64,000 bases of DNA from Candidatus Tayloriibacteriota bacterium (lineage in GTDB: Bacteria > Patescibacteriota > Minisyncoccia > Phycocordibacterales > PALSA-1337). The notes under the pieces are model-generated. The model was not told the origin of the DNA, ran no database searches, and saw nothing but the letters and a program-made list of their open reading frames with translations. The position numbers and the translations under genes were made by a program. Shown in pieces: positions 1 to 64,000 of this stretch. The stretch is taken from assembly GCA_903857825.1 (NCBI GenBank), contig CAIOGI010000001.1, forward strand, positions 40,698 to 104,697, read 5' to 3'. How positions within the stretch are numbered: the stretch's first letter is position 1; each line of letters opens with the position of its first letter.

Positions 1-1136
1 GGTCACTTGGAAGCATTCTCGGTGTTTTTGTCACTGGATTTTACTTTATTTCGAGACTTGGAAGTTCTATAACAATATATGTTGTTTCAGTAATATTATT
101 TATATTGTTTTTGTATTTCTATACAATTAACCTTAATAGCCACGGGTCTAGACTCCGAAGGGAACTGCTACTCATATGCATACTGATTATTATTTTTCTA
201 GCATTTCTTTTAACATATCCACATGGGAAATCATTACTTCGAGAAAAGATTGTATACGAGAAAGAAACTGAGTATTACAGAGCAATGGTCGTTGACTATG
301 ATTTATATCCACAGTACGGCAAAAATAGATGGCTATTTCTTGATATAGACTCACACAGCATACAAATGGAAAAAGCCACGAAATCATTCTACACTGACAT
401 ATACCCAGTATTTTCAATATTCTCAAACTCAATAAATAAGATTCATATTATAGGTGCTGGGGCATATACTTTGCCTATAAATTTAAAGAAGTACTATTAT
501 GAATCCGAAGTGTCTGTTTCTGAAATTGATCCCGAATTAGAAAAAATAGGGAATGAGTATTTTAATTTGAAAAAGTATGATATTAAGACAGAGACTATAG
601 ATGCTAGAGTAAAATTCTCTAAAGTAACGGGGAATGACTCAAAGTACGATCTGATATATGGAGATGCGTATAATTCTTTTATATCAGTACCTTGGCATTT
701 ATTAACAAAAGAATTTCTAGGAAATATTAAATCATCATTAAATACAGATGGAATTTATGCAATAAACTTTATAGGGTCAACAAAAGGTACTGATTCTGTG
801 ATGTTTGAAAGTGTTTATAGCACTCTAAATGAAGTATTTCCAAATAATCAAGTTTTTACCTTTGGAACATCAAATGTACAAAATATTACAGTACTAGGAA
901 TTAATAACAACAAGCACATGGAATATGATGAAGTATACAAAAAACTATTGGAAATAAAGTCTAATGATAAGCTGTCTCAATCCCTGTTAAACAAAGATTT
1001 ACTTAACAATGGAAATGGTATAAAAAGAGGTTTTATACTGACTGATGATTTTTCACCAATTGAATATATGATGAACGGCTTAATAAAAAAATACTTCTCA
1101 GGATACTACGGTACATACAAAGAAATTATCAGCTAG
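1..1136 (+). CDS. Spermidine-synthase-like polyamine aminopropyltransferase with a hydrophobic N-terminal segment. The 5' end runs off the window: the frame is open from position 3, and the track start at 105 is a TTG.
   Basis: Motifs IHIIGAGAYTLP (Gly-rich SAM/dcSAM loop) and DLIYGDAYNS match the spermidine synthase fold. There is no in-frame stop upstream of 105. Confidence 0.55.
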   Translation, partial: SLGSILGVFVTGFYFISRLGSSITIYVVSVILFILFLYFYTINLNSHGSRLRRELLLICILIIIFLAFLLTYPHGKSLLREKIVYEKETEYYRAMVVDYDLYPQYGKNRWLFLDIDSHSIQMEKATKSFYTDIYPVFSIFSNSINKIHIIGAGAYTLPINLKKYYYESEVSVSEIDPELEKIGNEYFNLKKYDIKTETIDARVKFSKVTGNDSKYDLIYGDAYNSFISVPWHLLTKEFLGNIKSSLNTDGIYAINFIGSTKGTDSVMFESVYSTLNEVFPNNQVFTFGTSNVQNITVLGINNNKHMEYDEVYKKLLEIKSNDKLSQSLLNKDLLNNGNGIKRGFILTDDFSPIEYMMNGLIKKYFSGYYGTYKEIIS

Positions 1137-1153
1137 AGTCTTTATTTATACTA

Positions 1154-1942
1154 TTAATCAAGATTGAGTTCGATGGGACAATGATCTGAACCAATTACCG
1201 CGTTGAGAATATTGGCTTTTTTTACTTTTTGCACTAGGGCAGGGGAGATGAAAAAATAGTCAATTCTCCAACCAACATTTCTTTCTCTTGCGAAGGTTTT
1301 CATGTCCCACCATGTGTATGCGCCTACTTTTGTTGGATTTTGTTGTCTAAATATATCAAGGTATCCAGCTTGAATTACTTGATCAATCCACTCTCTTTCA
1401 ATAGGAAGGAATCCAGTATGATTCGAATTCTCCTTTGGTCGTGCCAAATCAATTTCATTATGTGCCGTGTTTACATCTCCACAGAATATCACTTCGTATC
1501 CTTTTTTTCTTTGCGCATTTATATATTTTAGGAATTGATCATAAAACCCCAGTTTATACTCTAATCGTTTAGGATCCTCAGCACCATTGGGAAAGTAGCA
1601 ATTAATCAGTACATACTTTACACCCATTAAATTCTTGTTTTCGTAGAATAGAGCTAAAAAGCGACCCTCTTTGTCATATTCCTCAATTCCTAGACCATAT
1701 TCTACCTTATCCGACTTCTCTTTAGCGTAAACAGCGACACCACTATAGCCCTTCTTTTCCTTAGAATGATCAAAATATGAATAATAGCCTAGTGGATTTC
1801 GTACACCTTCCTCTAATTGCTCTGGGTGCACCTTGGTCTCTTGATAACACATAAAGTCAGGAGACTTCTGCAAAAACCAATCAAATCCACCCTTTTTCAC
1901 ATTGGCGCGCAAGCCGTTTACGTTCCATGAGATTATGTTCAT
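1154..1942 (-). CDS. xthA: Exodeoxyribonuclease III / AP endonuclease (Xth family)
   Basis: MNIISWNVNGLRA, QETK, WWD..., and the C-terminal SDHCPIEL motif are hallmarks of EEP-fold ExoIII. Confidence 0.9.
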   Translation of the reverse strand: MNIISWNVNGLRANVKKGGFDWFLQKSPDFMCYQETKVHPEQLEEGVRNPLGYYSYFDHSKEKKGYSGVAVYAKEKSDKVEYGLGIEEYDKEGRFLALFYENKNLMGVKYVLINCYFPNGAEDPKRLEYKLGFYDQFLKYINAQRKKGYEVIFCGDVNTAHNEIDLARPKENSNHTGFLPIEREWIDQVIQAGYLDIFRQQNPTKVGAYTWWDMKTFARERNVGWRIDYFFISPALVQKVKKANILNAVIGSDHCPIELNLD

Positions 1943-1977
1943 GGGATAATTATAGCAGAAATTTTAAAAGCTACCCC

Positions 1978-4176
1978 TTATTCACTCTTCCTATGAAATT
2001 TTTTGTGGATTTTCTTTAATTCTGTATCAGTAACATGTGTATAAATCTGAGTTGTATTGATATTGGCATGGCCAAGAAGCATTTGCACTGAGCGCAGATC
2101 TGCACCATTTCTCAACAGGTCTGTCGCGAAGGAATTATGTGAAATAAAACCATCAGTAATAAAGTTTGAGTATTTATTAATGGTAAAATCAAATACCTCG
2201 GTTTTACCTTTAATATTTTCTATTTTTTTTATCTTTAACCACCGAATATGCGAATTCAGTTTAAGTAAATTCTCAAGTATATCAATCGATCCATCTTTTA
2301 AGCCATTTCCTCGCAAAACAGTTATGATTTTCATTAATAGATTAGCAGACAAACAGATATTTTTATATCTGGTTAGATTTTTTATATTACATTTATTTTG
2401 TATTTCATATACCAATCCCTTATTTTGCAACAATATTGGATATAATTTCCTTAGTATTTGCTGACATGGTATTTTTTCATCCTCAATAATTTCGGGATTT
2501 AATATCGTCTTTTGTTTAAGGGTTTGAATTAAAGACTTAAAGTTTCTCTGGTTTTTAAAGGTGGTTATATGAAGCACATAAATAGTATTGTCAATTATTT
2601 TTCCTTGTGGGAGCTTAACTTTTCTATCTCTTTTTAATAAAATAGAGTCAATATTAAGTATTAAAAATAAAGATTGAACATCTTTTAACAGGTCTTTGCT
2701 TGTTGAAAATACTTTTATAGTTCCATTATTGCCTTCCGCATCATAATATCCAGCAAGAAATGCGCTTATCTCTTCCTTGCTCGCCTTAAACAGACTCTCG
2801 GGAACACGCCTATATTTTGAGTATTGTGTAATACCAAGTTTTCTCAGTTTTCTTAATAACTTAACATCATAAATATATAAAGAATGTGATTTGCTTTCTT
2901 TATTTGGACCAATTATTGGCTTCCTACCAATTATTTTTTCTGCCAAATTTGCATAATATTGAATATGCTTTATGTCCTTATCATTGATAATAATTCCTCG
3001 CCTTCTTTCACTTAAGGTACCATCTCCTAAAATATATCCCGTCAACCTCCAAAAATCCTTGCCCTCACCATCTTTTTTGTTAAAAGAAAAATCTACATGT
3101 TTTATGCCTGCAACATAGTCTCCAACAGATAGATCCTGCATTTGTCTTTCAACAATCCCATTTGTATTTACTGTAAAAAATGTATGATATGGTGTAGCTA
3201 TAATTTCTCTGCCATCTGCCCACATGCTTGATAGATTCTCTGTCGAATGCTTTTTTTTGGCAATAACCTTACCTTTCATTATTTGGCCATTATTAAGGTC
3301 TAGACTCATTACCATGCTTTGCTTGGAATTATTCAATTTATTTGCAGAAAAAATCCCAGAGCTTGTAATAATCCTTGTGTCTGAGTGTAAGCAGTGGCGA
3401 ATAACGTGTGGCGTTACTTTCTTGGAAATACCACTATTTATGGCATACTGCTTGACTATTCTCTCAACTGTTCTTCTATCTAGTCTTAGCGAATCCTTTT
3501 TCTGAGCCATTTTCTCATTCTTCTTGCCTGTAATTTGCACAAAAAGTGCATCGTCCATATCATCTCTTTTATCTAAATATTTTTGTACAGCGTTTCTTGC
3601 ATCATCTGAAATAAATACCACACGAACCTTCTCACCCTTTCCTCTGACAGACATTTCATCTAATTTTAAGTTTATATCTCTAGGGAGGGCACATAACTCC
3701 GACACACGAAGACCTGTTGAAAAAAGTAGCTCTAGCATGGCTTTATCTCTCAAGCCCTTCAAATTGCTTGTGTCTGGGGCGTTAAGCAAACGAACAAGTT
3801 CTTCAATAGTTATCAGATCTAATGATCTTTCTGGTACTTTTGCTAGCTCTATTCTATCTGGAGATAGAGAAGTAATGCTCTGTCTAGCCAGATATTTGAG
3901 AAAGGCACGCAATGCTATCAAATAGTAGTTCTGTGTACGTTTCTTTAGGGTTGTTGGGGCCAGTCCTTTCTCATTTCTAGCCTCTTGTCTGTTAAGCCAA
4001 ATACGGAAATCGCGTACAACATTGTCAGTAATACCTTTTGGATCTTTTATCTTCGTATAATCTAAAAAACGGCTCAGGTAGCGATCATAATTACGCACAG
4101 TATTCAGGCTTCTACCTTTTTCTATTTCAGTATATTGAAGAAATTCGGTTTTTAGTGAAAAAAGATTTTGCGACAT
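1978..4176 (-). CDS. XerC/XerD-family tyrosine recombinase whose catalytic C-terminal domain is interrupted by a roughly 420-aa intein
   Basis: The N-extein has the typical Xer N-terminal region ([13 protein letters not shown]...) and [13 protein letters not shown] (the Arg I region). The sequence ...TPHVIRH is then split from [34 protein letters not shown], which carries the catalytic Tyr. Confidence 0.85.
2134..3393 (-). mobile_element. Intein (Cys1 ... His-Asn, with a +1 Ser) carrying a LAGLIDADG homing endonuclease, inserted directly after the catalytic RH of the recombinase
   Basis: It starts [13 protein letters not shown] and has block B TPYHT. Two LAGLIDADG-type motifs are present ([12 protein letters not shown] and [11 protein letters not shown]). 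It ends FISHN followed by S. Extein coordinates were worked out from residue counts. Confidence 0.8.
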
Positions 4177-4216
4177 GATTTAAGTATACAATGCCAATCT
4201 TTTTCACACCCCCTTG

Positions 4217-4246
4217 ACAAAAAACTAGGGTATGCTATGATATCAC
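4217..4246 (+). promoter_or_regulatory. Near-consensus sigma70-type promoter (TTGACA-N17-TATGAT) pointing towards rpsO
   Basis: Sequence ccTTGACAaaaaactagggtatgcTATGATat. Confidence 0.5.
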
Positions 4247-4460
4247 CAACGTGTCTGAGCTTACTGCTATTGTTTATACCTATTGGCAAGGTAGGCAATG
4301 GCAATCGAACACCGCACAAACAATGGCCCCACGTGCTAAATGCGAGAGCACAGGCCACAACAATGAAAGGGAATCGCCATGATCAGAGGCCCGCCCCAAC
4401 TAGTTCGCCCCGTATCCCAATTTCGCACAGCTATGTGGAAAGAAGAGGATGCGGGGCATT
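4247..4460 (+). ncRNA. Candidate structured non-coding RNA or a long structured rpsO leader. The segment is GC-rich and sits downstream of the consensus promoter. Its class is unassigned.
   Basis: About 210 nt, visibly GC-rich in an AT-rich genome. It has no RBS or plausible ORF. A complementary pair cgccccgtatcc / ggatgcggggc is present. A second promoter-like TTGCAA-N17-TAGTAT lies just upstream of rpsO. Confidence 0.3.
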
Positions 4461-4502
4461 TAATTTGCAAATTTTATACATTCATGCTAGTATATCCCAA
4501 TC

Positions 4503-4772
4503 ATGTTAACAACAAGACAGAAGACAAATATCATAAAAAACGTAGCAATACACGATAAAGATACTGGCTCTCCAGAGGTTCAAATTTCAATATTAACAAA
4601 GAGAATCGAAGAATTAGCTGGTCACTTGAAAAAGCATAAGAAAGACAATCACTCAAGACGAGGACTTCTAGCCATGGTAGCCGATAGACAGACTCACATG
4701 AACTATTTAAAGAAGAAGAGCACTAAGCGTTATAACAGTATCGCGAAGAAACTAGATATAAAGGCAAAGTAA
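4503..4772 (+). CDS. rpsO: 30S ribosomal protein S15
   Basis: GSPEVQISILTKRIEELAGHLKKHKKDNHSRRGLLAMV matches the S15 signature. Confidence 0.95.
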   Translation: MLTTRQKTNIIKNVAIHDKDTGSPEVQISILTKRIEELAGHLKKHKKDNHSRRGLLAMVADRQTHMNYLKKKSTKRYNSIAKKLDIKAK

Positions 4773-4865
4773 AATTGGACTCGCTTGCTTGCGCTCGGAA
4801 GCTCCTCTTTTTTTCACAAGTTCAAAAAAGTAGGACTTCCTCACCGCGTCGAGTCTCAATTTTAC
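4769..4865. repeat. Palindromic intergenic repeat element, copy A. Its termini are gtaaaattggactcg ... cgagtctcaattttac, and it overlaps the rpsO stop.
   Basis: The same element recurs at 36090-36188, with variants at 44676-44702 and 45180-45317. Confidence 0.65.
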
Positions 4866-4977
4866 ATACCCTAATCATTATATGAGTCCAATTTTGTTAT
4901 TAATGGTATACTTAGTTCAGTAAGTATTTTAATAATAGTAGGTTAAATTTTAATAATAAATAAGTAAATAATTTTAT

Positions 4978-5613
4978 ATGTCAGTAATTAAACATAAAGA
5001 ACAGCGTGTTGGAGTTTTTATAGATACTCAAAACATTTATCATAGTGCGAAAAATCTATATCATTCAAAGGTCAATTTTGGTCAAATAGTAAAAGATGCG
5101 GTAGGGGAGAGATCTCTTATCCGTGCAGTCGCTTATGTCATAACAACAGAGGCAGGTGACGAGAAAGCATTTTTTGAAGCACTCACAAAAATGGGCATAG
5201 AAACTAAAACAAAGGATCTTCAGATATTCGGTAGTGGAGCAAAGAAGGCAGACTGGGATGTGGGACTTGCAATAGATGCTGTGAAGCTAGCACCAAAACT
5301 AGATGCAGTCATTCTAGTAACGGGCGATGGAGACTTCGTACCACTTGTAGAATATTTGCAGACAAATGAGGGGTGTCAGGTAGAAGTTGTTTCCTTTGGT
5401 AAATCAACATCAACAAAACTACGTGAAGTAGTAGATGATTTCTTTGACCTTGATGAAAGTGTTTCTAAATATTTAATCGGTCATCAAAATAGATTTCAAG
5501 GATCAGGAAAGGGTAAGGCACCTATTCGCCAAGGCTTCAAGAAGCGAGGACCAAAAGATGCGACAGTTGGAAATGTTGCAGATGAAATAGCGGATTTGAG
5601 TGGGCAGGAGTAA
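4978..5613 (+). CDS. NYN/LabA-like domain protein (a predicted RNase-like PIN-related fold)
   Basis: VFIDTQNIY, DVGLAIDA and ILVTGDGDFVPLV are the LabA/NYN acidic motifs. Confidence 0.7.
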   Translation: MSVIKHKEQRVGVFIDTQNIYHSAKNLYHSKVNFGQIVKDAVGERSLIRAVAYVITTEAGDEKAFFEALTKMGIETKTKDLQIFGSGAKKADWDVGLAIDAVKLAPKLDAVILVTGDGDFVPLVEYLQTNEGCQVEVVSFGKSTSTKLREVVDDFFDLDESVSKYLIGHQNRFQGSGKGKAPIRQGFKKRGPKDATVGNVADEIADLSGQE

Positions 5614-5634
5614 AAATTTTACACTATGAAACAA

Positions 5635-5669
5635 AAGACCTTGTGGCGGAAGTTCCCAAGGTCTTTTTG
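5635..5669 (+). terminator. Rho-independent terminator hairpin (aagaccttg...caaggtctt followed by a T-run)
   Basis: A perfect 9-bp stem followed by TTTTT. Confidence 0.6.
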
Positions 5670-5736
5670 ATTGATATAATTATGGATATTAAAAACTATT
5701 TTATAAATAATTATTAACTTTAATCTAAATATAAAT

Positions 5737-6561
5737 ATGAATGAAATAAAGGATATTGCATTGTTTGAGGGAAAGGAGGTGAGAAAAGTTTGGCATAATG
5801 AAAAATGGTACTTTTGTGTTAATGACATTGTGCTTGTTCTTACAGAAACCGTTGATCCAGTTGATTATATAAAGAAAATTAGACAACGAGATGAAGAACT
5901 TGGCAAAGGGTGGGGACAAATTGTCACCCCCCTTTCAATGCAGACAAGAGGAGGAAAACAGATGATCAATTGTGCAAACTTAGAAGGTATATTCAGAATA
6001 ATTCAATCTATTCCGTCACCTAAGGCAGAACCTATTAGGTTATGGCTCGCTCGTGTAGGCACCGAAAGACTTGAAGAAATTCAAGACCCTGAACTCGCTA
6101 TGGATCGGGCAAAAGCTATTTATGAAAGAAAAGGATATCCGAAGGACTGGATAGACAAGAGAATGAGGGGAATAAATGTTCGTCATAGCCTAACAGACGA
6201 ATGGAAGAACAGAGGAGTAAAGAAGGGTATTGAATTTGCTATTCTTACTGACGAAATATATAAAGGCACTTTTGACATGACTGCACAGGAGTATAAAAAG
6301 CATAAGTCATTAAATAAGGAGAATAATCTCCGTGATCATATGAATGACATCGAACTCATATTGACTATGCTTGGAGAGGCTACAACAACGAAGTTAACGC
6401 AAGATAGAGATTCACGTGAATTTGATAAGTTACAAAAAGATGCGGAAGAAGGTGGGGAAGTGGCAGGAAAAACTAGGAAGGACATTGAAAGTAGGACGAA
6501 GAAGACGGTAATAGCTAAAGAAAATTATTTGCCGAGAACAAGAAAAAATCTAAACTCATAG
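5737..6561 (+). CDS. DinD-family (DNA-damage-inducible protein D) / Bro-N domain protein
   Basis: It has a Bro-N-like N-terminus (KVWHNEKWYFCVNDIV...). The central FAILTDEIYKGTFDMTAQEYKKHKSL...DHMNDIELIL aligns with E. coli DinD FAIFQNRGYQGLYGG...DHMGSTELAANL. Confidence 0.6.
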   Translation: MNEIKDIALFEGKEVRKVWHNEKWYFCVNDIVLVLTETVDPVDYIKKIRQRDEELGKGWGQIVTPLSMQTRGGKQMINCANLEGIFRIIQSIPSPKAEPIRLWLARVGTERLEEIQDPELAMDRAKAIYERKGYPKDWIDKRMRGINVRHSLTDEWKNRGVKKGIEFAILTDEIYKGTFDMTAQEYKKHKSLNKENNLRDHMNDIELILTMLGEATTTKLTQDRDSREFDKLQKDAEEGGEVAGKTRKDIESRTKKTVIAKENYLPRTRKNLNS

Positions 6562-6778
6562 TTGATAGTTTACTGCCAACTATCAACCATAACATACAAA
6601 ATATACGACTAGAATATAAACTAGACTAATAATTAGACCAATAACTAGACTAATAATAGACTAATCTATAGTTATTAAATGGCTATATTTATAACTATAT
6701 ATGGATTTAGCTCAAAGTTATACCTTAAAAGCTAGTAGAAAAATTGATAGAAAAGTTAACCCATGATATACTCATATT

Positions 6779-8002
6779 GTGAACAATGAAACTATAGCAA
6801 AAAACAACTCAAATCCATTCAAAAAAGGCTTTCTATCTCATTTCAGCCTTGATTTTGACTTGTTTAAAATACAGGATTCAGATATACAGAGATTAGATAA
6901 TAAACTAAATTCCTTCGAAAAGATATTTCTGGACCCAAATATAGAAAAGACCCTAATAAGCAAGAATGAGTTACTTGCCTCTTTTGCAATATCAAAAGCA
7001 GAAAATTCTCAGCTCACATTAGAAGAAGCGGAAGATATCTATAAATTTGTTATAGAAAATAAAGATTTTGATTTTATAAGTAAAAAAATATCAAGTGGTA
7101 AAAAACTAGAAAAAAAAGACTATGAAAAGTTAGAATTCTTTAATATTGCTAGCACCTTTAGAGCTTTAAATGCAAATCCTTTTATGATTCAAGAACTGGA
7201 TGATAAATTGATTAGGAAAATCCATTTTGATATAACAAAAGGGCTAGATATTTTTGCTAAATATCTACCAGAATTTACTCTATATAAATCAGGAAACTGG
7301 CGTGATAATAATGAAATTCGTGTTGGAAAATATACTCCATCAGATTTCAAAGATATTCCAAATTCTATTTCTGATCTTATTTCATGGTTTAAAGATAATC
7401 AGTCCATAACAAATGTAGCTATATTTCATACTGCTCTATATGCAATACACCCTTTCAACAATGGGAATAAAAGAGTTTGTAGAATAATTGAGCATATTTT
7501 ATTAAAAATAATAGGGCTTAATAAGAATAATCTTTATAGTAATTCGTATTTTTATCATAAAGAAAAAACTAGATATTACAAGTATCTTTTAAGTTCACTA
7601 GAGAGAAGGAATCTTAATATTTTCTCATCTTTTATACTAGAGTCTATCGTCTTCTCTATTTTGGGAGTGATCAAAACTAGTCTAGAAATAAAAAGGCAAC
7701 AATACATTGCCCAGTCTGAACTTGATAAGGCAGTACAAAAAGCAATTAAAGGGCTTATTAAAAGAAGGGAATTGCAATTTAAAAACTTCTATAAAATAGT
7801 TAAAAACCAAATTTCCAAGCAAACATTCGTAAATTATCTAGAAAAAGCAGTAAGTGCTGGAATTCTTATTAAAAGAGATGCAGGCAAAGCAACATATTAT
7901 AGGTTAAATATAGAAACGGATGAGGAAAAGTTATTAGCGGAGTTACTTGAGGATATAAAAGGGAAGGTTGGGGTTATAGATGAGGATTTGAGGTTGGTGT
8001 AG
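6779..8002 (+). CDS. Fic/Doc-family protein with a non-canonical Fic motif (HPFNNGNKRVCR) and a C-terminal winged-helix-like region. The track start is a GTG.
   Basis: The HPFxxGNxR core is present. It deviates from canonical HPFx(D/E)GNGRxxR by having N at the D/E position and K in place of the second G. Confidence 0.65.
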   Translation: MNNETIAKNNSNPFKKGFLSHFSLDFDLFKIQDSDIQRLDNKLNSFEKIFLDPNIEKTLISKNELLASFAISKAENSQLTLEEAEDIYKFVIENKDFDFISKKISSGKKLEKKDYEKLEFFNIASTFRALNANPFMIQELDDKLIRKIHFDITKGLDIFAKYLPEFTLYKSGNWRDNNEIRVGKYTPSDFKDIPNSISDLISWFKDNQSITNVAIFHTALYAIHPFNNGNKRVCRIIEHILLKIIGLNKNNLYSNSYFYHKEKTRYYKYLLSSLERRNLNIFSSFILESIVFSILGVIKTSLEIKRQQYIAQSELDKAVQKAIKGLIKRRELQFKNFYKIVKNQISKQTFVNYLEKAVSAGILIKRDAGKATYYRLNIETDEEKLLAELLEDIKGKVGVIDEDLRLV

Positions 8003-8022
8003 AAATGTGATGTAAAAGAAAA

Positions 8023-8040
8023 CCGTACATCTCTGTACGG
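8023..8040. terminator. Bidirectional hairpin (ccgtaca-tctc-tgtacgg) between convergent genes
   Basis: A perfect 7-bp stem with A- and T-rich flanks. Confidence 0.45.
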
Positions 8041-8085
8041 CCGTTGTGGGTAATGCCCCGCTGAAACATTACCTTGATTTGCGTG

Positions 8086-8616
8086 TTATTGTGCGGCACG
8101 CTTTGCTTCATCTAGGTGTTGCCTGAGTTGCCCAAGAAACCTTCTTGAGTTCACAGTGATACCTTGTTTTTCTTCCTCCTCAAATAGCTTGATAAATTTT
8201 GTCAGAATCTCAACCGCAATTTTTGCGTCAAGAAATTTCTGGCAAAACCACCAAGCCATGGTCGGTCTGTAGTAGGCGAGTTCACGTGCAGCCTGCTTAA
8301 GATCTTTCTCGTTCATCCGAAGCATTCTCGTCGTCTGAATTACCCCCTCACCATATCCGGCCTTAGCGTATTCGGTCCAAGCTGACTCCAACACAATTTT
8401 CCTGTGGATTCTGGATAGTCCCCTAACCAGACTGGTAACGCCTTGTGTATCCCAAGTTGCCTTATCGGTCTTTGGGTGAATGATGTAAGAAGGGAAGTTT
8501 GTGGTATTCATGTACTTTGTCTTTCTTTTCTGGTGTTCAATGGCACACCTACTTAAAGCCGTATTTTGTTGTAAAGAACTAACTCTATGAATCTGCGACA
8601 TCAGTCGTAGACTCAA
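8086..8616 (-). CDS. Hypothetical protein with visibly higher GC than its neighbours
   Basis: A long ORF with coherent codon usage. I recognise no motifs in it. Confidence 0.4.
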   Translation of the reverse strand: MSLRLMSQIHRVSSLQQNTALSRCAIEHQKRKTKYMNTTNFPSYIIHPKTDKATWDTQGVTSLVRGLSRIHRKIVLESAWTEYAKAGYGEGVIQTTRMLRMNEKDLKQAARELAYYRPTMAWWFCQKFLDAKIAVEILTKFIKLFEEEEKQGITVNSRRFLGQLRQHLDEAKRAAQ

Positions 8617-8695
8617 TGAAGTCGAGGATTTTCTTAGGATCCTCGATGTTGAAAGTTTTAGGCGTTAGCCACGGTTACTTCACCGAGTGGAGTTA

Positions 8696-9070
8696 CTACT
8701 GTGCCTTATGTACCTTAACCATTTGGATGATTAAATGCGCCACCTCCTTCAACGGGAAAGGGTGTTCGTACTTTCCCAAGAGCCGGTAAGTGCAGTAAGC
8801 ATCTATTGCCTTGTGGTCACTGGTAGTCACAAGTGTAATGTCTTTCGGGATAAGTCTTGCGACTTCCGCTCCTGAAAACATATGCATCTGATGATCCAGC
8901 AGGACGAGCTGGCAACCATTGATTTTCTTCAACACCTGATTAATTGATGTGTTCATGGAAACCACGATTGACACCGCCTCAAATCCCGCTACCTGCACAG
9001 CTTGGCTGAGGTCTTTTACGAAGTATTGGTCGTCATCAACCACCGCTATTTTTGTTGTTCTATTTTTCAT
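8696..9070 (-). CDS. Stand-alone response-regulator receiver (CheY-like REC) domain protein
   Basis: IAVVDDD, and LVLLDHQM with the phospho-acceptor Asp. It is about 124 aa and has no output domain. Confidence 0.7.
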   Translation of the reverse strand: MKNRTTKIAVVDDDQYFVKDLSQAVQVAGFEAVSIVVSMNTSINQVLKKINGCQLVLLDHQMHMFSGAEVARLIPKDITLVTTSDHKAIDAYCTYRLLGKYEHPFPLKEVAHLIIQMVKVHKAQ

Positions 9071-9256
9071 AATCTGTTTGTTTTAATGTTCTTATCTGAC
9101 AATAGTATATCATCTCTGTCAATTCTTGTCTAAATTACGTCATTAATTATAGATGTATCTACTGAGTAGATGGCTAGGTTACTATATACATTGAGTATAG
9201 TTAAATTGTTGTCAGTATTATTGACATATGTATGCTATATTTGATATACTGATCCT

Positions 9257-9991
9257 ATGGAAAATATGTCTCAAATATTAGAGAAAATAGGACTTTCAAG
9301 CAAAGAATCGGCTATCTATCTGGCCTTACTCAAATATAACAATGCAACCGTACAGGATATTGCAAATGAAGCAGGAATTAAACGCCCAACCACATATCTA
9401 ATATTAGATGAGCTTAGAAAAAAGGGTCTGGTTCTAAAGATCCCCCATGCAAAGAGAGCGATATTTCAAGCCAGGGCACCAGATGAGGTATATGAACAGG
9501 TATCAAACAATTTGAATAATTTTGAAAAGATATTACCTAAACTTCGATCAATAAATCCATCTAGAAACACTGTAAAAACTTTATATTTCGAAGGAGCAGA
9601 AGGTTTAAAGGAATCATTAAACTACAGGCTCGCAGAAATGAAAGACAAGACGCTTGTAGGCTTTTGGGCAAAAGATAGTGGTTTACCAAAAAAGATTCTC
9701 GAATTATTTGATAATTGGAATAAAAATCTATTAAAATACAATATTACTATGGGAGGGGCAACACCAGATCATGAATCAACTAGGAAATATCTACAACAAT
9801 ATCCACAATTTTATAAATACCTTAAATTAGTACCCGAAAAAGACTACTCTTCTGATGTATCAATAGACGTAAGCGATGATTTTGTAAGAATAATAGATGG
9901 ACATGAATTAAAAGCAGTTATTATAGAAGATAAAAGGGTTGCTGATGCTGTAAAACAGATATTTGCACTTGCTTCTAAAAATATTCAATAG
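9257..9991 (+). CDS. TrmB-family HTH transcriptional regulator
   Basis: The N-terminus ILEKIGLSSKESAIYLALLKYNNATVQDIANEAGIKRPTTYLILDELRKKGLV matches the TrmB wHTH. Confidence 0.65.
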   Translation: MENMSQILEKIGLSSKESAIYLALLKYNNATVQDIANEAGIKRPTTYLILDELRKKGLVLKIPHAKRAIFQARAPDEVYEQVSNNLNNFEKILPKLRSINPSRNTVKTLYFEGAEGLKESLNYRLAEMKDKTLVGFWAKDSGLPKKILELFDNWNKNLLKYNITMGGATPDHESTRKYLQQYPQFYKYLKLVPEKDYSSDVSIDVSDDFVRIIDGHELKAVIIEDKRVADAVKQIFALASKNIQ

Positions 9992-10016
9992 TATAGTCAA
10001 AATTATAATTAAAATT

Positions 10017-10064
10017 CTATAGTTAACCCATGAAATCTAAGCAATACACCCTTGAGGTCGGTCC
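10017..10064 (+). repeat. Duplicated pnp 5' end (a pseudo-start encoding MKSKQYTLEVGPLL*). This is direct-repeat copy 1 of the 37-bp core acccatgaaatctaaRcaatacacccttgaggtcggt.
   Basis: It is identical to 12460-12496 apart from one mismatch. Confidence 0.75.
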
Positions 10065-10068
10065 TCTC

Positions 10069-10833
10069 TTATAGGTTTTCCTTTACAAAATCAACAGCAT
10101 ATCTAAACCTTTCTCCTAGTTTTTCTCTTTCACCAATAGCCACAAACGGCTTCATATCTGCAATAAATTCTTTTTCACTAAATTTATCTAATCTCTTATA
10201 AATTTCTTCTTTATTCTTCAAATCCAATCCGTAATATTTTAATTTCTCTTCTATCATAACACCATTAAAGACGGCCCCGAAACCAAGTAAGTAGGCCAAA
10301 TCATACAAATCCCTCCCTTTCTCTCTGGTCATGATTGCTCTTATTTTCTCAGAGAAAATTTCATTCATTGATAGATGATGAATATACGAATTAAAGATGA
10401 TAGGGAAATCACTTTTTATTGTAGATTTTGAAGGCTCTATTGGCTTTTCTCTAAAAGAAAAATCAAATTTTATAAAAACTTTATAATCTATAAAATCTGG
10501 CTTAACTGTAAGTAGATAGGTCTTACCAGAAATAGCCTCTCTTTCTTTAAATGAAAATCCTGAATTTTCTTTACAAATTAAAACAAAAAAATCTTTTATA
10601 AAGCCTTCAAACTCTTTATCTTGCATATCTACAGTAAAATCAAGATCTTCTGAAAATCTTGGGGCTCCAAAAATAATATGCACGGCTGTTCCTCCTTTAA
10701 AATAAACTTTTTCACAACCTTTCATAGAATATAATTTATCAAGACACAATAACTGTACATACTCTCGCAATACAATAGTCTCATTTGTCTTAAATTTCTT
10801 TGTTAGTTCATGTATTTGATCCTTTGTTATCAT
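10069..10833 (-). CDS. AbiEii/AbiGii-family nucleotidyltransferase toxin (type IV toxin-antitoxin / abortive infection)
   Basis: KGGTAVHIIFGAPRFSEDLDFTV is the AbiEii signature. Confidence 0.75.
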   Translation of the reverse strand: MITKDQIHELTKKFKTNETIVLREYVQLLCLDKLYSMKGCEKVYFKGGTAVHIIFGAPRFSEDLDFTVDMQDKEFEGFIKDFFVLICKENSGFSFKEREAISGKTYLLTVKPDFIDYKVFIKFDFSFREKPIEPSKSTIKSDFPIIFNSYIHHLSMNEIFSEKIRAIMTREKGRDLYDLAYLLGFGAVFNGVMIEEKLKYYGLDLKNKEEIYKRLDKFSEKEFIADMKPFVAIGEREKLGERFRYAVDFVKENL

Positions 10834-11450
10834 AGTATTTTATTAGTTTTTAATATTTCAATGATCTTATCTTTTACTATTCCTTTTTTTATATTATTTA
10901 CATATTCATCGAGTCTTTTCTTATCTATATTTGATAAATCATATTCGCTCATATCTATCTGTCTCTTTCCGTTTATAGACAAATATATCTGATCCAATAA
11001 TGCTTTTTCAGGAAGTGCAATGAGAAATCCATCCTTTTTCTCATAACCCCAGAATAAATCCTTATTAATATGAGAATAACTGTAGATATTGCCATCAATT
11101 TCTTTAATTTTTGTCTTTTTAACTGTTGCGCTAGTTATCTCAAAAGGGAATTGGGAAAGAATACCATGAAAATTCAAAGCTGATTCAAAAGAGATATATG
11201 ATGGTTCGTATAGGAAGTTTGCAATAAGAAAATTACTTGGCTTTTTACTTGGGATTATGTATTTACCCATTTCAAGTCTTTTTAAAATACCATTCATTAC
11301 AAGGCTATTTATCAAGTCGAAGGGGGCTTGATGTCTACTAATACCCAAAAGGTTTCGCAAGGTTTCACTGGGAATAATGCCAATATCTGATTGTAATATT
11401 GCTTCAGTTGCCTTTACTTTATTAAAGTTTTGATTATTCGATGATTCCAT
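10830..11450 (-). CDS. AbiEi-like antitoxin / transcriptional regulator (wHTH). Its stop overlaps the AbiEii start by 4 nt.
   Basis: It sits upstream of AbiEii and is translationally coupled to it (ATGA overlap). The N-terminal region ...LRNLLGISRHQAPFDLINSLVMNGILKRLEMGKY is HTH-like. Confidence 0.55.
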   Translation of the reverse strand: MESSNNQNFNKVKATEAILQSDIGIIPSETLRNLLGISRHQAPFDLINSLVMNGILKRLEMGKYIIPSKKPSNFLIANFLYEPSYISFESALNFHGILSQFPFEITSATVKKTKIKEIDGNIYSYSHINKDLFWGYEKKDGFLIALPEKALLDQIYLSINGKRQIDMSEYDLSNIDKKRLDEYVNNIKKGIVKDKIIEILKTNKIL

Positions 11451-11678
11451 ACACTACGTACTATACCAATTCTGTGGAATCATTACAAGTGGTGAATGTG
11501 GATAACTATATGAAAAGCGCAAAATACCTATATTAAATGTCATTTATATATGTTGCAAAATAAAGGTATTCTGATGATTTCGCATTTAAGTAATGTATAC
11601 TTGACTTAAAAGTGAGATTTAAATTAAGTATACTTAACTAAAATAAGGAAACTATACTACTTCTGATATAATATCCTC

Positions 11679-12424
11679 ATGAACAACGAATTTAAAAAAA
11701 AAACGCACAGCAAATACTATTAGAAAGGGCAGAAATTTCTTTACAAAAAGCAAAAGAACTTATACTCGAGCATATTCCAAATGAAGAAATACAAGCTATA
11801 TATGTAAAAGGGAGCTATATACAAGGGGAACTTAAAGAAGACAGTGATATTGACATAGTAGTGATTCTTAAAACAAAAAAATATTTACCTGATGTCTATA
11901 AACTAACAGATGATTTTGGTAATACTACAGATATGCCTTTTCAAGCTGTAGCATATACTATGGATGAATTGCAAACTGGAGTACTAGCCCAAAATAGAAC
12001 AAAATCGCCTACCACTATTAGTATCTTTGTTAAACAACTAGATCAACTTCCACTCATATATGGCCTAAAACCAGAAGGAAAACTCTATACTCGTACAGAT
12101 ATAAAAGATTTAACCGCTCAAATAGGGAACTTTAGAAAAATGTTTCTGCCAGATTTCGAGAAAGGGAACTTTCACTTCAAATCCCTAGTCAAACAAGTAT
12201 TATGGTTAGTAGAAAGGGAACAAAGGGCGCTGGGTATATTACCAGAATATTCTTGGCAACGCCTTGCGAATTCTATAAAAGATCCGGATCATATTGTCCA
12301 TAATACTTTAAAATATAGAAGGGGTGGAGAAGTTTCAGATAAAGAAAAGGATGAGTATATGAATAAATTAAATGAGTATTTGGAGATGTTGGGAGATAAA
12401 TATAAAAAGACAACAAATATTTAG
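11679..12424 (+). pseudogene. Pol-beta-superfamily nucleotidyltransferase gene (GS...DxD motif KGSYIQGELKEDSDIDIVVIL) interrupted by a frameshift at an A10 homopolymer (11694-11703). The track ORF is the GTG-initiated remnant 11861-12424.
   Basis: ATG at 11679 reads MNNEFKKK and then hits a stop. A -1 shift or an 11th A restores one continuous roughly 248-aa ORF, MNNEFKKKNAQQILLERAEISLQ...KGSYIQGELKEDSDIDIVVIL... Confidence 0.6.
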
Positions 12425-12459
12425 AAGCTATACCAATACCCCACATTCTGCTAAACTAT

Positions 12460-12496
12460 ACCCATGAAATCTAAACAATACACCCTTGAGGTCGGT
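12460..12496 (+). repeat. Direct-repeat copy 2 (the genuine pnp start region)
   Basis: See the feature at 10017-10064. Confidence 0.75.
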
Positions 12497-14551
12497 GGTA
12501 AGACCCTCACAGCAGAATTTAATGATTTAGCAGAGCAAGCTCACGGTTCTGTAATGATGCGATACGACAACACTGTCGTGCTCGCTACAACAGTTATTAG
12601 CAAAGAAGAAAAAAAGGGGGATTTCTTTCCACTCACTGTTGATTATGAAGAAAAGTTTTATGCAGCTGGGAAAATTTCTGGTGGTAAATATAATAAAAGA
12701 GAGGGAAGACCAAGTGATGAAGCCATTCTTTCTGGAAGAATAGTGGATAGGACTATTCGTCCGCTTTTTGATCAACACATTCGTAATGAAGTGCAGGTCA
12801 TACTTACTGTACTTGCTTCTGGCGAAGGAGACCTACATATTCTCGGAGTAATTGGCGCATCACTTGCACTAGGTACATCAAAAATCCCTTGGAACGGTCC
12901 AGCTTCATGTATTCATGATGTAAATCCAAACTACGACCTTGTCGCTTGTGGTAAAGATGGACTAATAAATATGATTGAAGTTGCTGGCAAGGAGGTTGAT
13001 GAAGAAATCGTAAACAAGGCTTTAGTGAATGCTAGTGTAGAAATTGAAAAAATTCAGTCATGGCAAGAAGAAATAATAAAAGAAATCGGAAAGACAAAAA
13101 TGATAATTCCGAAGCCAGAACTTACTGCAGGCACAGAGGAGCTCTTTAATGTTGAAATTACAAACAAACTAGGTGAATACATTTTTGGATCAATTGGTAA
13201 AGATAGAATGGGGGAAATAGCTGACATTTGGACAAAATTATTTATAGAAAAATTCCCTGAGGGGAATCTAGGGCTGGCACAGGAATTTCTTGATGAAAAA
13301 ATAAATGACTTAATACACGCAGAAGCAATAGAAAATGAAAAGAGACCGGACGGTAGAAAGATGGACGAAATAAGACCATTATTTGCAAAGGTTGGTGGAA
13401 TCTCACCGATTCTGCATGGAACAGGGACATTTTATAGAGGAGCAACACACGTTCTTTCAGTACTTACACTTGGCGGGCCTGGGGATGTACAAGAAATAGA
13501 TGGAATGGAAATTACTGAAGCAAAGAGATTTATGCATCATTACAATTTCCCTCCATTCTCAACAGGCGAGACAGGCAGAGTCGGCGGAATGAATCGCAGA
13601 ATGATCGGCCACGGAGCTCTCGCAGAGAAGGCCCTACTACCTATTATTCCAGCAAAAGAACTATTCCCTTACACAATACGCATAGTGTCAGAAGCCTTTT
13701 CATCAAATGGTTCTACATCGATGGGATCTGTTTGCGGATCAACATTAGCACTTATGGATGGAGGGGTTCCTATAAAGGCACCAGTGGCAGGTATTGCATC
13801 TGGACTTATGATGCGAGAAGCGAAGGCTGGCGTAATGGGTAAGCTTTTTGGAAAGAAAAATTATGAATATAAAGTTCTAACAGATATACAAGGACCAGAA
13901 GATCATCATGGTGATATGGACTTCAAGGTTGCAGGTACAAGACAAGGCATCACAGCAATACAAATGGATGTAAAAGTTAATGGTATTCCATTAGAAATTT
14001 TGAAAGAAGCATTCGAAAAGGCAAAATTAGCTCGTTTTCAAATCTTGGACTTGATAGAAAAAGAAATCACCAAGCCAAGAGAAAAGATATCACCAAACGC
14101 TCCTGAGATAGTTATGACAGCGGTCAAGCAAGATCAGATCGGCTTGGTTATAGGTACAGGAGGAAAGACAATCAAGGAAATAAAAGAGAAAACTGGTGTA
14201 GATGACATCACAATAGAAGACGATGGAACAATATTCATCACAGGAAAAAATGGTACCGCTCAAAAGGCAAAAGAAATTATATACAATATGACACGTGAGT
14301 ACAAAGCAGGGGAGAGATTTGAAGGAGAAGTTACAAAGATCACAGACTTCGGTGCATTCGTGAGGATTGCCGGTTCAACAGAGGGACTTGTGCATGTTTC
14401 AGAAATAGCAACATTCCGAGTCGATAGAGTTTCTGATTATCTAAAAGAAGGAATGAAAGTACCAGTAATCATTCGTGAAGTAGATGAAAGAGGAAGATTG
14501 AGTCTATCTATAAAACAAGTTGATCCAAACTTTATAAAGAAAAAAGCTTAG
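12464..14551 (+). CDS. pnp: Polynucleotide phosphorylase / polyribonucleotide nucleotidyltransferase
   Basis: Two RNase PH domains, then KH and S1 domains (…GLVIGTGGKTIKEI…, …GERFEGEVTKITDFGAFV…). Confidence 0.95.
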   Translation: MKSKQYTLEVGGKTLTAEFNDLAEQAHGSVMMRYDNTVVLATTVISKEEKKGDFFPLTVDYEEKFYAAGKISGGKYNKREGRPSDEAILSGRIVDRTIRPLFDQHIRNEVQVILTVLASGEGDLHILGVIGASLALGTSKIPWNGPASCIHDVNPNYDLVACGKDGLINMIEVAGKEVDEEIVNKALVNASVEIEKIQSWQEEIIKEIGKTKMIIPKPELTAGTEELFNVEITNKLGEYIFGSIGKDRMGEIADIWTKLFIEKFPEGNLGLAQEFLDEKINDLIHAEAIENEKRPDGRKMDEIRPLFAKVGGISPILHGTGTFYRGATHVLSVLTLGGPGDVQEIDGMEITEAKRFMHHYNFPPFSTGETGRVGGMNRRMIGHGALAEKALLPIIPAKELFPYTIRIVSEAFSSNGSTSMGSVCGSTLALMDGGVPIKAPVAGIASGLMMREAKAGVMGKLFGKKNYEYKVLTDIQGPEDHHGDMDFKVAGTRQGITAIQMDVKVNGIPLEILKEAFEKAKLARFQILDLIEKEITKPREKISPNAPEIVMTAVKQDQIGLVIGTGGKTIKEIKEKTGVDDITIEDDGTIFITGKNGTAQKAKEIIYNMTREYKAGERFEGEVTKITDFGAFVRIAGSTEGLVHVSEIATFRVDRVSDYLKEGMKVPVIIREVDERGRLSLSIKQVDPNFIKKKA

Positions 14552-14623
14552 AAAGACTTACGCTCAAATACATATTCAGTAAAATAGCATAGAGCGAATA
14601 TTCTTATGTTATAATAAATATCG

Positions 14624-16360
14624 ATGGATGAAGTAAAAACTAATCAGAAAAATGCTTTAGGAAAACAGGTATCTGGTAATATAATACCAGATGAACATCC
14701 TCTGCACATGCTCAACAATCAATCTGACCCAATAAGAAGACGCCGCCCACTATCTCAACAAGCTATCAGAACATACGAAAGCGATATGGCGGATTTGCTT
14801 GGGAAAAAAGAGACAACAGTTGCAACAATGGCAATTGCCGAGCAAAGAAGAAAGGAAGAAAAAACAACAATTGTGCGTCAGCCTCTAATAGAAAAAGTAA
14901 TTGTTCAGGAAAAAAGGGAAGAAATGAATACACATAAGCCTATTCAAAAAAGAGATGTGTTAGAAAATTCTAGAGTATATACACCACCAACAAAGATCAA
15001 GGTTGAATCACCAGCAATCATTCCAGAAAAACAAAATAAAGTAGAAGAGCATGCACTAGACAAATATAATGAAGATACAGCGCTGAGCAATGAGCCTGTT
15101 ATTGAAACCAAGCAAGCACCAATTTTATCTAATCTTATAAGCGCCGAAGACTTTACTAACCCAGAACCCGCAAGAGAGACGCCCATTCTAAAAATGGATA
15201 CTTTTGTTGAGTCGATGGATAAGCCTATTATTAGAGAAAATGATGTGCAACCGATTAAAGAAGATGTTTCAATCAAGCCAGATCAAGCAAATATAGAGAA
15301 ACTTTTCACGCCAGAACCAATAGGAGAAGTTGCCGTTCTTGAACCTGAACCAATTGTCGAGCCTGTAGTTGAACAAGAATCTCCCATCATCCCTGAAACG
15401 ACTTACAGGCCAGCACCTGCTCCATTCACTTTTCCAAAGTATACACCTCCAGTACAGGTTAAAAATTCTAGTTTACAAATTGAGGACAAAGAAGATGCAG
15501 TACCTGAGTTCATTGATAACATTGCCTCAAAAAAGGAGGCCTCTGTTTTTGTTCCAAAGAAAACATTTACCACAATAACCGATGAGTCCGCAGGTACTGG
15601 AAATTACAGTAGAAAGATTTTTATGGTTATAGTAAGCATAATACTTATAGTCGGCGGTGTGGGAGCTGGATACTATTTATACCTAAAAAGCCCTCTTGCG
15701 AAACCAACTGTTGTGCCGATTAGTACAAGCAAGGTTCCAAGTATAATTAAACCAGAAACTCAAAAGATAGTTCCTATAGGAAACCTGAAGGGTGTCTCTT
15801 TGGAAGAAAAGATTAGAAGTGTTGTTGTTTCTGATGCTGTAGCTGCAGGAGTCTTGAATGAGATTGTATTAACACAGACCACAGGTTCAAGCACAATAAG
15901 GGTAACTGCTTTAAATTTTATAAAGACAATTGGATACCAGACTCCAGAGATATTCAAAAGATCACTTATGAACATATGGATGCTTGGTGCATATGGATCA
16001 GATGAAGGAAATGCACCCTTTATAATATTCAAAACTGATTTCTTCCAGAATTCATATGCAGGAATGCTAGATTGGGAGAAAAATATGGTGGACGATTTAG
16101 CTATTTTATTAAATTTTGAAGAAAAAATAAAAAATCAAAACAACACAGGAACCAGCACAGTTAGAGGATACTTGGCTGTTAGAGGTAGGTTTGAAGACAA
16201 AATTATTCTTAATCGTGATGTAAGAAAGTTTACAAATGAAAATGGTGTATCTTTACTTGTATATTCTTTTATAGACAAAGATACCTTAGTAATCACAACA
16301 TCCGAAAATGTCTTACGAAGTATAATACAAAAGCTTGAAAAGCAAACGCAGATAAGGTAA
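14624..16360 (+). CDS. Hypothetical single-pass membrane protein. The cytoplasmic half is Pro/Glu-rich and a transmembrane segment lies near residues 333-355.
   Basis: The hydrophobic stretch IFMVIVSIILIVGGVGAGYYLYL is present. No recognisable catalytic motif. Confidence 0.45.
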   Translation: MDEVKTNQKNALGKQVSGNIIPDEHPLHMLNNQSDPIRRRRPLSQQAIRTYESDMADLLGKKETTVATMAIAEQRRKEEKTTIVRQPLIEKVIVQEKREEMNTHKPIQKRDVLENSRVYTPPTKIKVESPAIIPEKQNKVEEHALDKYNEDTALSNEPVIETKQAPILSNLISAEDFTNPEPARETPILKMDTFVESMDKPIIRENDVQPIKEDVSIKPDQANIEKLFTPEPIGEVAVLEPEPIVEPVVEQESPIIPETTYRPAPAPFTFPKYTPPVQVKNSSLQIEDKEDAVPEFIDNIASKKEASVFVPKKTFTTITDESAGTGNYSRKIFMVIVSIILIVGGVGAGYYLYLKSPLAKPTVVPISTSKVPSIIKPETQKIVPIGNLKGVSLEEKIRSVVVSDAVAAGVLNEIVLTQTTGSSTIRVTALNFIKTIGYQTPEIFKRSLMNIWMLGAYGSDEGNAPFIIFKTDFFQNSYAGMLDWEKNMVDDLAILLNFEEKIKNQNNTGTSTVRGYLAVRGRFEDKIILNRDVRKFTNENGVSLLVYSFIDKDTLVITTSENVLRSIIQKLEKQTQIR

Positions 16361-16370
16361 AATAAGCTTC

Positions 16371-16736
16371 ATGAATAAGAAAGATTTAATATATTTCAAA
16401 GACAAGCTGTTAAAGGAAAAAGCTCTACTAGAAGAGGAATTATCCACTATTAGTCGTGTAAACCCAGACAATGCAAATGATTGGGAAGCAACGACTACAG
16501 ATATCGAAGTCGATGCCGCAGACGAGAATGAAGTCGCTGACAAAATGGAAGAACTTGAGGACAATAAATCAATCATAAGACAATTAGAGCCACAATTAAA
16601 CGAAGTAAAAGCAGCTCTTGAGAGGATTGAGTCTGGCACATATGGCGTATGCGAGATATCTGGAGAACCTATAGAAAGAGAGAGGTTGGAGGCAAGTCCA
16701 TCAGCAAGAACATCAATGAAACACATGAAAAAATAG
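16371..16736 (+). CDS. DksA/TraR-family protein, a Cys-poor variant of the C4 zinc finger
   Basis: A coiled-coil N-terminus, then C-terminal GTYGVCEISGEPIERERLEASPSARTS, which resembles the DksA finger but keeps only one Cys. Confidence 0.5.
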   Translation: MNKKDLIYFKDKLLKEKALLEEELSTISRVNPDNANDWEATTTDIEVDAADENEVADKMEELEDNKSIIRQLEPQLNEVKAALERIESGTYGVCEISGEPIERERLEASPSARTSMKHMKK

Positions 16737-16842
16737 GCTTAGGCCTGTTTTTTTATTGTCAATTTAAAAAAGTTATTGTGAAACTACTAAAAACAGTGGT
16801 TTTCTTTATAATTTCTTAATAATTTTATTTTAAACTGGCAGC

Positions 16843-18372
16843 ATGAGTATAGCAAAAACTTACAGCGCACAATTATCTGGTCTACAAGCACATATTATCA
16901 ACATAGAAGTTGACTTATCAAATGGTCTTCATGCCTTTGTGATCATCGGACTAGGCGACAAGGCAGTCGAAGAGTCAAAAGATAGGATATCAGCCGCTAT
17001 AAAAAATACTGGTTTTACATCGCCAAAACAGAAAAATCAAAAAGTTGTGATCTCTCTCGCCCCAGCAGATATTCGAAAGGAGGGACCGTCCTTTGATCTT
17101 GGCATGGCGCTTGCTTATCTATCTGCCAGTGGTGATATTGATTTCGATCCAGAAAATAAAATCTTTCTTGGTGAGCTTTCTCTTGAAGGAGAGATAAGAA
17201 AAATCAGCGGAATACTGCCCTTGGTCAATGGAGCAAAGAAATTCGGCTTTAAAGAAATATTTATGCCAGAAGGAAATGCTGAAGAAGCAGCTCTTATCAG
17301 TGGAGTAAAGATTTATCCAATAAAGACATTGGATCAGGTTATTGCACATCTTACTCAGAGAAAAGATTCTAAGATACCAATTCAAAAAAAGACAAAAATA
17401 AAGTTAATTAATGAAAAGTTTGAAACTAATTTCAATTTAATTCAAGGACAAGAAACAGCAAAAAGGGCATTGGAAATAGCAGCCGCTGGAGGGCACAATA
17501 TAGCAATGTATGGCCCTCCAGGAACAGGAAAAACCATGCTGGCAAAAGCCTTACAAACTATTTTACCTCCTTTAAATGAAGAAGAGATCCTTGAAGTAAC
17601 TAGCATACACTCTATTGCAAAGATTCTAGACAAATCCTTTATTACGAAGCCACCCTTTAGATCACCACATCATACATCCTCATATGCTTCTATCGTCGGT
17701 GGGGGTTCTTTTCCAAGACCAGGAGAAATCACCCTTGCACACAGAGGTGTACTTTTTCTTGATGAATTTCCAGAGTTTGATAAGAAAGTAATAGAATCAC
17801 TAAGACAGCCACTTGAGGAACATTCAATAACAATATCCAGAGTAAGAGGCTCCATAAATTATCCAGCAAAATGTATTCTTGTGGCATCAATGAATCCATG
17901 TCCATGTGGGTATGGAAAGGGGAATAAATGTAAATGCACTGACTATGATATAAGTAATTATAATAAAAGAATATCAGGTCCTATAGTAGACCGTATCGAC
18001 ATTTGGGTTTCTGTATCAAAGATTGAGTATGATAAATTATCAAACAAGTCATCGAACAATGAAGATTCTAAAGACATATTAAATCGTGTAATCAAGGCTC
18101 GCAAAATTCAAGAACTACGTTTTGTCAAAAATAAAATATTTAATAAAAAGTATAATAGTGAAATATCTATAGCTAATATTGAAAAAATGATCTGTCTAAG
18201 TGACAAAGTAAGAAAAATGTTAAAAGATTTTTCAGAAAAACTAGAATTATCAGCCAGAGCGTATCATAAAGTAATCAAACTAGCACAAACAATAGCTGAC
18301 TTAGATAATTCAAAAGAAATTACAGAGTCTCACCTATTGGAAGCATTGCAATACAGAAAAAGGGAATATTAG
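16843..18372 (+). CDS. comM: YifB/ComM-family Mg-chelatase-like AAA+ ATPase
   Basis: A Lon-like N-domain, Walker A GPPGTGKTMLA and GVLFLDEFPEF. Confidence 0.9.
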   Translation: MSIAKTYSAQLSGLQAHIINIEVDLSNGLHAFVIIGLGDKAVEESKDRISAAIKNTGFTSPKQKNQKVVISLAPADIRKEGPSFDLGMALAYLSASGDIDFDPENKIFLGELSLEGEIRKISGILPLVNGAKKFGFKEIFMPEGNAEEAALISGVKIYPIKTLDQVIAHLTQRKDSKIPIQKKTKIKLINEKFETNFNLIQGQETAKRALEIAAAGGHNIAMYGPPGTGKTMLAKALQTILPPLNEEEILEVTSIHSIAKILDKSFITKPPFRSPHHTSSYASIVGGGSFPRPGEITLAHRGVLFLDEFPEFDKKVIESLRQPLEEHSITISRVRGSINYPAKCILVASMNPCPCGYGKGNKCKCTDYDISNYNKRISGPIVDRIDIWVSVSKIEYDKLSNKSSNNEDSKDILNRVIKARKIQELRFVKNKIFNKKYNSEISIANIEKMICLSDKVRKMLKDFSEKLELSARAYHKVIKLAQTIADLDNSKEITESHLLEALQYRKREY

Positions 18373-19493
18373 AATGGATTTTTTGCACCTCTAATCTCAA
18401 AGTGTATATGTGGTCCTGTTGACCTACCAGTAGATCCCAACTTTGCAATCATCTGTCCTTGCTCAACACTGTCTCCAACACTTACAAAGTTCTTCTGTGT
18501 ATGAGCATATAGTGTCTGAGATCCATTTGAATGTGAAATAATTGCATAATTACCATATCCACCATTGTATCCACCTGTCACACTGGCGATCACTATTCCT
18601 GCTGCAGAAGCTCTTATTGGAGTTCCTAGTGAAGCAGCCAGGTCAACAGCATTGTAACCATGCAAATCTTGAGACTTGTATCCTCCGACAATTGGACGAA
18701 TATAATATCCTGGGAAGTATTTACCATCAGCATCATGAAGGGGATTTGTGCTGGTTTTCTTTATCGCCAAAATCTTTGGAGTAGTTGCTGTATATGGTTC
18801 TGCGTCTGGAATTACAATAGTATCGCCAGGCATTATAACAGATGAAATTGTGAGATCATTGTATTGTAAGACTTCATTTAAATCTGTTTTGTATAGTTTA
18901 ACAATTCCTCTTATGGTATCACCCTTTTTGACAGTATAATTAATTCCAGAAATAGGCAAAATAACCAGCTTTTGACCTTCCTTTATTGTAAATCCTCTAG
19001 ACAGGTCGTTTGCCCAAATAATAGTATTCACAGTCACATCAAACATATCCGCAATCATTGAAAGAGTATCTCCCTCTCTAACGGTATAAAGACTTATTTG
19101 TGTATTTGTCCTTTCATTATCAATGTCTGACACTGTGCCCGAGGGTCCAATTTCTGCAACCAAAGAATTTCCAGATACGAGTGCTATATCCTCTGAAGTC
19201 TTGCCTGAATTTAATTCACGGTTAACGGCAGCCTGGAGAACTGGCATGCTTTGTGAGTTTGTGGCATTTTCTTCATCAAGAGTTTTGGCTGAAACCTTCT
19301 CATTTGTACTATCCATAAAATATGAAAAAAGGCCAGCATTCGTAGTTGCTGGGAGAGAAAAAGCTAAAGAAAATATAACAAAAAGAAATAAAGCAATCTT
19401 TGAAAAGATGCTTAAAAAGTTTATTTCCTTAGTATTATTTTTTTGTGAAAATTGCATAATATAAATAGGCTTTTGGCAATATCTGTATGACAT
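18369..19493 (-). CDS. Secreted LysM-domain M23 (LytM-type) peptidoglycan endopeptidase
   Basis: A signal/transmembrane N-terminus, two LysM-like repeats (YTVREGDTLSMIA..., YTVKKGDTIRGIV...) and M23 motifs HGYNAVDLA and GSTGRSTGPHIHFEI. Confidence 0.85.
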   Translation of the reverse strand: MSYRYCQKPIYIMQFSQKNNTKEINFLSIFSKIALFLFVIFSLAFSLPATTNAGLFSYFMDSTNEKVSAKTLDEENATNSQSMPVLQAAVNRELNSGKTSEDIALVSGNSLVAEIGPSGTVSDIDNERTNTQISLYTVREGDTLSMIADMFDVTVNTIIWANDLSRGFTIKEGQKLVILPISGINYTVKKGDTIRGIVKLYKTDLNEVLQYNDLTISSVIMPGDTIVIPDAEPYTATTPKILAIKKTSTNPLHDADGKYFPGYYIRPIVGGYKSQDLHGYNAVDLAASLGTPIRASAAGIVIASVTGGYNGGYGNYAIISHSNGSQTLYAHTQKNFVSVGDSVEQGQMIAKLGSTGRSTGPHIHFEIRGAKNPF

Positions 19494-19734
19494 CTATTAC
19501 GATGTGACGGAAGTATCAATCAATGCAGTAAATGGCTTTACTGAGCCACTCTTGTAACTATATTTAATAGGTACTTAATTAGACTACTTTAGCCCATAAC
19601 TAATGTCAATAGGCAGTGTGGAAAGAATATTTGATACAATCATTCTAGCAATCTGTCAAAAGCACAGTTGAAGTTGTTAAATATTATTGTCTAATATTTA
19701 TAAAAAACACGGTTAAGCATGTTATAGTTGTTTC

Positions 19735-21678
19735 ATGTCATCAGGAGAATTAAATCAGAGACAAAAAGAAGCGGTTGAGACCCTTGAAGGGCCCCTTCTT
19801 ATTCTTGCTGGCGCAGGTGCTGGCAAGACAAAGACCATAACCCACAGGATATTGAATCTTATAAAGTCTGGCATTCAGCCATCAAAGATCCTTGCCATAA
19901 CATTTACCAATAAGGCTGCCAAGGAGATGAGGGAACGAGTATTCGACCTGATTGAGAAAGACAAGAGTCTAAACATACCAATATCTTTCGCAGAAAGACC
20001 TTTTGTAAGCACGTTTCATTCACTTGGGGTTCATATAATCAAGGAAAATGCATCTTTATTGGGTATTACCAGACACTTCACCATATATGATCGCGGTGAT
20101 TCCAAAAGAGCAGTCAAGGACGCCCTTGAGCAAATAGGTTTAGATCCCAAACAGCATGATCCAGGAGCAATATTAAATGCTATATCTAGAGAAAAAGGTG
20201 ATGGGGTAACCTTTTCGGCTTATAGGGGAAAAAGTTCTAAAGAATTTTTTACAAAAATTGTTTCTCAAGTTTGGGAGAAGTATGAAGCGACCCTTCTGAA
20301 AGAGAAGTCGCTTGATTTCGACGATCTTTTATTAAAAACCGTGGTACTACTTGAAAATAATGAATCAGTGAGGGAGCATTATCAAAAAGTGTGGGAATAT
20401 ATTCATGTAGATGAATATCAAGACACAAATCAAGTACAGTATAAAATGGTACGCTTGCTAGGAGGACACAACAATGTGTGCGTTGTGGGGGACGGGGATC
20501 AAAACATATATTCATTTCGTGGTGCGAGTGTTAAAAATATTCTTGATTTTGAAAAAGATTTTCAGAATGCCAAAGTTATTACACTTGAAGAAAATTACAG
20601 GTCAACACAGACCATACTCACAGCAGCAAATAACGTCATAAAGAAAAATGTAATGCGTAGAGAAAAAAATCTCTATACAAAAAATGCTGAGGGTGAAAAA
20701 ATTGAATTATTAATTTCTTACATAGAGCAAGAAGAGGCCAGAATGGTTGCAGATGAGGCGAGAAAAAAAATTGATTCAGGAACCAATCCTAGGGATATAG
20801 CGGTCTTGTATAGGGCAAATTTTCAATCACGAGTCTTGGAGGAAGCATTTTTAAATAAAAACATTCCATATCAAGTCCTTGGAGTAAAGTTCTTTGAGAG
20901 AAGAGAGATTAAAGATGTCCTCTCATTTATCAAAGCATCTTTAAACAGAGACAGTACAAATGATTTAGTTAGAATTGTAAATGTTCCACCAAGGGGTATA
21001 GGGAAGGCCACGATTCTAAAGGTAATCACTGGGCAAGAAAATACGCTTGGACCAGCATTAAAAAATAAAGTTGCAACCTTTTTAAATTTGCTTGAAAGAA
21101 TAAAGGGTGTTGCATTAAAAGAGACACCATCACAATTAATAAAGTACATTATTCGCGAAAGTGGTATGGAAAATATATACAAAAATGGGACTTCGGAAGA
21201 GCAGGAAAAGCTTGAAAACCTTAGAGAATTAGTATCTGTAGCCACGCAATACGATTCATTACCTACTAACGAAGCTATAGAAAAGTTATTAGAAAATGCA
21301 GCATTAGCAACAGATCAAGATGAATTGGAAAAAGACAATAATGCTGTTCGTCTTATGACAGTTCACGCATCTAAGGGTCTTGAATTTGATTATGTATTTA
21401 TTGTTGGACTTGAGGAAGATCTATTCCCACATCAAAGATTAGGCAAGGAAGAGATAAGTATGTCCGAATCAGAAGAGGAACGTCGTCTTTTCTATGTAGC
21501 ATTGACTAGAGCAAGAAAAAAAGTATTCTTGAGTTATGCCCAACTTAGAACTATTTATGGCGCACAAAAAGTTAACGCTCCGTCAAGCTTTATTTCTGAT
21601 ATCGGAGACGAACACATAACGTCTGTTGGTGATGTGGAGGCCCCTAGAGGAATAAAGGCAATCTTCATCGACTTTTAA
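19735..21678 (+). CDS. pcrA: ATP-dependent DNA helicase PcrA/UvrD/Rep
   Basis: AGAGAGKTKT (Walker A), VDEYQDTN, and helicase motifs through to the C-terminus. Confidence 0.9.
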   Translation: MSSGELNQRQKEAVETLEGPLLILAGAGAGKTKTITHRILNLIKSGIQPSKILAITFTNKAAKEMRERVFDLIEKDKSLNIPISFAERPFVSTFHSLGVHIIKENASLLGITRHFTIYDRGDSKRAVKDALEQIGLDPKQHDPGAILNAISREKGDGVTFSAYRGKSSKEFFTKIVSQVWEKYEATLLKEKSLDFDDLLLKTVVLLENNESVREHYQKVWEYIHVDEYQDTNQVQYKMVRLLGGHNNVCVVGDGDQNIYSFRGASVKNILDFEKDFQNAKVITLEENYRSTQTILTAANNVIKKNVMRREKNLYTKNAEGEKIELLISYIEQEEARMVADEARKKIDSGTNPRDIAVLYRANFQSRVLEEAFLNKNIPYQVLGVKFFERREIKDVLSFIKASLNRDSTNDLVRIVNVPPRGIGKATILKVITGQENTLGPALKNKVATFLNLLERIKGVALKETPSQLIKYIIRESGMENIYKNGTSEEQEKLENLRELVSVATQYDSLPTNEAIEKLLENAALATDQDELEKDNNAVRLMTVHASKGLEFDYVFIVGLEEDLFPHQRLGKEEISMSESEEERRLFYVALTRARKKVFLSYAQLRTIYGAQKVNAPSSFISDIGDEHITSVGDVEAPRGIKAIFIDF

Positions 21679-21694
21679 AATAAACAAAATCATA

Positions 21695-22477
21695 ATGAAT
21701 AATAATTTCACTGCAAAAAAGTCTTTGGGTCAAAACTTTCTTCACGCACCGAATGTTATTTCTGCAATGGTTCATGCTGGAGAAATTTCTAAAGAAAATA
21801 CCGTGCTTGAGGTTGGTCCGGGGAAGGGCGCTTTGACGATAAAACTTTTAGAGACCGGTGTACACGTTATTGCAATCGAAAAAGACGATAGGGCTATTCC
21901 ATTTTTAGAAGAAAAGTTTTCTAACGAGATAAAAAGTGGTCAGCTCGAACTAATTCATGAAGATGTACTATCTTTTAACGAAAAAAGATTGAGTAACTAT
22001 ATTCTAATAGCAAATATTCCATATTATATAACTGGAGAATTTATGAGAAAGTTTCTAGAGACTTCAAATCCGCCTATAAGGATGGTTGTAATGCTTCAGA
22101 AGGAAGTAGCAAAAAGGATAGTTGATGCGAAGGGGAGCATTCTTTCTTTATCAATAAAGTCATATGGTGAACCGAAATATCTAGTAACTGTACCGAAAAA
22201 GTTCTTTAGACCGATACCAAATGTTGATTCCGCCGTGCTTATTGTTAATAACATATCAAAAAGATACTTTACGGAGTCTGGCATAAATGAAAAATACTTT
22301 TTTGATGTAATAAAAACTGCTTTTGCTCACAAAAGAAAGGTTGTTATAAAAAATCTAGAGCAAATAATACCAAGAGAAAAGCTAAATCTCATATGGGAAA
22401 GAGAAAATCTATCTACCAATGCGAGAGCAGAGGACTTATCCACTGAAATGTGGAAAAAAATCGTAGGAAATCCATAA
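21695..22477 (+). CDS. rsmA: 16S rRNA (adenine1518/1519-N6)-dimethyltransferase
   Basis: KSLGQNFLHAPNV, VLEVGPGKGALT and NIPYYIT. Confidence 0.9.
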   Translation: MNNNFTAKKSLGQNFLHAPNVISAMVHAGEISKENTVLEVGPGKGALTIKLLETGVHVIAIEKDDRAIPFLEEKFSNEIKSGQLELIHEDVLSFNEKRLSNYILIANIPYYITGEFMRKFLETSNPPIRMVVMLQKEVAKRIVDAKGSILSLSIKSYGEPKYLVTVPKKFFRPIPNVDSAVLIVNNISKRYFTESGINEKYFFDVIKTAFAHKRKVVIKNLEQIIPREKLNLIWERENLSTNARAEDLSTEMWKKIVGNP

Positions 22478-22480
22478 AAC
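22441..22480 (+). repeat. Direct-repeat copy 1 (the authentic rsmA 3' end), ggacttatccactgaaatgtggaaaaaaatcRtaggaaat
   Basis: It is 40 bp long and is repeated at 23775-23814 with one mismatch. Confidence 0.75.
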
Positions 22481-22542
22481 GGCTATAAATAGGGGTATTT
22501 TATTAACAAAAACCATATGTAATATAATACTTTACATTTGGT

Positions 22543-23763
22543 ATGACTTGGTGTAATATGATAGTTACAATGAATAAGACATATTATAAAAGAAAAATTT
22601 ATTCGGCTCTTAAAGAGCATATGAACAGTAATGATGTGACGATTATTACTGGTATGCGTCGTACTGGAAAAACAACCCTGGTAGAACATTTATTAAGCGA
22701 AATTGACTCAAAAAATAAAATATTTCTAGATCTAGAGAAAATTAGTAATCAAGAACTATTTTCAGATAAAAACTATGATAATGTGATCATAAATCTAGAA
22801 CGGAGAGGCCTCACACAAAAAGAGAGAATGTTTGTGGCCCTTGATGAAATACAAACGATGCAAAATATTCCGAGTGTTATAAAGTATTTACATGATCATT
22901 ATAATATAAAGTTTATTCTGACTGGTTCAAGCTCTTATTACTTGAAAAACCAGTTCACTGAGTCCCTAGCTGGCAGAAAAATGCTTTTCGAACTTTTCCC
23001 TCTTGATTTTAGTGAATTTTTAACATTTAAAGAGATTCCGCACATAGCAACTAAAAATATTGAATTAATCAAGTCATTCGATACTAATGAATTTGATAGA
23101 TTGAAAGCATATTACGAAGAATACATAGAGTTCGGTGGTTTTCCAAAAGTTGTACTTGCACAAAAAATCGAAGAAAAGAAAAATATATTAGATGATATTA
23201 TAAGTTCATATATTAATATTGATATAAAAAGTATTGCTGATTTTAAAGAAAGCTCTTCAATAATAAATATAGCTAAAATGTTGGCTGGAAGAATAGGGAA
23301 TAAGCTAGATTATTCTAAAATATCACATCTTACAGGCCTTTCTCGACCAACAGTGCAAAATTATATTAGTTTATTTGAACAGACCTATCTCATTTCTCTG
23401 GTACCAGTCTTTACAAAGAATCAAGACAGAGAGATAGTAAAAGCCCAAAAAATATACTTCTCAGACAATGGTCTAGCCGGAATCCTTGCCGACATTGACA
23501 GTGGATCAAAGTTTGAAAATGCTATTTTCAATCAACTTCGTAAAAAAAATAATATAAAATATTTTTCATTAAAAAATGGCAATGAAATAGACTTTATAAT
23601 GGACAATAAACTAGGTTTAGAGGTAAAGGAAACACCCACAGGACATGATTTGAAAGATTTAAGTAATTTGTCTGAAAAAGCGGGAATAAGTTCATATAAA
23701 TTAGTTGGTAGACACAAAACACCAAATTTTTCTGAATATATGTGGGGAGGCAATATTCTATAA
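22543..23763 (+). CDS. AAA-domain ATPase with a C-terminal DUF4143-type domain. It is the cargo of a direct-repeat-flanked insertion.
   Basis: TGMRRTGKTT (Walker A) and FVALDEIQ (Walker B) in the architecture typical of the AAA_14/DUF4143 family. Confidence 0.7.
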   Translation: MTWCNMIVTMNKTYYKRKIYSALKEHMNSNDVTIITGMRRTGKTTLVEHLLSEIDSKNKIFLDLEKISNQELFSDKNYDNVIINLERRGLTQKERMFVALDEIQTMQNIPSVIKYLHDHYNIKFILTGSSSYYLKNQFTESLAGRKMLFELFPLDFSEFLTFKEIPHIATKNIELIKSFDTNEFDRLKAYYEEYIEFGGFPKVVLAQKIEEKKNILDDIISSYINIDIKSIADFKESSSIINIAKMLAGRIGNKLDYSKISHLTGLSRPTVQNYISLFEQTYLISLVPVFTKNQDREIVKAQKIYFSDNGLAGILADIDSGSKFENAIFNQLRKKNNIKYFSLKNGNEIDFIMDNKLGLEVKETPTGHDLKDLSNLSEKAGISSYKLVGRHKTPNFSEYMWGGNIL

Positions 23764-23774
23764 TAGACAAATAT

Positions 23775-23814
23775 GGACTTATCCACTGAAATGTGGAAAA
23801 AAATCATAGGAAAT
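23775..23814 (+). repeat. Direct-repeat copy 2. It is a pseudo 3' end of rsmA encoding ...LSTEMWKKIIGNN*.
   Basis: See the feature at 22441-22480. Confidence 0.75.
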
Positions 23815-23871
23815 AATTAGGTTTATTGATATAATTTCATAGGTATTTTAAATAATTTTAAATACTACCCC

Positions 23872-24753
23872 GTGAAGTATTCAACAAAAAAACCTGGAGC
23901 AAAAAATGTACTAATGATCCTGGTCGCCATCCTCCTGGTTGGTGGAGCTTTTACTTATGCGGAATATTCTAATAAAGAGGCAGAAACTGTATATAGTAAG
24001 CCAGATATTGAGATTGGAACTTCTACAAGTCAGTCCTATCAAAATTCACAGGATAGTACTGATTGGAAGAGAATACTTCTCGCCACGGACACTGTTGCAT
24101 CTAGTTCTGTTAATGATTTAACAAAAAAGCCAGCCCCTCTAACCCCCGCAGACCTATTGGCAAGAGATTTTTTTGCTAGATATATGGAATTAAAACAAAC
24201 AGGAGATACTGCAGATGAGGCCAGCAGACAAGAACTCATCAACAAAGTACTTCAAAATGGAACACTTGTTGCGACGCCGAAGGTCTACAGCCATGGTGAT
24301 ATTAAGACAAAAGTAGACAGTAGCACTGAATCCCTAAAGACTTACTACAATCAACTAGGAACAGTAGTAAAAACATATTCAATACAATACAGAAATGAAG
24401 CCATCATAGCCAAAGAGGCATTTGATAAGGCTGATATGAGCATACTCAAGGAGCTTGACCCAATTATTAAGAATAATAAGGCTCAACTTGATGCGTTTTT
24501 AAAAATTGTGGTTCCACAAACCGTTGTAAAAACACATTTAGATCTTGTAAACACAATGAGCTCTATAGTTTACATGGATGAAGGATTTAGAAACTCTGCA
24601 AATGACCCTTTTGCTGGCATACAATCAACCAGTTTGGTATTAAAAAATAATGACAGCCTTGTTTTGATACTAAAAAGCATTCAGAATACAATTTTTTCAA
24701 ATGATATTACCTTTACGCCCTCTGAAAATGGTTCATTGTTTACAAAACTATAA
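23872..24753 (+). CDS. Hypothetical membrane-anchored protein (an N-terminal transmembrane/signal anchor). An alternative ATG lies at 23914.
   Basis: The hydrophobic stretch LMILVAILLVGGAF. It is the first gene of a long co-directional envelope gene cluster. Confidence 0.4.
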   Translation: MKYSTKKPGAKNVLMILVAILLVGGAFTYAEYSNKEAETVYSKPDIEIGTSTSQSYQNSQDSTDWKRILLATDTVASSSVNDLTKKPAPLTPADLLARDFFARYMELKQTGDTADEASRQELINKVLQNGTLVATPKVYSHGDIKTKVDSSTESLKTYYNQLGTVVKTYSIQYRNEAIIAKEAFDKADMSILKELDPIIKNNKAQLDAFLKIVVPQTVVKTHLDLVNTMSSIVYMDEGFRNSANDPFAGIQSTSLVLKNNDSLVLILKSIQNTIFSNDITFTPSENGSLFTKL

Positions 24754-24758
24754 AATAT

Positions 24759-26321
24759 ATGAGAATTAATTTTTATAAAAAATTCATTCCGGCAATACTC
24801 ATGATAACGCTTCTTGCCCAACCGCTATTCTTTTTGAAGCCAGCGAAAGCAAGCGCAATCCCCGTAGTTGATGCCGGGGTTATAGCACAATTGGTTATTG
24901 CAAATATTTCTCTAGGAACACTGGTGGGGCAGTCAACTGCAGCTAATCTAAAAACCTTTACACTTGACGGCCTCGCTTGGATGCTTGCAAAAATGATAGT
25001 GCAACAAATAACAGTTAGTACTGTAAACTGGATCAACTCTGGCTTTGAAGGAAGCCCTGCCTTTGTAGAAAATCCTGGTTCATTTTTTCTTGATGTGGCT
25101 GATCAAGCAACAGGTCAGTTCATTACTGGAGGCCTTTTAGCGGATATGTGTTCACCATTTAGCATAGATATAAAAATAGCTCTTTCTTTTAAGTACAGAC
25201 CATACACACCAAAGAGGTACGCTTGTACAATAAGTACAATAATGAGAAATATGGTTAATGCAGGAAAAAATGCATCTATAAATGGGTTTACTGCTGGAGA
25301 TTTTAAACAGGGAGGGTGGCCGGCTTTTGCCTCACTGACAACAGAGCCACAAAATAATATATATGGTTCATATCTGCAAGCAGAAAGCGATCTATCATTC
25401 CGTGTAGCCTCGATACAAGGACAAAAGAAAGACGAGCTAGGAGCTGGAAGAGGATTCCTTTCAAAAGAGGTGTGTACAGAAAAAACTGTTGAAAGTTCTG
25501 ATTTTGAGGGAAATGTATCTAGTCAGCTAGTCAAAGACTGCAAGGTACAAACCCCTGGTTCAGTGATCGCTGGCACACTGGATAATCAACTCGCATCAGC
25601 CGGTCACTCACTTGAGCTTGCAGACTCAATAAATGAAATTGTTGGTGCTCTTTTTGCACAATTGGTAACAAAAGTTCTTCAGGGTGGACTTGGTGGATCA
25701 AGTGGTGGCGGTGCGGGTGATTCAGAATCATATATGAATCAAGTTCGTGATGAAATAAAGGGAAGTTCAGAACAAGTAGAATCAATAAAGGTAAAGCTCC
25801 TTGATCAAATAAAAACAATGACAATGCCTTCAAGTGCATACATGGATGCAAAAACATCATCACTAAACCTATTCCTTAATATAAAAGGCACATTTGATAA
25901 GGCTAGAAGCTGTTATGCAGCAAAAATTATTTATCTAACTTCATTACCAACTACGCCACACAATTCTGGATTAATTCAGCAGTATCGAAATCAAATAAGT
26001 ACAATTGATTCGACCGTAGCATCAACAATCACTCCACTAGTCACAAGATTACAGGCTGAAAAAGATGCGGCGTACAGAACGTCCTCCAATCTTACGCGTA
26101 TTGAAAATACTATAAGGGCGGCTGCAACATTAAATGATTTGATTGAACCTAGTCAAACCCTGTCCCAAATGGAGACGATAACAGGAGCAAATATGACAAT
26201 CAAAACACAGGAAGCAAAAAATGAGTATGAACAATTACGAAATGATGTTGCGCCTGACTTAAATCAGACCGCCAGATCTATGCTAAACAACTGCCTAGCA
26301 CAACCAGGTCCTTCTATATAA
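24759..26321 (+). CDS. Secreted protein (signal peptide) with a Gly-rich linker and a C-terminal coiled-coil. It is a component of the T4SS-like cluster.
   Basis: The signal peptide is MRINFYKKFIPAILMITLLAQPLFFLKPAKASA. No enzymatic motif. Confidence 0.45.
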   Translation: MRINFYKKFIPAILMITLLAQPLFFLKPAKASAIPVVDAGVIAQLVIANISLGTLVGQSTAANLKTFTLDGLAWMLAKMIVQQITVSTVNWINSGFEGSPAFVENPGSFFLDVADQATGQFITGGLLADMCSPFSIDIKIALSFKYRPYTPKRYACTISTIMRNMVNAGKNASINGFTAGDFKQGGWPAFASLTTEPQNNIYGSYLQAESDLSFRVASIQGQKKDELGAGRGFLSKEVCTEKTVESSDFEGNVSSQLVKDCKVQTPGSVIAGTLDNQLASAGHSLELADSINEIVGALFAQLVTKVLQGGLGGSSGGGAGDSESYMNQVRDEIKGSSEQVESIKVKLLDQIKTMTMPSSAYMDAKTSSLNLFLNIKGTFDKARSCYAAKIIYLTSLPTTPHNSGLIQQYRNQISTIDSTVASTITPLVTRLQAEKDAAYRTSSNLTRIENTIRAAATLNDLIEPSQTLSQMETITGANMTIKTQEAKNEYEQLRNDVAPDLNQTARSMLNNCLAQPGPSI

Positions 26322-28330
26322 TGAAATTAATGAAAAAATTCTTTGCTACAATTCTAGTAATAATAATGGTCCTAACTGTAATGGGAGTAGTTACTGTTCC
26401 ACAAACAGCGAATGCAGCTTGTGCAAATCTTCTAAGTTTTAATTTCGGCGAATGTGTTACAGAGGGTACGGCTTGGGTGGGAAATATTCTATTAACCATG
26501 ATGAGTTATTTATTAACAGTTACTGGAACAATTCTAAGCTTTTCGATAAAAATAACACTAAATATAAAAAATATATACGACGGAACTCCAGCAATAAATA
26601 ATGTCTGGGTAATTGTGAGAAACTTGTCGAGCATGTTTATCATATTTATGCTTATGTATAGTTCGATACAAACTATTTTAGGAATAGGAAGTGCAAATGT
26701 TAAAACACTTATTGGAAAAATAATTATTGCTGGTCTACTAATAAACTTTAGTCTTTTCTTTACCAAAGTAGCCATAGATGCTTCAAATCTTATATCAATG
26801 CAATTTTATAGAGCAATAGCGCCACAGTCTGCGTCTCAAAATCTAAGCGGCTGGTCTAATGAATACTACGATGGGGGTCTATCAGACGTATTCATGTCTG
26901 CGCTAAAAATTCAAAGCATCTATCATCCAAGCAATACTGAAATAAAAAATGCTGGAAGCAAGGGGGAGGGAACAGTATGGATGTCAATAATAATAGCGAC
27001 TTATGGCGGAGTACTACTCATGTTGTTTGCAGCAATAAGTTTCTTGGGTGCTTCTGTAGCATTTACAATACGAACTGGTATGCTACTTCTATTAATGGCA
27101 TTTTCTCCTATATATTTCGCTGGAATGATATTCCCAAAAATTAAAAGTGATATTTCTGATAAATGGCTTAAATACCTTACTAATCAGCTTATTTTTATGC
27201 CTGTTTATCTCCTATTGATGTATGTGGCACTAACGATTGTAAGTGACAAAGGTTTTATGTCGTTCATAAGTAGTGGGAATCTCCAAGACAATGCTAAGGG
27301 CTCAGTTGTTATACTTATCGGTATTTGTATTCAGTATTTTATTGCAATATTCTTTATAAACGTACCTCTTATAGGAGCACTGCAGTCCGGGGCTATGGGA
27401 GCTGGTTTTGCAGAGAGCATGACAAAAGGTCTGAAAGATAGAATATATAAACAACCAGGGGCAGTGGCTTCATTTGCGGCTCAACACGGTGTTGGTCGTG
27501 GGGCTAGAGCTATTTCAGAGAGGCTGGCAACAAGCAATTTTGCCGCAAGGAATCCTTCATTGGCAATAATGGCTGATAAGGGATTAGGGAAGATTTCTGG
27601 AAACGCATTTGGTGGAAAAAAGGGTGGATATGATAAGAGGGTGGCTGAGTATGTTAAAGAAAGATCTGAATATGCAACAAAAAGATATGGACTGACGACA
27701 GACAAGAAACAAGACATTGAACAAGCAACTGAAAAAGAATTGAAGGGTAAAATGGCAGAATGGGCTGAAAATAAAAATCAAAAAATAAAGGAGTCAGAGA
27801 ACAATGCCAGTGTAGCAAAAGATTTACTATTAAACTTAGAAAAAGAAAACTCTAGAATAGCAGGTGAAGCCGCCTCACTTCAGAAAGAATATAGCGATGC
27901 AAAAGTCTTGTCAGGCGAAGATAGTCCACTAACAATAAAAATAAAGGATAGATTAGATGAAATAAATAAAATATTAAAAGAAAAGACTAAACAGATTGAA
28001 AATTCACGTCAAGCTATTAAAAATACTGAGAAAGAATTTGAAAAAGCAAACTTTGAAGCAAGCGAGCTAGCTAAGACTAGACATGAAGCCAGTCAAAAAA
28101 TAGAAATTGAGAAGAGGATAAAGAAGGAAACACGAGAGGGTGTGTCCGAAAAATTTGCTGAAAACCTTGATCAGGATTGGAATCCATTTACAAGAGAGGC
28201 AAGCAAGAAAGCTGCGAATGCAATTAGAGCTGGTAAACTCAAATCAGAACAGGAAATTAATTATGAAAAGGCATTAAAAGACTTAACTAGTGGGTTTGTA
28301 AAGAAAGAGGATGATGATGAGAAGAAATAA
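26321..28330 (+). CDS. Polytopic inner-membrane protein resembling VirB6/TrbL, with a long C-terminal coiled-coil tail
   Basis: A signal peptide, about six transmembrane helices, then a K/E-rich coiled-coil of roughly 200 aa. It lies in the same operon as a VirB4-like ATPase. Confidence 0.5.
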   Translation: MKLMKKFFATILVIIMVLTVMGVVTVPQTANAACANLLSFNFGECVTEGTAWVGNILLTMMSYLLTVTGTILSFSIKITLNIKNIYDGTPAINNVWVIVRNLSSMFIIFMLMYSSIQTILGIGSANVKTLIGKIIIAGLLINFSLFFTKVAIDASNLISMQFYRAIAPQSASQNLSGWSNEYYDGGLSDVFMSALKIQSIYHPSNTEIKNAGSKGEGTVWMSIIIATYGGVLLMLFAAISFLGASVAFTIRTGMLLLLMAFSPIYFAGMIFPKIKSDISDKWLKYLTNQLIFMPVYLLLMYVALTIVSDKGFMSFISSGNLQDNAKGSVVILIGICIQYFIAIFFINVPLIGALQSGAMGAGFAESMTKGLKDRIYKQPGAVASFAAQHGVGRGARAISERLATSNFAARNPSLAIMADKGLGKISGNAFGGKKGGYDKRVAEYVKERSEYATKRYGLTTDKKQDIEQATEKELKGKMAEWAENKNQKIKESENNASVAKDLLLNLEKENSRIAGEAASLQKEYSDAKVLSGEDSPLTIKIKDRLDEINKILKEKTKQIENSRQAIKNTEKEFEKANFEASELAKTRHEASQKIEIEKRIKKETREGVSEKFAENLDQDWNPFTREASKKAANAIRAGKLKSEQEINYEKALKDLTSGFVKKEDDDEKK

Positions 28331-28346
28331 GATAAAAATATAAAAT

Positions 28347-29117
28347 ATGGATATACAAGAAATATTAAAAGATAGATACAAGGTTTTACCACCAGATATG
28401 CAAAAAGTTATCTCTGGTTCTGATTACTATTTGAAACTAACTGAAATATGTAAAAAATATAATCTACATGTTGACCAAAGCGGGGCACTGCAAACAGAAA
28501 CCATATTGGTAATGCTAGGACTTGAATCCGCAAATAGCTATAGTTCTAATATTCAAAATGCTCTTGAGATATCTAAAGAAAGTGCAGACCGTATTGCAAA
28601 GGATATTAGCGATTCAATATTTGTTGAAGTGCGTGACTCGCTAAAGAAGATAGATGAAATGCGTAATTTACCTGAAAATACCCATAGTTCAGTGGATATA
28701 CTCATAGATAGGGGAATCCCATTAAATTCAGTACCCAAAAATCCTATAGCTCCACCGATAATCACCCCCTACACCAAAGCCCCACAAACAATACCAGATC
28801 AAAAAACATTAAGGGAAGCGACGTCAGAACAAGGACCTACTCAAATTCCAATAAGTAAAACAATATCAAATATAGAAAGAGTCGGGCAGTTTAAAGTAGA
28901 GAAAGACCCATTATCCTCATCTCCTCAATATAAAGAAGACAATATAAATAGGGAAGCACTACTTAAACAAATTGAGGATGCACCTGTTCCATTAGTAGAC
29001 CATTTACTTGCAAATCCTATTATCAATTCTAATAAAACTCAGACTGAGAAAGAAGTTCCAAATAAAAGTGTTGATAATAAATCATATTCATTAGATCCGT
29101 ATAGAGAACAGATATAA
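28347..29117 (+). CDS. Hypothetical soluble protein
   Basis: An ORF within the operon, with 16-bp spacing to the preceding gene. Confidence 0.4.
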   Translation: MDIQEILKDRYKVLPPDMQKVISGSDYYLKLTEICKKYNLHVDQSGALQTETILVMLGLESANSYSSNIQNALEISKESADRIAKDISDSIFVEVRDSLKKIDEMRNLPENTHSSVDILIDRGIPLNSVPKNPIAPPIITPYTKAPQTIPDQKTLREATSEQGPTQIPISKTISNIERVGQFKVEKDPLSSSPQYKEDNINREALLKQIEDAPVPLVDHLLANPIINSNKTQTEKEVPNKSVDNKSYSLDPYREQI

Positions 29118-29138
29118 TAAGTATGGTAAAATAAAAGA

Positions 29139-29567
29139 ATGCAATATCAAGTTCCACAATTTATTGAAGTTGAGGATAAAATATTTGAAAAAATAACACT
29201 AAAGCAATTTATTTATCTTGCTGGAGGTGCTGGATTATCTTTTCTTATATACAAAATTGCAGGATCATTGATAATAGCGGCAATACCTATACTCATAGTC
29301 CTATCATTTTCAATAGCATTAGCTTGGTATAGGCTATATAGTCGTTTTCCTTTCATAGAAGTTGTTGAATGGATGTTCAAATATTTTACATCTTCTAGAT
29401 TATACATATGGAAGAAGGTAGATAAAAAACCCTCAGCGAATCCTGTCAAAGAAGTAAAGGAATATGCATCAATACTAGTGCCCAAAATTTCAGACAGCAA
29501 ATTAAAAGACCTCACATGGAGTTTGGATATTAAAGATAGTGTGTATAGTAATAAAAACCAAAATTAA
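29139..29567 (+). CDS. Small two-transmembrane membrane protein, possibly VirB3/PrgI-like
   Basis: Two adjacent hydrophobic helices. It is located just upstream of the VirB4-like ATPase. Confidence 0.4.
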   Translation: MQYQVPQFIEVEDKIFEKITLKQFIYLAGGAGLSFLIYKIAGSLIIAAIPILIVLSFSIALAWYRLYSRFPFIEVVEWMFKYFTSSRLYIWKKVDKKPSANPVKEVKEYASILVPKISDSKLKDLTWSLDIKDSVYSNKNQN

Positions 29568-29569
29568 AT

Positions 29570-30202
29570 ATGGCACAATCAACAAAAACCACACAAGACT
29601 TTGTACCAATACAAGAAATACGAGATGGAATCGTCGTTCTTAAAGATGGAACCATGCGTTCAATTGTATTGGCTTCTTCGTTAAACTTTGCATTAAAATC
29701 ATCCGATGAACAAAATGCCATAATTTCTCAATTCCAAAATTTCCTGAATTCTCTTGATTTTTCAGTGCAGATATTCATACAATCAAAAAAACTAGATATA
29801 AGACCATATTTGGGGCTATTAGAAGACAGGTACAAGGATCAAGTTACTGAACTGATGAAAATACAGACCAGAGAGTATATTGAATTCATAAGAACGTTTG
29901 TAGAAAATTCTAGCATTATGACAAAGAGTTTTTTTGTTGTCGTCCCATATAGTCCAGTGAGTATTTCTACATCCAATAATCCTATTAATAAATTCATGAA
30001 AAAAGAAGGGGAGGAAAAGGTATTGGCAAACGAGAAGTTCGAAGAATACAGAAGCCAACTAGAACAAAGAACGGGTGTTGTGGAACAGGGCTTGGTTCGA
30101 TGTGGTATACGCGTTGCAGAACTTGGTACAGAGGAGGTTGTAGAATTATATTATAAGATATTCAATCCTGGAGAAACTGAGAAGCCTATTCAGATAAACT
30201 AG
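29570..30202 (+). CDS. Hypothetical protein of the T4SS-like cluster
   Basis: An ORF tightly spaced with its neighbours. Confidence 0.4.
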   Translation: MAQSTKTTQDFVPIQEIRDGIVVLKDGTMRSIVLASSLNFALKSSDEQNAIISQFQNFLNSLDFSVQIFIQSKKLDIRPYLGLLEDRYKDQVTELMKIQTREYIEFIRTFVENSSIMTKSFFVVVPYSPVSISTSNNPINKFMKKEGEEKVLANEKFEEYRSQLEQRTGVVEQGLVRCGIRVAELGTEEVVELYYKIFNPGETEKPIQIN

Positions 30203-30231
30203 CCTTAAAACTGATTAAATAAATAATAAAT

Positions 30232-32064
30232 ATGAGTATATTTTCAAAATTATTTGCAAAAAAAGAAGAATCTCCAATTGTTTCTCTGATGCCACAGGAA
30301 ATATATGAGGCTGGAGTGCTTGAACTAAAAGATGTCATTGCTCCATCTGCATTAAAAATAACACCAAAAGAAATAAACCTAGGCGAGAAAATGGCTAGAA
30401 CGTTTTTTGTCATATCATATCCTAGATTTTTAACAGAAAGTTGGTTTGCTCCTATTATTAATCTAGACAAAGTTTTTAATATTTCAATTTTCATTCATCC
30501 AATAGACACAGCAAAGATACTTAGACACTTTCAAAAAAAGGTTGCTGAGGTTCAAAGTCAGATATCCACAAGAGAGGATAAGGGTTTGGTTCGTGATCCA
30601 ATGCTTGATACAGCATACCAGGACCTTGAATCATTACGCGATAACCTAATGCAGGCACAGGAAAAGCTTTTTGATGTTGGTGTATATATTACAATCTTTG
30701 GTGACTCGACTTCTGACCTAGACAAGATAGAGTCTGAGATGAAGTCCATACTCGAATCAAAGCTTGTTTATGTAAAACCAGCACTATTTCAACAAGAAAG
30801 TGGCTATAAGAGTGTTCTACCAATAGGGGATGATCAGTTAATGGTTCATTCGAAGCTGAATTCCTCACCACTTTCAAGTCTTTTCCCATTTGTTTCCTTT
30901 GACCTTACGTCTGACAAGGGTATATTGTACGGTATAAATCGACACAACTCATCACTTGTGCTGTTTGATAGATTCCTACTAGAAAACTACAATTCTGTCA
31001 CATTTGCAAAGGCAGGATCTGGAAAATCATACTGTACGAAGCTAGAGATACTTAGAACTTTGATGTTCGATACTGAGGTTATTGTTATTGATCCAGAAAA
31101 AGAATATGAGTACATGGCAGAAGCTACTGGTGGCAAATATTTTAATATTTCTTTAAATTCAGAACATCATATCAATCCTTTTGATCTTCCGATTCCAAGA
31201 GAAGATGAATCTGCTGCAGATATATTACGTTCAAACATTATAAACCTTGTAGGATTGTTCAGAATAATGCTTGGAGGTCTTACTCAGGAAGAAGATGCAA
31301 TAATAGACAGAGCCATTACAGAAACCTATGCTCTTAAAGATATTTCTCCTGAATCAGACTTTAGAAATGTTGAGCCCCCAATGCTTTCTGACTTTGAACT
31401 AGTACTAGCCGGAATGGAGGGTGCGGAATCGCTGGTGGAAAGATTGACGAAGTATACAAAGGGAACATGGTCTGGTTTCATAAACCGTCCATCAAATGTT
31501 GATATAAATAAGAAATTCGTCGTTTTCTCTCTTAGGGACATGGAGGATGAGTTGAAGCCTGTAGCGATGTATATAGTCACACATTATATATGGAATGCTA
31601 TTAGAAAAAATCTCCGAAAACGTCTTTTGGTCATAGATGAGGCTTGGTGGATGATGAAATCAGAAGATACGGCCTCATTCTTGCTTGGACTAGCAAAAAG
31701 AGGTAGAAAATACTATCTTGGACTTGCAACAATAACACAAGACGTTGATGATTTCTTGAAATCACCATATGGTCTTCCAATTATTACTAACTCATCTATT
31801 CAAATTCTATTAAAACAATCTCCTTCTTCTATTGATAATGTTCAGAGGACTTTTAATCTAACGGATGAAGAAAAGTATCTGCTTCTAGAATCAGATGTTG
31901 GAGAGGGTATATTCTTTGTCGGATTGAAGCATGTGGCATTAAAAGTGGTTGCTTCGTACACAGAAGATCAGATAATCACCACAAACCCTGCACAGGTTTT
32001 AGCTATTAAACAAGCAAAGCAGGATCTGGAAGCTTCTCAGCAGGGTGGTGCTGGGGTACAATAA
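30232..32064 (+). CDS. VirB4/TraC/TrbE-family conjugation/type IV secretion ATPase
   Basis: N-domain ...TFFVISYPRF.... Walker A FAKAGSGKSY, DPEKEY and Walker B LLVIDEAWWMM. Confidence 0.8.
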   Translation: MSIFSKLFAKKEESPIVSLMPQEIYEAGVLELKDVIAPSALKITPKEINLGEKMARTFFVISYPRFLTESWFAPIINLDKVFNISIFIHPIDTAKILRHFQKKVAEVQSQISTREDKGLVRDPMLDTAYQDLESLRDNLMQAQEKLFDVGVYITIFGDSTSDLDKIESEMKSILESKLVYVKPALFQQESGYKSVLPIGDDQLMVHSKLNSSPLSSLFPFVSFDLTSDKGILYGINRHNSSLVLFDRFLLENYNSVTFAKAGSGKSYCTKLEILRTLMFDTEVIVIDPEKEYEYMAEATGGKYFNISLNSEHHINPFDLPIPREDESAADILRSNIINLVGLFRIMLGGLTQEEDAIIDRAITETYALKDISPESDFRNVEPPMLSDFELVLAGMEGAESLVERLTKYTKGTWSGFINRPSNVDINKKFVVFSLRDMEDELKPVAMYIVTHYIWNAIRKNLRKRLLVIDEAWWMMKSEDTASFLLGLAKRGRKYYLGLATITQDVDDFLKSPYGLPIITNSSIQILLKQSPSSIDNVQRTFNLTDEEKYLLLESDVGEGIFFVGLKHVALKVVASYTEDQIITTNPAQVLAIKQAKQDLEASQQGGAGVQ

Positions 32065-32069
32065 TATAC

Positions 32070-32522
32070 ATGGCAGGAGAAATAAAACATAAGATAAGCA
32101 AACAAGCAACGTATATTCTAATTGGCCTAGCTGGAATTGCTGATATATTTACATTTATACCTTTTGTTGGTGATTTTGTAGGATGGATATTCTGGATAAT
32201 AATGTCTGTAGTTTTCTGGAAACTTGGATTGGGATTAGTAAATTACAGAAAGCTGACAAGTATGCTCATATCAACCGCAATAGAATTCATTCCTTTTGTA
32301 CAAATGTTGCCATCGATCACAGCCGCTATGGCTGCTATTATCTTTTTTAGTAGAATCGAAGAGAAAACGGGTCTAAAAATACTACCGACAAAAACAAAAC
32401 CAGGCATAACGAGACCAAATATAAGAAAAGCCCCGTTAAATTCTCAGTCAGGTATCAGACAACCGAGAAACATAGTAAAACTTGAGCAGCCCGTTGACGA
32501 AGGGTTGGATATTGCTGCGTAA
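32070..32522 (+). CDS. Small integral membrane protein (2-3 transmembrane helices)
   Basis: ILIGLAGIADIFTFIPFVGDFVGWIFWIIMSVVFW. Confidence 0.45.
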   Translation: MAGEIKHKISKQATYILIGLAGIADIFTFIPFVGDFVGWIFWIIMSVVFWKLGLGLVNYRKLTSMLISTAIEFIPFVQMLPSITAAMAAIIFFSRIEEKTGLKILPTKTKPGITRPNIRKAPLNSQSGIRQPRNIVKLEQPVDEGLDIAA

Positions 32523-32634
32523 GTGGGGAAATGCGCTTGATAAGACAGGAGGAATCTTTTTGTACAACTAATTTCACACGAGCTGTACACAGTGAATGAT
32601 GAAATAGAAGTGCCCTTGTGGTAAAATATATGTA

Positions 32635-33651
32635 ATGAAAAAACTTTTATCAATAACTTTTATACTTGTTTTATCTCTATCTTTTTCATACACAAATGCC
32701 CAAGTACAACAGGGAATAGATGGCGTAGAAATATACTCTAAACCAAAGAATCCAGCCGAGTATCAGAATGTTACACTATATCTGGAAAGCTTTTTAGAGG
32801 ACCTAGACTCCTCATCCATAATCTGGATGATTAATGGTAAAACAGAGGCTCACGGCGTTGGAATGAAAGAACTTCAGGTTATCGCTCCAAAAACAGGTAA
32901 AACATTAGTGGCTGTTGCAATAATAAAAACAAGTGCTGGAAAGGAAATAAAAAAAAGTTTTGTTATAAAATCTGGTTCTGTAGATATTGTGTTTGAAAGC
33001 AAGGGATATGTTCCACCATTCTATAAAGGTAAGAACTTTTTTTCCTATCAAAACTGGATAAGACTTGTTGCAATACCACACCTATCGGTTGACGGTGTGA
33101 CCGAAGTTAGTCCAAAGAATCTTATCTATGTTTGGAAGCGCGGAGGTAAATACATAGAAGGTGGGAAGGGTTATGGCAAGCAAAGCGTAGACATAAAGGC
33201 TGATGATGTACCAAAAACACTTGAGGTATCTGTCGAAGTATACACAAGAGATCAAAGCCAATTTGCTTCTGCCACACTTAATATCAACCCCACAGAACCA
33301 ACCGTGCTTATTTATGAAATGAGTCCTCTATATGGAGTTTTGTTTAATAAAGCATTGATAGATAAGATCACACTTGATAGTTCAGAAATAAGTATGCTAG
33401 CTGCTCCGTTTGGTTTTAATTACAATTCAAAAACCAATCAATTAAAGTACAATTGGTCAATAAACAATGTAGAGCAGACAAACTTAGTTAACAATCAAAG
33501 TATTGTATTAAAGACAACAGGGGAGGTTGATGGTAGCTCGGATGTAAATATTGATATTAGAAGCAATACCGAAATGCTTCAAGGAGCTTATTCGTCAGTA
33601 AGAGTTAATTTTAAAAAAGCAACAACAAATAATGATAGCGTAATATTTTAA
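32635..33651 (+). CDS. Secreted protein (signal peptide) that is beta-rich
   Basis: MKKLLSITFILVLSLSFSYTNA followed by a hydrophilic mature protein. Confidence 0.45.
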   Translation: MKKLLSITFILVLSLSFSYTNAQVQQGIDGVEIYSKPKNPAEYQNVTLYLESFLEDLDSSSIIWMINGKTEAHGVGMKELQVIAPKTGKTLVAVAIIKTSAGKEIKKSFVIKSGSVDIVFESKGYVPPFYKGKNFFSYQNWIRLVAIPHLSVDGVTEVSPKNLIYVWKRGGKYIEGGKGYGKQSVDIKADDVPKTLEVSVEVYTRDQSQFASATLNINPTEPTVLIYEMSPLYGVLFNKALIDKITLDSSEISMLAAPFGFNYNSKTNQLKYNWSINNVEQTNLVNNQSIVLKTTGEVDGSSDVNIDIRSNTEMLQGAYSSVRVNFKKATTNNDSVIF

Positions 33652-33653
33652 AC

Positions 33654-34796
33654 ATGAAAAAGATTTTTATATTCATACTCATACTAGCAATATTAATACC
33701 AATATCAATTAGGGCGGCAGATGAATACACCCTACTTGAACCCCTGCCTTGTATTGAGGGAACTGGAAACACTTGTACTGCTGGGGCAACAAGCACACCC
33801 ACAATGAACATAGAGACCTATATTGGGTATATATTTAAATTTGCTATAGCTATTTCTGCATTCTTGGCGATAATAATGATAATATATGGCGGTTTTGAAA
33901 TAATGCTAAGCGAGGCTGTGCCAGCAAAAATGGACGGCAAGGAAAGAATAAAGAATGCTATATTTGGATTAATAATGGTTTTGGCTTCATATCTTATTCT
34001 AAGAACAATAGATCCAAGGTTAGTAGAAATAAATACAAGAATTGCACCAATAGATACAGCCCGTCTAATCGCAGAAATGAAAGATTTTCACGAGAAGCTA
34101 AATAGTGATATAAATAATTCGGTTAGAATAAATAATGCAAGTTCAAAGGCTTCTTTAGAACAATTAGATAGATTAAATAATTACAAGCAACAACTTGAAG
34201 ATACTTTGGAAATGGCAAATATCACAGACAACGAAAGAGATTTCTTTGAAGCCGAGCTAGAACAAGCAACAAGAAGCATAAACTCAGTTAAGTCTGAAAA
34301 AAACCTAAGTGAGGCCAATAGTAGTGGATTATCACATTTTAAAAGAGCCACCTCAATAATAAACAATCCAAATGCTGATAGCAGTGATCTTGCCACACTA
34401 AACTCTGAATATTTAAATCAAGATTCCATGAGTACATCTGTGTATACAACATATCAAGCCAAGATTCTTGATGCTGAATCAAGAAGAAATACTGCAGAGT
34501 CTGACCTTTTAATAAAACAGAGGGATTTCTTTATTAACCAAATAAAAGAAGAGAAGATATTAAAAGACAAAATAATAACTCACAAAACTACAGGAGTAGT
34601 AAATAATAGTGGCAGCTGGTCTCCAACGTCTGTCGGAGAGATTAATAATACAGTATTCCTTGAAAGCTATATCGAAGAATCGCGTAATGAGCTAATAAAC
34701 CCCACAAAGATTGTGGGAACGGGAATTGATCCTGTGGTATACACAACCATGCTGCAAACCAGAATTGATAAGTTAAACAAAGCCCTAAACAAATAA
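33654..34796 (+). CDS. Signal peptide plus a double-transmembrane hairpin (VirB2/TrbC pilin-like topology), followed by a roughly 250-aa coiled-coil extension
   Basis: MKKIFIFILILAILIPISIRAADEY..., then two hydrophobic helices (FAIAISAFLAIIMIIYGG / AIFGLIMVLASYLIL). Confidence 0.4.
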   Translation: MKKIFIFILILAILIPISIRAADEYTLLEPLPCIEGTGNTCTAGATSTPTMNIETYIGYIFKFAIAISAFLAIIMIIYGGFEIMLSEAVPAKMDGKERIKNAIFGLIMVLASYLILRTIDPRLVEINTRIAPIDTARLIAEMKDFHEKLNSDINNSVRINNASSKASLEQLDRLNNYKQQLEDTLEMANITDNERDFFEAELEQATRSINSVKSEKNLSEANSSGLSHFKRATSIINNPNADSSDLATLNSEYLNQDSMSTSVYTTYQAKILDAESRRNTAESDLLIKQRDFFINQIKEEKILKDKIITHKTTGVVNNSGSWSPTSVGEINNTVFLESYIEESRNELINPTKIVGTGIDPVVYTTMLQTRIDKLNKALNK

Positions 34797-34797
34797 C

Positions 34798-36090
34798 ATG
34801 CAAAAAGTATTTATAGCCAGCATATCAATAGTGATACTTATCCTTATCGGTGCAGGGGTGTATTGGTATGTGAACAAAGACATAGTCTCACAGTTACCAG
34901 CAACTACTGAGGGTGAAACAAGAGATCCTTTTGTTCCACTTAACAGAAATGGAATTACAGCAGAGAATCCAAACACCCCAACAAATCAGAATGAAAATAC
35001 TGAGCCCACAACACCATCGAACAACGCATCTTTTAAAATGCCCAAGCTTAGACAATTGAGCAACACGCCAGTAGCAGGAATGTATGCCAGCACAACAAAA
35101 ATAAGGGATTTAAATTTCTCAAGCACAACAATTGAAAAAACAATAGTTCGTTTTGTCGACAGGGGAACTGGGCACATATACGAAGCAAATGATAGTGATT
35201 TAAATATAGAAAAACTATCAAACACGACACTTCCAAAGATCTATGAGGCTTTTTGGAATAAAAACCTAACAGCAATGGTTGTGAGATATTTAAAGGACAA
35301 TACAGACATGATCACAAACTTTTATGCTGAAGTAAGGTCAAATCCAAACTCAACAGCATCTTCTACAACATCGTTCGAAGTTAAGGGTAAATATTTATCT
35401 CCAAATATTAACCAAGTAGCTGTATCTCCAGAAGGTAACAGAATATTTACATGGAATATTGAAAACGATAGCGGTGTTGGCTATTTATCATCTTTTGATG
35501 AAAAAGGTAAAACAAAAATAATAGATACTCCGCTAACCCAAATGAATATTGACTGGCCAGCAACATCTACAGTTACACTAACCACTCGCGGATCGGGTTT
35601 TTCTTTGGGATATATGTATGCAATAAACACAAAAAACGCCTCTACACGTAAACTATTTGGTGGAATTCGTGGTATATCTGCCAAAATGAGTAGGGATGGC
35701 AAGAATGTTATTTATTCTACTGGTGGAAACAATCTTACCTTAGGACTTTTCAATACAAACAAGTCTGAATTCACAGAAGTCATGTTCAATACGATCGCAG
35801 ACAAGTGTGTGTGGAGCTCAATCAGAACAAATGAAGCCTACTGCGCTGTTCCAAACGAAACACCTGCCGGAGTGTATCCCGATGATTGGTATAAGGGTAA
35901 AATCTTGTTTACAGATAAAATATGGCACCTAGACACAACGACAGGGGAAGTGCACTTATTGGCAAACCTTCTTGATCTTTCAAATAAACTGATTGACGCT
36001 ACTGAACTTGTACTTGATCCAAAAGAGAATTATTTATACTTTATAAACAAAAGGGATTTGACGCTTTGGGCACTAGATCTAAACCAGTAG
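34798..36090 (+). CDS. N-terminally anchored extracytoplasmic protein that is beta-rich. It is the last gene of the cluster.
   Basis: The transmembrane anchor ISIVILILIGAGVYWYV. Confidence 0.45.
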   Translation: MQKVFIASISIVILILIGAGVYWYVNKDIVSQLPATTEGETRDPFVPLNRNGITAENPNTPTNQNENTEPTTPSNNASFKMPKLRQLSNTPVAGMYASTTKIRDLNFSSTTIEKTIVRFVDRGTGHIYEANDSDLNIEKLSNTTLPKIYEAFWNKNLTAMVVRYLKDNTDMITNFYAEVRSNPNSTASSTTSFEVKGKYLSPNINQVAVSPEGNRIFTWNIENDSGVGYLSSFDEKGKTKIIDTPLTQMNIDWPATSTVTLTTRGSGFSLGYMYAINTKNASTRKLFGGIRGISAKMSRDGKNVIYSTGGNNLTLGLFNTNKSEFTEVMFNTIADKCVWSSIRTNEAYCAVPNETPAGVYPDDWYKGKILFTDKIWHLDTTTGEVHLLANLLDLSNKLIDATELVLDPKENYLYFINKRDLTLWALDLNQ

Positions 36091-36188
36091 TAAAATTGGA
36101 CTCGCTTGCTTGCGCTCGGGAGCACTTTATTTTTATACGCAAGCTAGTAAAAATAAAGTCTCCCTCACCGCGTCGAGTCCAATTTTAC
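36090..36188. repeat. Palindromic intergenic repeat element, copy B. It exactly fills the gap between convergent stop codons.
   Basis: Its termini gtaaaattggactcgcttgcttgcgctcgg ... cctcaccgcgtcgagtccaattttac are near-identical to copy A. Confidence 0.7.
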
Positions 36189-36926
36189 TTATAGTGGCTG
36201 ATGCTTCTTTAAATGCCTTCTAACTACTAGTTCCTGACCCAATGTGAACAAACTGCTTATAGCCCAATATAGAGCAACTACAGCTGATATTTTGTAGGAG
36301 ATTAGAAACACAATAACAGGAAAAACATATTTCATGTTTTTCATCATGTTTTGTGCCATATCCATTTGTGATGGTGGTCCCTTTGGTGCATTCGTATTTG
36401 GTTTTGGTGCTGTGGCTGAAAGAGAGTAGTGTAATTGGAAGAATTGAGCCGCTGCAGCAATTATCGATAATGGTATGCTTCTAACTCCAATATCCATAAT
36501 GCCCAAAAAATGCATATTTATAATGGGAGAAGAAACAAAGCTATATAAAAGAGCATCCTTTACTACTGGTAATCCTGAATTAATGAAAATTGAGTAAAGA
36601 GCATAAATAATTGGTAGTTGTATTATCAAAACAAGAAAACTAGAAAAAGGATTGACCCCCTTTTCCTTATACAAAGCCATAACCTTAACAGCTTGTTGTT
36701 GTTTGTCTGGAACTGTTTCTTTTAACCTGTTTAATTCTGGCTCTATTTCTTTCATCCTAACCTGCGTAACTATGGCTTTCTTTGAGAGAGGGAAGAGAAT
36801 GAGTCGAACAATTATTGTAAGAATAATCACAGCAATTCCAGCATCTGCCCAAGGAAAGACATCTATTAAATAGATTAACCCATTATAAAGAGGGTTAAAG
36901 ATAAAAGTGTTGTATATATAAGACAT
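36189..36926 (-). CDS. yidC: Membrane protein insertase YidC/Oxa1 (the short form)
   Basis: ...IVRLILFPLSKKAIVTQVRMKEIEPELNRLKE...KVMALYKEKGVNPFSSF.... Confidence 0.9.
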   Translation of the reverse strand: MSYIYNTFIFNPLYNGLIYLIDVFPWADAGIAVIILTIIVRLILFPLSKKAIVTQVRMKEIEPELNRLKETVPDKQQQAVKVMALYKEKGVNPFSSFLVLIIQLPIIYALYSIFINSGLPVVKDALLYSFVSSPIINMHFLGIMDIGVRSIPLSIIAAAAQFFQLHYSLSATAPKPNTNAPKGPPSQMDMAQNMMKNMKYVFPVIVFLISYKISAVVALYWAISSLFTLGQELVVRRHLKKHQPL

Positions 36927-36936
36927 GTTTTATATT

Positions 36937-37272
36937 TTACTTTAAAAGTCCTGATTTAACAAAGGCATATTCTATTTCTTTTTTTAATACATCGTGTGAG
37001 ATGTCTTCTATATTTTTTTTAATAGTGATTACCACACTTCTCTTGATCACAAATCTTGGTATTAGATCTTTCACAATTGAGTAGATACGTCTTTTTACCC
37101 TATTTCTAATTACAGCTGTCTTTGCTATCTTTTTTGAAATGACAACAGCGAAACGGCTACCACTGTCGGTATTTGAGCATTTAAGAAAAAATAACGGGCT
37201 ATGAAAAATAAGGCCCTTTGTCTGTGTTTCTTTAAAAACCTCCTTTGATATCCTCTGTGAACGAGGCAGCAT
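36937..37272 (-). CDS. rnpA: RNase P protein component. The track ORF is extended 5' to 37416, but the real start is probably the ATG two nt after the rpmH stop.
   Basis: ...SGSRFAVVISKKIAKTAVIRNRVKRRIYS... carries the RNR-motif. Confidence 0.8.
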   Translation of the reverse strand: MLPRSQRISKEVFKETQTKGLIFHSPLFFLKCSNTDSGSRFAVVISKKIAKTAVIRNRVKRRIYSIVKDLIPRFVIKRSVVITIKKNIEDISHDVLKKEIEYAFVKSGLLK

Positions 37273-37274
37273 GT

Positions 37275-37409
37275 TTATACGGCTATTTTCTTGCGTCCCT
37301 TTGTTCGACGTCGCTTCAAAACACGGCGTCCGGTCGAAGATTTTGAGCGCACAAGGAATCCATGTGTTTTTGCTCTCTTTCTTTTCTTTGGTTGATATGT
37401 AAATGACAT
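37275..37409 (-). CDS. rpmH: 50S ribosomal protein L34. It is not in the ORF track; I found it by hand-translating the minus strand.
   Basis: It translates to [44 protein letters not shown]. Confidence 0.85.
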
Positions 37410-37567
37410 AGTTCAAGTACTATACATCACAAGAAAGAATAATTCAAGTTTTTTGAATAATTACGGTAGTCCACAGCTTATCAACATGTTTATACCATTT
37501 CCACAAGTTTGCATTTTTATAAACAAGTATATAATTAGTAAATTAATTTGCTTATAATAATAACAAA

Positions 37568-38920
37568 ATGAAAGACTATGTAGAACTATGGAATAGGGCA
37601 ATGACTGATATAGAACTTGCTGTTTCAAAGGCAAATTTTTCTACATGGTTCAAGGATACTTATATTATAAAAATTGAGGAGGGGGTTATATTCCTTGGTG
37701 TTCCAAATCCTTTTATACAGCAATGGTTGTACAAGAAATTTCACAATACAATTCTAAAGTCACTACGCCAAATAGACACAGGCACGAGAGCGCTTGAATA
37801 CATCATTCTAAAGGAAGCAGATAGGAAAAAGATTGTAGAAAAGAAAGCGGCACCACAACAACAAAGCCCTACAATTTCAATGCCTCTTCATGATTTTTAC
37901 ATAGACAAAGACGACAATCTAAACCCTCGTTATGTCTTTGACTCCTTTGTTGTTGGTCCCTTTAATGAATTGGCACATGCAGCATCAAAGGCTGTTGTTA
38001 AAAATCCAGGGTCCGTATACAACCCTTTGTTTATATATGGAAACACAGGTCATGGAAAAACCCACTTGATACAAGCGATAGGTAATCATATAAAGAAAGA
38101 CTTTCCTCAAAAAAAGGTATTCTATCTAACATCAGAGCGCTTTGGTTCTGAATATTTCAGCTCTTTACAAACAAATAGTGCACAGAAGTTTAAAGAAAAG
38201 TATAGAAAGTATGATGTTATTATAATGGACGATGTACAGTTCTTTGCTAGTAAAGAGAAATTTCAAGAAGAATTATTCCATCTCTTTGAAACCTTTTACC
38301 AAACAAATCGCCAACTAGTCTTTTCTTCAGACAAACATCCAAATTTCATACCAGGGCTAGAAGGAAGGCTTAAATCTCGCTTTGTTTCGGGAATGATTAT
38401 CGACATACCAACACCAGATCAAGAATCTAAAATCGCCATACTAAAGGCAAAGAGTATGAGTAACAACATAGAGCTGACTGACGAAATCTTGAATTTTCTT
38501 GCCTCAAACATAGAAAGTAATGTTAGGGAGATAGAGGGAATAATAAACACCATTGCATGCCAGACACAATTAAAAAACCACACTCTCACAGTTATGGAGG
38601 TTAAGAATTTAATAAAAAACAGTGCTAGACCCAAGAAAAATATCTCCGTCAAAGAAGTAATAAAGATAATAACTGATTTTTACAACATTAGTGAGGAAAG
38701 TATTTTTGACAAAACAAGAAAGAAGGATGTGGTTAAGCCACGTCAGGTTATTATGTACTTGCTCAGGGAAGACTTTAGTCTTTCTTTCCCTTCAATAGGG
38801 GAGAAGCTCGGTGGACGTGACCACACAACAGTCATACACTCTTGCGAGAAGATCAGAGAAGACTTGAAAACCAATTCTGTTCTTATAAATGAGATTTCTC
38901 AGATAAGAGCGATGTTGTAA
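37568..38920 (+). CDS. dnaA: Chromosomal replication initiator DnaA
   Basis: GNTGHGKTHL, the AAA+ motifs and the C-terminal DNA-binding domain ...RQVIMYLLRE.... Confidence 0.95.
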   Translation: MKDYVELWNRAMTDIELAVSKANFSTWFKDTYIIKIEEGVIFLGVPNPFIQQWLYKKFHNTILKSLRQIDTGTRALEYIILKEADRKKIVEKKAAPQQQSPTISMPLHDFYIDKDDNLNPRYVFDSFVVGPFNELAHAASKAVVKNPGSVYNPLFIYGNTGHGKTHLIQAIGNHIKKDFPQKKVFYLTSERFGSEYFSSLQTNSAQKFKEKYRKYDVIIMDDVQFFASKEKFQEELFHLFETFYQTNRQLVFSSDKHPNFIPGLEGRLKSRFVSGMIIDIPTPDQESKIAILKAKSMSNNIELTDEILNFLASNIESNVREIEGIINTIACQTQLKNHTLTVMEVKNLIKNSARPKKNISVKEVIKIITDFYNISEESIFDKTRKKDVVKPRQVIMYLLREDFSLSFPSIGEKLGGRDHTTVIHSCEKIREDLKTNSVLINEISQIRAML

Positions 38921-39160
38921 GTTGTGGAAAGTATGTGGATAAGCTTGTGGTAAACTGGTTAAAAACTGTTATAAGATTGGGGTTAAATAGAGGTAAATTA
39001 TTTTAAACTTTGTTTTTTTCTAAAGTTATCAAAAGTTATGAGAAAAATAATTCACAGTTCATTCTTAAATAAAGAGCTTAAAAAAAGAGTTTTATTGAGT
39101 TATCCCCGTTTCCACAGGACTAATAGTAATAATAAATTAATTATATAAATAATAACAAAT
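38921..39160. promoter_or_regulatory. Candidate oriC / DnaA-box cluster in the dnaA-dnaN spacer
   Basis: A perfect DnaA box TGTGGATAA at 38934-38942, several 1-2 mismatch boxes (tgtggaaag, ttatccccg, tttccacag) and AT-rich tracts. Confidence 0.45.
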
Positions 39161-40267
39161 ATGAAAATAGAATGTGTACAAGAAAAACTTAGGAGTGCGA
39201 TCGGGGTATCAGGAAAGATAGCTGGAAAGCATATGACATTACCGGTACTGTCTTGTCTACTACTAGACGCATCTTCAAAGAACTCCTTGGTTATAAGATC
39301 AACAAACCTTGATCTAGGAATAGAAATTTCAATACCAGCAAAAATTCAAGACAGTGGAATAATAGCTGTTCCAGCCCAAGTCCTATCTTCTTTTGTTGAG
39401 GGGGTTAATAGCGATGATAGTGGTGTTAGACTAGAGTCAGATCAAAATAATTTAAAAATACTCACCACGCGCAGTTCTGGGACAATAAAGACTATGCCAG
39501 CAGAAGATTTCCCAACCATTCCAAGAGTCTCTGAAGACAATAAATTCTTTCTTAATGGTGCTGATTTTGCAAAAGGACTAAAATCTGTTTGGTACAGCTC
39601 CTCAGTTTCCAGTATTAAACCAGAATTATCTAGTATTTATATATATTGCGAAGACGAATCTATTGTCTTTGTTGCTACAGATTCATTTAGACTTGCTGAA
39701 AAGAGGGTAAAAATTAAAAAAACAAAGGATTTTGGACAAATATTGATCCCATTTAAAAATATACCAGAGATAATAAGGGTTCTTGAGAATATAAACGATG
39801 AAATAGAAATAAATCTAGATAAGAATCAAATATCATTCACATACAACAATCTTTATATGGTTTCACGAGTTGTTGACGGTATATTTCCCGATTATAAACA
39901 AATTATTCCAAAAAGTAGTACCACCGAGGTTGTTGTTCTAAAACAAGACTTATTAAACGCATTAAAATTATCAAATATTTTTTCAGATAAATTTAAACAA
40001 ATAAATTTTAAAATAAGCATAATAACAAAAACCTGCGAAATAAAAACAAAAAATAATGATATTGGGGAAAATATTACCAGTCTAGACGCTGCAATAACAG
40101 GGGAAGACATAGAAATAAACTTTAATTACAAGTATATTGTTGATTGTTTTCAGTCTATAGACTCAGACAGTGTTTCTATACACTTTAATGGTTTAAATAG
40201 GCCAATGATAATCAAACCTGTCTCCGATACATCATTTAGGTATTTGGTTATGCCAATGAATAGATAG
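39161..40267 (+). CDS. dnaN: DNA polymerase III beta sliding clamp
   Basis: A three-domain clamp, ...LPVLSCLLLDAS... to ...MPMNR. Confidence 0.95.
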   Translation: MKIECVQEKLRSAIGVSGKIAGKHMTLPVLSCLLLDASSKNSLVIRSTNLDLGIEISIPAKIQDSGIIAVPAQVLSSFVEGVNSDDSGVRLESDQNNLKILTTRSSGTIKTMPAEDFPTIPRVSEDNKFFLNGADFAKGLKSVWYSSSVSSIKPELSSIYIYCEDESIVFVATDSFRLAEKRVKIKKTKDFGQILIPFKNIPEIIRVLENINDEIEINLDKNQISFTYNNLYMVSRVVDGIFPDYKQIIPKSSTTEVVVLKQDLLNALKLSNIFSDKFKQINFKISIITKTCEIKTKNNDIGENITSLDAAITGEDIEINFNYKYIVDCFQSIDSDSVSIHFNGLNRPMIIKPVSDTSFRYLVMPMNR

Positions 40268-40269
40268 TA

Positions 40270-40518
40270 ATGAAAAAAATAGGACAATTCTTTGGAAAAT
40301 TTAATTCTGTTGCTGCAAAAGAAATTCAAAAAAGAGTTTATATTTGTAATATAATTAAAAATGAGATAGGACAGGAAATACAAATCGACGACATATCAAT
40401 TAGAAGTGGGGAGGTAATCATAAAAGGGGGATCAGGTTTGAAGAGTCAGATATTTATAAAAAAAGAAAAAATACTCTATTTAATCAACAAAGAAGTAAGT
40501 ATTAGGGATATAAAATAA
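40270..40518 (+). CDS. Small DUF721-like (DciA-like) protein downstream of dnaN
   Basis: Synteny after dnaN, and ...ISIRSGEVIIKGGSGLKSQIF... resembles the DUF721 core. This is a weak call. Confidence 0.3.
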   Translation: MKKIGQFFGKFNSVAAKEIQKRVYICNIIKNEIGQEIQIDDISIRSGEVIIKGGSGLKSQIFIKKEKILYLINKEVSIRDIK

Positions 40519-43065
40519 CTACTGAACGATAGAGATCCTAACCGATGAAGATGTGCTGTTGAAAATAGAGTCGTAAGAGATAATTTTTATATCATTTACA
40601 CCAGGCTCAAAACCACCAATATCAGAAGGTGTGAAGTTGATGATGGAAGGATCTGTTTCCTTGGAAGAAATATATTTATCATTAATATATAGTTCAGACT
40701 TCTTTATTGGATATTTACCTGTAGATGTAATCTTGATTTCAACTTTAGAATTTAAATTTATGGCATCACCTTCTTTTGGGGAAATAATTGTAATTGAAGG
40801 CTGGTTTTCTGGCACATGAACATCATCGGTTTCTGTTGGAATTGTATAAGAAGGAGTTTCTTTGAACGATTGATTGTCTTTCTGCCAAATATCAAACCAT
40901 TTTCTAACACCGTACTCCCAATAGTCATACTGAGAATCTTTTTTTGGTTCTGCTGGAACAGGTCCTTGTGGATGATCTTTTTCTAACCAATTCAATATTG
41001 TATGAACGCTTGGAACTATAATTTCTTGACGTGTTTGAGTTGGGGTCATTTCTGTCGCTATTTTTTTTGATACAGAATCAATTGTATAAGAAATACCACC
41101 TTTCCAAATGCCTCTTAATACAGGCTTAATATCTTCTGGGGAAGGTTCTGGTTTTTTAAATGATTCTTTTTCTAATGAATCATTTATTTCTGCCATAAAA
41201 GCCCCCCACACAGGAGTAATAATAGTTCCAGCAACTTTTTTGTCCATCGGACTATTGTCGTTTTTTCCAGCCCAAGCACCCACGACAATATTTGGTGTAT
41301 ATCCTTCTATCCAAACATCTCGAAAGTCATTGGTTGTTCCTGTTTTTACTGCTACCTGACGATTTAAATTTGCAACAACAGATGTGACACTCTCCATTCT
41401 TACAGATGGATCTGAAAGAATATCCGAAATCTGCCTAGCTGATTGAGAGGGTATTGCTTGAACAGGTTCGATAGAAGACTCCTCCAATACATTTCCTAGA
41501 GAATCTTCGATTCTAAGTATTGATCTATATGGATTTCTAATTCCATCATTTGCAAATACACCATAAGCACTTGTAAGTTCTAGTAAAGACACCTCGCCAC
41601 CACCAAGAACGAGGGTCAAACCATAGCGTCCTGGGTCTTTTAGGCTAGTTATACCCATTGTCTCAGCAGTATCAATAGACTCTTTAATACCAACCAAATA
41701 AAGCGCCTTAACCGCAGGAATATTTCTAGAATGAGCAAGAGCCGTTCTTATTGTTTCAGGACCTTCAAAGATTCCATCGTAATTATCAGGAGAATAGCAA
41801 ACTTTTTCAATATCATCACTTGGATTTGTTGGTTTTCCTTCAACGGTACACTTTGTTGAAAATTCCGTCTTTACATCAAACAAAATAGTTTCAGGGGTGT
41901 AGCCTTTTGTGAAAGCTGTTGCATAAACAAAGGGTTTAAATGTTGACCCCGGTTGTCTGTATGCTGTTGTTATATTGAAATTTCCTTGAATCTTTTTATC
42001 AAAGTAGTTTCTAGAGCCAATCATTGTCAGGATATCACCATTTTTTGGGTTTATGGCGATCATTGCTGTATTACTTGCACTAAAAGTGGATTCTAGTGTT
42101 GGTGCGAAATTGGCAACAACTTTTTCAGCCTTTTCTTGCATTGTATAGTCAAGAGTTGTTATTACCTTCATGCCATTTTCCTCCACAGCGTCTTCGCCGA
42201 ATTTTTGTATCAAATAATCCTTAACATACAATGCAAAATGAGGGGCCCTCATACCTGTTGAACTTTTTTCTAGAAATATTACATTTTCATTTGTTGCTTG
42301 TTGATATTCTTCTTCGTTTATAAAACCATTTTCTAACATTTTCTGTAATACAAGACGCTGTCTAGCTTTCAAAGACTCTTTGTTTGGGCCATATGGAGAG
42401 TAGAATGTCGGTGCTTGAGGTATGGCACCCAAATATGCAGCTTCCGCAAGTGTTACATTTTCTGCTGATTTACCAAAAAAGGTTTTACTCGCTTCTTCTA
42501 CACCATAAACACTTCCACCATAAGGGGTTTCGTTTAGATAGGTACTAAGTATTTGGTCTTTCGATAATATTTTTTCGAGTTTAATTGCCAAGACCCACTC
42601 CTTTATTTTTCTTGTTATTGTTCTATCTTTTGTAAGTACGGAGTTTTTTATAACTTGTTGGGTTATGGTTGAACCGCCTTGTTTTGTTCCAGAACCAGGT
42701 GTTATGTTTGAAAGTACGGCTCGAACTATTGAAGATGGCTTTATTCCCATATGTTGATAAAACTCTGTATCCTCTATTGCGATGGCGGCATTTTTAATAT
42801 AAACAGAAATCTTATCAAATTCTATAACTGTTCTTTTTGCATCACTATGAATATCATAAAGAAGAACTTGACCAGTTCTATCAAATATCTTTGTGGACTG
42901 TACAACTTTTCTTGCCTCGAAGGCACTCAAGTCTGGTATTTGGAGGGATGTAAACCATATTATAGAACCACCAGCCAAAAGAAGGGATAGGGAAATAGAC
43001 AGCATCAATAATGCCTTTATTATCTTCCACTTAGTACTCTTGAAGAATGTTTTTCTTCTATGCAT
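40519..43065 (-). CDS. Penicillin-binding protein 1A (bifunctional GT51 glycosyltransferase/transpeptidase) with an extra C-terminal domain
   Basis: IAIEDTEFYQHMGI, GGSTITQQVIKN (GT51), and SGSTFKP and KTGTTND (transpeptidase). Confidence 0.9.
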   Translation of the reverse strand: MHRRKTFFKSTKWKIIKALLMLSISLSLLLAGGSIIWFTSLQIPDLSAFEARKVVQSTKIFDRTGQVLLYDIHSDAKRTVIEFDKISVYIKNAAIAIEDTEFYQHMGIKPSSIVRAVLSNITPGSGTKQGGSTITQQVIKNSVLTKDRTITRKIKEWVLAIKLEKILSKDQILSTYLNETPYGGSVYGVEEASKTFFGKSAENVTLAEAAYLGAIPQAPTFYSPYGPNKESLKARQRLVLQKMLENGFINEEEYQQATNENVIFLEKSSTGMRAPHFALYVKDYLIQKFGEDAVEENGMKVITTLDYTMQEKAEKVVANFAPTLESTFSASNTAMIAINPKNGDILTMIGSRNYFDKKIQGNFNITTAYRQPGSTFKPFVYATAFTKGYTPETILFDVKTEFSTKCTVEGKPTNPSDDIEKVCYSPDNYDGIFEGPETIRTALAHSRNIPAVKALYLVGIKESIDTAETMGITSLKDPGRYGLTLVLGGGEVSLLELTSAYGVFANDGIRNPYRSILRIEDSLGNVLEESSIEPVQAIPSQSARQISDILSDPSVRMESVTSVVANLNRQVAVKTGTTNDFRDVWIEGYTPNIVVGAWAGKNDNSPMDKKVAGTIITPVWGAFMAEINDSLEKESFKKPEPSPEDIKPVLRGIWKGGISYTIDSVSKKIATEMTPTQTRQEIIVPSVHTILNWLEKDHPQGPVPAEPKKDSQYDYWEYGVRKWFDIWQKDNQSFKETPSYTIPTETDDVHVPENQPSITIISPKEGDAINLNSKVEIKITSTGKYPIKKSELYINDKYISSKETDPSIINFTPSDIGGFEPGVNDIKIISYDSIFNSTSSSVRISIVQ

Positions 43066-43121
43066 TTAGAAATATTATCATAAATATGATACATTACATA
43101 GTAATAAGTTATATAAATATT

Positions 43122-44348
43122 ATGAATAACATCAACAAACTAGAGACAATAGTAGACGAAAAAAAGATAGAAAATGTTTTGTCTAGGGGTATTGAAGCGA
43201 TATTTCCCAACAAAGACTTTTTAAAAAGTAGATTATTAAAGGGGGAAAGACTAACTTTATATTTAGGAGTAGATCCAACAGGCCCAACACTCCATCTTGG
43301 TCACGCAATACCATTAAAAAAGTTAGGTGAATTCCAAAAGCTTGGACATCAGATCATCCTCTTGATAGGAGACTTTACTGCTATGATAGGGGATCCCTCA
43401 GACAAGACAGCGGCAAGAAAAAAACTCACGAAAGAACAGGTCTTAGAGAATTGTAAAGAATATAAAAAACAAGCAGAATCATTTATTTCATTTGATGGAG
43501 AAAATCCTGCGTTATTAAAGTTTAACTCTGAATGGCTTGCAAAAATGAATTTTGGAGATGTGCTAGAACTGGCATCCCTAATGACTGTTGATCAAATGAT
43601 GAAGAGAGACATGTTCGCGAGACGAGAAGAAGAAAATAAGCCAATATATATACATGAATTCATGTACCCCCTTATGCAGGGTTACGATTCTGTCGCTATG
43701 GATGTTGACGTAGAGATCGGTGGGAATGATCAAACCTTCAACATGCTTACTGGGAGAGATTTTATGAAGACCATAAAGAATAAGGAGAAATTCGTTATAG
43801 CCACCAAGCTCCTAACTGATTCTTCAGGTAAAAAAATGGGAAAGACAGAAGGAAATATGGTTAGTTTGGACCAATCCCCAGAGGAGATATTTGGGAAGGT
43901 TATGAGCTGGTCAGACAATCTTATTTTGCCAGGACTTGAAATTGCAACAAATATCTCATTAGAAGAGATAGAAGATATTAAGAAATCTCTAGACTCTGGA
44001 TCAAATCCAAAAGAAGCTAAAGTAAAATTGGCAAAAGAAATTGTATCTATGGTTCATGATTTAGAATCATCAGAAACAGCTCATCAGTCTTTTGAAAAAG
44101 CTTTCTCTAAAGGAGAAATCCCAGATGACATAAAAGAAATTTCTACACCAGTGGGATTTTTGATTAGAGATTTGTTGGTCAAAGAGGGGATTGTGAGCTC
44201 AAATGGGGACTGGAAGAGGTTGATCGAGGGCAATGCTATTACTATTGTTGATTCTGATGAAATAATTAAAGACCTTTCCTTAAAATCAGAAAAAAACCTC
44301 ACTATTCGTATTGGTAAAAAAAGATTTGTTAAAATAATTATCAAATAA
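43122..44348 (+). CDS. tyrS: Tyrosine--tRNA ligase. The likely start is MNNINKLE, and the track ORF begins earlier at 43047.
   Basis: GVDPTGPTLHLGHAIPL (the HIGH motif), KMGKT (KMSKS-like) and a C-terminal S4-like domain. Confidence 0.9.
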   Translation: MNNINKLETIVDEKKIENVLSRGIEAIFPNKDFLKSRLLKGERLTLYLGVDPTGPTLHLGHAIPLKKLGEFQKLGHQIILLIGDFTAMIGDPSDKTAARKKLTKEQVLENCKEYKKQAESFISFDGENPALLKFNSEWLAKMNFGDVLELASLMTVDQMMKRDMFARREEENKPIYIHEFMYPLMQGYDSVAMDVDVEIGGNDQTFNMLTGRDFMKTIKNKEKFVIATKLLTDSSGKKMGKTEGNMVSLDQSPEEIFGKVMSWSDNLILPGLEIATNISLEEIEDIKKSLDSGSNPKEAKVKLAKEIVSMVHDLESSETAHQSFEKAFSKGEIPDDIKEISTPVGFLIRDLLVKEGIVSSNGDWKRLIEGNAITIVDSDEIIKDLSLKSEKNLTIRIGKKRFVKIIIK

Positions 44349-44378
44349 AAATAGTAACAAGATAAATCTTTCTATTTT

Positions 44379-44579
44379 TTACTCCTCCCACCTGTCTTTG
44401 AATGGGTCCACCTCATCGTCGGCTAGTGCCAACTCATCCTCTTCGTCATCTTCGTCAGTAGTTTCTTCTAGTGGGTCTACTATTGGTGCTGCATCATCGT
44501 CTAATAATAAATCTGGATCAAGCACCTTTTCGCTTTTTTCATCTTTTTCTTCACCTAATATTGCTTTTGTTTTTGGCAT
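44379..44579 (-). CDS. Small highly acidic hypothetical protein (Asp/Glu-rich)
   Basis: A 66-aa ORF in an otherwise empty gap. It is low-complexity, so coding is uncertain. Confidence 0.3.
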   Translation of the reverse strand: MPKTKAILGEEKDEKSEKVLDPDLLLDDDAAPIVDPLEETTDEDDEEDELALADDEVDPFKDRWEE

Positions 44580-44675
44580 GTTCTTCTATTTATTAAATTA
44601 TTTTCTAAGATTTCATATTTGTAACAAAACTATTTAATTTTTGCAAATAGTACAAACTGTGGAAAACTTTATATT

Positions 44676-44702
44676 GTAAAATTGAAGCGAGTCCAATTTT
44701 AC
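44676..44702. repeat. Short copy C of the palindromic repeat (gtaaaattgaagcgagtccaattttac), overlapping the ruvC stop
   Basis: It shares the terminal motifs of copies A and B without the internal region. Confidence 0.5.
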
Positions 44703-45169
44703 CTAAGTTTAGATCCAATATGAGATTGGCATGTAAGAGCAACGGCTATCGCATCATACTCATCATCTAAGGCTTTTTTTGCCTTTATTTTTAGGAGTAA
44801 AGGGATCATTTTAATTATTTGCGCCTTATCGCTACCACCGTGTCCTGTAACAGCAACCTTGATTTCGGGTGGACTGTATTCAAATATTTCAATGTCTTTT
44901 AGACCTGCTTCATATGATATTACTCCACGAGCCTCGGCTACCCTCATTGCCGTCTTTTGATTTTTTGTGATAAAAAGAGATTCGATGGCCATTATGTTTG
45001 GTGAAAATTCTTTAATTATTTTTCCAATTTTAATTCCAATTTCGCATAGTCTTTTGTGAAAACTGTCTTTTGATGAAGTAGAAAAACATTCGGAGTGTAT
45101 TAGTACTCCATCTTCTATTATCGCTATTCCTACTCGATCATATCCTGGATCTATTCCTAGTATTTTCAT
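44699..45169 (-). CDS. ruvC: Holliday junction resolvase RuvC
   Basis: MKILGIDPGYDRVGIAII..., with catalytic D/E positions conserved. Confidence 0.9.
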   Translation of the reverse strand: MKILGIDPGYDRVGIAIIEDGVLIHSECFSTSSKDSFHKRLCEIGIKIGKIIKEFSPNIMAIESLFITKNQKTAMRVAEARGVISYEAGLKDIEIFEYSPPEIKVAVTGHGGSDKAQIIKMIPLLLKIKAKKALDDEYDAIAVALTCQSHIGSKLR

Positions 45170-45179
45170 TTAGATTTAG

Positions 45180-45317
45180 GCAAAATAGGCTTGCCAATCT
45201 TGCGGTCGGAAGCACTTTATATTTCTAGCTAAGGCACTTGTTGTTTGATAAATCAAACAATGTCGCGCAAGCTAGGAAATATAAAGTCTTCCTCCCCGTT
45301 GGCTCGCACTATTTTGC
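45180..45317. repeat. Variant copy D of the palindromic repeat family (gcaaaataggcttgcc ... ggctcgcactattttgc), with a central 9-bp perfect inverted repeat ttgtttgat-aa-atcaaacaa
   Basis: Its internal segments gcggtcggaagcactttat and gcgcaagctag are shared with copy B. Confidence 0.55.
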
Positions 45318-45319
45318 AG

Positions 45320-45853
45320 TTACTCTGCATTGGTAAATACCTCCTGCACCTCCTCATTTTCTTCCAAAGCTTCAACAAGGGCCTGGAGCTTCTCTATATC
45401 CTCATCTTCAAGTGGCATGGTTGTCGTTGCCGCAATCACTCCGTCTGGACCCTTTGCAAAAGCCCACGACGCACTTCCTGGAGAAGCGAGCTCCGCGCCA
45501 TGTCTTGCAAGTATTGCCTTTATTTCCTGAGCAGCTTTGTTCCTGTTGTCTGTTAATACCTCGACAAGTATAGCAATACCACCTGGTCCGTATGATTCAT
45601 ATTGAATATTTTCCATCTGAGCACTGTTGTCTGTTGTTGCTTTTTTTATTGCTCTTTCAATAGTGTCGTTCGGCATATTTTCTTTTCTTGCCTTTTCAAT
45701 AGCTAAAGCTAGTCCTGGAGACTTCAGGTTTCCTCCAGATTTCTTTGCCTCTACTGTGATAAATCTAACAAGTTTACCGAACACATTACTCTTTTTTGCG
45801 TCATTAGCAGCCTTCTGATGCTTGATCTTTGAAAATTTATTATGTCCTGACAT
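45320..45853 (-). CDS. yebC: YebC/PmpR-family (TACO1) probable transcriptional regulator
   Basis: MSGHNKFSKIKHQKAANDAKKSNVFGKLVRFITVEAK.... Confidence 0.9.
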   Translation of the reverse strand: MSGHNKFSKIKHQKAANDAKKSNVFGKLVRFITVEAKKSGGNLKSPGLALAIEKARKENMPNDTIERAIKKATTDNSAQMENIQYESYGPGGIAILVEVLTDNRNKAAQEIKAILARHGAELASPGSASWAFAKGPDGVIAATTTMPLEDEDIEKLQALVEALEENEEVQEVFTNAE

Positions 45854-45854
45854 G

Positions 45855-46691
45855 TTATTGTTTGTTATTTTTTAATTTTTTAGTATCTTTTTTATATTTT
45901 GATTCTACTTTATTTATATCTTCCGCGGGAGGAAGATTTTCAGGATAAATACCTGTTTTAACAAGAACCCCACGAACACCAATATTATTATTCACGTGCT
46001 CAGTAAGTATACTATTTTTTCCTTGAAGATTTTTTCTGCGAGTATTTTCTGAGGTCATGGCAGTAGCAAGATCTTTTGCTTTTAGTGTGATATCCGGTAA
46101 AAAGTCAGCCAAAGGTTTTGAAGAATCTATACCCAATCTTTTCTTCATTGTATCTGTACTCTTTCCACCAAACAAAGCTTGATCACCAAAACTTCTTATT
46201 TCACCCAAACCCCTTCCATCGACGCCCCTACTCATAGCCAGAGTGCTAAAATCTTTCTCTGTAATCTTTAGTTTTTCCCTGGAATTTATTCTTTCTAATT
46301 CAGCCATTCTTTGTTCCAATACCTCCATTTTTCTTGTTTGGGTAACAAAATATGCTTGTGCAAATGCAACTTCTTTTTTTCTAGGATCACCGTTTAGGGC
46401 TGTTAAATAACATGCATATCTTGTTAATTTCATATCGTCAATACTTTTTTCTATATCAAGGCCTATTTTCGCCATTTTCTGCACGTGCAGGAAATGGTCT
46501 TCCACGAGACTTTTCGCATTTTTGCAGGCTTCCTTTGCTCTTTGTATTGTGGTATCAAAATTATCCCAACGGGTATATCCAAGTAGTGGATATAGTTCTC
46601 TCGCAAACCAAAACTCAACACCATTTTCTGTGTGTTTTATATCATCAAAGGTTTTGTATAGAGTTTGTAATTCTTTATTCTCCATTCCCAC
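45855..46691 (-). CDS. dinD: DNA-damage-inducible protein D (DinD family, Bro-N-like N-terminus)
   Basis: EFWFARELYPLLGYTRWDNF...KLTRYACYLTALNGDPRKK...AYFVTQTRKMEVLEQ aligns closely with E. coli DinD. Confidence 0.8.
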   Translation of the reverse strand: MGMENKELQTLYKTFDDIKHTENGVEFWFARELYPLLGYTRWDNFDTTIQRAKEACKNAKSLVEDHFLHVQKMAKIGLDIEKSIDDMKLTRYACYLTALNGDPRKKEVAFAQAYFVTQTRKMEVLEQRMAELERINSREKLKITEKDFSTLAMSRGVDGRGLGEIRSFGDQALFGGKSTDTMKKRLGIDSSKPLADFLPDITLKAKDLATAMTSENTRRKNLQGKNSILTEHVNNNIGVRGVLVKTGIYPENLPPAEDINKVESKYKKDTKKLKNNKQ

Positions 46692-46771
46692 ATTCTACTA
46701 CTTGAAAATGACTTGTAAACTTATCAGGATAGAAAATTTGTTTTGTGGTTTGGGTTTGATATACTCTACAA

Positions 46772-47602
46772 ATGGATAGTCAAACTGAGGCTAATAAATT
46801 CGAAAGACAAAATACTCCAAGTGTTAAATTTGAATTACCAGACACTGAGTATGAAGCGGGTATGTTTTTCTATTTTTGTTTTAAAAAAGATGGCTTGCTA
46901 GATTGGAGTGAAAGGGTATATGCTGCACATCCAAAACTAAAGGAGATGACTGTGGGGGTTGTCGATGGTAAGGAGTTTCTTGATATGTGTAAGGAATATG
47001 TCAGTGCATGCTTAAAAGAGCAGGATGTGTCTTTGCAGAACGCAAAAGAACATTTTCAATTAGCTTGGGATAAAATAGCAGAAACTTTTTTGAGAGAAAT
47101 TATAGGAGACTTTGAAACTCAACATCCAGAAAATATCGATGATATTGTTGCGAATGTTTCTATAAATCCAATTTGTCCAAGACACATAAAAGATTGGTCA
47201 TATAGTTTATTTTACAAATTCTCAGCAGAGCAAGTGTGCAAAACTAGTATTCATGAGATTATTCACTTTTTCTATTTTAAAAAATGGCTAGAGGTGTTTC
47301 CTGGTTATGACACAAGGACCTTTGAGAACCCTCATTCAGAATGGATATTAAGTGAAATTTTGGTTGTTGTAATAATGAATCAGAATAAGAAAATTCAAGA
47401 AATATTAAAGGGCGGTCAGTCTGATGTGTATAAAGAGTTTCAACATATAAAAATAGGGGACAAGTCCCTCGTTGATTTTTTCGGAGAAATTTATAGGAAA
47501 CATACGGACAGTCAGATGTCTTTTGAAGATTTTTTAAAGAAATCCTGGGAGGAATATAATAAACATAGAGGTGAGATTGAGGTAAAGAAAAACATAAAAT
47601 AG
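46772..47602 (+). CDS. Hypothetical protein with a HExxH motif (HEIIH)
   Basis: A clean ORF with an isolated HEIIHFFY motif. Confidence 0.35.
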   Translation: MDSQTEANKFERQNTPSVKFELPDTEYEAGMFFYFCFKKDGLLDWSERVYAAHPKLKEMTVGVVDGKEFLDMCKEYVSACLKEQDVSLQNAKEHFQLAWDKIAETFLREIIGDFETQHPENIDDIVANVSINPICPRHIKDWSYSLFYKFSAEQVCKTSIHEIIHFFYFKKWLEVFPGYDTRTFENPHSEWILSEILVVVIMNQNKKIQEILKGGQSDVYKEFQHIKIGDKSLVDFFGEIYRKHTDSQMSFEDFLKKSWEEYNKHRGEIEVKKNIK

Positions 47603-47612
47603 TTTATAATTT

Positions 47613-48611
47613 TTATTTCCTCACCTCCAAATGCCCATATGCCTTCTCCGTAACCGTTCTTCCTCGTGCGGTTCGTTCAAGCAATCCCAACTGTATTAGA
47701 TATGGCTCATATACTTCCTCTATTGTCGCTTGTTCCTCTGACAGGGCAGCAGCTATTGTGTTTAGGCCTACAGGACCCCCTTTAAACTTTTCAATCATAA
47801 CCTTCAGTATGTCTCGATCAGCACCATTTAGTCCAAGATTATCAACACCAAGCATTTTCAGTGCTTTTTCTACTGCATCTTTTGTAAGATCTGTTTTCTT
47901 TATCTGTGCATAGTCTCTACATCTTTTTAAAAAGTAATTTGCAGTTCTTGGAGTGAAGCGACTTCTAGACGCTATCTCTTTTATAGCTTCCGGATGAATA
48001 TCAATATCTAAAATCTTTGCAGATCTTTTAATAATTTCACCAATTTCGCCTTCGGTATAAAATTCTAGCTTAAATACTCCACCAGAAAATCTTGAACGAA
48101 GCGGCGAAGAAATCATGGCAATACGTGTTGTTGCGGCAATAAGTGTAAAAGAGGGTAGTTCGAGTTGAATGGTTCTAGCAGACGGTCCTTTTCCTATAAT
48201 AATATCCAGGACACCACTTTCCATTGCTGGATATAGCACTTCCTCGATGGCCTTATTTAATCTGTGTATTTCATCGATAAAAAGTATATCTCCATGCGAA
48301 AGGTTTGTAAGAATTGATGCTAAATCACCAACCTTGAGAATTGCGGGACCAGAAGTGACCTTCATTTGTGCACCAGTTTCCTTGGCAATGAGGTGAGCGA
48401 GGGTAGTCTTTCCCAGTCCTGGTGGACCATAGAATAAAATATGTTCAGGCGGATGTTTCCTCTCCTGCGCAGCAGTTAAAAGTATGTGCAAATTGTCTTT
48501 TATTGACTGTTGTCCTATGTAGTCCGCCCAGCGAGAAGGGCGCAGGGTCTGGTCTAGGTAGCCAGTATCTTTTTCTTGCTCGTTATTGTTCTTCTGAATA
48601 TTACTTGACAT
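47613..48611 (-). CDS. ruvB: Holliday junction branch-migration helicase RuvB
   Basis: GPPGLGKTTLA and ILFIDEIHRL. Confidence 0.95.
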   Translation of the reverse strand: MSSNIQKNNNEQEKDTGYLDQTLRPSRWADYIGQQSIKDNLHILLTAAQERKHPPEHILFYGPPGLGKTTLAHLIAKETGAQMKVTSGPAILKVGDLASILTNLSHGDILFIDEIHRLNKAIEEVLYPAMESGVLDIIIGKGPSARTIQLELPSFTLIAATTRIAMISSPLRSRFSGGVFKLEFYTEGEIGEIIKRSAKILDIDIHPEAIKEIASRSRFTPRTANYFLKRCRDYAQIKKTDLTKDAVEKALKMLGVDNLGLNGADRDILKVMIEKFKGGPVGLNTIAAALSEEQATIEEVYEPYLIQLGLLERTARGRTVTEKAYGHLEVRK

Positions 48612-48669
48612 AACTATTAATATATGCTAAGCTAATTGGGTTAGTGAATAGCGGAGCAAATGTAGCATT

Positions 48670-48900
48670 TTTACAGGAATCCTTCGGATTCATAAATCTC
48701 TAAACAATATAGTCCGTTTACTCGAACTATCTGGTGTAGTTTTGAGGACATTCTGGTTATAAACCTCGTGTTTATTTACTGGGATTATCCTTGATGCTAC
48801 GTTTAACTTTTGGTGATCGCATTGAAAGTATTGTTTAGAGATTCATGCACCCGATTTACTCGAGACGAGCAAATCAACCTCTCTATCTGGGTCTAATACT
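48670..48900 (+). ncRNA. Candidate structured ncRNA (class unknown, possibly 6S-like) in a 343-bp gene-free gap
   Basis: A gaatcc-ttcg-ggattc hairpin (UUCG-type loop) at 48676-48692. A 16-bp long-range inverted repeat (aaatctctaaacaatat at 48694-48710 pairing with atattgtttagagatt at 48828-48843). A direct repeat ccgWtttactcga. Confidence 0.3.
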
Positions 48901-48954
48901 ACCTACTATTAATAGAAAATTCAATTGACACTAATTTTCTTTTGAGTTTTAAAG

Positions 48955-49233
48955 CTATTGAGCCTGCCTTAATGCTAGTTCATGTGAAGACACCTCTTTC
49001 TTTAAGTGGTCAATTTCATTTTTAAGAGAGGGCTGTATTCTTTCTAGATTCATAATTTCCATTCTCATTGCATCATGACTTTTTTGTAAATTTACAATCT
49101 CTATTCTCTTCTCTCCTAGTGTAATTTCATTATCTGAGTACTTCTTTTCTTTGGTAGCTAATTCTCTTTTTTCATTCTCCATATCTTGCTTGATTTTTTG
49201 AATTTGCTGTTGGATGTTTGTTGGGTTTGTCAT
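48955..49233 (-). CDS. Small coiled-coil hypothetical protein
   Basis: A 92-aa heptad-rich ORF. Confidence 0.35.
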   Translation of the reverse strand: MTNPTNIQQQIQKIKQDMENEKRELATKEKKYSDNEITLGEKRIEIVNLQKSHDAMRMEIMNLERIQPSLKNEIDHLKKEVSSHELALRQAQ

Positions 49234-49262
49234 TGTTTTTTGTTAATTAATTTAATAATAAT

Positions 49263-50933
49263 TTAATCCTCAATCGATATAACTCTTTGCAACTCATCAA
49301 AAGATGTGATGCCTTGCAATATCTTTACTATACCATCCTGTGTGAGGGTTAGTATAGCCTGTGGGGCTGCGGCTTTTTCTACTTCATCTTCACTAGGATT
49401 ATTTTCTAGTGTAGCATTCACTTCTGGTGTCATGATTATGCCTTCGTATATACCTATTCTACCTTTGTATCCTGTATGATTACATTTCTCACACTCACCA
49501 GCTGTGAATATATTTGCTGGCATTGGTGGGATTTCGCTTTTATCAAAAATTGTTTCAACGACTTTGTCTATCTTGATCTTATTATCACCATCTATCGGAA
49601 TTGGTTTTTTACAGAATTCACACAGCTTTCTTATTAGACGTTGAGCAAGAACGATGTTTATAGCAGAACTCATGATTTTAGGATTAATACCAAGGTCTAT
49701 AAGGCGGGGGAATGCACCAGCGGCGCTATTTGTGTGCAGGGTAGAGAAGACAAGGTGGCCTGTTAAGGCAGAGTTAATAGCGATCGCAGCAGTTTCCCCG
49801 TCTCGGATTTCACCAACCATAATAATATCTGGGTCTTGTCTGAGTGCTGCTCTTAACCCATCAAGAAAAGTATAGCCTTTTTCATTTACCTGTGTCTGGA
49901 CTATGCCTTGCAGATGATATTCGATGGGGTCTTCAATTGTAATGATTTTTACGGTTGGGTTATGTGCCTTTTTCAAGAACGCATAAAGCGTTGTTGTCTT
50001 TCCTGAACCTGTTGGCCCTGTGGTTAGAAGCATTCCATTTGGCTTGTCGATCTCTTTTAGAATAATGGCAAGTAGCTTTGGAGGGATGCCAAGATTTTCT
50101 AGTGGCACTCCAATAGATTTAGGATTAAGTATACGCATAACGATTGATTCGTTATATGCACCTGGCAGAATAGATGTTCTTATTTCTATGTCTAAATCTT
50201 TTACATGAACACTGAATCTTCCATCTTGAGAATCAAGTTTGATGTTTAATTTTAATCCAGAAAGTAATTTTACACGAGATAGTAGTAGGGCATAAGTCTC
50301 CTTGTCGAAGTCGATCACTTGTACGAGTACACCGTCTAGTCTATATCTAAGCCTAATATATTCTTCTTCAGGTTCTATGTGAACATCAGATGCGTCCGTG
50401 GCGAGTGCTCCCGCAAGAATTGTTTCGAGTATTTTAGAAACCCTGTAGCTCCTATTCATTGAAAGTAAATCTTTTAGAATGGTCACTATTGCGGGTAGAC
50501 TTTTTGCCTTTTCGACAATATCACTAATTTCGTCGCTCGCCACTTCTAAAGAACCAGCCTTGCTCTCATAAGCAAAAGACATGTCTTTGTATGCATTCCA
50601 TGCTTTATTCAGGCTTGCTGTGGAACATATGTATAGTGTTGGTTCGTAACCCTTATTCTTCAAATCTACTAGGACTTCTTGTATTTTGCTATCCTCAGGA
50701 TTCCTTGTGGCTACTTTGATTTTTTTATCAACCAAAGCGAAACCTGCCATTTTTTTCTCTCTCGCAACTTTCTCCTCAATCAGTCTCAATGCATCACTGC
50801 TTATAGGAACAGCAGAAAGATCTACGTACTCTAATCCATATTTTGCGGATAACAGCTGAACAAGTTCTTCCTCCTCTCTCTTTAGAAGATCACTCATTTT
50901 TCTATTTTGCTTGTCTTCGTCAAATTGAATCAT
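49263..50933 (-). CDS. pilB: Type IV pilus assembly / type II secretion ATPase (PilB/GspE family)
   Basis: A GSPII_E N-domain. Walker A TGPTGSGKTTTL, the Asp box, the His box TLHTN, and a C-terminal Cys4 finger. Confidence 0.9.
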   Translation of the reverse strand: MIQFDEDKQNRKMSDLLKREEEELVQLLSAKYGLEYVDLSAVPISSDALRLIEEKVAREKKMAGFALVDKKIKVATRNPEDSKIQEVLVDLKNKGYEPTLYICSTASLNKAWNAYKDMSFAYESKAGSLEVASDEISDIVEKAKSLPAIVTILKDLLSMNRSYRVSKILETILAGALATDASDVHIEPEEEYIRLRYRLDGVLVQVIDFDKETYALLLSRVKLLSGLKLNIKLDSQDGRFSVHVKDLDIEIRTSILPGAYNESIVMRILNPKSIGVPLENLGIPPKLLAIILKEIDKPNGMLLTTGPTGSGKTTTLYAFLKKAHNPTVKIITIEDPIEYHLQGIVQTQVNEKGYTFLDGLRAALRQDPDIIMVGEIRDGETAAIAINSALTGHLVFSTLHTNSAAGAFPRLIDLGINPKIMSSAINIVLAQRLIRKLCEFCKKPIPIDGDNKIKIDKVVETIFDKSEIPPMPANIFTAGECEKCNHTGYKGRIGIYEGIIMTPEVNATLENNPSEDEVEKAAAPQAILTLTQDGIVKILQGITSFDELQRVISIED

Positions 50934-50997
50934 GTTTTTAATTTAAAAAAGTTAAATATTGTATTTATTATAGCGTATAAGGTAAATTTGACTGCTA

Positions 50998-51025
50998 TTG
51001 ACTTTACCGCTGACTGTGATATAAT
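50998..51025 (+). promoter_or_regulatory. Consensus promoter 1 (TTGACT-N16-TGaTATAAT, an extended -10), followed by leader hairpin agccagaa-ttgt-tctggct at 51036-51054
   Basis: It is near-identical to the promoter and leader at 51511-51570. Confidence 0.6.
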
Positions 51026-51072
51026 ACTACCGTAAAGCCAGAATTGTTCTGGCTCGGTTACGGAATGATCAT

Positions 51073-51399
51073 ATGAAAAAGAAAGTGTTTCTTCTGGTGG
51101 CGTGTGCCACCTTAGCCTACGCCCCAGCTCATGCTGGGGGGACACCGCCAAAGCAGGCGACCCTCCCAGTGGTCGCTACAGCGACGAACCCACCTCACAC
51201 TTTAGTGTTGGGAAGAGTGGTGGGATCTACGGAGATCCGACTGTTTGTCCCCATTCACACCCACCGGTGGACAAACAACCCAACCCCAACGCCGACGACC
51301 AACCAGTGGTCATCGGCGGGGTCTAAGACTCCAGCCACAAACGGTGTGGCTAAACAAAACTCTGGGGCAATCGCCCCCGGAAAGGTGGACGGCAAATAG
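51073..51399 (+). CDS. High-GC small secreted protein or lipoprotein, Thr/Pro/Asn-rich, 108 aa
   Basis: The signal peptide is MKKKVFLLVACATLAYAPAHA, with a possible LVAC lipobox. Its GC is much higher than the flanking DNA. It has a promoter, an RBS-like ggaa and a terminator. Confidence 0.5.
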   Translation: MKKKVFLLVACATLAYAPAHAGGTPPKQATLPVVATATNPPHTLVLGRVVGSTEIRLFVPIHTHRWTNNPTPTPTTNQWSSAGSKTPATNGVAKQNSGAIAPGKVDGK

Positions 51400-51417
51400 C
51401 TAAGACCACCCCACCAA

Positions 51418-51458
51418 GCGGCTCGAATCTCACAGGAGAGGCGAGCCGTTATTTTTTA
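51418..51458 (+). terminator. Rho-independent terminator (gcggctcg...cgagccg followed by TTATTTTTT)
   Basis: A GC stem followed by a T-run. Confidence 0.6.
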
Positions 51459-51510
51459 TATTTTCGATTAGGTAGTAATTGATTAGCAGGTTTAATATCT
51501 TTTAATACTA

Positions 51511-51538
51511 TTGACTTTGTGTCTAGATGTGATATAAT
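51511..51538 (+). promoter_or_regulatory. Consensus promoter 2 (TTGACT-N16-TGaTATAAT), followed by leader hairpin gctggaa-tatgttgt-tccagc at 51550-51570
   Basis: A paralogue of promoter/leader 1. Confidence 0.6.
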
Positions 51539-51592
51539 ACTAGTGTGAAGCTGGAATATGTTGTTCCAGCCAGATGACGGAAAGTTCTTCCT

Positions 51593-52003
51593 ATGAAAAA
51601 CATTCTTCTGTTGGCGACAGTGTTGGCTCTGATGGCGTTCACCTGCACTGGGTGTGCGGGTATCTTTTCAAAGTCTACGAAGCCGTTGTCCCGCCAGGTC
51701 ACCGAGCCAATGTCTGGCTCGAAGATGCCGGTGGAAAAGTTCCACTCGGTGTCAGTGAGTGGGCCTGGTTTCGGGTACTCCAAAGTCGAAGAGACTAGGG
51801 GGTATCCGGTCCAGGTCGTCAGTCGTGACCATAACGGCGCCCTTGTGTACACCAACGAGGTGTACATCTACTCCCAGACCAACGTCTGGGGATACCGGTA
51901 CAACACCGACAGGGTGCCCCAGACATACACCGCACCAGTGCCTTACAAGAGCACGGTGTACGGACCCCAGGGTCCGAGAGGAAGGAAAGCCTCCCCGCGC
52001 TGA
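51593..52003 (+). CDS. High-GC small secreted protein, Tyr/Gly/Val/Thr-rich, 136 aa
   Basis: The signal peptide is MKNILLLATVLALMAFTCTGCAG. It is GC-rich with strong GC3 bias. Overlapping ORFs in other frames are the expected high-GC artefacts. Confidence 0.5.
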   Translation: MKNILLLATVLALMAFTCTGCAGIFSKSTKPLSRQVTEPMSGSKMPVEKFHSVSVSGPGFGYSKVEETRGYPVQVVSRDHNGALVYTNEVYIYSQTNVWGYRYNTDRVPQTYTAPVPYKSTVYGPQGPRGRKASPR

Positions 52004-52023
52004 AAAAGCGCAAAACAGTTTCG

Positions 52024-52070
52024 CAGCCGGCTCCTTCTTGTCACACGACGAGATACGAGCCGGTTTTCTA
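52024..52070 (+). terminator. Rho-independent terminator (gccggctc...gagccgg followed by TTTT)
   Basis: A GC stem followed by a T-run. Confidence 0.55.
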
Positions 52071-52110
52071 TTATATTTTTATAATCGTCCTATTGTGTTA
52101 TATTTTAATA

Positions 52111-52551
52111 ATGAAAATCACAGTCACCACTCACTCTCTAGAAGAAGCTCAAAAGCTTGCGAAAGATTGGCTAGCCTCTTTACCTCAAAAAACTGACGAG
52201 GCGACTATTGTGGGATTGTATGGAAATCTCGGATCTGGGAAAACTACTTTTACACAATCCGTTGCTAGAGAGCTTGGCATAAATAGTGCGGTAACTAGTC
52301 CGACATTCGTAATAGAGAAACTTTACGAGACCACGCACCCGTATTTTGCCAGACTTATACATATAGACGCATATAGACTAGAAAGTGGAAGGGAATTGCA
52401 AACTTTAAACTTCGAGGATTTGGTAGATAATCCAAATAATTTGATCTTGATAGAGTGGCCAGAGAATGTAAAAGAGATTTTACCTGAAAATCATTTGAAA
52501 ATACTTTGCGAATTTGTCGATGAGAATTCTAGGAAATTTGAAATTCTTTAA
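52111..52551 (+). CDS. tsaE: tRNA threonylcarbamoyladenosine biosynthesis protein TsaE (YjeE). The likely start is MKITVTT, and the track ORF begins at a TTG at 52093.
   Basis: GLYGNLGSGKTTFTQ (the P-loop) and TSPTFVIE. Confidence 0.85.
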   Translation: MKITVTTHSLEEAQKLAKDWLASLPQKTDEATIVGLYGNLGSGKTTFTQSVARELGINSAVTSPTFVIEKLYETTHPYFARLIHIDAYRLESGRELQTLNFEDLVDNPNNLILIEWPENVKEILPENHLKILCEFVDENSRKFEIL

Positions 52552-52814
52552 GAATAAAGATTACTATGACTATCTATTTTATAAAAAGTATAGACGCCTT
52601 TTGGACTTTCTTTATAAATTAACCTCAAATCTGAGTTTACATTGATACTTCTAAAATCTTTTAGTTCACCATGTAGAGGGTGATTGTTTAATATTTGATC
52701 AAATGGATTAACAATAAAAATATCCCTCCTTGCCTTAAAAGATCCCTTCTGTTTATTATCTAGTTTTTTATACTGTTTTTCAAAACTTTTGTGTAAGTAT
52801 ATTTTCACAAACAC
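52548..52814 (-). CDS. RelE/ParE-family type II toxin (mRNA interferase)
   Basis: About 88 aa, with ...KARRDIFIVNP... and ...LRLIYKE... typical of the RelE/YoeB fold. It overlaps the antitoxin by 4 nt. Confidence 0.65.
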   Translation of the reverse strand: MFVKIYLHKSFEKQYKKLDNKQKGSFKARRDIFIVNPFDQILNNHPLHGELKDFRSINVNSDLRLIYKESPKGVYTFYKIDSHSNLYS

Positions 52815-52817
52815 ATT

Positions 52818-53087
52818 TTATATTGAATCTAGATAGTCGTCCATTTTTTTGCTATCAGAAAAAGAAGGGGACAGGTTCTTGCTCTTTTTAACGTCCATTT
52901 CAGCCTTTTTTAATTCACTTGTGGTTTTTGTATTAGGATAATATTCAAATTCAATCTTCTTCTCCCTTATCAATTTTCTCATAGAGGCATTTACAAAACT
53001 GCTAATATTAAAACCCATATCCTCAAGAATCTTTTGCGCCTCATCCTTTATTTTTTTGTCTGTTCTTATGTGTATCAGTGTATTCAT
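52818..53087 (-). CDS. RelB/DinJ-family antitoxin (ribbon-helix-helix). The likely start is MNTLIHIRTD, and the track ORF extends to 53180.
   Basis: IRTDKKIKDEAQKILEDMGFNISSFVNASMRKLIREKKIEF resembles DinJ. Confidence 0.6.
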   Translation of the reverse strand: MNTLIHIRTDKKIKDEAQKILEDMGFNISSFVNASMRKLIREKKIEFEYYPNTKTTSELKKAEMDVKKSKNLSPSFSDSKKMDDYLDSI

Positions 53088-53165
53088 AGTATACATAGTA
53101 TATACAATGTATACTATTTTGCAAGTACGGTGTATCTCGTCATATATTTGAGGTACAATAGGGGT

Positions 53166-53939
53166 ATGAAAGAGGAACAATCATTAGTTAATTATGAAAG
53201 AGGAGGTTTCAGGACCGATTTGTCTAAAAGAATTCTCGAGCCAGAGGAGATTATTACTGGTGAAGAGGGAGAAAAATATGCCAATCGAAAAGATGACAGA
53301 ACCCTGACTTATAGCATGGTCGCTAGGGATATTGTAGAAAGACTTGGTATGAATGAAAGATCTAGGGTCATGGAGGTTTGCTGTGGGTCAGGTCAATTAG
53401 CCCATTTTCTTAGAGAAATGACTGGTGCGTATATTGTTGCAACAGATGGAGGAAAAGAATTGGTGGACGCCGCCACCTCAAAGTATGGCGGTGAGGGTAT
53501 AGAATTCCGACAGCTTGATGTTCATGGTGCTACAGATGGCGATTTTGATTTTGTAATATGTAAAGACTCATTCCATCATTTTACTGACCCAGTACAATCG
53601 ATAAAAGATATGTTTCGCCTGTTAAAAGACGGCGGAAAGATTTACATTTTTGATTTAGTCAGAAGTTGTGATCCAGAACAAATAGATTATCGTCAAAAGG
53701 TGATGCAGATAGATGCTGAGGCAAAAAGGTTTTTGCAATCAGTTAACGCTTCATTAACTCCAGAAGAAATGAAGAGCGTGGCAATTGGGAGTGCAGTAAT
53801 AGATGTGGAGGTGATTTATCCGATGCAGTATTCAGAGGATAATATAGAGGAGCATAAAGAAATAATAGAGAGAGACTCAACCAAAGAGTACTTACTAGAC
53901 AAACTCTTTGCCGTGTACATCCTGACAAAAAAAATATGA
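53166..53939 (+). CDS. Class I SAM-dependent methyltransferase. The likely start is MKEEQSL, and the track ORF begins at 53034.
   Basis: VMEVCCGSGQLAHFL (motif I) and FDFVICKDSFHHF. Confidence 0.7.
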   Translation: MKEEQSLVNYERGGFRTDLSKRILEPEEIITGEEGEKYANRKDDRTLTYSMVARDIVERLGMNERSRVMEVCCGSGQLAHFLREMTGAYIVATDGGKELVDAATSKYGGEGIEFRQLDVHGATDGDFDFVICKDSFHHFTDPVQSIKDMFRLLKDGGKIYIFDLVRSCDPEQIDYRQKVMQIDAEAKRFLQSVNASLTPEEMKSVAIGSAVIDVEVIYPMQYSEDNIEEHKEIIERDSTKEYLLDKLFAVYILTKKI

Positions 53940-56305
53940 TCAAGACAATAACTCAAACCAAACGCCTTGTCCTTCTCGATGCCCACGCCATTTTACATAG
54001 GGCATATCACGCTCTGCCTGATTTCATGTCTGCAAAAGGCGAACCGACAGGTGCCCTGTATGGACTTACAACCATGCTCATAAAGATAATTGATGAGCTC
54101 AAGCCAGACTACTTGGTGGCTTGTTATGACTTGCCTCAGCCTACTTATAGACATGAGGCTTACAAAGACTATAAGGCGGGTAGGGCAAAGGCGGACGACG
54201 AGCTTGTGGCACAGATGAAAAGATCGAGAGACATTTTCAAAGCTTTTGATGTTCCAATTTATGATAAGCCTGGTTTCGAGGCAGATGATATGCTCGGAAC
54301 TATTGTTGAAAAATTAAAGGACGATCCTGAAGTAGATATCGTTATTGCTTCTGGTGACATGGACACACTTCAGCTCATCACCGGCAAAAAGGTTCAAGTC
54401 TATACTTTAAAGAAAGGAATAAAGGATACGATTATTTATGATGAAAAAGCTGTAAATGAACGATATGGTTTTGGACCACTTCAATTGCCTGATTATAAAG
54501 GGCTTCGAGGAGACCCCTCGGATAATATTATAGGCATTGCAGGTATTGGTGAAAAGACTGCAACAATACTCATCTCTACCTTTGGAAGCATAGAAAATAT
54601 TTATAAAGAGCTTGAGGCTGGGCATGAGGAGAAATTTAAAAAAGTCGGGATTACAGATAGAATAGTCAATCTTTTAAAAGAAGGAAAAGAGGATGCGGAA
54701 TTTAGTAAAATGCTCGGAACCATAAGAAGGGATGCGCCAATTGATTTCAATTTACCAAAGAACTTTGGTGAGAGTATTGATTTCGATAAAATCATTGCAC
54801 TTTTTAATGAATTAGACTTCAGGACTTTAGCTAATAGATTGAGAATGGTGTTGGGAGGTAAAGCGGAAGAGGTGAAGAAAGAGGAGGTGGAACAGAATAT
54901 TTCAAAAGAAGATTTAACTGAAACAGGTATTGCTCTTTGGCTTATTAATTCAAACCTTACAAATCCCACTGCAGACGATATTTTAGAATTTGCTAAGACA
55001 AAGGATTTTGCTGAAGCAAAGAAAATAATATTTACAGAGCTAGAAAAGAGGGGATTGAAAAAAGTTTATGATGATATTGAATTTCCAATTATTCCAATAA
55101 TAGAAAAGATGGATAAAAAGGGGGTGAAGATAGATGTCACTTTCTTGAATGATCTTTCAAAAACATATCACACCGAACTTTCTAAGCTAGAAAAGAAAAT
55201 CTGGGAATATGCTGGCGGGGAATTTAATATAAATTCACCGAAGCAACTTGGTGAAATTCTTTTTGATAAAATGGCTTTGACTGCAAAAGGTCTAAAGAAG
55301 ACTAGTGGCGGAGCGCGCTCTACTCGTGAGTCTGAGCTCGAAAAGCTTAGAGATGTTCACCCTATCGTTCCTCTACTCTTTGAATATCGCGAGCTTCAGA
55401 AACTTCTTTCTACATATATAGACACCATTCCGACACTTGTGGATGACAATCATCGCCTACATGCACATTTTCTACAAACAGGTACTACTACTGGGCGCAT
55501 GTCTTCTCAGGGGCCGAATCTCCAGAATATTCCAGTGAAAACTGATCTGGGTAGAGCTATTAGAAATGCATTTATTGCAGAAAAAGGTTTTGTTTTGGCC
55601 TCGCTCGACTATTCACAAATAGAACTTCGAATTGCTGCATTCCTTTCTGGTGATGAAAAGTTGATTGAGATTTTTACAAAAGGAGAGGATGTACATACAG
55701 CTGTCGCGTCTGAAGTTTTTGAAGTGTCACTTGATAAGGTGGATAAAGAAATGCGTAGGAAGGCGAAGATTATTAACTTCGGAATACTTTATGGTATGGG
55801 TGTGAATGCTTTGAAGCAGAATCTCGGAGAAGGCACAGAAAGGGCCGAAGCTCAGAAGTTCTATAATGATTACTTTGCCAAGTTTTCTGGTCTCGCTTCA
55901 TATCTCGATAGGGTAAAGGCAGATGCTCAGCGCAAGGGCTATACAGAAACTTTCTTTGGGCGTAGAAGATATTTCGAAGGTATAAATTCTAAGCTACCCT
56001 TCATAAAGGCTATGGCAGAGCGCATGGCTATCAATGCGCCGATACAAGGAACCAATGCTGATATTGTGAAGATTGCTATGAAGAGAATAGATGACTATTT
56101 GATAAAGGAAGGACTTCAGGAAGATGTGCAATTAATCTTGCAGGTGCATGACGAACTAGTTTACGAAATTAGAGAAGGAAAGGAAGAGGGGGTGGTTGCT
56201 GAAATAAAGAAGATGATGGAAACTGTTGTTGATCCAAAAGATATAAAGGGAATTCGCTGTGTGGCGAATGGGGTGACAGGAAAGAATTGGGGAGAGTTGA
56301 AATAG
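53936..56305 (+). CDS. polA: DNA polymerase I (5'-3' exonuclease plus polymerase; the 3'-5' exonuclease region is reduced)
   Basis: LLDAHAILHRAYHAL, ...DYSQIELRIAAFLSGD... (motif A), ...KIINFGILYGMG... (motif B) and QVHDELV (motif C). Confidence 0.95.
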   Translation: MIKTITQTKRLVLLDAHAILHRAYHALPDFMSAKGEPTGALYGLTTMLIKIIDELKPDYLVACYDLPQPTYRHEAYKDYKAGRAKADDELVAQMKRSRDIFKAFDVPIYDKPGFEADDMLGTIVEKLKDDPEVDIVIASGDMDTLQLITGKKVQVYTLKKGIKDTIIYDEKAVNERYGFGPLQLPDYKGLRGDPSDNIIGIAGIGEKTATILISTFGSIENIYKELEAGHEEKFKKVGITDRIVNLLKEGKEDAEFSKMLGTIRRDAPIDFNLPKNFGESIDFDKIIALFNELDFRTLANRLRMVLGGKAEEVKKEEVEQNISKEDLTETGIALWLINSNLTNPTADDILEFAKTKDFAEAKKIIFTELEKRGLKKVYDDIEFPIIPIIEKMDKKGVKIDVTFLNDLSKTYHTELSKLEKKIWEYAGGEFNINSPKQLGEILFDKMALTAKGLKKTSGGARSTRESELEKLRDVHPIVPLLFEYRELQKLLSTYIDTIPTLVDDNHRLHAHFLQTGTTTGRMSSQGPNLQNIPVKTDLGRAIRNAFIAEKGFVLASLDYSQIELRIAAFLSGDEKLIEIFTKGEDVHTAVASEVFEVSLDKVDKEMRRKAKIINFGILYGMGVNALKQNLGEGTERAEAQKFYNDYFAKFSGLASYLDRVKADAQRKGYTETFFGRRRYFEGINSKLPFIKAMAERMAINAPIQGTNADIVKIAMKRIDDYLIKEGLQEDVQLILQVHDELVYEIREGKEEGVVAEIKKMMETVVDPKDIKGIRCVANGVTGKNWGELK

Positions 56306-56387
56306 GATTGGGGCATTGACAAAACTCAGCGAAGTGGTAGTTTGGGGTTAGTTAGTGTCGGTTAACCCTTAATCGGAGAAAATCCAA

Positions 56388-56633
56388 ATGACGACGTTTA
56401 ATGATGCGGCGGCGGCGGCCTTTGTTAGGCAGGTCGGACAAGGGGTAAAAGGGCGTATGCCTCAAGAAATGCCGAATGTTCCAAGTGGAATGGCTGTTGT
56501 GGTGCTCTTGGGCGACACCATGTATTGCCTCGAAGATCCCAAAGACTACGACGTAGTCAAAGAAATGTTCGGCAACAGTGTCACAGCCGAACTCTTTGCC
56601 GTCGATTGGTCGCACTTTAATCAGGCGACCTGA
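56388..56633 (+). CDS. Small GC-rich hypothetical protein (81 aa, no signal peptide)
   Basis: There is a GGAG RBS 7 nt upstream of the ATG. The segment is GC-rich (ggcggcggcggcc...). A terminator follows. Confidence 0.35.
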   Translation: MTTFNDAAAAAFVRQVGQGVKGRMPQEMPNVPSGMAVVVLLGDTMYCLEDPKDYDVVKEMFGNSVTAELFAVDWSHFNQAT

Positions 56634-56667
56634 ATATCATCACCCCCCCCACTATGCAGTCACCTCA

Positions 56668-56700
56668 GACCGGTCCACACAAGACGCCGGTCTTCTTTTT
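56668..56700 (+). terminator. Rho-independent terminator (agaccgg...ccggtct followed by TTTTTAT)
   Basis: A stem followed by a T-run. Confidence 0.55.
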
Positions 56701-56730
56701 ATATTTTCCTTTTTATCCTATACTAAACCC

Positions 56731-57411
56731 ATGATCTACTTTTTTCACGGCACAGATACAGAGAAGGCCAGAGTAAAGGCAAATGAGCTTGCTGATTCTT
56801 TACGTAAGAAGAAGCCAGACGCCTCTTTCTTTAAAATGAGTGCAGAGAATTTTGACGCGATTACTTTACAAGAATATATAGGCGGGCAAGGACTTTTTTC
56901 AAATAAATATATTGTTTTACTAGACAGGCTTTGTGGAGATAAAGAAGTAAAAGGACAGTTTATTGATTTACTAAAAGAAATCGCTGAATCAGAAAACATT
57001 TTTATAATCTTTGAAGAAAAAATAGATAAGGCAACAGCGACAAAGATAGAGAAGAAAGCTGAAAAGACCGCAGTCTTTGATTTATCAGAAAAAGAAGAAA
57101 GAGAAATAAAGGCTAAAAAAGAGGAGGGTATGAACATTTTTGAGATTGCAAATGCCTTAGGGGACAAAAATAAAAAGCATCTATGGATTATTTATAGACA
57201 GCTAATTGAAGAGGGGAAGGCACCAGAAGAAATACACGGAGTACTTTTTTGGAAAGCAAAGACTATGCTTTTAGCTGGAGGTTCGGGGGTATGGAAAGCC
57301 GAAGAGTTGTCAAAACTAATTGAGGATCTGATAACTGTATATCATGAGTCCAGAAGGGGAATACATGAGCTCGAAACAGGACTCGAGGCTTTACTTGTAG
57401 GGATAAAATAG
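56731..57411 (+). CDS. holA: DNA polymerase III delta subunit-like protein (a short HolA). The start MIYFFHGTD is at 56731, and the track ORF begins upstream.
   Basis: MIYFFHGTDTEKARVKANELADSL... and ...NKYIVLLD... match the HolA N-terminal pattern. Confidence 0.55.
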   Translation: MIYFFHGTDTEKARVKANELADSLRKKKPDASFFKMSAENFDAITLQEYIGGQGLFSNKYIVLLDRLCGDKEVKGQFIDLLKEIAESENIFIIFEEKIDKATATKIEKKAEKTAVFDLSEKEEREIKAKKEEGMNIFEIANALGDKNKKHLWIIYRQLIEEGKAPEEIHGVLFWKAKTMLLAGGSGVWKAEELSKLIEDLITVYHESRRGIHELETGLEALLVGIK

Positions 57412-57412
57412 A

Positions 57413-58984
57413 TTATTTAATTGTAGGAATTGAAAAATAAAATGTGCTACCTTTTCCTATGCCGTCTGATTCAACCCACATTTTACCCTTATGATGTTTC
57501 ACTATTTCTTTAGAGATAAATAATCCAATTCCCATACCTTCGGTATCTGTTGTCCTTGCCTCATTTGTTCTGTAGAATTTCTCAAAAATCATTGGAAGTT
57601 CTGCCTTGTCTATACCAATTCCAGTATCTTTAACAGAAAAAACTGCCTCATTCTTTACTTTTTTAATCTTTATAATAATGGTGCCACCTTCTTTTGTATA
57701 ATGAATCGCATTCTCTATAAATGATTGTATTACAAATCTAATCCTTGCCACATCGCACATAACAAATATATCAGGCTCCATTTCTTTTATTAGTCCAGTT
57801 TTTCTTATCTGAATTTGCCTAGCAAGTGATTGAATTACATGTTCCACTTCTCCAGATATATTATTTTTCACCGGAACATAGTTGAATAAGTTTTTTTCAG
57901 AACTCGATGTGTTCATTAGTAAATCTGTTAGTTCGACAAGCTTGCTGTTTGAGTTTTTTATATATTCAATTTGTTCGAATGCTGCATCTGGCAAGTCCAT
58001 GGCTGTTAGGTTTTCAGTCGCCCATTTTATGCCCGTTAAAGGTGTGCGAAATTTATGTGTGATTGTTGTTATGAATTCATAACGGAGAAGATCGCCCTTT
58101 CTAAGGTTCTTCCATACGAGTATGCCTACGATCACAGTAAGAAGTGAAGATATGATAATTGTTGCCTTTGATGAATAAAAAGGTATAAGCGAAATTATCC
58201 ATGAATCTAGATAATTAAATAAGATAATTATCCCTCCTATTATTGTAATTCCTATAGAATATGAAAAAGCTTGTTTGGCAACAACCCTAACATTAAATAG
58301 TTCATATCTTATCGCTGCGTATATTAATGGTATTGAAAGTAATGCGGCAAAGGACATTCCCCATATAGGATCAATGGCGATATCATAAACTAGAAAGTTA
58401 GGAATGAAACCAATAAAATATCCAATAATAATTACAAAAAGTGCATAAATATAATGTCTTCTATCTACCTCCGAAATAGAATCATAGTATGCTTTTATTA
58501 ATATATAAATCAAGTAGGGAAGAGTTATACCAAATAGAAAAGCTAATCTCATCCAATTAAACTGACCAGGTACATAATAATTGGTAAAATACATCTTTGG
58601 AACCGATGATAAAAGGAAAAGATTTGGTGAAATCAAAAATACTATAATAAATACAAAACTAGTTATATAGAAAAAAATTATCATCCATCTTTTTTTAATA
58701 TCTTCTTCCACTAGTGCTAGTATCGCATGGACATTTGTAGATGCTATTGTAAACATCGAGAGATTAAACATAAAGAGTATCGTTGCAACTTTTGGATCTT
58801 GAGTATTTACTCCTATAACATGAGATAAACTAAATATGGCTATACTTAGCATTGTTAGTGAAAGAGCACGACCGGATATCTTTTTTTGTCCATTCATAAA
58901 CAAAAAGAGTGCCATTGCTAAAGCAACTATTGTAGAAATAATAGAGAGAACATTATGAAGAATTAAATAAAGCTCTGGACTCAT
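57413..58984 (-). CDS. Multi-pass membrane sensor histidine kinase
   Basis: About 8 transmembrane helices, then HisKA (ITHKFRTPLTGI) and HATPase_c (...VKDTGIGI..., GMGIGLFISKEIV). Confidence 0.85.
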   Translation of the reverse strand: MSPELYLILHNVLSIISTIVALAMALFLFMNGQKKISGRALSLTMLSIAIFSLSHVIGVNTQDPKVATILFMFNLSMFTIASTNVHAILALVEEDIKKRWMIIFFYITSFVFIIVFLISPNLFLLSSVPKMYFTNYYVPGQFNWMRLAFLFGITLPYLIYILIKAYYDSISEVDRRHYIYALFVIIIGYFIGFIPNFLVYDIAIDPIWGMSFAALLSIPLIYAAIRYELFNVRVVAKQAFSYSIGITIIGGIIILFNYLDSWIISLIPFYSSKATIIISSLLTVIVGILVWKNLRKGDLLRYEFITTITHKFRTPLTGIKWATENLTAMDLPDAAFEQIEYIKNSNSKLVELTDLLMNTSSSEKNLFNYVPVKNNISGEVEHVIQSLARQIQIRKTGLIKEMEPDIFVMCDVARIRFVIQSFIENAIHYTKEGGTIIIKIKKVKNEAVFSVKDTGIGIDKAELPMIFEKFYRTNEARTTDTEGMGIGLFISKEIVKHHKGKMWVESDGIGKGSTFYFSIPTIK

Positions 58985-59150
58985 GGGAGTATTTTAGCAT
59001 GAAATTTAAATATCTATGGCTAGTTTTTGCACTTTTTCAGATTTTGACTTTGTGGTCAGGAATAATTTTGTTTTCGTCGAAACAAAATTTTCATGACCTT
59101 ACCTCGTCTATTTTTTCTACTGAAAAAATATGACTGCGGTTCGCACAGCT

Positions 59151-59178
59151 AAAAAATCTGCAGAAGTGCAGATTTTTC
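59151..59178. terminator. Bidirectional terminator (AAAAA-atctgca-gaag-tgcagat-TTTTT) downstream of the tRNA
   Basis: A perfect palindrome flanked by A and T runs. Confidence 0.6.
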
Positions 59179-59187
59179 TTAACGCTG

Positions 59188-59260
59188 TGCGCCCAGTTGG
59201 AATCGAACCAACGACCCACTCCTTAAAAGGGAGTTGCTCTACCGACTGAGCTATGGGCGC
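59188..59260 (-). tRNA. tRNA-Lys (anticodon UUU)
   Basis: Hand-folded: acceptor GCGCCCA/TGGGCGC, D-arm GCTC-AGTCGGTA-GAGC, anticodon stem ACTCC/GGAGT with loop CTTTTAA, and T-arm GTTGG-TTCGATT-CCAAC. Confidence 0.85.
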
Positions 59261-59389
59261 GTTATTAATTTTTTACTGACTTGTCAAACATGCCGCCTAT
59301 ATGATTTGGGCCTACCAAAACAGCTATGGGCGCATTACTTCACACAAAAAGACTGTATGAAATGATATTACCACAAAAAATATAATTGG

Positions 59390-59758
59390 CTAGAGGGGAA
59401 GGTCAAATCCGAATGCTCCCGCTCCTGTGAATATAACTGATAAAGCCATAGCAAAGAGTAATAAATAGTAGTTAATTCCATCATTTAGAAACTTCCCATC
59501 AGATATTTTATGGCCAATTTTTATTACCAAAATAATTGCATTTATAAAAGCCGCTAGCTGAGCAAAAAGACCGATTACTAAAAATACTGCCACAGCGATT
59601 TCCAATATTCCATACAATTTACTGTTGCTACCTGAACTAGTGCCTTTTTCTATTGTTTTTCTATATCCAAAATACGCAAGAGTGATTCCCAACATAACCC
59701 TTATTATAAAAGGTCCTAACGCTTCATAAGCTAAAAGAGATGGAAAAAGTGATAACAT
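59390..59758 (-). CDS. DoxX-family membrane protein
   Basis: Four transmembrane helices, with ...RVMLGITLAYFGYRK... matching the DoxX pattern. Confidence 0.65.
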   Translation of the reverse strand: MLSLFPSLLAYEALGPFIIRVMLGITLAYFGYRKTIEKGTSSGSNSKLYGILEIAVAVFLVIGLFAQLAAFINAIILVIKIGHKISDGKFLNDGINYYLLLFAMALSVIFTGAGAFGFDLPL

Positions 59759-59793
59759 ATTGATATTTAATTAATTTACTATAAAGTAGCTAT

Positions 59794-60291
59794 ATGATAT
59801 CACAAAAAAGAGAAGCAGAACATAAAGATGTGTCGATACTGCTCCACAACATAAGAAGTACATATAATGTCGGTTCTATATTCCGAACAGCTGATGCTGT
59901 TGGCGTTTCTAAAATATATCTATCTGGATATACTCCAGCCCCTGTGGATCGTTTCGGTAGGAATCGTCAAGATATTTCTCGTGCTTCGTTGGGAGCAGAA
60001 AAAACAGTAGCTTGGGAAAGTGTCGATAGTCCTTTCGAGTTGATTAAAGAATTAAAGAAAGAAAAAGTAAAAATAATTGGATTAGAGCAAGATAAAAAGT
60101 CTATTGATTATAAAGAGATAAATTTAGATCAGAGGAGTTTAATAATATTAGGAGAAGAGGTAAGTGGTATAGAAAAGAAATTAATTGATCTTTGTGATCA
60201 GATAGTTGAGATACCAATGTTTGGGAAAAAAGAGTCGCTGAACGTATCGGTGGCCACAGGAGTACTTCTTTATAGAATTATGAAAATATAA
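59794..60291 (+). CDS. SpoU/TrmH-family (SPOUT) RNA 2'-O-methyltransferase
   Basis: NVGSIFRTADAVGV, IIGLEQ and LNVSVATGVLLY. Confidence 0.85.
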   Translation: MISQKREAEHKDVSILLHNIRSTYNVGSIFRTADAVGVSKIYLSGYTPAPVDRFGRNRQDISRASLGAEKTVAWESVDSPFELIKELKKEKVKIIGLEQDKKSIDYKEINLDQRSLIILGEEVSGIEKKLIDLCDQIVEIPMFGKKESLNVSVATGVLLYRIMKI

Positions 60292-60450
60292 GCAAAACAC
60301 CCCGTGAGGGGTGTTTTGCCAAAGACTAGGTTGTCTTTGGTGGACACGTACATTCAGCTGCTGGCTTTTCACATGTTGGGCAAGTTGCTTCACTCATAAA
60401 TTGTTTAGAAATTAAGGCGAATAATTTCGACCGACTCGATTACTATTATA

Positions 60451-61320
60451 CTACTTAATCGCCTGATGTGCATTACAATAATGTGTTCCTCTACCACCTA
60501 CAACTATTCGAACGATCTTTCCTCCACAACCCTTTTTAAGACAAGTAGATCCAGTCTTTCTATACGCCATATGTTGTTCCTGGAATTTTTCTCTTTCGCC
60601 ATGAATATTCCTATAGTCTGACATCGAGTCGCCTCCAAAGTCTATGCCACAAGAAAGTGTTTTTTGAATGGCTGTGTATAATATTTTTCTCTGTTTAATT
60701 GAAATCTCGCCCACTAGTTTTTCTGGATGAATTCCAGCACGCCACAGACTTTCGTCTGCATAAATATTACCGATGCCGGCAATTATACTTTGATCCATTA
60801 ATACTAGTTTAACTTTTTTATTTAATTGTTTGTTGATTTGATTATTAAAGGATTCGAAAGTGAATTTCTTTTCAAGTGGTTCTGGGCCAATATCTTTCAA
60901 ATGCTCTGTCTCTAGCAGGGAAGTAGTTTTTAAAAGAGTGACCTTCGCGAATTTTCTAGAGTCACAAAGCTCCATGGTTTTTCCATTTGATAAATAAAAT
61001 ATCAGTCTGATATGTCTATTGTAAGGGTCCTTCCTGTTGAAGTCGCCATACATGACATGACCAGTCATTTTCATGTGAATGAGAATGATGTAGCCATTTG
61101 ATAATTCAATCAATATGTTTTTACCCCTACGGCTTACACCCGTTATCCTAGATCCAATTATTGTTTTTTTGAAATATTTAAAATACTCAGGATCCTTTAT
61201 CGTATTTGACCCGTAGAAATATGGACTATTGTACTCAGTCCAAACATCATTAATAACAAGACCAGGGATAAACCGGTTCAATCCAGCCACTGTGGTTTGT
61301 ACTTCTGGCAATTCTGGCAT
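60451..61320 (-). CDS. mutM: Formamidopyrimidine-DNA glycosylase (Fpg/Nei family)
   Basis: MPELPEVQT (the N-terminal catalytic Pro and Glu), H2TH, and a C-terminal zinc finger C..C...C..C. Confidence 0.9.
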   Translation of the reverse strand: MPELPEVQTTVAGLNRFIPGLVINDVWTEYNSPYFYGSNTIKDPEYFKYFKKTIIGSRITGVSRRGKNILIELSNGYIILIHMKMTGHVMYGDFNRKDPYNRHIRLIFYLSNGKTMELCDSRKFAKVTLLKTTSLLETEHLKDIGPEPLEKKFTFESFNNQINKQLNKKVKLVLMDQSIIAGIGNIYADESLWRAGIHPEKLVGEISIKQRKILYTAIQKTLSCGIDFGGDSMSDYRNIHGEREKFQEQHMAYRKTGSTCLKKGCGGKIVRIVVGGRGTHYCNAHQAIK

Positions 61321-61377
61321 ACAATTCTTATAATATCAGAGTAATTCCATTTTAATCAATTCAAATTTATTTAATAA

Positions 61378-62643
61378 ATGAAAATCAATAAACACATTTT
61401 AATTACTTTTGTGGCATGCATCATTCTCGGCGTGCCTTGGTTGATAAACAAATATCCACAAAGTATGAACTTTATAGATGGTGTGTTCTACTATGTCAAT
61501 AACAATTATGCTGCAGTTTTTTTAAACAAATCAATTACTGTAAATGATTTGCATAATAAGTATGGTGCTGTTGCGGACGGCAATCCCAAGGTGCGCATAC
61601 TAATTGTTCCTGGACATGAGCCAGATTTCGGGGGAACCGAGTATAAGAATTTAAAAGAAAGAGATTTAAATGTAGAATTAGCAAAAAAATTGGAGGAATT
61701 TCTAAAAAGAAATGATCACTATGAAGCTATAATTGCGAGAGACAATAAGTCTTGGAATACGGATCTAGAAAATTATTTTACAAATAACTGGAAAGATATA
61801 ATTGCTTTTTTTAAGCAGAGAAAGGAAAATATGATTCACTTGGTAAATAGTGGAGAAGTAAAAAAAGCAACAAATGGAGTTAAGCACAATGCAGCACCTC
61901 AGAATGTTGCACTAAGACTTTATGGGATAAATAAATGGGTTAATGAGAATAAGGTTGATATTGCAATACATATTCATTTTAATGATTATCCGAGAAGTGG
62001 TGATTCATCAGCTGGGAAGTATTCTGGTCTATCTATCTATGTTCCAGAAAGGCAATATTCAAATAGCACCACGACAAGGGTGATAGCTGAAGCCGTATTC
62101 AATAGGCTTTCAAAATACAATGCTGTTAGTAATTTGCCAAAAGAAGAAAATGGAGTAAATGAAGATCAAGACCTGATAGCTATTGGATCATACAACACCC
62201 TTGATGCTCCAAGTATGCTTATTGAGTATGGTTACATATATGAACCGCAGTTTGCTGATGCAGAGGTTAGGGATGCTATTTTCAAAGATTTGGCCTTTCA
62301 GACCTATCTCGGACTACAGGACTTCTTTGGTGGACCAAATGATGTGTCAGTAGCATATGACACTCTAATGTTGCCTTATGATTGGAAAGATACACTGAAG
62401 AAAAATGGAACAAATAATAATAAAGATGTTTTGGCATTACAGACGGCACTACTTTTAGAAGGGGTATACCCTGGTGATGGTAAAACAAAAAATGACTGTC
62501 CTATAACGGGCAAGTTCGGAGCTTGTACAGCTGAGGCTGTTAGTCAGTATCAGAAAAAATATGGAATAACCGGAGAGAGTGGTGTTGCTGGTAGTAAAAC
62601 TTTAAGGTCATTAAATGGGGAATACTCACTAAATATTAGATAG
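61378..62643 (+). CDS. N-acetylmuramoyl-L-alanine amidase (Amidase_3 type) with a C-terminal peptidoglycan-binding domain
   Basis: ILIVPGHEPDFGGTEY, IHIHFNDY, and C-terminal ...LALQTALLLEGVYPGDG...TGKFGACTAEAVSQYQKKYGI (PG_binding_1-like). Confidence 0.75.
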   Translation: MKINKHILITFVACIILGVPWLINKYPQSMNFIDGVFYYVNNNYAAVFLNKSITVNDLHNKYGAVADGNPKVRILIVPGHEPDFGGTEYKNLKERDLNVELAKKLEEFLKRNDHYEAIIARDNKSWNTDLENYFTNNWKDIIAFFKQRKENMIHLVNSGEVKKATNGVKHNAAPQNVALRLYGINKWVNENKVDIAIHIHFNDYPRSGDSSAGKYSGLSIYVPERQYSNSTTTRVIAEAVFNRLSKYNAVSNLPKEENGVNEDQDLIAIGSYNTLDAPSMLIEYGYIYEPQFADAEVRDAIFKDLAFQTYLGLQDFFGGPNDVSVAYDTLMLPYDWKDTLKKNGTNNNKDVLALQTALLLEGVYPGDGKTKNDCPITGKFGACTAEAVSQYQKKYGITGESGVAGSKTLRSLNGEYSLNIR

Positions 62644-63907
62644 AAGAAAGTAACTTCTTTAATTCTTCTCGTGCGACAGTGGCGTCATCCCAAGGAGTCT
62701 TGGTACCATTTGGGCCCATTATGCATGGGTCAGTTCCTTTTCCGGTTATTAGAATACTATCACCAGTTTTTGCGTGTTTTATTGCTTCAGCGATTGCTAT
62801 TCTTCTGTCCATAATAATCGTGGGCTCTTTGTCTTTTATGCCAAGTGCGACATCAGCAACAATTTTATCAGGATTTTCATCATAAGGATCTTCGTTTGTA
62901 AGAAAGATTTCATCGCAATATGCGTCTGCTATTCTACCCATCTCTTTTCTTTTCCAATTATCTCTGCCTCCACCAGTACCACCTAAAACACAAATATTCC
63001 TTGAACCTTCAAATACTTGATATACCTTTTCTAGTGAATCTGGAGTGTGAGCGTAATCAACAATTACATTGAAATCCTGACCCTCAAGTATTTTTTCTAC
63101 TCTTCCTCGTACGCCATTAAACTTTTCTACTGTACGAATAATTACTTCATCCGATATTCCGAGGTTCTTGGCACACACCATGCCAGCGAGTAGATTGTAT
63201 AAATTAAATAAACCTGAAAGATTTGAGTGTATTCGTCTTCCTGCAAAACTAAATGAAATACCATCGAGTCCCACACTATAGGGTTCTGCGTCTTTTGTAC
63301 TATAGGTTGTTTTTTTGTCCGAGTCGCATGATAGGAATCTTTGGCTCTCTTTATCATCAGCATTTGCAACTATTATTCTTTCTGATTTTTTTGAGTTTAT
63401 CATTTCACATGCAATCTTTACTTTTGCATTTATATATTCTTCATATGTTCCATGAGACTCTATATGCTCAGGTGAAAGATTTGTAAAAACAAATGAGTCT
63501 AATTGTATAAATTTATGACGAAATTGAATTGTACCTTGAGATGTCATCTCTAAAATAACATAATCGCACTTTGCTTTCACTGCTTTTCTGATAAGTCTCT
63601 GTACAAAAAATCTTCCTGGCATGGACATTTTGAATTTATTGTCTGTCGATTCTTTGTCAATTTTATACCTAATGGTATTGGACACCGCGGTTTTGTATCC
63701 AGCTTCCTCTATGATTGCATTGATTATTTCTGTCGTGGTACTTTTTCCTTTTGTTCCTGTTACGCCAATTACTTTGATTTTTCTAGATGGAAAACGATAA
63801 TAGACAGCAGCTGCAAGTGCCAGTGTATAGTGATAGGCTGGTTGAAAAAATGAAAAAACCTTTATCGGTATATATTTTTTTATTTTTATTAGTATTTTAT
63901 CAAGCAT
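62636..63907 (-). CDS. murE: UDP-N-acetylmuramoyl-L-alanyl-D-glutamate--2,6-diaminopimelate (or L-Lys) ligase. The N-terminal domain is short.
   Basis: GVTGTKGKSTT (the P-loop), DYAHTPDSL and the Mur ligase C-domain. Confidence 0.8.
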   Translation of the reverse strand: MLDKILIKIKKYIPIKVFSFFQPAYHYTLALAAAVYYRFPSRKIKVIGVTGTKGKSTTTEIINAIIEEAGYKTAVSNTIRYKIDKESTDNKFKMSMPGRFFVQRLIRKAVKAKCDYVILEMTSQGTIQFRHKFIQLDSFVFTNLSPEHIESHGTYEEYINAKVKIACEMINSKKSERIIVANADDKESQRFLSCDSDKKTTYSTKDAEPYSVGLDGISFSFAGRRIHSNLSGLFNLYNLLAGMVCAKNLGISDEVIIRTVEKFNGVRGRVEKILEGQDFNVIVDYAHTPDSLEKVYQVFEGSRNICVLGGTGGGRDNWKRKEMGRIADAYCDEIFLTNEDPYDENPDKIVADVALGIKDKEPTIIMDRRIAIAEAIKHAKTGDSILITGKGTDPCIMGPNGTKTPWDDATVAREELKKLLSSI

Positions 63908-63925
63908 TTTATTATTTTATTTACC

Positions 63926-64000
63926 TAGTATTTTTAAAGCCTCTTTTATCTTATCGCTCGTTTTTTCTTTATCTTTTGAAACTTCTTTTAATGCATCACG
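63926..64000 (-). CDS. 3' end of an unidentified minus-strand CDS that runs off the window
   Basis: The open frame on the minus strand ends ...EALKILGK*. This is a weak call. Confidence 0.25.

Follow-up and report, generated by a model that had tools for sequence, protein, structure and literature searches.

The Patescibacteria (CPR), ultra-small bacteria that depend on host cells, account for a large part of bacterial diversity. Type IV secretion systems (T4SS) of these bacteria have been described across 2,407 assemblies and include TrsD, PrgI, VirB6 and VirB2-like pilins; relaxases are rare, and the loci lie near dnaA, dnaN, rnpA and ksgA (PMC12102498). In the one species tested, Southlakia epibionticum, Tn-seq showed the T4SS genes and a pilin array to be essential for epibiotic growth (PMC10633639, PMC12857230). 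Neither a pilus nor a substrate has been demonstrated for a T4SS of Patescibacteria, and the role of these systems has been termed completely unknown (PMC11665869).

Here we analyzed a gene cluster within a 64-kb stretch of DNA (the window). We put at roughly 80% the probability that it encodes a chromosomal T4SS of the Patescibacteria clade, a derivative of the monoderm MPF_FATA conjugation machinery that lies beside the replication origin of a Taylorbacteria/Paceibacteria-like genome. This system is already published (Wang 2023, Cell, PMC10633639; Quiñonero-Coronel 2025, Microb Genom, PMC12102498). A preliminary description of the same DNA had proposed a T4SS-like envelope machine of a CPR bacterium with VirB4 and VirB6-like proteins, a reading that our analysis supports. 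It had also suggested that the partner proteins could be novel components. This holds in part, but papers from 2023 to 2025 already describe the system, its components and its closeness to oriC (PMC10633639, PMC12102498, PMC12857230).

Organization of the locus

The cluster consists of ten tightly packed plus-strand ORFs (24759-36090), every one of which was found where the preliminary description had placed it. The gaps of 0-30 bp that it reported hold for all but one of the intervals (0-29 bp); the exception, from 32522 to 32635, measures 112 bp. An eleventh gene (g0) is part of the conserved block, which thus starts one gene earlier than had been noted. The genes considered here are the following.

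18369-19493, minus strand: LysM and M23 peptidase protein (Pfam Peptidase_M23, 98.7 bits, and two LysM domains)
23872-24753, plus strand: g0, 293 aa, N-anchored bitopic envelope protein (transmembrane segment at residues 12-30)
24759-26321, plus strand: g1, 520 aa, secreted, with a TrbJ/VirB5/DUF4141-type N-terminus (HMM matches of orthologues) and a C-terminal three-helix bundle (AF2)
26321-28330, plus strand: g2, 669 aa, polytopic, with a VirB6-like fold (fold comparison) and a coiled-coil tail
28347-29117, plus strand: g3, 256 aa, acidic, probably cytoplasmic (no transmembrane segment or signal peptide), with a C-terminal DPYRE motif
29139-29567, plus strand: g4, 142 aa, PrgI/VirB3-like (Pfam PrgI PF12666)
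29570-30202, plus strand: g5, 210 aa, TrsD/TraD-like free-standing homologue of the VirB4 N-domain (NCBIfam TrsD)
30232-32064, plus strand: g6, 610 aa, VirB4-family ATPase (NCBIfam conju_CD1110, Walker motifs)
32070-32522, plus strand: g7, 150 aa, small polytopic membrane protein (three to four hydrophobic segments)
32635-33651, plus strand: g8, 338 aa, secreted, beta-rich, probably with Ig-like domains (signal peptide, weak Hoc match)
33654-34796, plus strand: g9, 380 aa, VirB2-type pilin domain with a C-terminal extension of ~250 aa (Pfam T4SS_pilin PF18895)
34798-36090, plus strand: g10, 430 aa, N-anchored, beta-rich, probably a TolB-like beta-propeller (weak TolB matches)

Signal peptides are present on the 338-aa and 380-aa proteins and N-terminal anchors on the 430-aa and 293-aa proteins, while the 256-aa protein has neither. 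A scan for promoters and terminators gave no useful information: it returned fewer terminator-like sites than shuffled sequence did, and no plus-strand terminator between genes.

Comparison with known systems

The locus shares with the Patescibacteria-clade T4SS (S. epibionticum SEML1_0006-0019 and the 2025 survey) an MPF_FATA-type VirB4 preceded by TrsD and PrgI, a candidate VirB6-like polytopic protein and a PF18895 VirB2-like pilin inside the cluster. Like those systems, it comes from a Patescibacterium, is chromosomal, adjoins dnaA, rnpA and ksgA, and has no relaxase or coupling protein nearby. It also differs from them. One pilin gene with a variable extension of ~250 aa is present here, whereas S. 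epibionticum has an array of six short pilins. An NTF2/VirB8-like protein was not recognized in the cluster, and no peptidase or lysozyme gene lies directly downstream of virB4; the M23/LysM gene is instead upstream, on the other strand. Finally, the TrbJ/VirB5/DUF4141-like g1 precedes the VirB6 candidate here.

With the MPF_FATA plasmids (pSK41/pGO1 trs, pCF10 prg/pcf), the cluster shares a CD1110-family VirB4, the trsC(VirB3)-trsD-trsE(VirB4) order of pSK41 and a monoderm architecture that lacks VirB7, VirB9 and VirB10. The other eight families match no pCF10 or pSK41 ORF. Unlike these plasmids, the cluster is chromosomal, vertically conserved and not mobile, and it lacks a relaxase, a T4CP (PcfC/TrsK), an in-operon hydrolase of the PrgK/TrsG type, an adhesin (PrgB) and an SSB. 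When HMMs of the 11 ortholog families were compared with every ORF of pCF10, pSK41 and R388, VirB4 alone was significant, and hhalign comparisons of the family profiles with single PrgC/D/F/G/H/I/L, TrsA-L and TrwF/G/I/J/L/M sequences reached at most 21.5% probability.

The analogues of VirB2, VirB3 and VirB4 of the MPF_T systems (R388 Trw, Agrobacterium VirB) are g9, g4 and g5 with g6, respectively, and candidate analogues of VirB5 and VirB6 are g1 and g2. As in trwJ-trwI of R388, the VirB5-like gene immediately precedes the VirB6-like one; the predicted fold of g2 matches TrwI, and mature g1 begins with a motif that matches TrwJ/TrbJ. In contrast to MPF_T, the cluster has no outer-membrane core of VirB7, VirB8, VirB9 and VirB10, no VirB11 and no VirD4. 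Pfam and NCBIfam gave no matches to VirB7, VirB8, VirB9, VirB10 or VirB11, and the family HMMs miss R388 TrwG, TrwF, TrwE and TrwD. Further differences are the long coiled-coil tail of g2, the large pilin extension of g9 and the size of g1 (520 aa against ~226 aa, the likeness being N-terminal only). The DotA-IcmX protochannel of Legionella Dot/Icm belongs to class IVB and has no sequence similarity to the locus, which contains no other Dot/Icm component.

Conservation of the block

The block is flanked by ksgA upstream and by yidC, rnpA, dnaA and dnaN downstream. Up to 80 MAG loci, at 25-97% identity, retain the order comM, M23, uvrD, ksgA, g0 to g10, yidC, rnpA, dnaA, and the relatives of the cluster are all Taylorbacteria/Paceibacteria MAGs. 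The cluster is not a chance pattern of ORFs: dozens of related genomes share its gene order at such protein identities. Among the 80 related loci, g0 is syntenic in 62, g3 in 64, g8 in 57 and g10 in 51, and the M23/LysM gene keeps its position in 44; g7, which is short and divergent, was detected by tblastn in 24.

Conservation is far higher in the motor (VirB3, TrsD and VirB4) than in the parts of the envelope and surface. Median identity is 88% for VirB4 (g6, 64 loci), the maximum of the neighbourhood, 73% for g5 and 59% for g4 (69 loci); it is 67% for both uvrD and dnaA. The envelope partners have medians of 31-39% (34% for g0). This pattern and the hypervariable extension of the pilin fit a conserved motor combined with host-facing, fast-evolving surface parts.

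Motor components

The preliminary description had assigned a VirB4 ATPase with GSGKS and DEAWW motifs, and this assignment is borne out. The 610-aa protein g6 scores 370.9 bits against NCBIfam conju_CD1110 (cutoff 325) and 93.2 bits against Pfam P-loop_TraG, and both its Walker A (AGSGKS) and its Walker B (VIDEAWW) are intact. Its family HMM matches pCF10 PrgJ (1e-49), pSK41 TrsE (1e-38) and R388 TrwK (4e-5), and g6 is 73-97% identical to the syntenic VirB4 in 64 Taylorbacteria/Paceibacteria MAG loci. By homology, g6 is a VirB4-family ATPase and the predicted motor of the system.

A TrsD-like protein and a PrgI/VirB3 protein are encoded beside virB4. The small two-transmembrane PrgI/VirB3-like protein of the preliminary description exists as the 142-aa ORF at 29139 (g4), which has a hydrophobic hairpin and matches Pfam PrgI PF12666 at 31.1 bits (gathering score 27); g4 would anchor VirB4. 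The 210-aa ORF at 29570 (g5), on the other hand, has no transmembrane segment and resembles TrsD and the VirB4 N-domain. It matches NCBIfam TrsD over profile positions 11-200 of 201 (E 1.6e-7, below the NCBI cutoff of 200 bits) as well as the N-terminal regions of the VirB4_plasma, CD1110, VirB4_CagE and TrbE models, every match being below the curated cutoff; its precomputed Pfam assignment is PF26593, TraC-like. Two ORFs that had been left as unknowns thus gain a likeness, since 29570-30202 is TrsD-like and the ORF at 24759 has a TrbJ/VirB5-type N-terminus. PHROGs gave no matches for the cluster proteins except one of g5 to a terminase N-terminus (E 1e-6), which we judged uninformative.

VirB5/TrbJ-like and VirB6-like candidates

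The signal peptide of g1 is followed by AIPVVDAG; R388 TrwJ/VirB5 has AQGIPVFDG. Pfam DUF4141 is matched by 21 of 54 g1 orthologues (best E 8.4e-10), two of them above the gathering score, and three TrbJ NCBIfam models are matched N-terminus to N-terminus by 10, 6 and 5 of the 54, all below cutoff. These TrbJ matches span only ~50-75 N-terminal residues, signal peptide included, and the window's own g1 matches neither TrbJ/DUF4141 nor any other T4SS model in Pfam or NCBIfam. In the AF2 model, residues 340-515 form a three-helix bundle with pLDDT >90 and the N-terminal two thirds are of low confidence; Foldseek of this model against the PDB returned generic helical bundles only and no VirB5. 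The family is large, with 4733 clusters (50% identity) at E<=1e-10. From its N-terminus, g1 is a candidate stalk or tip (VirB5-like) subunit.

In classical systems, a VirB5/TrbJ protein starts pilus assembly. The likening of this first secreted protein to VirB5/TrbJ looks like the only possible addition to published knowledge: a g1-like TrbJ/VirB5/DUF4141 protein was not found mentioned in the main text of Wang 2023 or Quiñonero-Coronel 2025, nor in the supplements of Wang 2023. Alongside the g1 N-terminus, we offer as an addition the observation that conservation peaks at VirB4 while its envelope partners diverge fast.

The VirB6 candidate g2 (669 aa) falls below the Pfam and NCBIfam thresholds and matches no T4SS model. 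The preliminary description had stated that failure of its VirB4 and VirB6 assignments at HMM thresholds would count against it; VirB4 passes the curated cutoffs, but the sub-threshold VirB6 candidate does, formally, count against it in this one respect. Two fold-comparison methods nonetheless returned R388 TrwI/VirB6 as the top natural match of g2, whose predicted fold is probably VirB6-like. Its C-terminal coiled-coil tail of ~250 aa is variable and basic. For g0, g1, g2 and g3, profile searches of PDB sequences returned nothing other than coiled-coil noise.

The pilin and the remaining proteins

The only pilin-like ORF in the window is g9. It has a signal peptide and two transmembrane helices, and it matches Pfam T4SS_pilin PF18895 over residues 52-117 (29.4 bits, gathering score 26.6) and an NCBIfam Mbov_0395 pilin-like model (E 0.0011). 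The VirB2-type pilin domain (residues 1-130) is fused to the fast-evolving C-terminal extension of ~250 aa; column identity is 0.44-0.68 in the former against 0.14-0.30 in the latter. A pilin with a 250-aa extension may not polymerize like VirB2.

Among the other proteins, g3 is helical in its N-terminal domain, variable and rich in proline in its middle, and invariant at the C-terminal columns D250-P-Y-R-E254; it has no Pfam, NCBIfam, PHROG or PDB match. The signal peptide of g8 ends in YTNAQ and its family profile weakly matches the Ig-like protein Hoc of T4 (E 0.0017); the protein is probably built of Ig-like domains. With one N-terminal transmembrane segment and a family profile that weakly matches five TolB chains (best E 0.012), g10 is probably a TolB-like beta-propeller. 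For g7, only a weak DUF4112 match was obtained (E 0.007). No Pfam or PDB match was obtained for g0. Many of its homologues carry the bacterial TSP3 repeat PF18884, which is degenerate in the window copy; we considered g0 as a VirB8 analogue, but this is unsupported, as the homologues carry TSP3 repeats instead.

A model of the machine and alternative explanations

The homologies of the parts were computed here, and from them we infer the function of each step of the following mechanism. The cytoplasmic motor would pair VirB4 (g6) with TrsD (g5), the separate homologue of the VirB4 N-domain, and PrgI/VirB3 (g4) would hold this motor at the membrane. The VirB6-like polytopic g2 would form a membrane platform on which the secreted TrbJ/VirB5-like g1 would be seated, as in the VirB5-VirB6 stalk of R388. 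VirB4 would extract the VirB2-type pilin g9 from the membrane and polymerize it on this platform into a surface filament displaying the variable C-terminal domains of g9. Based on topology and weak profile matches, the N-anchored g0, the small g7, the Ig-like g8 and the TolB-like g10 may form a monoderm wall-spanning scaffold. Such a machine would serve contact with the host cell of an obligate epibiont, and probably exchange. As no relaxase or coupling protein accompanies it, it is presumably not for conjugation.

An ordinary or decaying conjugative element, that is, a chromosomal ICE or plasmid remnant of MPF_FATA type, would be in keeping with the CD1110 conjugal-transfer family as the best VirB4 model, with the PrgI/TrsC-TrsD-VirB4 order of pSK41, and with the tyrosine recombinase (1978-4176) and the toxin-antitoxin, Fic and Bro-N genes in the window. 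We rejected this explanation as highly improbable. Pfam scans of the ORFs of at least 120 aa in the 64-kb window detected neither a relaxase nor a T4CP or VirB11, whose absence had been reported before, and no integrase next to the block. There is no oriT-associated gene or flanking integrase at the block, and the recombinase, the nearest one, is 20 kb away beyond housekeeping genes. The GC content of the cluster (0.33-0.38) is the same as that of its flanks. Purifying selection acts more strongly on VirB4 than on dnaA or uvrD, the opposite of decay. Because the position between ksgA and yidC-rnpA-dnaA is identical in dozens of divergent genomes, with the same order in 80 MAG loci, this is a core chromosomal system and not an ICE. 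A coupling protein could lie elsewhere in the genome; VirD4 homologues occur in many Patescibacteria, usually far from virB4 (PMC12102498).

The missing relaxase and T4CP would also suit a DNA or nucleotide uptake system like the ComB T4SS of H. pylori or archaeal Ced, which would import host DNA for an organism unable to make nucleotides. Consistent with uptake, VirB4 weakly matches NCBIfam CedB (DNA import, E 1.2e-7), comM and uvrD/pcrA are conserved immediately upstream, ABY1-class T4SS loci sit with comF, recG and radA (PMC12102498), and T4SS have been proposed as a candidate nucleotide-acquisition route (PMC11665869). We nevertheless regard it as quite improbable: comM, uvrD and ksgA are housekeeping genes of the kind usually found near the origin, and their linkage may reflect position only; the CedB match covers 75 residues of the ATPase core only and is far under the 700-bit cutoff; none of the cluster's components was recognized as DNA-binding; and no Patescibacterium is known from experiments to use its T4SS for uptake. 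A dedicated effector translocator that injects the host bacterium to manipulate it, for instance with g3, is unlikely too. T4SS substrates typically bear C-terminal signals, and g3 is a cytoplasmic, intra-operon protein with a disordered middle and an invariant motif at its extreme C-terminus; it might just as well be a structural or regulatory subunit in the cytoplasm. Wang 2023 suggested protein export or an alternative role on the grounds that the coupling protein and relaxase are absent (PMC10633639), but most effector-translocating T4SSs need a T4CP (Ptl and Brucella VirB are exceptions), which is lacking here, and Pfam, NCBIfam and PHROGs revealed no toxin-like or enzyme domains in the cluster.

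As a Patescibacteria-clade T4SS, the locus represents a known system in a clean and compact form from the Paceibacteria class, and for the most part the finding confirms what has been published. It is of practical use as an annotated parts list, which gives the invariant partners of VirB4 in the Paceibacteria class. If the VirB5/TrbJ-like protein does pair with VirB6, this would suggest a pilus-assembly mechanism and not a bare channel, which is directly testable. We also put forward, tentatively and with more doubt than confidence, that the Paceibacterial T4SS has a complete VirB2-VirB3-VirB4-VirB5-VirB6 pilus-biogenesis module. In it, the g1 family would be the VirB5/TrbJ-like stalk or tip, the hypervariable 250-aa domain of g9 a filament-decorating determinant of host specificity, and the lineage-specific g0, g7, g8 and g10, with the cytoplasmic DPYRE-motif g3, new structural subunits of a T4SS pilus machine of monoderm type.

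Other genes in the window

The M23/LysM protein is a possible cell-wall hydrolase and VirB1 analogue of uncertain membership; being encoded on the opposite strand 4.4 kb upstream, it is linked to the machine by inference only. VirB1 candidates with M23/LysM domains have been reported, and it is mainly in Paceibacteria that VirB1 homologues accompany virB4 (PMC12102498). Rfam matched nothing in the cluster and, across the window, only a tRNA-Lys. Outside the cluster lie toxin-antitoxin, Fic and Bro-N genes, and pilB, which had been placed apart from the cluster at 49263-50933, was confirmed as T2SSE.

Layout of the gene block

The preliminary description had placed ten co-directional plus-strand genes in this part of the window, and our ORF listing returned all ten at exactly the coordinates claimed. 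An additional plus-strand ORF with a GTG start, g0, ends 5 bp upstream of g1. The block is described below as these eleven genes, with topologies taken from a simple hydropathy scan read alongside the translations.

Genes of the block (window positions, strand, length and topology)
g0, 23872-24753 (+), 293 aa, single N-terminal anchor
g1, 24759-26321 (+), 520 aa, signal peptide
g2, 26321-28330 (+), 669 aa, signal/anchor segment plus five or more transmembrane helices; basic tail
g3, 28347-29117 (+), 256 aa, without hydrophobic segment
g4, 29139-29567 (+), 142 aa, hairpin
g5, 29570-30202 (+), 210 aa, without hydrophobic segment
g6, 30232-32064 (+), 610 aa, without hydrophobic segment
g7, 32070-32522 (+), 150 aa, three to four transmembrane segments
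g8, 32635-33651 (+), 338 aa, signal peptide
g9, 33654-34796 (+), 380 aa, signal peptide and two transmembrane helices
g10, 34798-36090 (+), 430 aa, single N-terminal anchor

The tight spacing proposed for the ten genes holds at all junctions but one (0-29 bp); the exception is 112 bp between 32522 and 32635. This non-coding gap (32523-32634) separates g7 from g8 within an otherwise tightly packed operon. No ORF and no RNA family was found in it, and it may contain an internal promoter.

Motor and pilin genes

The 610-aa g6 product carries the Walker A (AGSGKS) and Walker B (VIDEAWW) motifs that had been read from the sequence. Its assignment to VirB4 was borne out by a match to the NCBIfam VirB4-like CD1110 family (370.9 bits, above the cutoff of 325); its Pfam matches are P-loop_TraG (93.2 bits), AAA_10 and DUF87. 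Upstream, g4 is PrgI by Pfam (31.1 bits against a gathering score of 27). The g5 product aligned with the whole NCBIfam TrsD/TraD profile (E = 1.6e-7) and also with the N-terminal regions of several NCBIfam VirB4, TrbE and CagE models, so we consider it a free-standing homologue of the VirB4 N-terminal domain. A protein identical to g5 carries the precomputed Pfam label TraC-like (PF26593). The order g4-g5-g6 equals trsC-trsD-trsE of the Gram-positive conjugative plasmid pSK41. We also observed that g5 aligns with N-terminal profile positions 5-89 of PHROG 2666, annotated as terminase large subunit (E = 1e-6).

Residues 52-117 of g9 match the Pfam T4SS_pilin family (PF18895; 29.4 bits against a gathering score of 26.6), and this conserved pilin domain is joined to a hypervariable 250-aa extension. 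For the VirB3, TrsD, VirB4 and VirB2-type parts, these results show homology and architecture.

Stalk candidates and remaining partners

The stop of g1 abuts or overlaps the g2 start. Other gene callers picked shorter starts for both genes; the family consensus N-termini favor the long ones. After the signal peptide, g1 begins with AIPVVDAG, compared with AQGIPVFDG in the VirB5 counterpart TrwJ of R388; the corresponding motif in g1 orthologues is A-Q-W-x-V-x-D-x-G-N-x-V-Q-N-T-I-T-A. Pfam DUF4141 was matched by 21 of 54 g1 orthologues (best E = 8.4e-10), two of them exceeding the gathering score. Gene listings for conjugative transposons of Bacteroides place DUF4141 proteins beside traJ, near traG (PMC10434189). 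The NCBIfam families matching most orthologues are three TrbJ models (10/54, 6/54 and 5/54; best E = 2.9e-5, all below cutoff), with colinear alignments of g1-family residues 7-79 to profile positions 4-74. The window copy itself matches none of the TrbJ or DUF4141 models. An AF2 model of g1 shows a C-terminal three-helix bundle (residues 340-515, pLDDT >90) and a poorly modelled conserved N-terminal domain, and Foldseek returned generic bundles only. The family is large, with 4733 clusters at 50% identity (E ≤ 1e-10). We regard g1 as a candidate VirB5/TrbJ-like protein. In Wang et al. 2023 (PMC10633639; main text and supplements) and Quiñonero-Coronel et al. 2025 (PMC12102498; main text), we came across no reference to a VirB5-like component for the Patescibacteria clade.

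The proposed VirB6/TrbL likeness of g2 stands in part: we accept a VirB6-like fold, but g2 has no match in Pfam or NCBIfam and its family membership is not established from sequence. Its homologues (n = 47) gave only weak TrbL matches (E = 0.005-0.18), profile searches against PDB sequences returned coiled-coil noise only, and hhalign against R388 TrwI gave 21% probability.

The g0, g3, g8, g9 and g10 families matched none of the ORFs of pCF10, pSK41 and R388. Weak matches linked the g8 family profile to the Ig-like protein Hoc (E = 0.0017) and the g10 profile to five TolB beta-propeller chains (best E = 0.012). A bacterial TSP3 repeat is frequent in g0 homologues and degenerate in the window copy. 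At the extreme C-terminus of the probably cytoplasmic g3 protein, D-P-Y-R-E (residues 250-254) is invariant in 45 orthologues, with an overall column identity of just 21%; this motif might act as a signal for docking or secretion.

Genomic context and conservation

Housekeeping genes flank the block: pnp, comM, a LysM/M23 peptidase (minus strand), uvrD and ksgA upstream, and yidC, rnpA, dnaA, dnaN, a PBP1-type penicillin-binding protein and tyrS/trpS downstream. Its GC content is similar to that of the flanks. As described from the sequence, no relaxase, T4CP or VirB11 was found, here among the ORFs of at least 120 aa scanned across the 64 kb.

Scanning the g2 profile against 185,579 species genomes retrieved 80 loci, labelled Taylorbacteria, Paceibacteria, other Patescibacteria or unclassified bacterial MAGs. 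By tblastn, virtually every sufficiently long locus has the order comM, M23, uvrD, ksgA, g0, g1-g10, yidC, rnpA, dnaA. Median identity across these loci was 88% for VirB4 (g6), 73% for TrsD (g5), 59% for PrgI (g4) and 31-39% for g0, g1, g2, g3, g8, g9 and g10, compared with 67% for uvrD, 67% for dnaA and 64% for comM. VirB4 is therefore better conserved than dnaA, uvrD and comM within the same loci. Very strong constraint acts on the motor, and the envelope and surface parts are fast-evolving.

The linkage of comM and uvrD/pcrA, with the intervening LysM/M23 peptidase (16843-21678), to the block just downstream is conserved in related genomes; it may have a functional basis or follow from position near oriC alone. 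Between ksgA and g0 lies an AAA_14/DUF4143 ATPase gene (22543-23763, +). Because it is missing at that position in 80 of 80 related loci and present in identical-strain assemblies, it looks like a strain-specific insertion.

Relation to the published system and proposed working

VirB4 occurs in 2417 of 3035 Patescibacteria genomes and forms a monophyletic clade nested in MPF_FATA, with TrsD as the commonest accessory component (PMC12102498). The same study places PrgI/VirB3, VirB6 and VirB2-like pilins (PF18895 or others) near virB4. It also reports very few relaxases, T4CPs seldom linked to virB4, and T4SS loci close to dnaA, dnaN, rnpA and ksgA, above all in Paceibacteria. The block is thus a correct rediscovery of a known system; the T4SS-like reading was confirmed as an observation and supported as an interpretation. 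Novelty is confined to reading g1 as VirB5/TrbJ-like, to the pilin with its hypervariable extension and to a defined, conserved, class-specific partner set.

In Southlakia, T4SS genes and a pilin array are essential for epibiotic growth by Tn-seq (Wang et al. 2023, PMC10633639). We infer that g1 and g2 together make a stalk of the VirB5/VirB6 type, and that VirB4 would polymerise the g9 pilin on this stalk, with g0, g7, g8 and g10 as a putative monoderm wall-spanning scaffold. The filament would then mediate host contact and possibly exchange.

The function of the patescibacterial T4SS is termed unknown in a 2025 review and a 2024 perspective (PMC12857230, PMC11665869), and the machine might alternatively import DNA or export effectors. 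A decayed ICE is a very unlikely reading of the cluster: no conjugation-specific genes were found in the 64 kb, and the system is chromosomal and vertically conserved.

Other features of the window

A tyrosine recombinase (1978-4176, -; 732 aa in total) combines a Phage_integrase domain with a SAM-like N-domain. An intein that carries a LAGLIDADG homing endonuclease domain splits its sequence. Segment 51073-52003 (+) has a GC content of ~0.45 against a background of 0.35 and no Rfam match. It holds two small signal-peptide/lipoprotein-like ORFs, of 108 and 136 aa, overlapped by long ORFs in other frames, and may be horizontally acquired. Toxin, defense and mobile-type genes are scattered beside housekeeping genes at 5737-11450, 45855-46691 and 52548-53180. 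They are Bro-N in two copies, Fic, an AbiEii toxin whose partner lies upstream, and a toxin-antitoxin pair; its toxin is called RelE/YafQ-like from a reading of the translation and not from an HMM match.

Follow-up and report, generated by a model that had tools for sequence, protein, structure and literature searches.

In this uncultured, ultra-small bacterium of the CPR/Patescibacteria, two tandem GC-rich islands lie between pilB and tsaE, each composed of a near-consensus extended -10 promoter, a 5' hairpin, an open reading frame starting with a signal peptide and a terminator. We consider it probable (roughly 0.6) that these are strongly transcribed single-gene units for fast-evolving surface (lipo)proteins, one of them a tandem duplicate, the mRNAs of which are selected for a generic, probably stabilising, structure. 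Islands of the same kind are found at the same locus in related genomes, where they are subject to purifying selection on the encoded protein, share a shift towards G/C-ending synonymous codons, and mostly exhibit an excess of mRNA folding biased towards the sense strand.

Two single-gene cassettes in tandem

The window, by which is meant the whole 64,000 nt stretch of DNA analysed, has a GC content of 35.7% (300 nt windows, 35.7 +/- 5.0%) and exceeds 50% only at 51001-51500, at 51551-52100 and, less markedly, at 56351-56700, with the profile peaking at 0.61. At 57-58% GC, the two islands at the locus confirm the elevation described in an earlier note on this DNA, which gave approximately 60% against 33%; these figures were essentially right, slightly overstating the islands and slightly understating the background. 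ORF1 and ORF2 are 57.5% and 56.9% GC respectively, and their GC3 values of 0.61 and 0.74 rank second and first among the window's 58 ORFs of 90 aa or more (mean 0.31, sd 0.09). The locus contains the following features:

49263-50933, minus strand: pilB-like type IV pilus / T2SS-E assembly ATPase (Pfam MshEN and T2SSE, on the identical protein)
50996-51029, plus strand: promoter 1, an exact 34 nt pattern with a consensus match
51036-51054, plus strand: 5' leader hairpin 1, AGCCAGAA-TTG-TTCTGGCT, a perfect 8 bp stem
51073-51399, plus strand: ORF1, 108 aa, with predicted signal peptide MKKKVFLLVACATLAYAPAHA preceding GG and a T/P/A-rich mature part
51417-51459, plus strand: intrinsic terminator 1, stem (GC)GGCTCG...CGAGCC(GT), then TATTTTTTAT
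51509-51542, plus strand: promoter 2, the same as promoter 1 at all 25 specified positions
51550-51570, plus strand: 5' leader hairpin 2, GCTGGAA-TATGTTG-TTCCAGC, 7 bp
51593-52003, plus strand: ORF2, 136 aa, with a predicted lipoprotein-type signal peptide (...FTCTG-C21) and a Y/G/V/P/T-rich mature part
52025-52080, plus strand: intrinsic terminator 2, stem CCGGCTC...GAGCCGG enclosing an inner hairpin, followed by TTTTCTATTATATTTTT
52111-52551, plus strand: tsaE (Pfam TsaE, on the identical protein)

The pilB gene is the conserved left neighbour, outside the cassettes, and was used to identify 80 syntenic relatives; tsaE is the conserved right neighbour, found by tblastn to lie directly 3' of the island in relatives. 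Both cassettes fall within this interval and each is monocistronic, with its own promoter and terminator. A YafQ-family toxin gene is present two genes downstream, and no recombinase gene adjoins the locus. The two-cassette arrangement is identical in 6/6 independent metagenome contigs.

The pattern TATTGACTTT-N9-TGTGATATAATACTA occurs exactly twice in the window, at 50996 and 51509, where zero occurrences are expected by chance, and the two cassette promoters are the only perfect TTGAC-N14-TGnTATAAT sites in the 64 kb. Both match 11 of the 12 consensus positions and have the additional TG. Promoter 1 is divergent from the start of pilB, and its orthologue is kept beside pilB in relatives; its -35 element, TTGACT (50998-51003), is separated by a 16 nt spacer from the extended -10 element, TGaTATAAT (51017-51025). 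The equivalent elements of promoter 2 are at 51511-51516 (-35) and 51533-51538 (-10). Neither spacer (ACCGCTGAC and GTGTCTAGA) contains a homopolymer tract, and no inverted repeats flanking the promoters are visible in the sequence. The bare promoter pattern is too generic for a metagenome scan: this recovered unrelated gut and rumen contigs, with the leader module in none of the matches listed.

Leader hairpin 1 begins approximately 2-5 nt from the expected transcription start, as estimated from the position of the -10 element, and is followed by ACGGAA, likely to be a ribosome-binding element, 7 nt before the ORF1 ATG; leader hairpin 2 is followed by ACGGAAAG, 8 nt before the ORF2 ATG. The two hairpins align with two compensatory pair changes, such changes being confined to this short 5' structure among cassette 1, cassette 2 and the closest relative, L007. 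However, the hairpin is not universal, as it is missing in relatives with just 6-12 nt from the -10 element to the ATG, and about one third of orthologues are without a leader and appear leaderless. The terminators are likewise paralogous, having in common the ...CGAGCC(G)GTT stems and a T-run. Alignment of the upstream flanks of the two cassettes gives a Smith-Waterman score of 47 (15.9 +/- 2.4 when shuffled) and that of the downstream flanks a score of 29 (12.8 +/- 2.1), neither being reached by any of 500 shuffles, in agreement with the earlier description of the promoter, leader and terminator as a duplicated, native-like module. That description also had the ORF bodies as deviant in composition and mutually unrelated, and indeed no DNA similarity between them is detectable (41/500 shuffles reach the observed score), nor any similarity between the proteins.

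A protein family linked to pilB and tsaE

In around 40 related Taylorbacteria/Paceibacteria genomes, all of low GC and with PilB identities from 86% down to approximately 52%, a GC-rich island occupies the same interval between pilB and tsaE, having 50-65% GC as against a background of 33-47%. Each begins at a conserved TATTGAC...TGrTATAAT promoter and has, besides a terminator, a single long ORF on the forward strand that encodes a signal peptide or lipobox; most relatives have a single copy, rather than the two present here. The family has kept this position for as long as the Paceibacteria/Taylorbacteria lineage has been diversifying.

Differences between orthologues are predominantly at third codon positions (e.g. 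30/16/62). Of the seven orthologue pairs that could be aligned, five have dN/dS values of 0.13-0.23, and the remaining two, which are the most diverged, have values of 0.46 and 0.71. The family dN is 5-13 times that of pilB, and synonymous divergence is not below that of pilB (dS of 1.07 vs 0.96, and 0.85 vs 0.82). The suggestion in the earlier note that these genes are diversifying is therefore correct with regard to the rate at which the proteins evolve relative to PilB, but has to be set against the purifying selection under which they do so. An ORF as long and as signal-peptide-like as those observed arose in 1/20,000 shuffles for ORF1 and 0/20,000 for ORF2; a simple n/h/c signal peptide heuristic was passed by both, in keeping with the signal peptides described in the earlier note, and by 1 and 12, respectively, of 20,000 longest ORFs from shuffled sequence. 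The dN/dS ratios and third position excess, the match of ORF2 to the family profile detailed below, and the rarity of ORF1 in shuffles argue that both are real genes.

The N-terminus of ORF2 is MKN-ILLLATVLALMAF-TCTGC. The lipobox region, C-T-G-C21, has a cysteine at the -3 position, where the motif [LVI][ASTVI][GAS]-C has L/V/I, and G20-C21 align with the invariant G-C of the relatives (LVTGC, LGTGC, LASGC, VGVGC). Among 5.8 billion proteins, ORF2 has no homologue beyond the strain itself; BLASTP clustering linked neither ORF1 nor ORF2 to any relative, and blastn of the cassettes against the 80 syntenic loci aligned the promoter alone. A family profile (HMM) was nevertheless matched by ORF2 with 31.8 bits (E of 7e-9 in a small search set), a score reached by 1/300 shuffles in which the signal peptide was kept; the motifs of this profile are S-x-LP-x-x-PVR, Y-x-x-S-x-G-[ST] and [YF]-TN...S-[YF]. 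Searching with the family alignment recovered just 17 'hypothetical' proteins, mostly of one subfamily, and searches of Pfam, NCBIfam, PADLOC and PDB profiles found no credible match for ORF1, ORF2 or family representatives. The AlphaFold2 model of ORF2 built from the family alignment was poor (pLDDT 54, pTM 0.25). We interpret ORF2 as a divergent member of an uncharacterised, pilB-tsaE-linked lipoprotein family of the Paceibacteria/Taylorbacteria (Patescibacteria), the lipidation and surface location of which are predicted.

ORF1 starts MKKK-VFLLVACATLAY-APAHA, followed by GG. It also contains a lipobox-like L-V-A-C11, but as this leaves an h-region of only six residues, cleavage at the SPase I site between AHA and GG is more likely. 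In the 5.8 billion proteins searched, it too had no homologue beyond the strain, and an exhaustive HMMER (phmmer) search of 1.84 billion representatives produced nothing credible. One phmmer match, P0019, was rejected as uninformative; it is a perfect 62 aa tandem repeat, probably a translated satellite, and its score corresponds to one weak 28 bit match counted nine times. Against the family profile ORF1 scores 1.7 bits, equal to its own shuffles, hence it is not a member by sequence, and comparison with the single gene of L007 gives an E value of 21. ORF1 therefore looks to be an orphan exported protein within a tandem duplicate of the expression module. As it lacks homologues, and the contigs of its own strain (L001-L006) are at least 99.9% identical and without usable polymorphism, the case for ORF1 being coding leans on its length, signal peptide and context.

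The cell surface biology of the Paceibacteria/Taylorbacteria is almost unknown, and here an uncharacterised family of exported lipoproteins is found beside a type IV pilus ATPase, conserved in position and rapidly diverging in sequence. Its promoter is probably the strongest in the neighbourhood, which makes the family a candidate major surface component.

Origin of the high GC content

Codon choice contributes +0.114 to the GC content of ORF1 and +0.153 to that of ORF2, whilst amino acid composition contributes +0.106 and +0.060; half or more of the GC excess thus consists of G/C-ending synonymous codons, and the remainder reflects a mature protein rich in P/T/A/G/V/R. At four-fold sites both G and C rise, with G going from 0.10-0.16 to 0.37, and from 0.09 to 0.29 in the pooled relatives. 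All 25 valine codons end in G or C, compared with 28% genome-wide. Translational selection for GC3 was rejected as a cause, since G increases more than C at four-fold sites and the GC3 of rpsO is an ordinary 0.38.

The earlier note proposed that the ORF bodies had been captured from a high-GC host or neighbour, such as an actinobacterium, and placed within a native expression cassette. The GC3 values and valine codons are of the type expected from such an event, as is the lack of relationship between two bodies with paralogous flanks. However, the searches of 5.8 billion proteins and 1.84 billion representatives yielded no homologue in other organisms, whereas the note had anticipated best matches resembling Actinobacteria. 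Rather than being patchily present, as expected of a transferred gene, the island is inherited at the same locus across the approximately 40 relatives, over the whole range of PilB identities; ORF2 matches the profile of this vertically inherited family; and the sense-biased excess of folding described below is not predicted by plain donor composition. The note had itself named proteins of the same composition in related low-GC genomes as evidence against capture, and such genomes do have islands enriched in GC at the syntenic locus. Because these low-GC relatives share the island, the promoter and the signal peptide-encoding ORF, high GC is best regarded as an inherited family trait, and as the orthologues deviate alike, atypical codon usage is not diagnostic of transfer in this case. 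Capture is therefore largely refuted, and we consider it extremely improbable. GC-rich islands of deviant codon usage in an AT-rich episymbiont are easily mistaken for host-derived sequence; here, they are an inherited trait specific to one locus.

Excess folding of the mRNAs

The whole transcripts have fold z-scores of -8.8 (cassette 1) and -10.3 (cassette 2). For the coding regions of ORF1 and ORF2, the values are -5.0 and -6.5 relative to dinucleotide shuffles, and -4.0 and -4.6 relative to permutations of synonymous codons; in seven control segments the scores fall between -1.8 and +1.2. Perfect local hairpins number nine and seven, compared to 2.1 +/- 1.4 and 2.6 +/- 1.5 expected, and the four 250 nt windows covering the locus are all within the seven most structured of 256, in a scan that used 12 shuffles per window and hence gives rough z-values. 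Generic GC-richness was rejected as the cause of these low scores, given that the GC-rich segment at 56330-56720 has a z-score of -0.2 and GC-rich segments of pilB have scores above zero.

The same property is evident in the relatives, with a median synonymous z-score of -3.05 in the orthologues (at or below -2 in 19/24) compared with +0.05 for pilB from the same genomes (0/24; Mann-Whitney p = 8.6e-8); five of the 24 orthologues are without excess folding. In 21 of 25 genes, folding is stronger for the sense strand than for the antisense (p = 2e-4). Whilst the overall degree of folding is conserved, the particular hairpins are not: L013/L014, L012/L016, L008/L009 and L041/L045 have 3-31% of minimum free energy (MFE) pairs in common, and in the closest orthologue pair 44/144 MFE pairs are shared, with 37 of the 54 changed pairs broken and two compensatory. 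Selection, if real, would consequently have to act on a diffuse property, given the poor conservation of base pairs and the absence of any reduction in dS. This is an unusually clean natural case of excess structure in coding regions, a bulk property persisting across species without conserved pairs and reached through a synonymous shift to G/C against the genomic bias.

Under the reading that we favour, that of generic structure in the mRNAs of surface protein genes, the cassettes would act as two independent transcription units, each strongly and constitutively transcribed from its near-consensus sigma-70 extended -10 promoter. The arrangement of the synonymous codons gives the sense mRNA many more local hairpins, and stronger ones, than expected by chance. 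Together with the stem-loop at the 5' end and the hairpin of the terminator, this dense folding of the coding region may produce a long-lived, nuclease-resistant mRNA and, as a result, large amounts of a small surface (lipo)protein. The suggestion in the earlier note that the transcribed hairpin could be a stability element is compatible with these observations. The sequence of the protein would be free to change quickly, plausibly owing to its exposure to hosts, phages or the environment. We infer both the level of transcription and the half-life of the mRNAs, and it is in terms of promoter quality and predicted folding that 'highly expressed' and 'stable' are to be understood here. Such an arrangement would be relevant to the tuning of expression and transcript stability in bacteria whose regulatory and RNA decay machinery is minimal.

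An alternative is that the hairpins and the GC content are a functionless by-product of mutation, for instance through template-switching 'quasi-palindrome correction' or biased repair where transcription is very heavy; rapid turnover of the sequence would be a further consequence. The many perfect short palindromes, the turnover of hairpins without compensatory substitution, the unreduced dS and the extremely fast divergence beside a conserved promoter are all as this would predict. However, the sense strand bias, which reflects a contribution of G-U pairs, points to RNA rather than DNA, the trait persists in 19/24 lineages whilst the proteins stay under purifying selection, and there is no known mechanism by which such a process would stay restricted to a single gene for so long. 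We therefore regard this explanation as unlikely.

A further idea, which we hold to be distinctly unlikely, is that these genes are a long-kept family of 'hyper-folded mRNAs', in which either selection or locus-specific mutation maintains a high density of G/C-rich hairpins along the whole coding region whilst both the individual hairpins and the protein turn over rapidly. If so, the transcript may have a second role as an abundant nuclease- or toxin-resistant RNA, as a decoy, or as the substrate of a hairpin-templated diversification in which new variants of the surface protein would arise within an unchanging expression module; the unrelated body of ORF1 in a duplicated module could then be a product of this diversification, possibly a de novo coding sequence.

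The transcripts could also be dual-function, encoding exported proteins and serving in addition as abundant structured RNAs. Possible roles include a scaffold, a regulatory RNA, or a decoy or sponge for an RNase or an mRNA interferase toxin, such as the adjacent YafQ/RelE-type protein. The structure of the sense strand goes beyond the needs of coding and persists as a conserved trait, both promoters are very strong, and the YafQ-family toxin gene is nearby; against this, neither the particular structures nor the sequences are conserved, with blastn finding only the promoter. This lack of conservation speaks against a specific RNA partner, and we judge a dual function to be quite improbable.

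At the extreme, the islands could be genes for structured non-coding RNAs, containing ORFs only by accident. The extreme z-scores of the transcripts would fit with this, as would the strong promoter, terminator and high GC of each island and, for ORF1, the absence of comparative support. It is contradicted by the codon position-specific divergence and low dN/dS of the orthologues, the maintenance of signal peptides or lipoboxes in around 40 genomes, the rarity of comparable ORFs (at most 1/20,000 shuffles), and the unconserved base pairs, with compensatory changes rare even between close orthologues. Rfam searches, of the window and 13 relatives at the gathering threshold and of the locus at E <= 10, returned tRNAs and noise only. 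Hence we find this reading very improbable.

Comparison with known systems

The islands resemble the GC-rich structured non-coding RNA genes of AT-rich genomes, a class recovered by screening intergenic regions and GC content, in having their own promoter and terminator and a very negative fold z-score, but differ in carrying conserved ORFs under selection, and in being without conserved pairs, covariation or an Rfam match. They therefore call for caution in non-coding RNA screens that rely on GC content and on z-scores for folding.

In Mycoplasma, vlp, vsa and vsp are families of variable surface lipoproteins in which the signal peptide is part of the conserved block, and which are switched through promoter homopolymer tracts or site-specific inversion. 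The cassettes are similar in being tandem small lipoprotein genes with highly similar 5' expression regions and highly divergent mature parts, in a host-associated bacterium with a reduced genome. However, their signal peptides differ from one another, there are two copies only, and no switching device was found at the locus.

The cassettes are also comparable to lpp of Escherichia coli, the gene for the extremely abundant Braun's lipoprotein and a functional analogue. It too is a small monocistronic unit whose product is an exported lipoprotein, its promoter looks strong and constitutive, and it ends in a terminator hairpin. Nakamura et al., who first reported the sequence of the lpp mRNA in 1980, reportedly described multiple stable stem-loops. 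In our analysis, the coding region of lpp is only weakly structured, with z-scores of -1.6/-1.2 by the same test that gives -4 to -10 here. There is no sequence relationship between the two, as judged by the lack of a Pfam match, and Lpp is conserved, unlike the very fast-evolving family linked to pilB and tsaE. The half-life of lpp mRNA is approximately 10-11.5 min and the protein is present at around 750,000 copies per cell (PMC5924895, PMC10260701). The 5' UTR of lpp is weakly structured (PMC5924895), whereas the cassettes have a stable hairpin near the 5' end.

In this last respect they are similar to ompA and papA of E. coli and aprE of Bacillus subtilis, in which 5'-terminal stem-loops stabilise the mRNA by guarding against 5' end-dependent decay (references listed in the review PMC3997798). 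As in those leaders, the hairpin lies a few nucleotides from the expected 5' end, as placed by the inferred start, and is followed by a ribosome-binding site; by contrast, the structure of the cassettes continues through the whole coding region, and about a third of the orthologues are leaderless. Structure within the coding region itself has been found to prolong the functional half-life of mRNA in mammalian cells (PMC6883848).

Two autonomous transcription units between pilB and tsaE

The window has a GC content of 35.7% (300-nt windows, mean 35.7 ± 5.0%), and exceeds 50% GC only at 51001-51500, 51551-52100 and a weaker spot at 56351-56700. ORF1 and ORF2, the two small genes for exported proteins between pilB and tsaE, lie within tandem cassettes composed of the following features.

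51025, end of the -10 element of promoter 1
51036-51054, leader hairpin 1, perfect, downstream of promoter 1
51073-51399, ORF1, 108 aa, 57.5% GC
51538, end of the -10 element of promoter 2
51550-51570, leader hairpin 2, perfect, downstream of promoter 2
51593-52003, ORF2, 136 aa, 56.9% GC
7-8 nt ahead of the ATG in both cassettes, ACGGAA(A)G element
3' of each ORF, terminator with the common arm CGAGCC(G)GTT and a T-run

The 34-nt string TATTGACTTT-N9-TGTGATATAATACTA is present in exactly two copies, at 50996 and 51509, where none would be expected by chance. These two promoters, both with 11 of 12 consensus positions and the extended -10 TG, are also the only perfect TTGAC-N14-TGnTATAAT sites in the 64 kb, and the leader hairpins are two compensatory pair changes apart. 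The upstream flanks are paralogous (Smith-Waterman score of 47, against 15.9 ± 2.4 in shuffles), as are those downstream (29, against 12.8 ± 2.1), neither score being equalled in 500 shuffles; no similarity was detectable between the coding bodies of ORF1 and ORF2 as either DNA or protein. The expression module (about -70 to +60, together with the terminator) occurs twice in this genome, around unrelated bodies. The anatomy described in the earlier note is thus present in the sequence, far beyond chance, and the locus comprises two autonomous promoter-to-terminator units.

An island conserved in position across relatives

This bacterium belongs to the Patescibacteria (CPR), nearest to Candidatus Taylorbacteria / Paceibacteria. 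Among 5.8 billion proteins, ORF1 and ORF2 each match only their own 99-100% identical copy, on contigs of the same strain (at least 99.9% identical across the 1177-nt locus). A set of 80 syntenic loci, here given L-numbers, was taken from species-representative genomes via the conserved neighbour, a PilB-type ATPase. Around 40 of these genomes, with PilB identities from 86% to approximately 52%, have an island of 400-900 nt between pilB and tsaE, with a GC content of 50-65% against a background of 33-47%. It starts with a promoter, located 40-100 nt away from the start of pilB, with the sequence (C/G)TATTGAC(T/A)...TG(A/G)TATAAT; this promoter is strikingly conserved and is the only part to align with the window as DNA. 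A single long ORF of about 100-260 aa runs forward in each island, nearly always opening with a signal peptide that in most cases carries a lipobox (..TGC, SGC, VGC, NGC), and with a mature part rich in Y/G/S/T/P/R; an intrinsic terminator lies ahead of tsaE in 29 of 35 islands by a strict filter, and is visible by eye in the remainder. The retention of promoter, ORF and terminator at this position in around 40 relatives indicates that the island is ancient in this lineage and has been passed on vertically. The proposal that the GC-rich bodies were captured from a high-GC host is not supported: no donor homologues were found in the protein searches, the trait is inherited in these relatives and ORF2 fits the family profile. 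The suggestion that the cassette is diversifying, and that its hairpin is a candidate stability element, are both reasonable.

In about a third of orthologues (the leaderless-looking examples being L010, L012, L013, L014, L016, L018, L021, L036 and L071) the ATG lies just 6-12 nt after the -10 hexamer, and these mRNAs are probably leaderless. The others, along with both window copies, have a leader of about 50 nt that carries both a hairpin and a GGAAAG element. Hence a single orthologous gene family appears to use two modes of translation initiation, with the leader hairpin a variant solution rather than a universal part.

Protein-coding genes or structured RNAs

A strong promoter and terminator flanking a GC-rich island in an AT-rich genome are the textbook hallmark of a structured non-coding RNA, and this was the rival taken most seriously. 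The window transcripts do fold with z-scores of -8.8 and -10.3 relative to dinucleotide shuffles; no Rfam family matches either of them, even when the cutoff is relaxed from the gathering threshold to E≤10, nor is there an Rfam match in the islands of 13 relatives. In the seven orthologous pairs for which codon alignment was feasible, differences pile up at third positions (e.g. 30/16/62 in L013/L014). The dN/dS of the island gene is 0.13-0.23 in five pairs, with higher values (0.46-0.71) confined to the two pairs that are most diverged and align poorly; that of pilB is 0.01-0.05 in the same genome pairs, the dN of the island protein being about 5-13 times higher. These ratios clearly point to purifying selection on the island protein.

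A profile HMM built from the 16 members of the main cluster scores ORF2 at 31.8 bits, equalled by one of 300 shuffles of the mature part with the signal peptide kept. G20-C21 align with the invariant lipobox Gly-Cys of the relatives, and the segment DHNGALVYTNEVYIYSQTNVWGYRYN with DG..SYTN....YSYTNSYRYN of L036 and L059. ORF1 matches neither this profile (1.7 bits, the level of its shuffles) nor the gene of the closest relative, and nothing credible turned up when 1.84 billion representatives were searched exhaustively with HMMER; hence its coding status rests on context. Dinucleotide shuffles of the ORF1 transcript contain an ORF of 108 aa or longer in 0.6% of cases, and one that is also signal peptide-like in 1 of 20,000 (0 of 20,000 for the ORF2 equivalent), whilst the module architecture is that of ORF2. 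We consider ORF2 to be coding with a probability of roughly 0.95, and ORF1 very probably to be so.

One candidate homologue of ORF1, the database protein P0019, was rejected, as a single weak match had been scored nine times against a satellite-like 62-aa tandem repeat. This 675-aa predicted 'protein' is made up of roughly ten near-perfect repeats, is probably a translated 186-bp satellite, and serves as a caution against repeat-inflated scores in that protein library.

Excess folding of the mRNAs

When the coding regions were permuted among synonymous codons, holding protein sequence and codon counts fixed, both ORF1 (z = -4.0; -5.0 with dinucleotide shuffles) and ORF2 (z = -4.6; -6.5) folded better than every permutation, against z-scores of -1.8 to +1.2 for seven control segments from tsaE, pilB, polA and a methyltransferase gene. 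The relatives' island genes have a median synonymous-shuffle z of -3.05; the value is -2 or lower in 19 of 24, and -9.7 in L036. For an in-frame pilB segment taken from each of these 24 genomes the median is +0.05, and no segment is as low as -2 (Mann-Whitney p = 8.6e-8; 24-30 shuffles each). Perfect local hairpins (stem of at least 5 bp, loop of 3-8 nt) number 9 and 7 in the window transcripts, against 2.1 ± 1.4 and 2.6 ± 1.5 expected, and in a rough scan of the whole window with 12 shuffles the four 250-nt windows of the locus were all within the seven most structured of 256. High GC alone is not the cause, since the GC-rich spot at 56330-56720 (z = -0.2) and GC-rich pilB segments (z above 0) are unstructured. 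In 21 of 25 genes the sense strand has a greater excess than its reverse complement (Wilcoxon p = 2e-4), as expected if G-U pairs in the transcript contribute, which places the effect in RNA rather than in DNA palindromes.

Between L013 and L014 (76% DNA identity), 44 of about 144 MFE pairs are in common; of the 54 L013 pairs that differ in L014, 37 are disrupted and only 2 have both bases altered, and the dS of the island gene is as high as that of pilB. The genes retain stable local hairpins at high density, a bulk property, without keeping any defined fold, which rules out a classical non-coding RNA. This leaves two readings: that diffuse selection for folding maintains the hairpin density, or that a mutational process keeps creating palindromes.

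Window-normal codon usage would give the same proteins 46.4% (ORF1) and 41.8% (ORF2) GC; amino acid composition adds 0.106 and 0.060 to GC respectively, and synonymous codon choice 0.114 and 0.153. Of the 58 ORFs of at least 90 aa in the window, these two have the highest GC3. The shift at 4-fold sites is from 0.10-0.16 to 0.37 for G, with C climbing from 0.15-0.17 to 0.23-0.32; in the pooled relatives, G goes from 0.09 to 0.29. Translational selection, which typically appears as a preference for C over U, was rejected as the source, because the rise in G does not follow this pattern and rpsO, the single ribosomal protein gene in the window, is unremarkable in GC3 (0.38). Such a G/C shift of synonymous sites, arranged to pair, is the outcome to be expected of selection for RNA structure in an AT-rich genome.

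Duplication and possible function

Most genomes have one unit, with two in both the window and L057. The contrast between flanks and bodies recurs between species, the promoter being conserved and the bodies beyond BLAST recognition even at 85% PilB identity; hence the simplest account is a tandem duplication followed by the fast divergence usual in this family, with the regulatory flanks strongly constrained. It is conceivable instead that one body was swapped in by recombination, or that ORF1 originated de novo.

Transcription of both units is likely to be very strong. The leader hairpins start about 2-6 nt after the expected transcription starts, the same geometry as the 5'-terminal stem-loops that stabilise the ompA, papA and aprE mRNAs, according to references collected in PMC3997798. 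A 5' hairpin, densely folded body and terminator hairpin should together give a long-lived mRNA, and hence an abundant small exported protein; in another system, mammalian cells, coding-region structure lengthens functional mRNA half-life (PMC6883848). Functionally, the nearest counterpart is the constitutive lpp gene of E. coli, whose mRNA has a half-life of about 10-11.5 min and which yields some 750,000 protein molecules per cell (PMC5924895, PMC10260701). However, its coding region is weakly structured by the same test (z of -1.6/-1.2), making the CPR genes more extreme than the textbook case. The libraries searched (Pfam, NCBIfam, PADLOC, PDB profile, family profile) gave no protein annotation for ORF1, ORF2 or the family, and the predicted structure of ORF2 is poor (pLDDT 54) apart from a long beta-hairpin. 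The signal peptide, speed of change and position beside the pilus ATPase suggest that the protein may be a surface component exposed to hosts or phages.

Other features of the window

The third GC-rich spot (56306-56720, 51-53% GC) lies between the polA stop (56305) and a holA-like gene starting near 56732; in L022, holA directly follows polA and the insert is absent. Unlike the two cassettes, it has no excess folding (z of -0.2 sense, -1.4 antisense). Its features are as follows.

56317, weak TTGACA promoter-like site
56388-56633, 81-aa ORF without a signal peptide, GGAG 8 nt upstream
56669-56700, terminator GACCGG..CCGGTC with T-run

Directly upstream of rpsO (4503-4772, ribosomal protein S15), the region 4177-4502 has a near-consensus promoter, TTGACA...TGCTATGAT, at 4214-4241, and a leader of about 260 nt with about 46% GC and moderate excess folding (z = -2.9). 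It has no Rfam match at E≤1, and may be a leader through which S15 regulates its own synthesis, or else a non-coding RNA not yet described. Further observations, some from the rough folding scan, are listed by position.

1978-4176 (-), 732-aa tyrosine recombinase with XerC/D-like ends, apparently interrupted, on a by-eye reading of the translation, by an insert of about 400 aa ('CLHSDTRII...' to '...GFISHNS') resembling an intein with a LAGLIDADG-type homing endonuclease
8001-9070 (-), ORFs 8086-8601 and 8696-9070 with the next-highest GC3 (0.46 and 0.54), the latter product resembling a response-regulator receiver; folding moderately negative in the rough scan (z of -3.0 to -3.6)
36001-36250, folding outlier at the convergent ends of two genes (36090, 36189), probably a bidirectional terminator
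41001-41250, folding outlier in the rough scan (z = -4.8)
58990-59270 (-), folding outlier (z = -6.4), tRNA-Lys(UUU) followed by three perfect terminator-like hairpins
52548-53180 (-), YafQ/RelE-type toxin (88 aa; Pfam YafQ_toxin on the identical protein in L002, from the same strain) and likely antitoxin ORF, directly downstream of tsaE, the toxin gene lying two genes from the hyper-folded mRNAs
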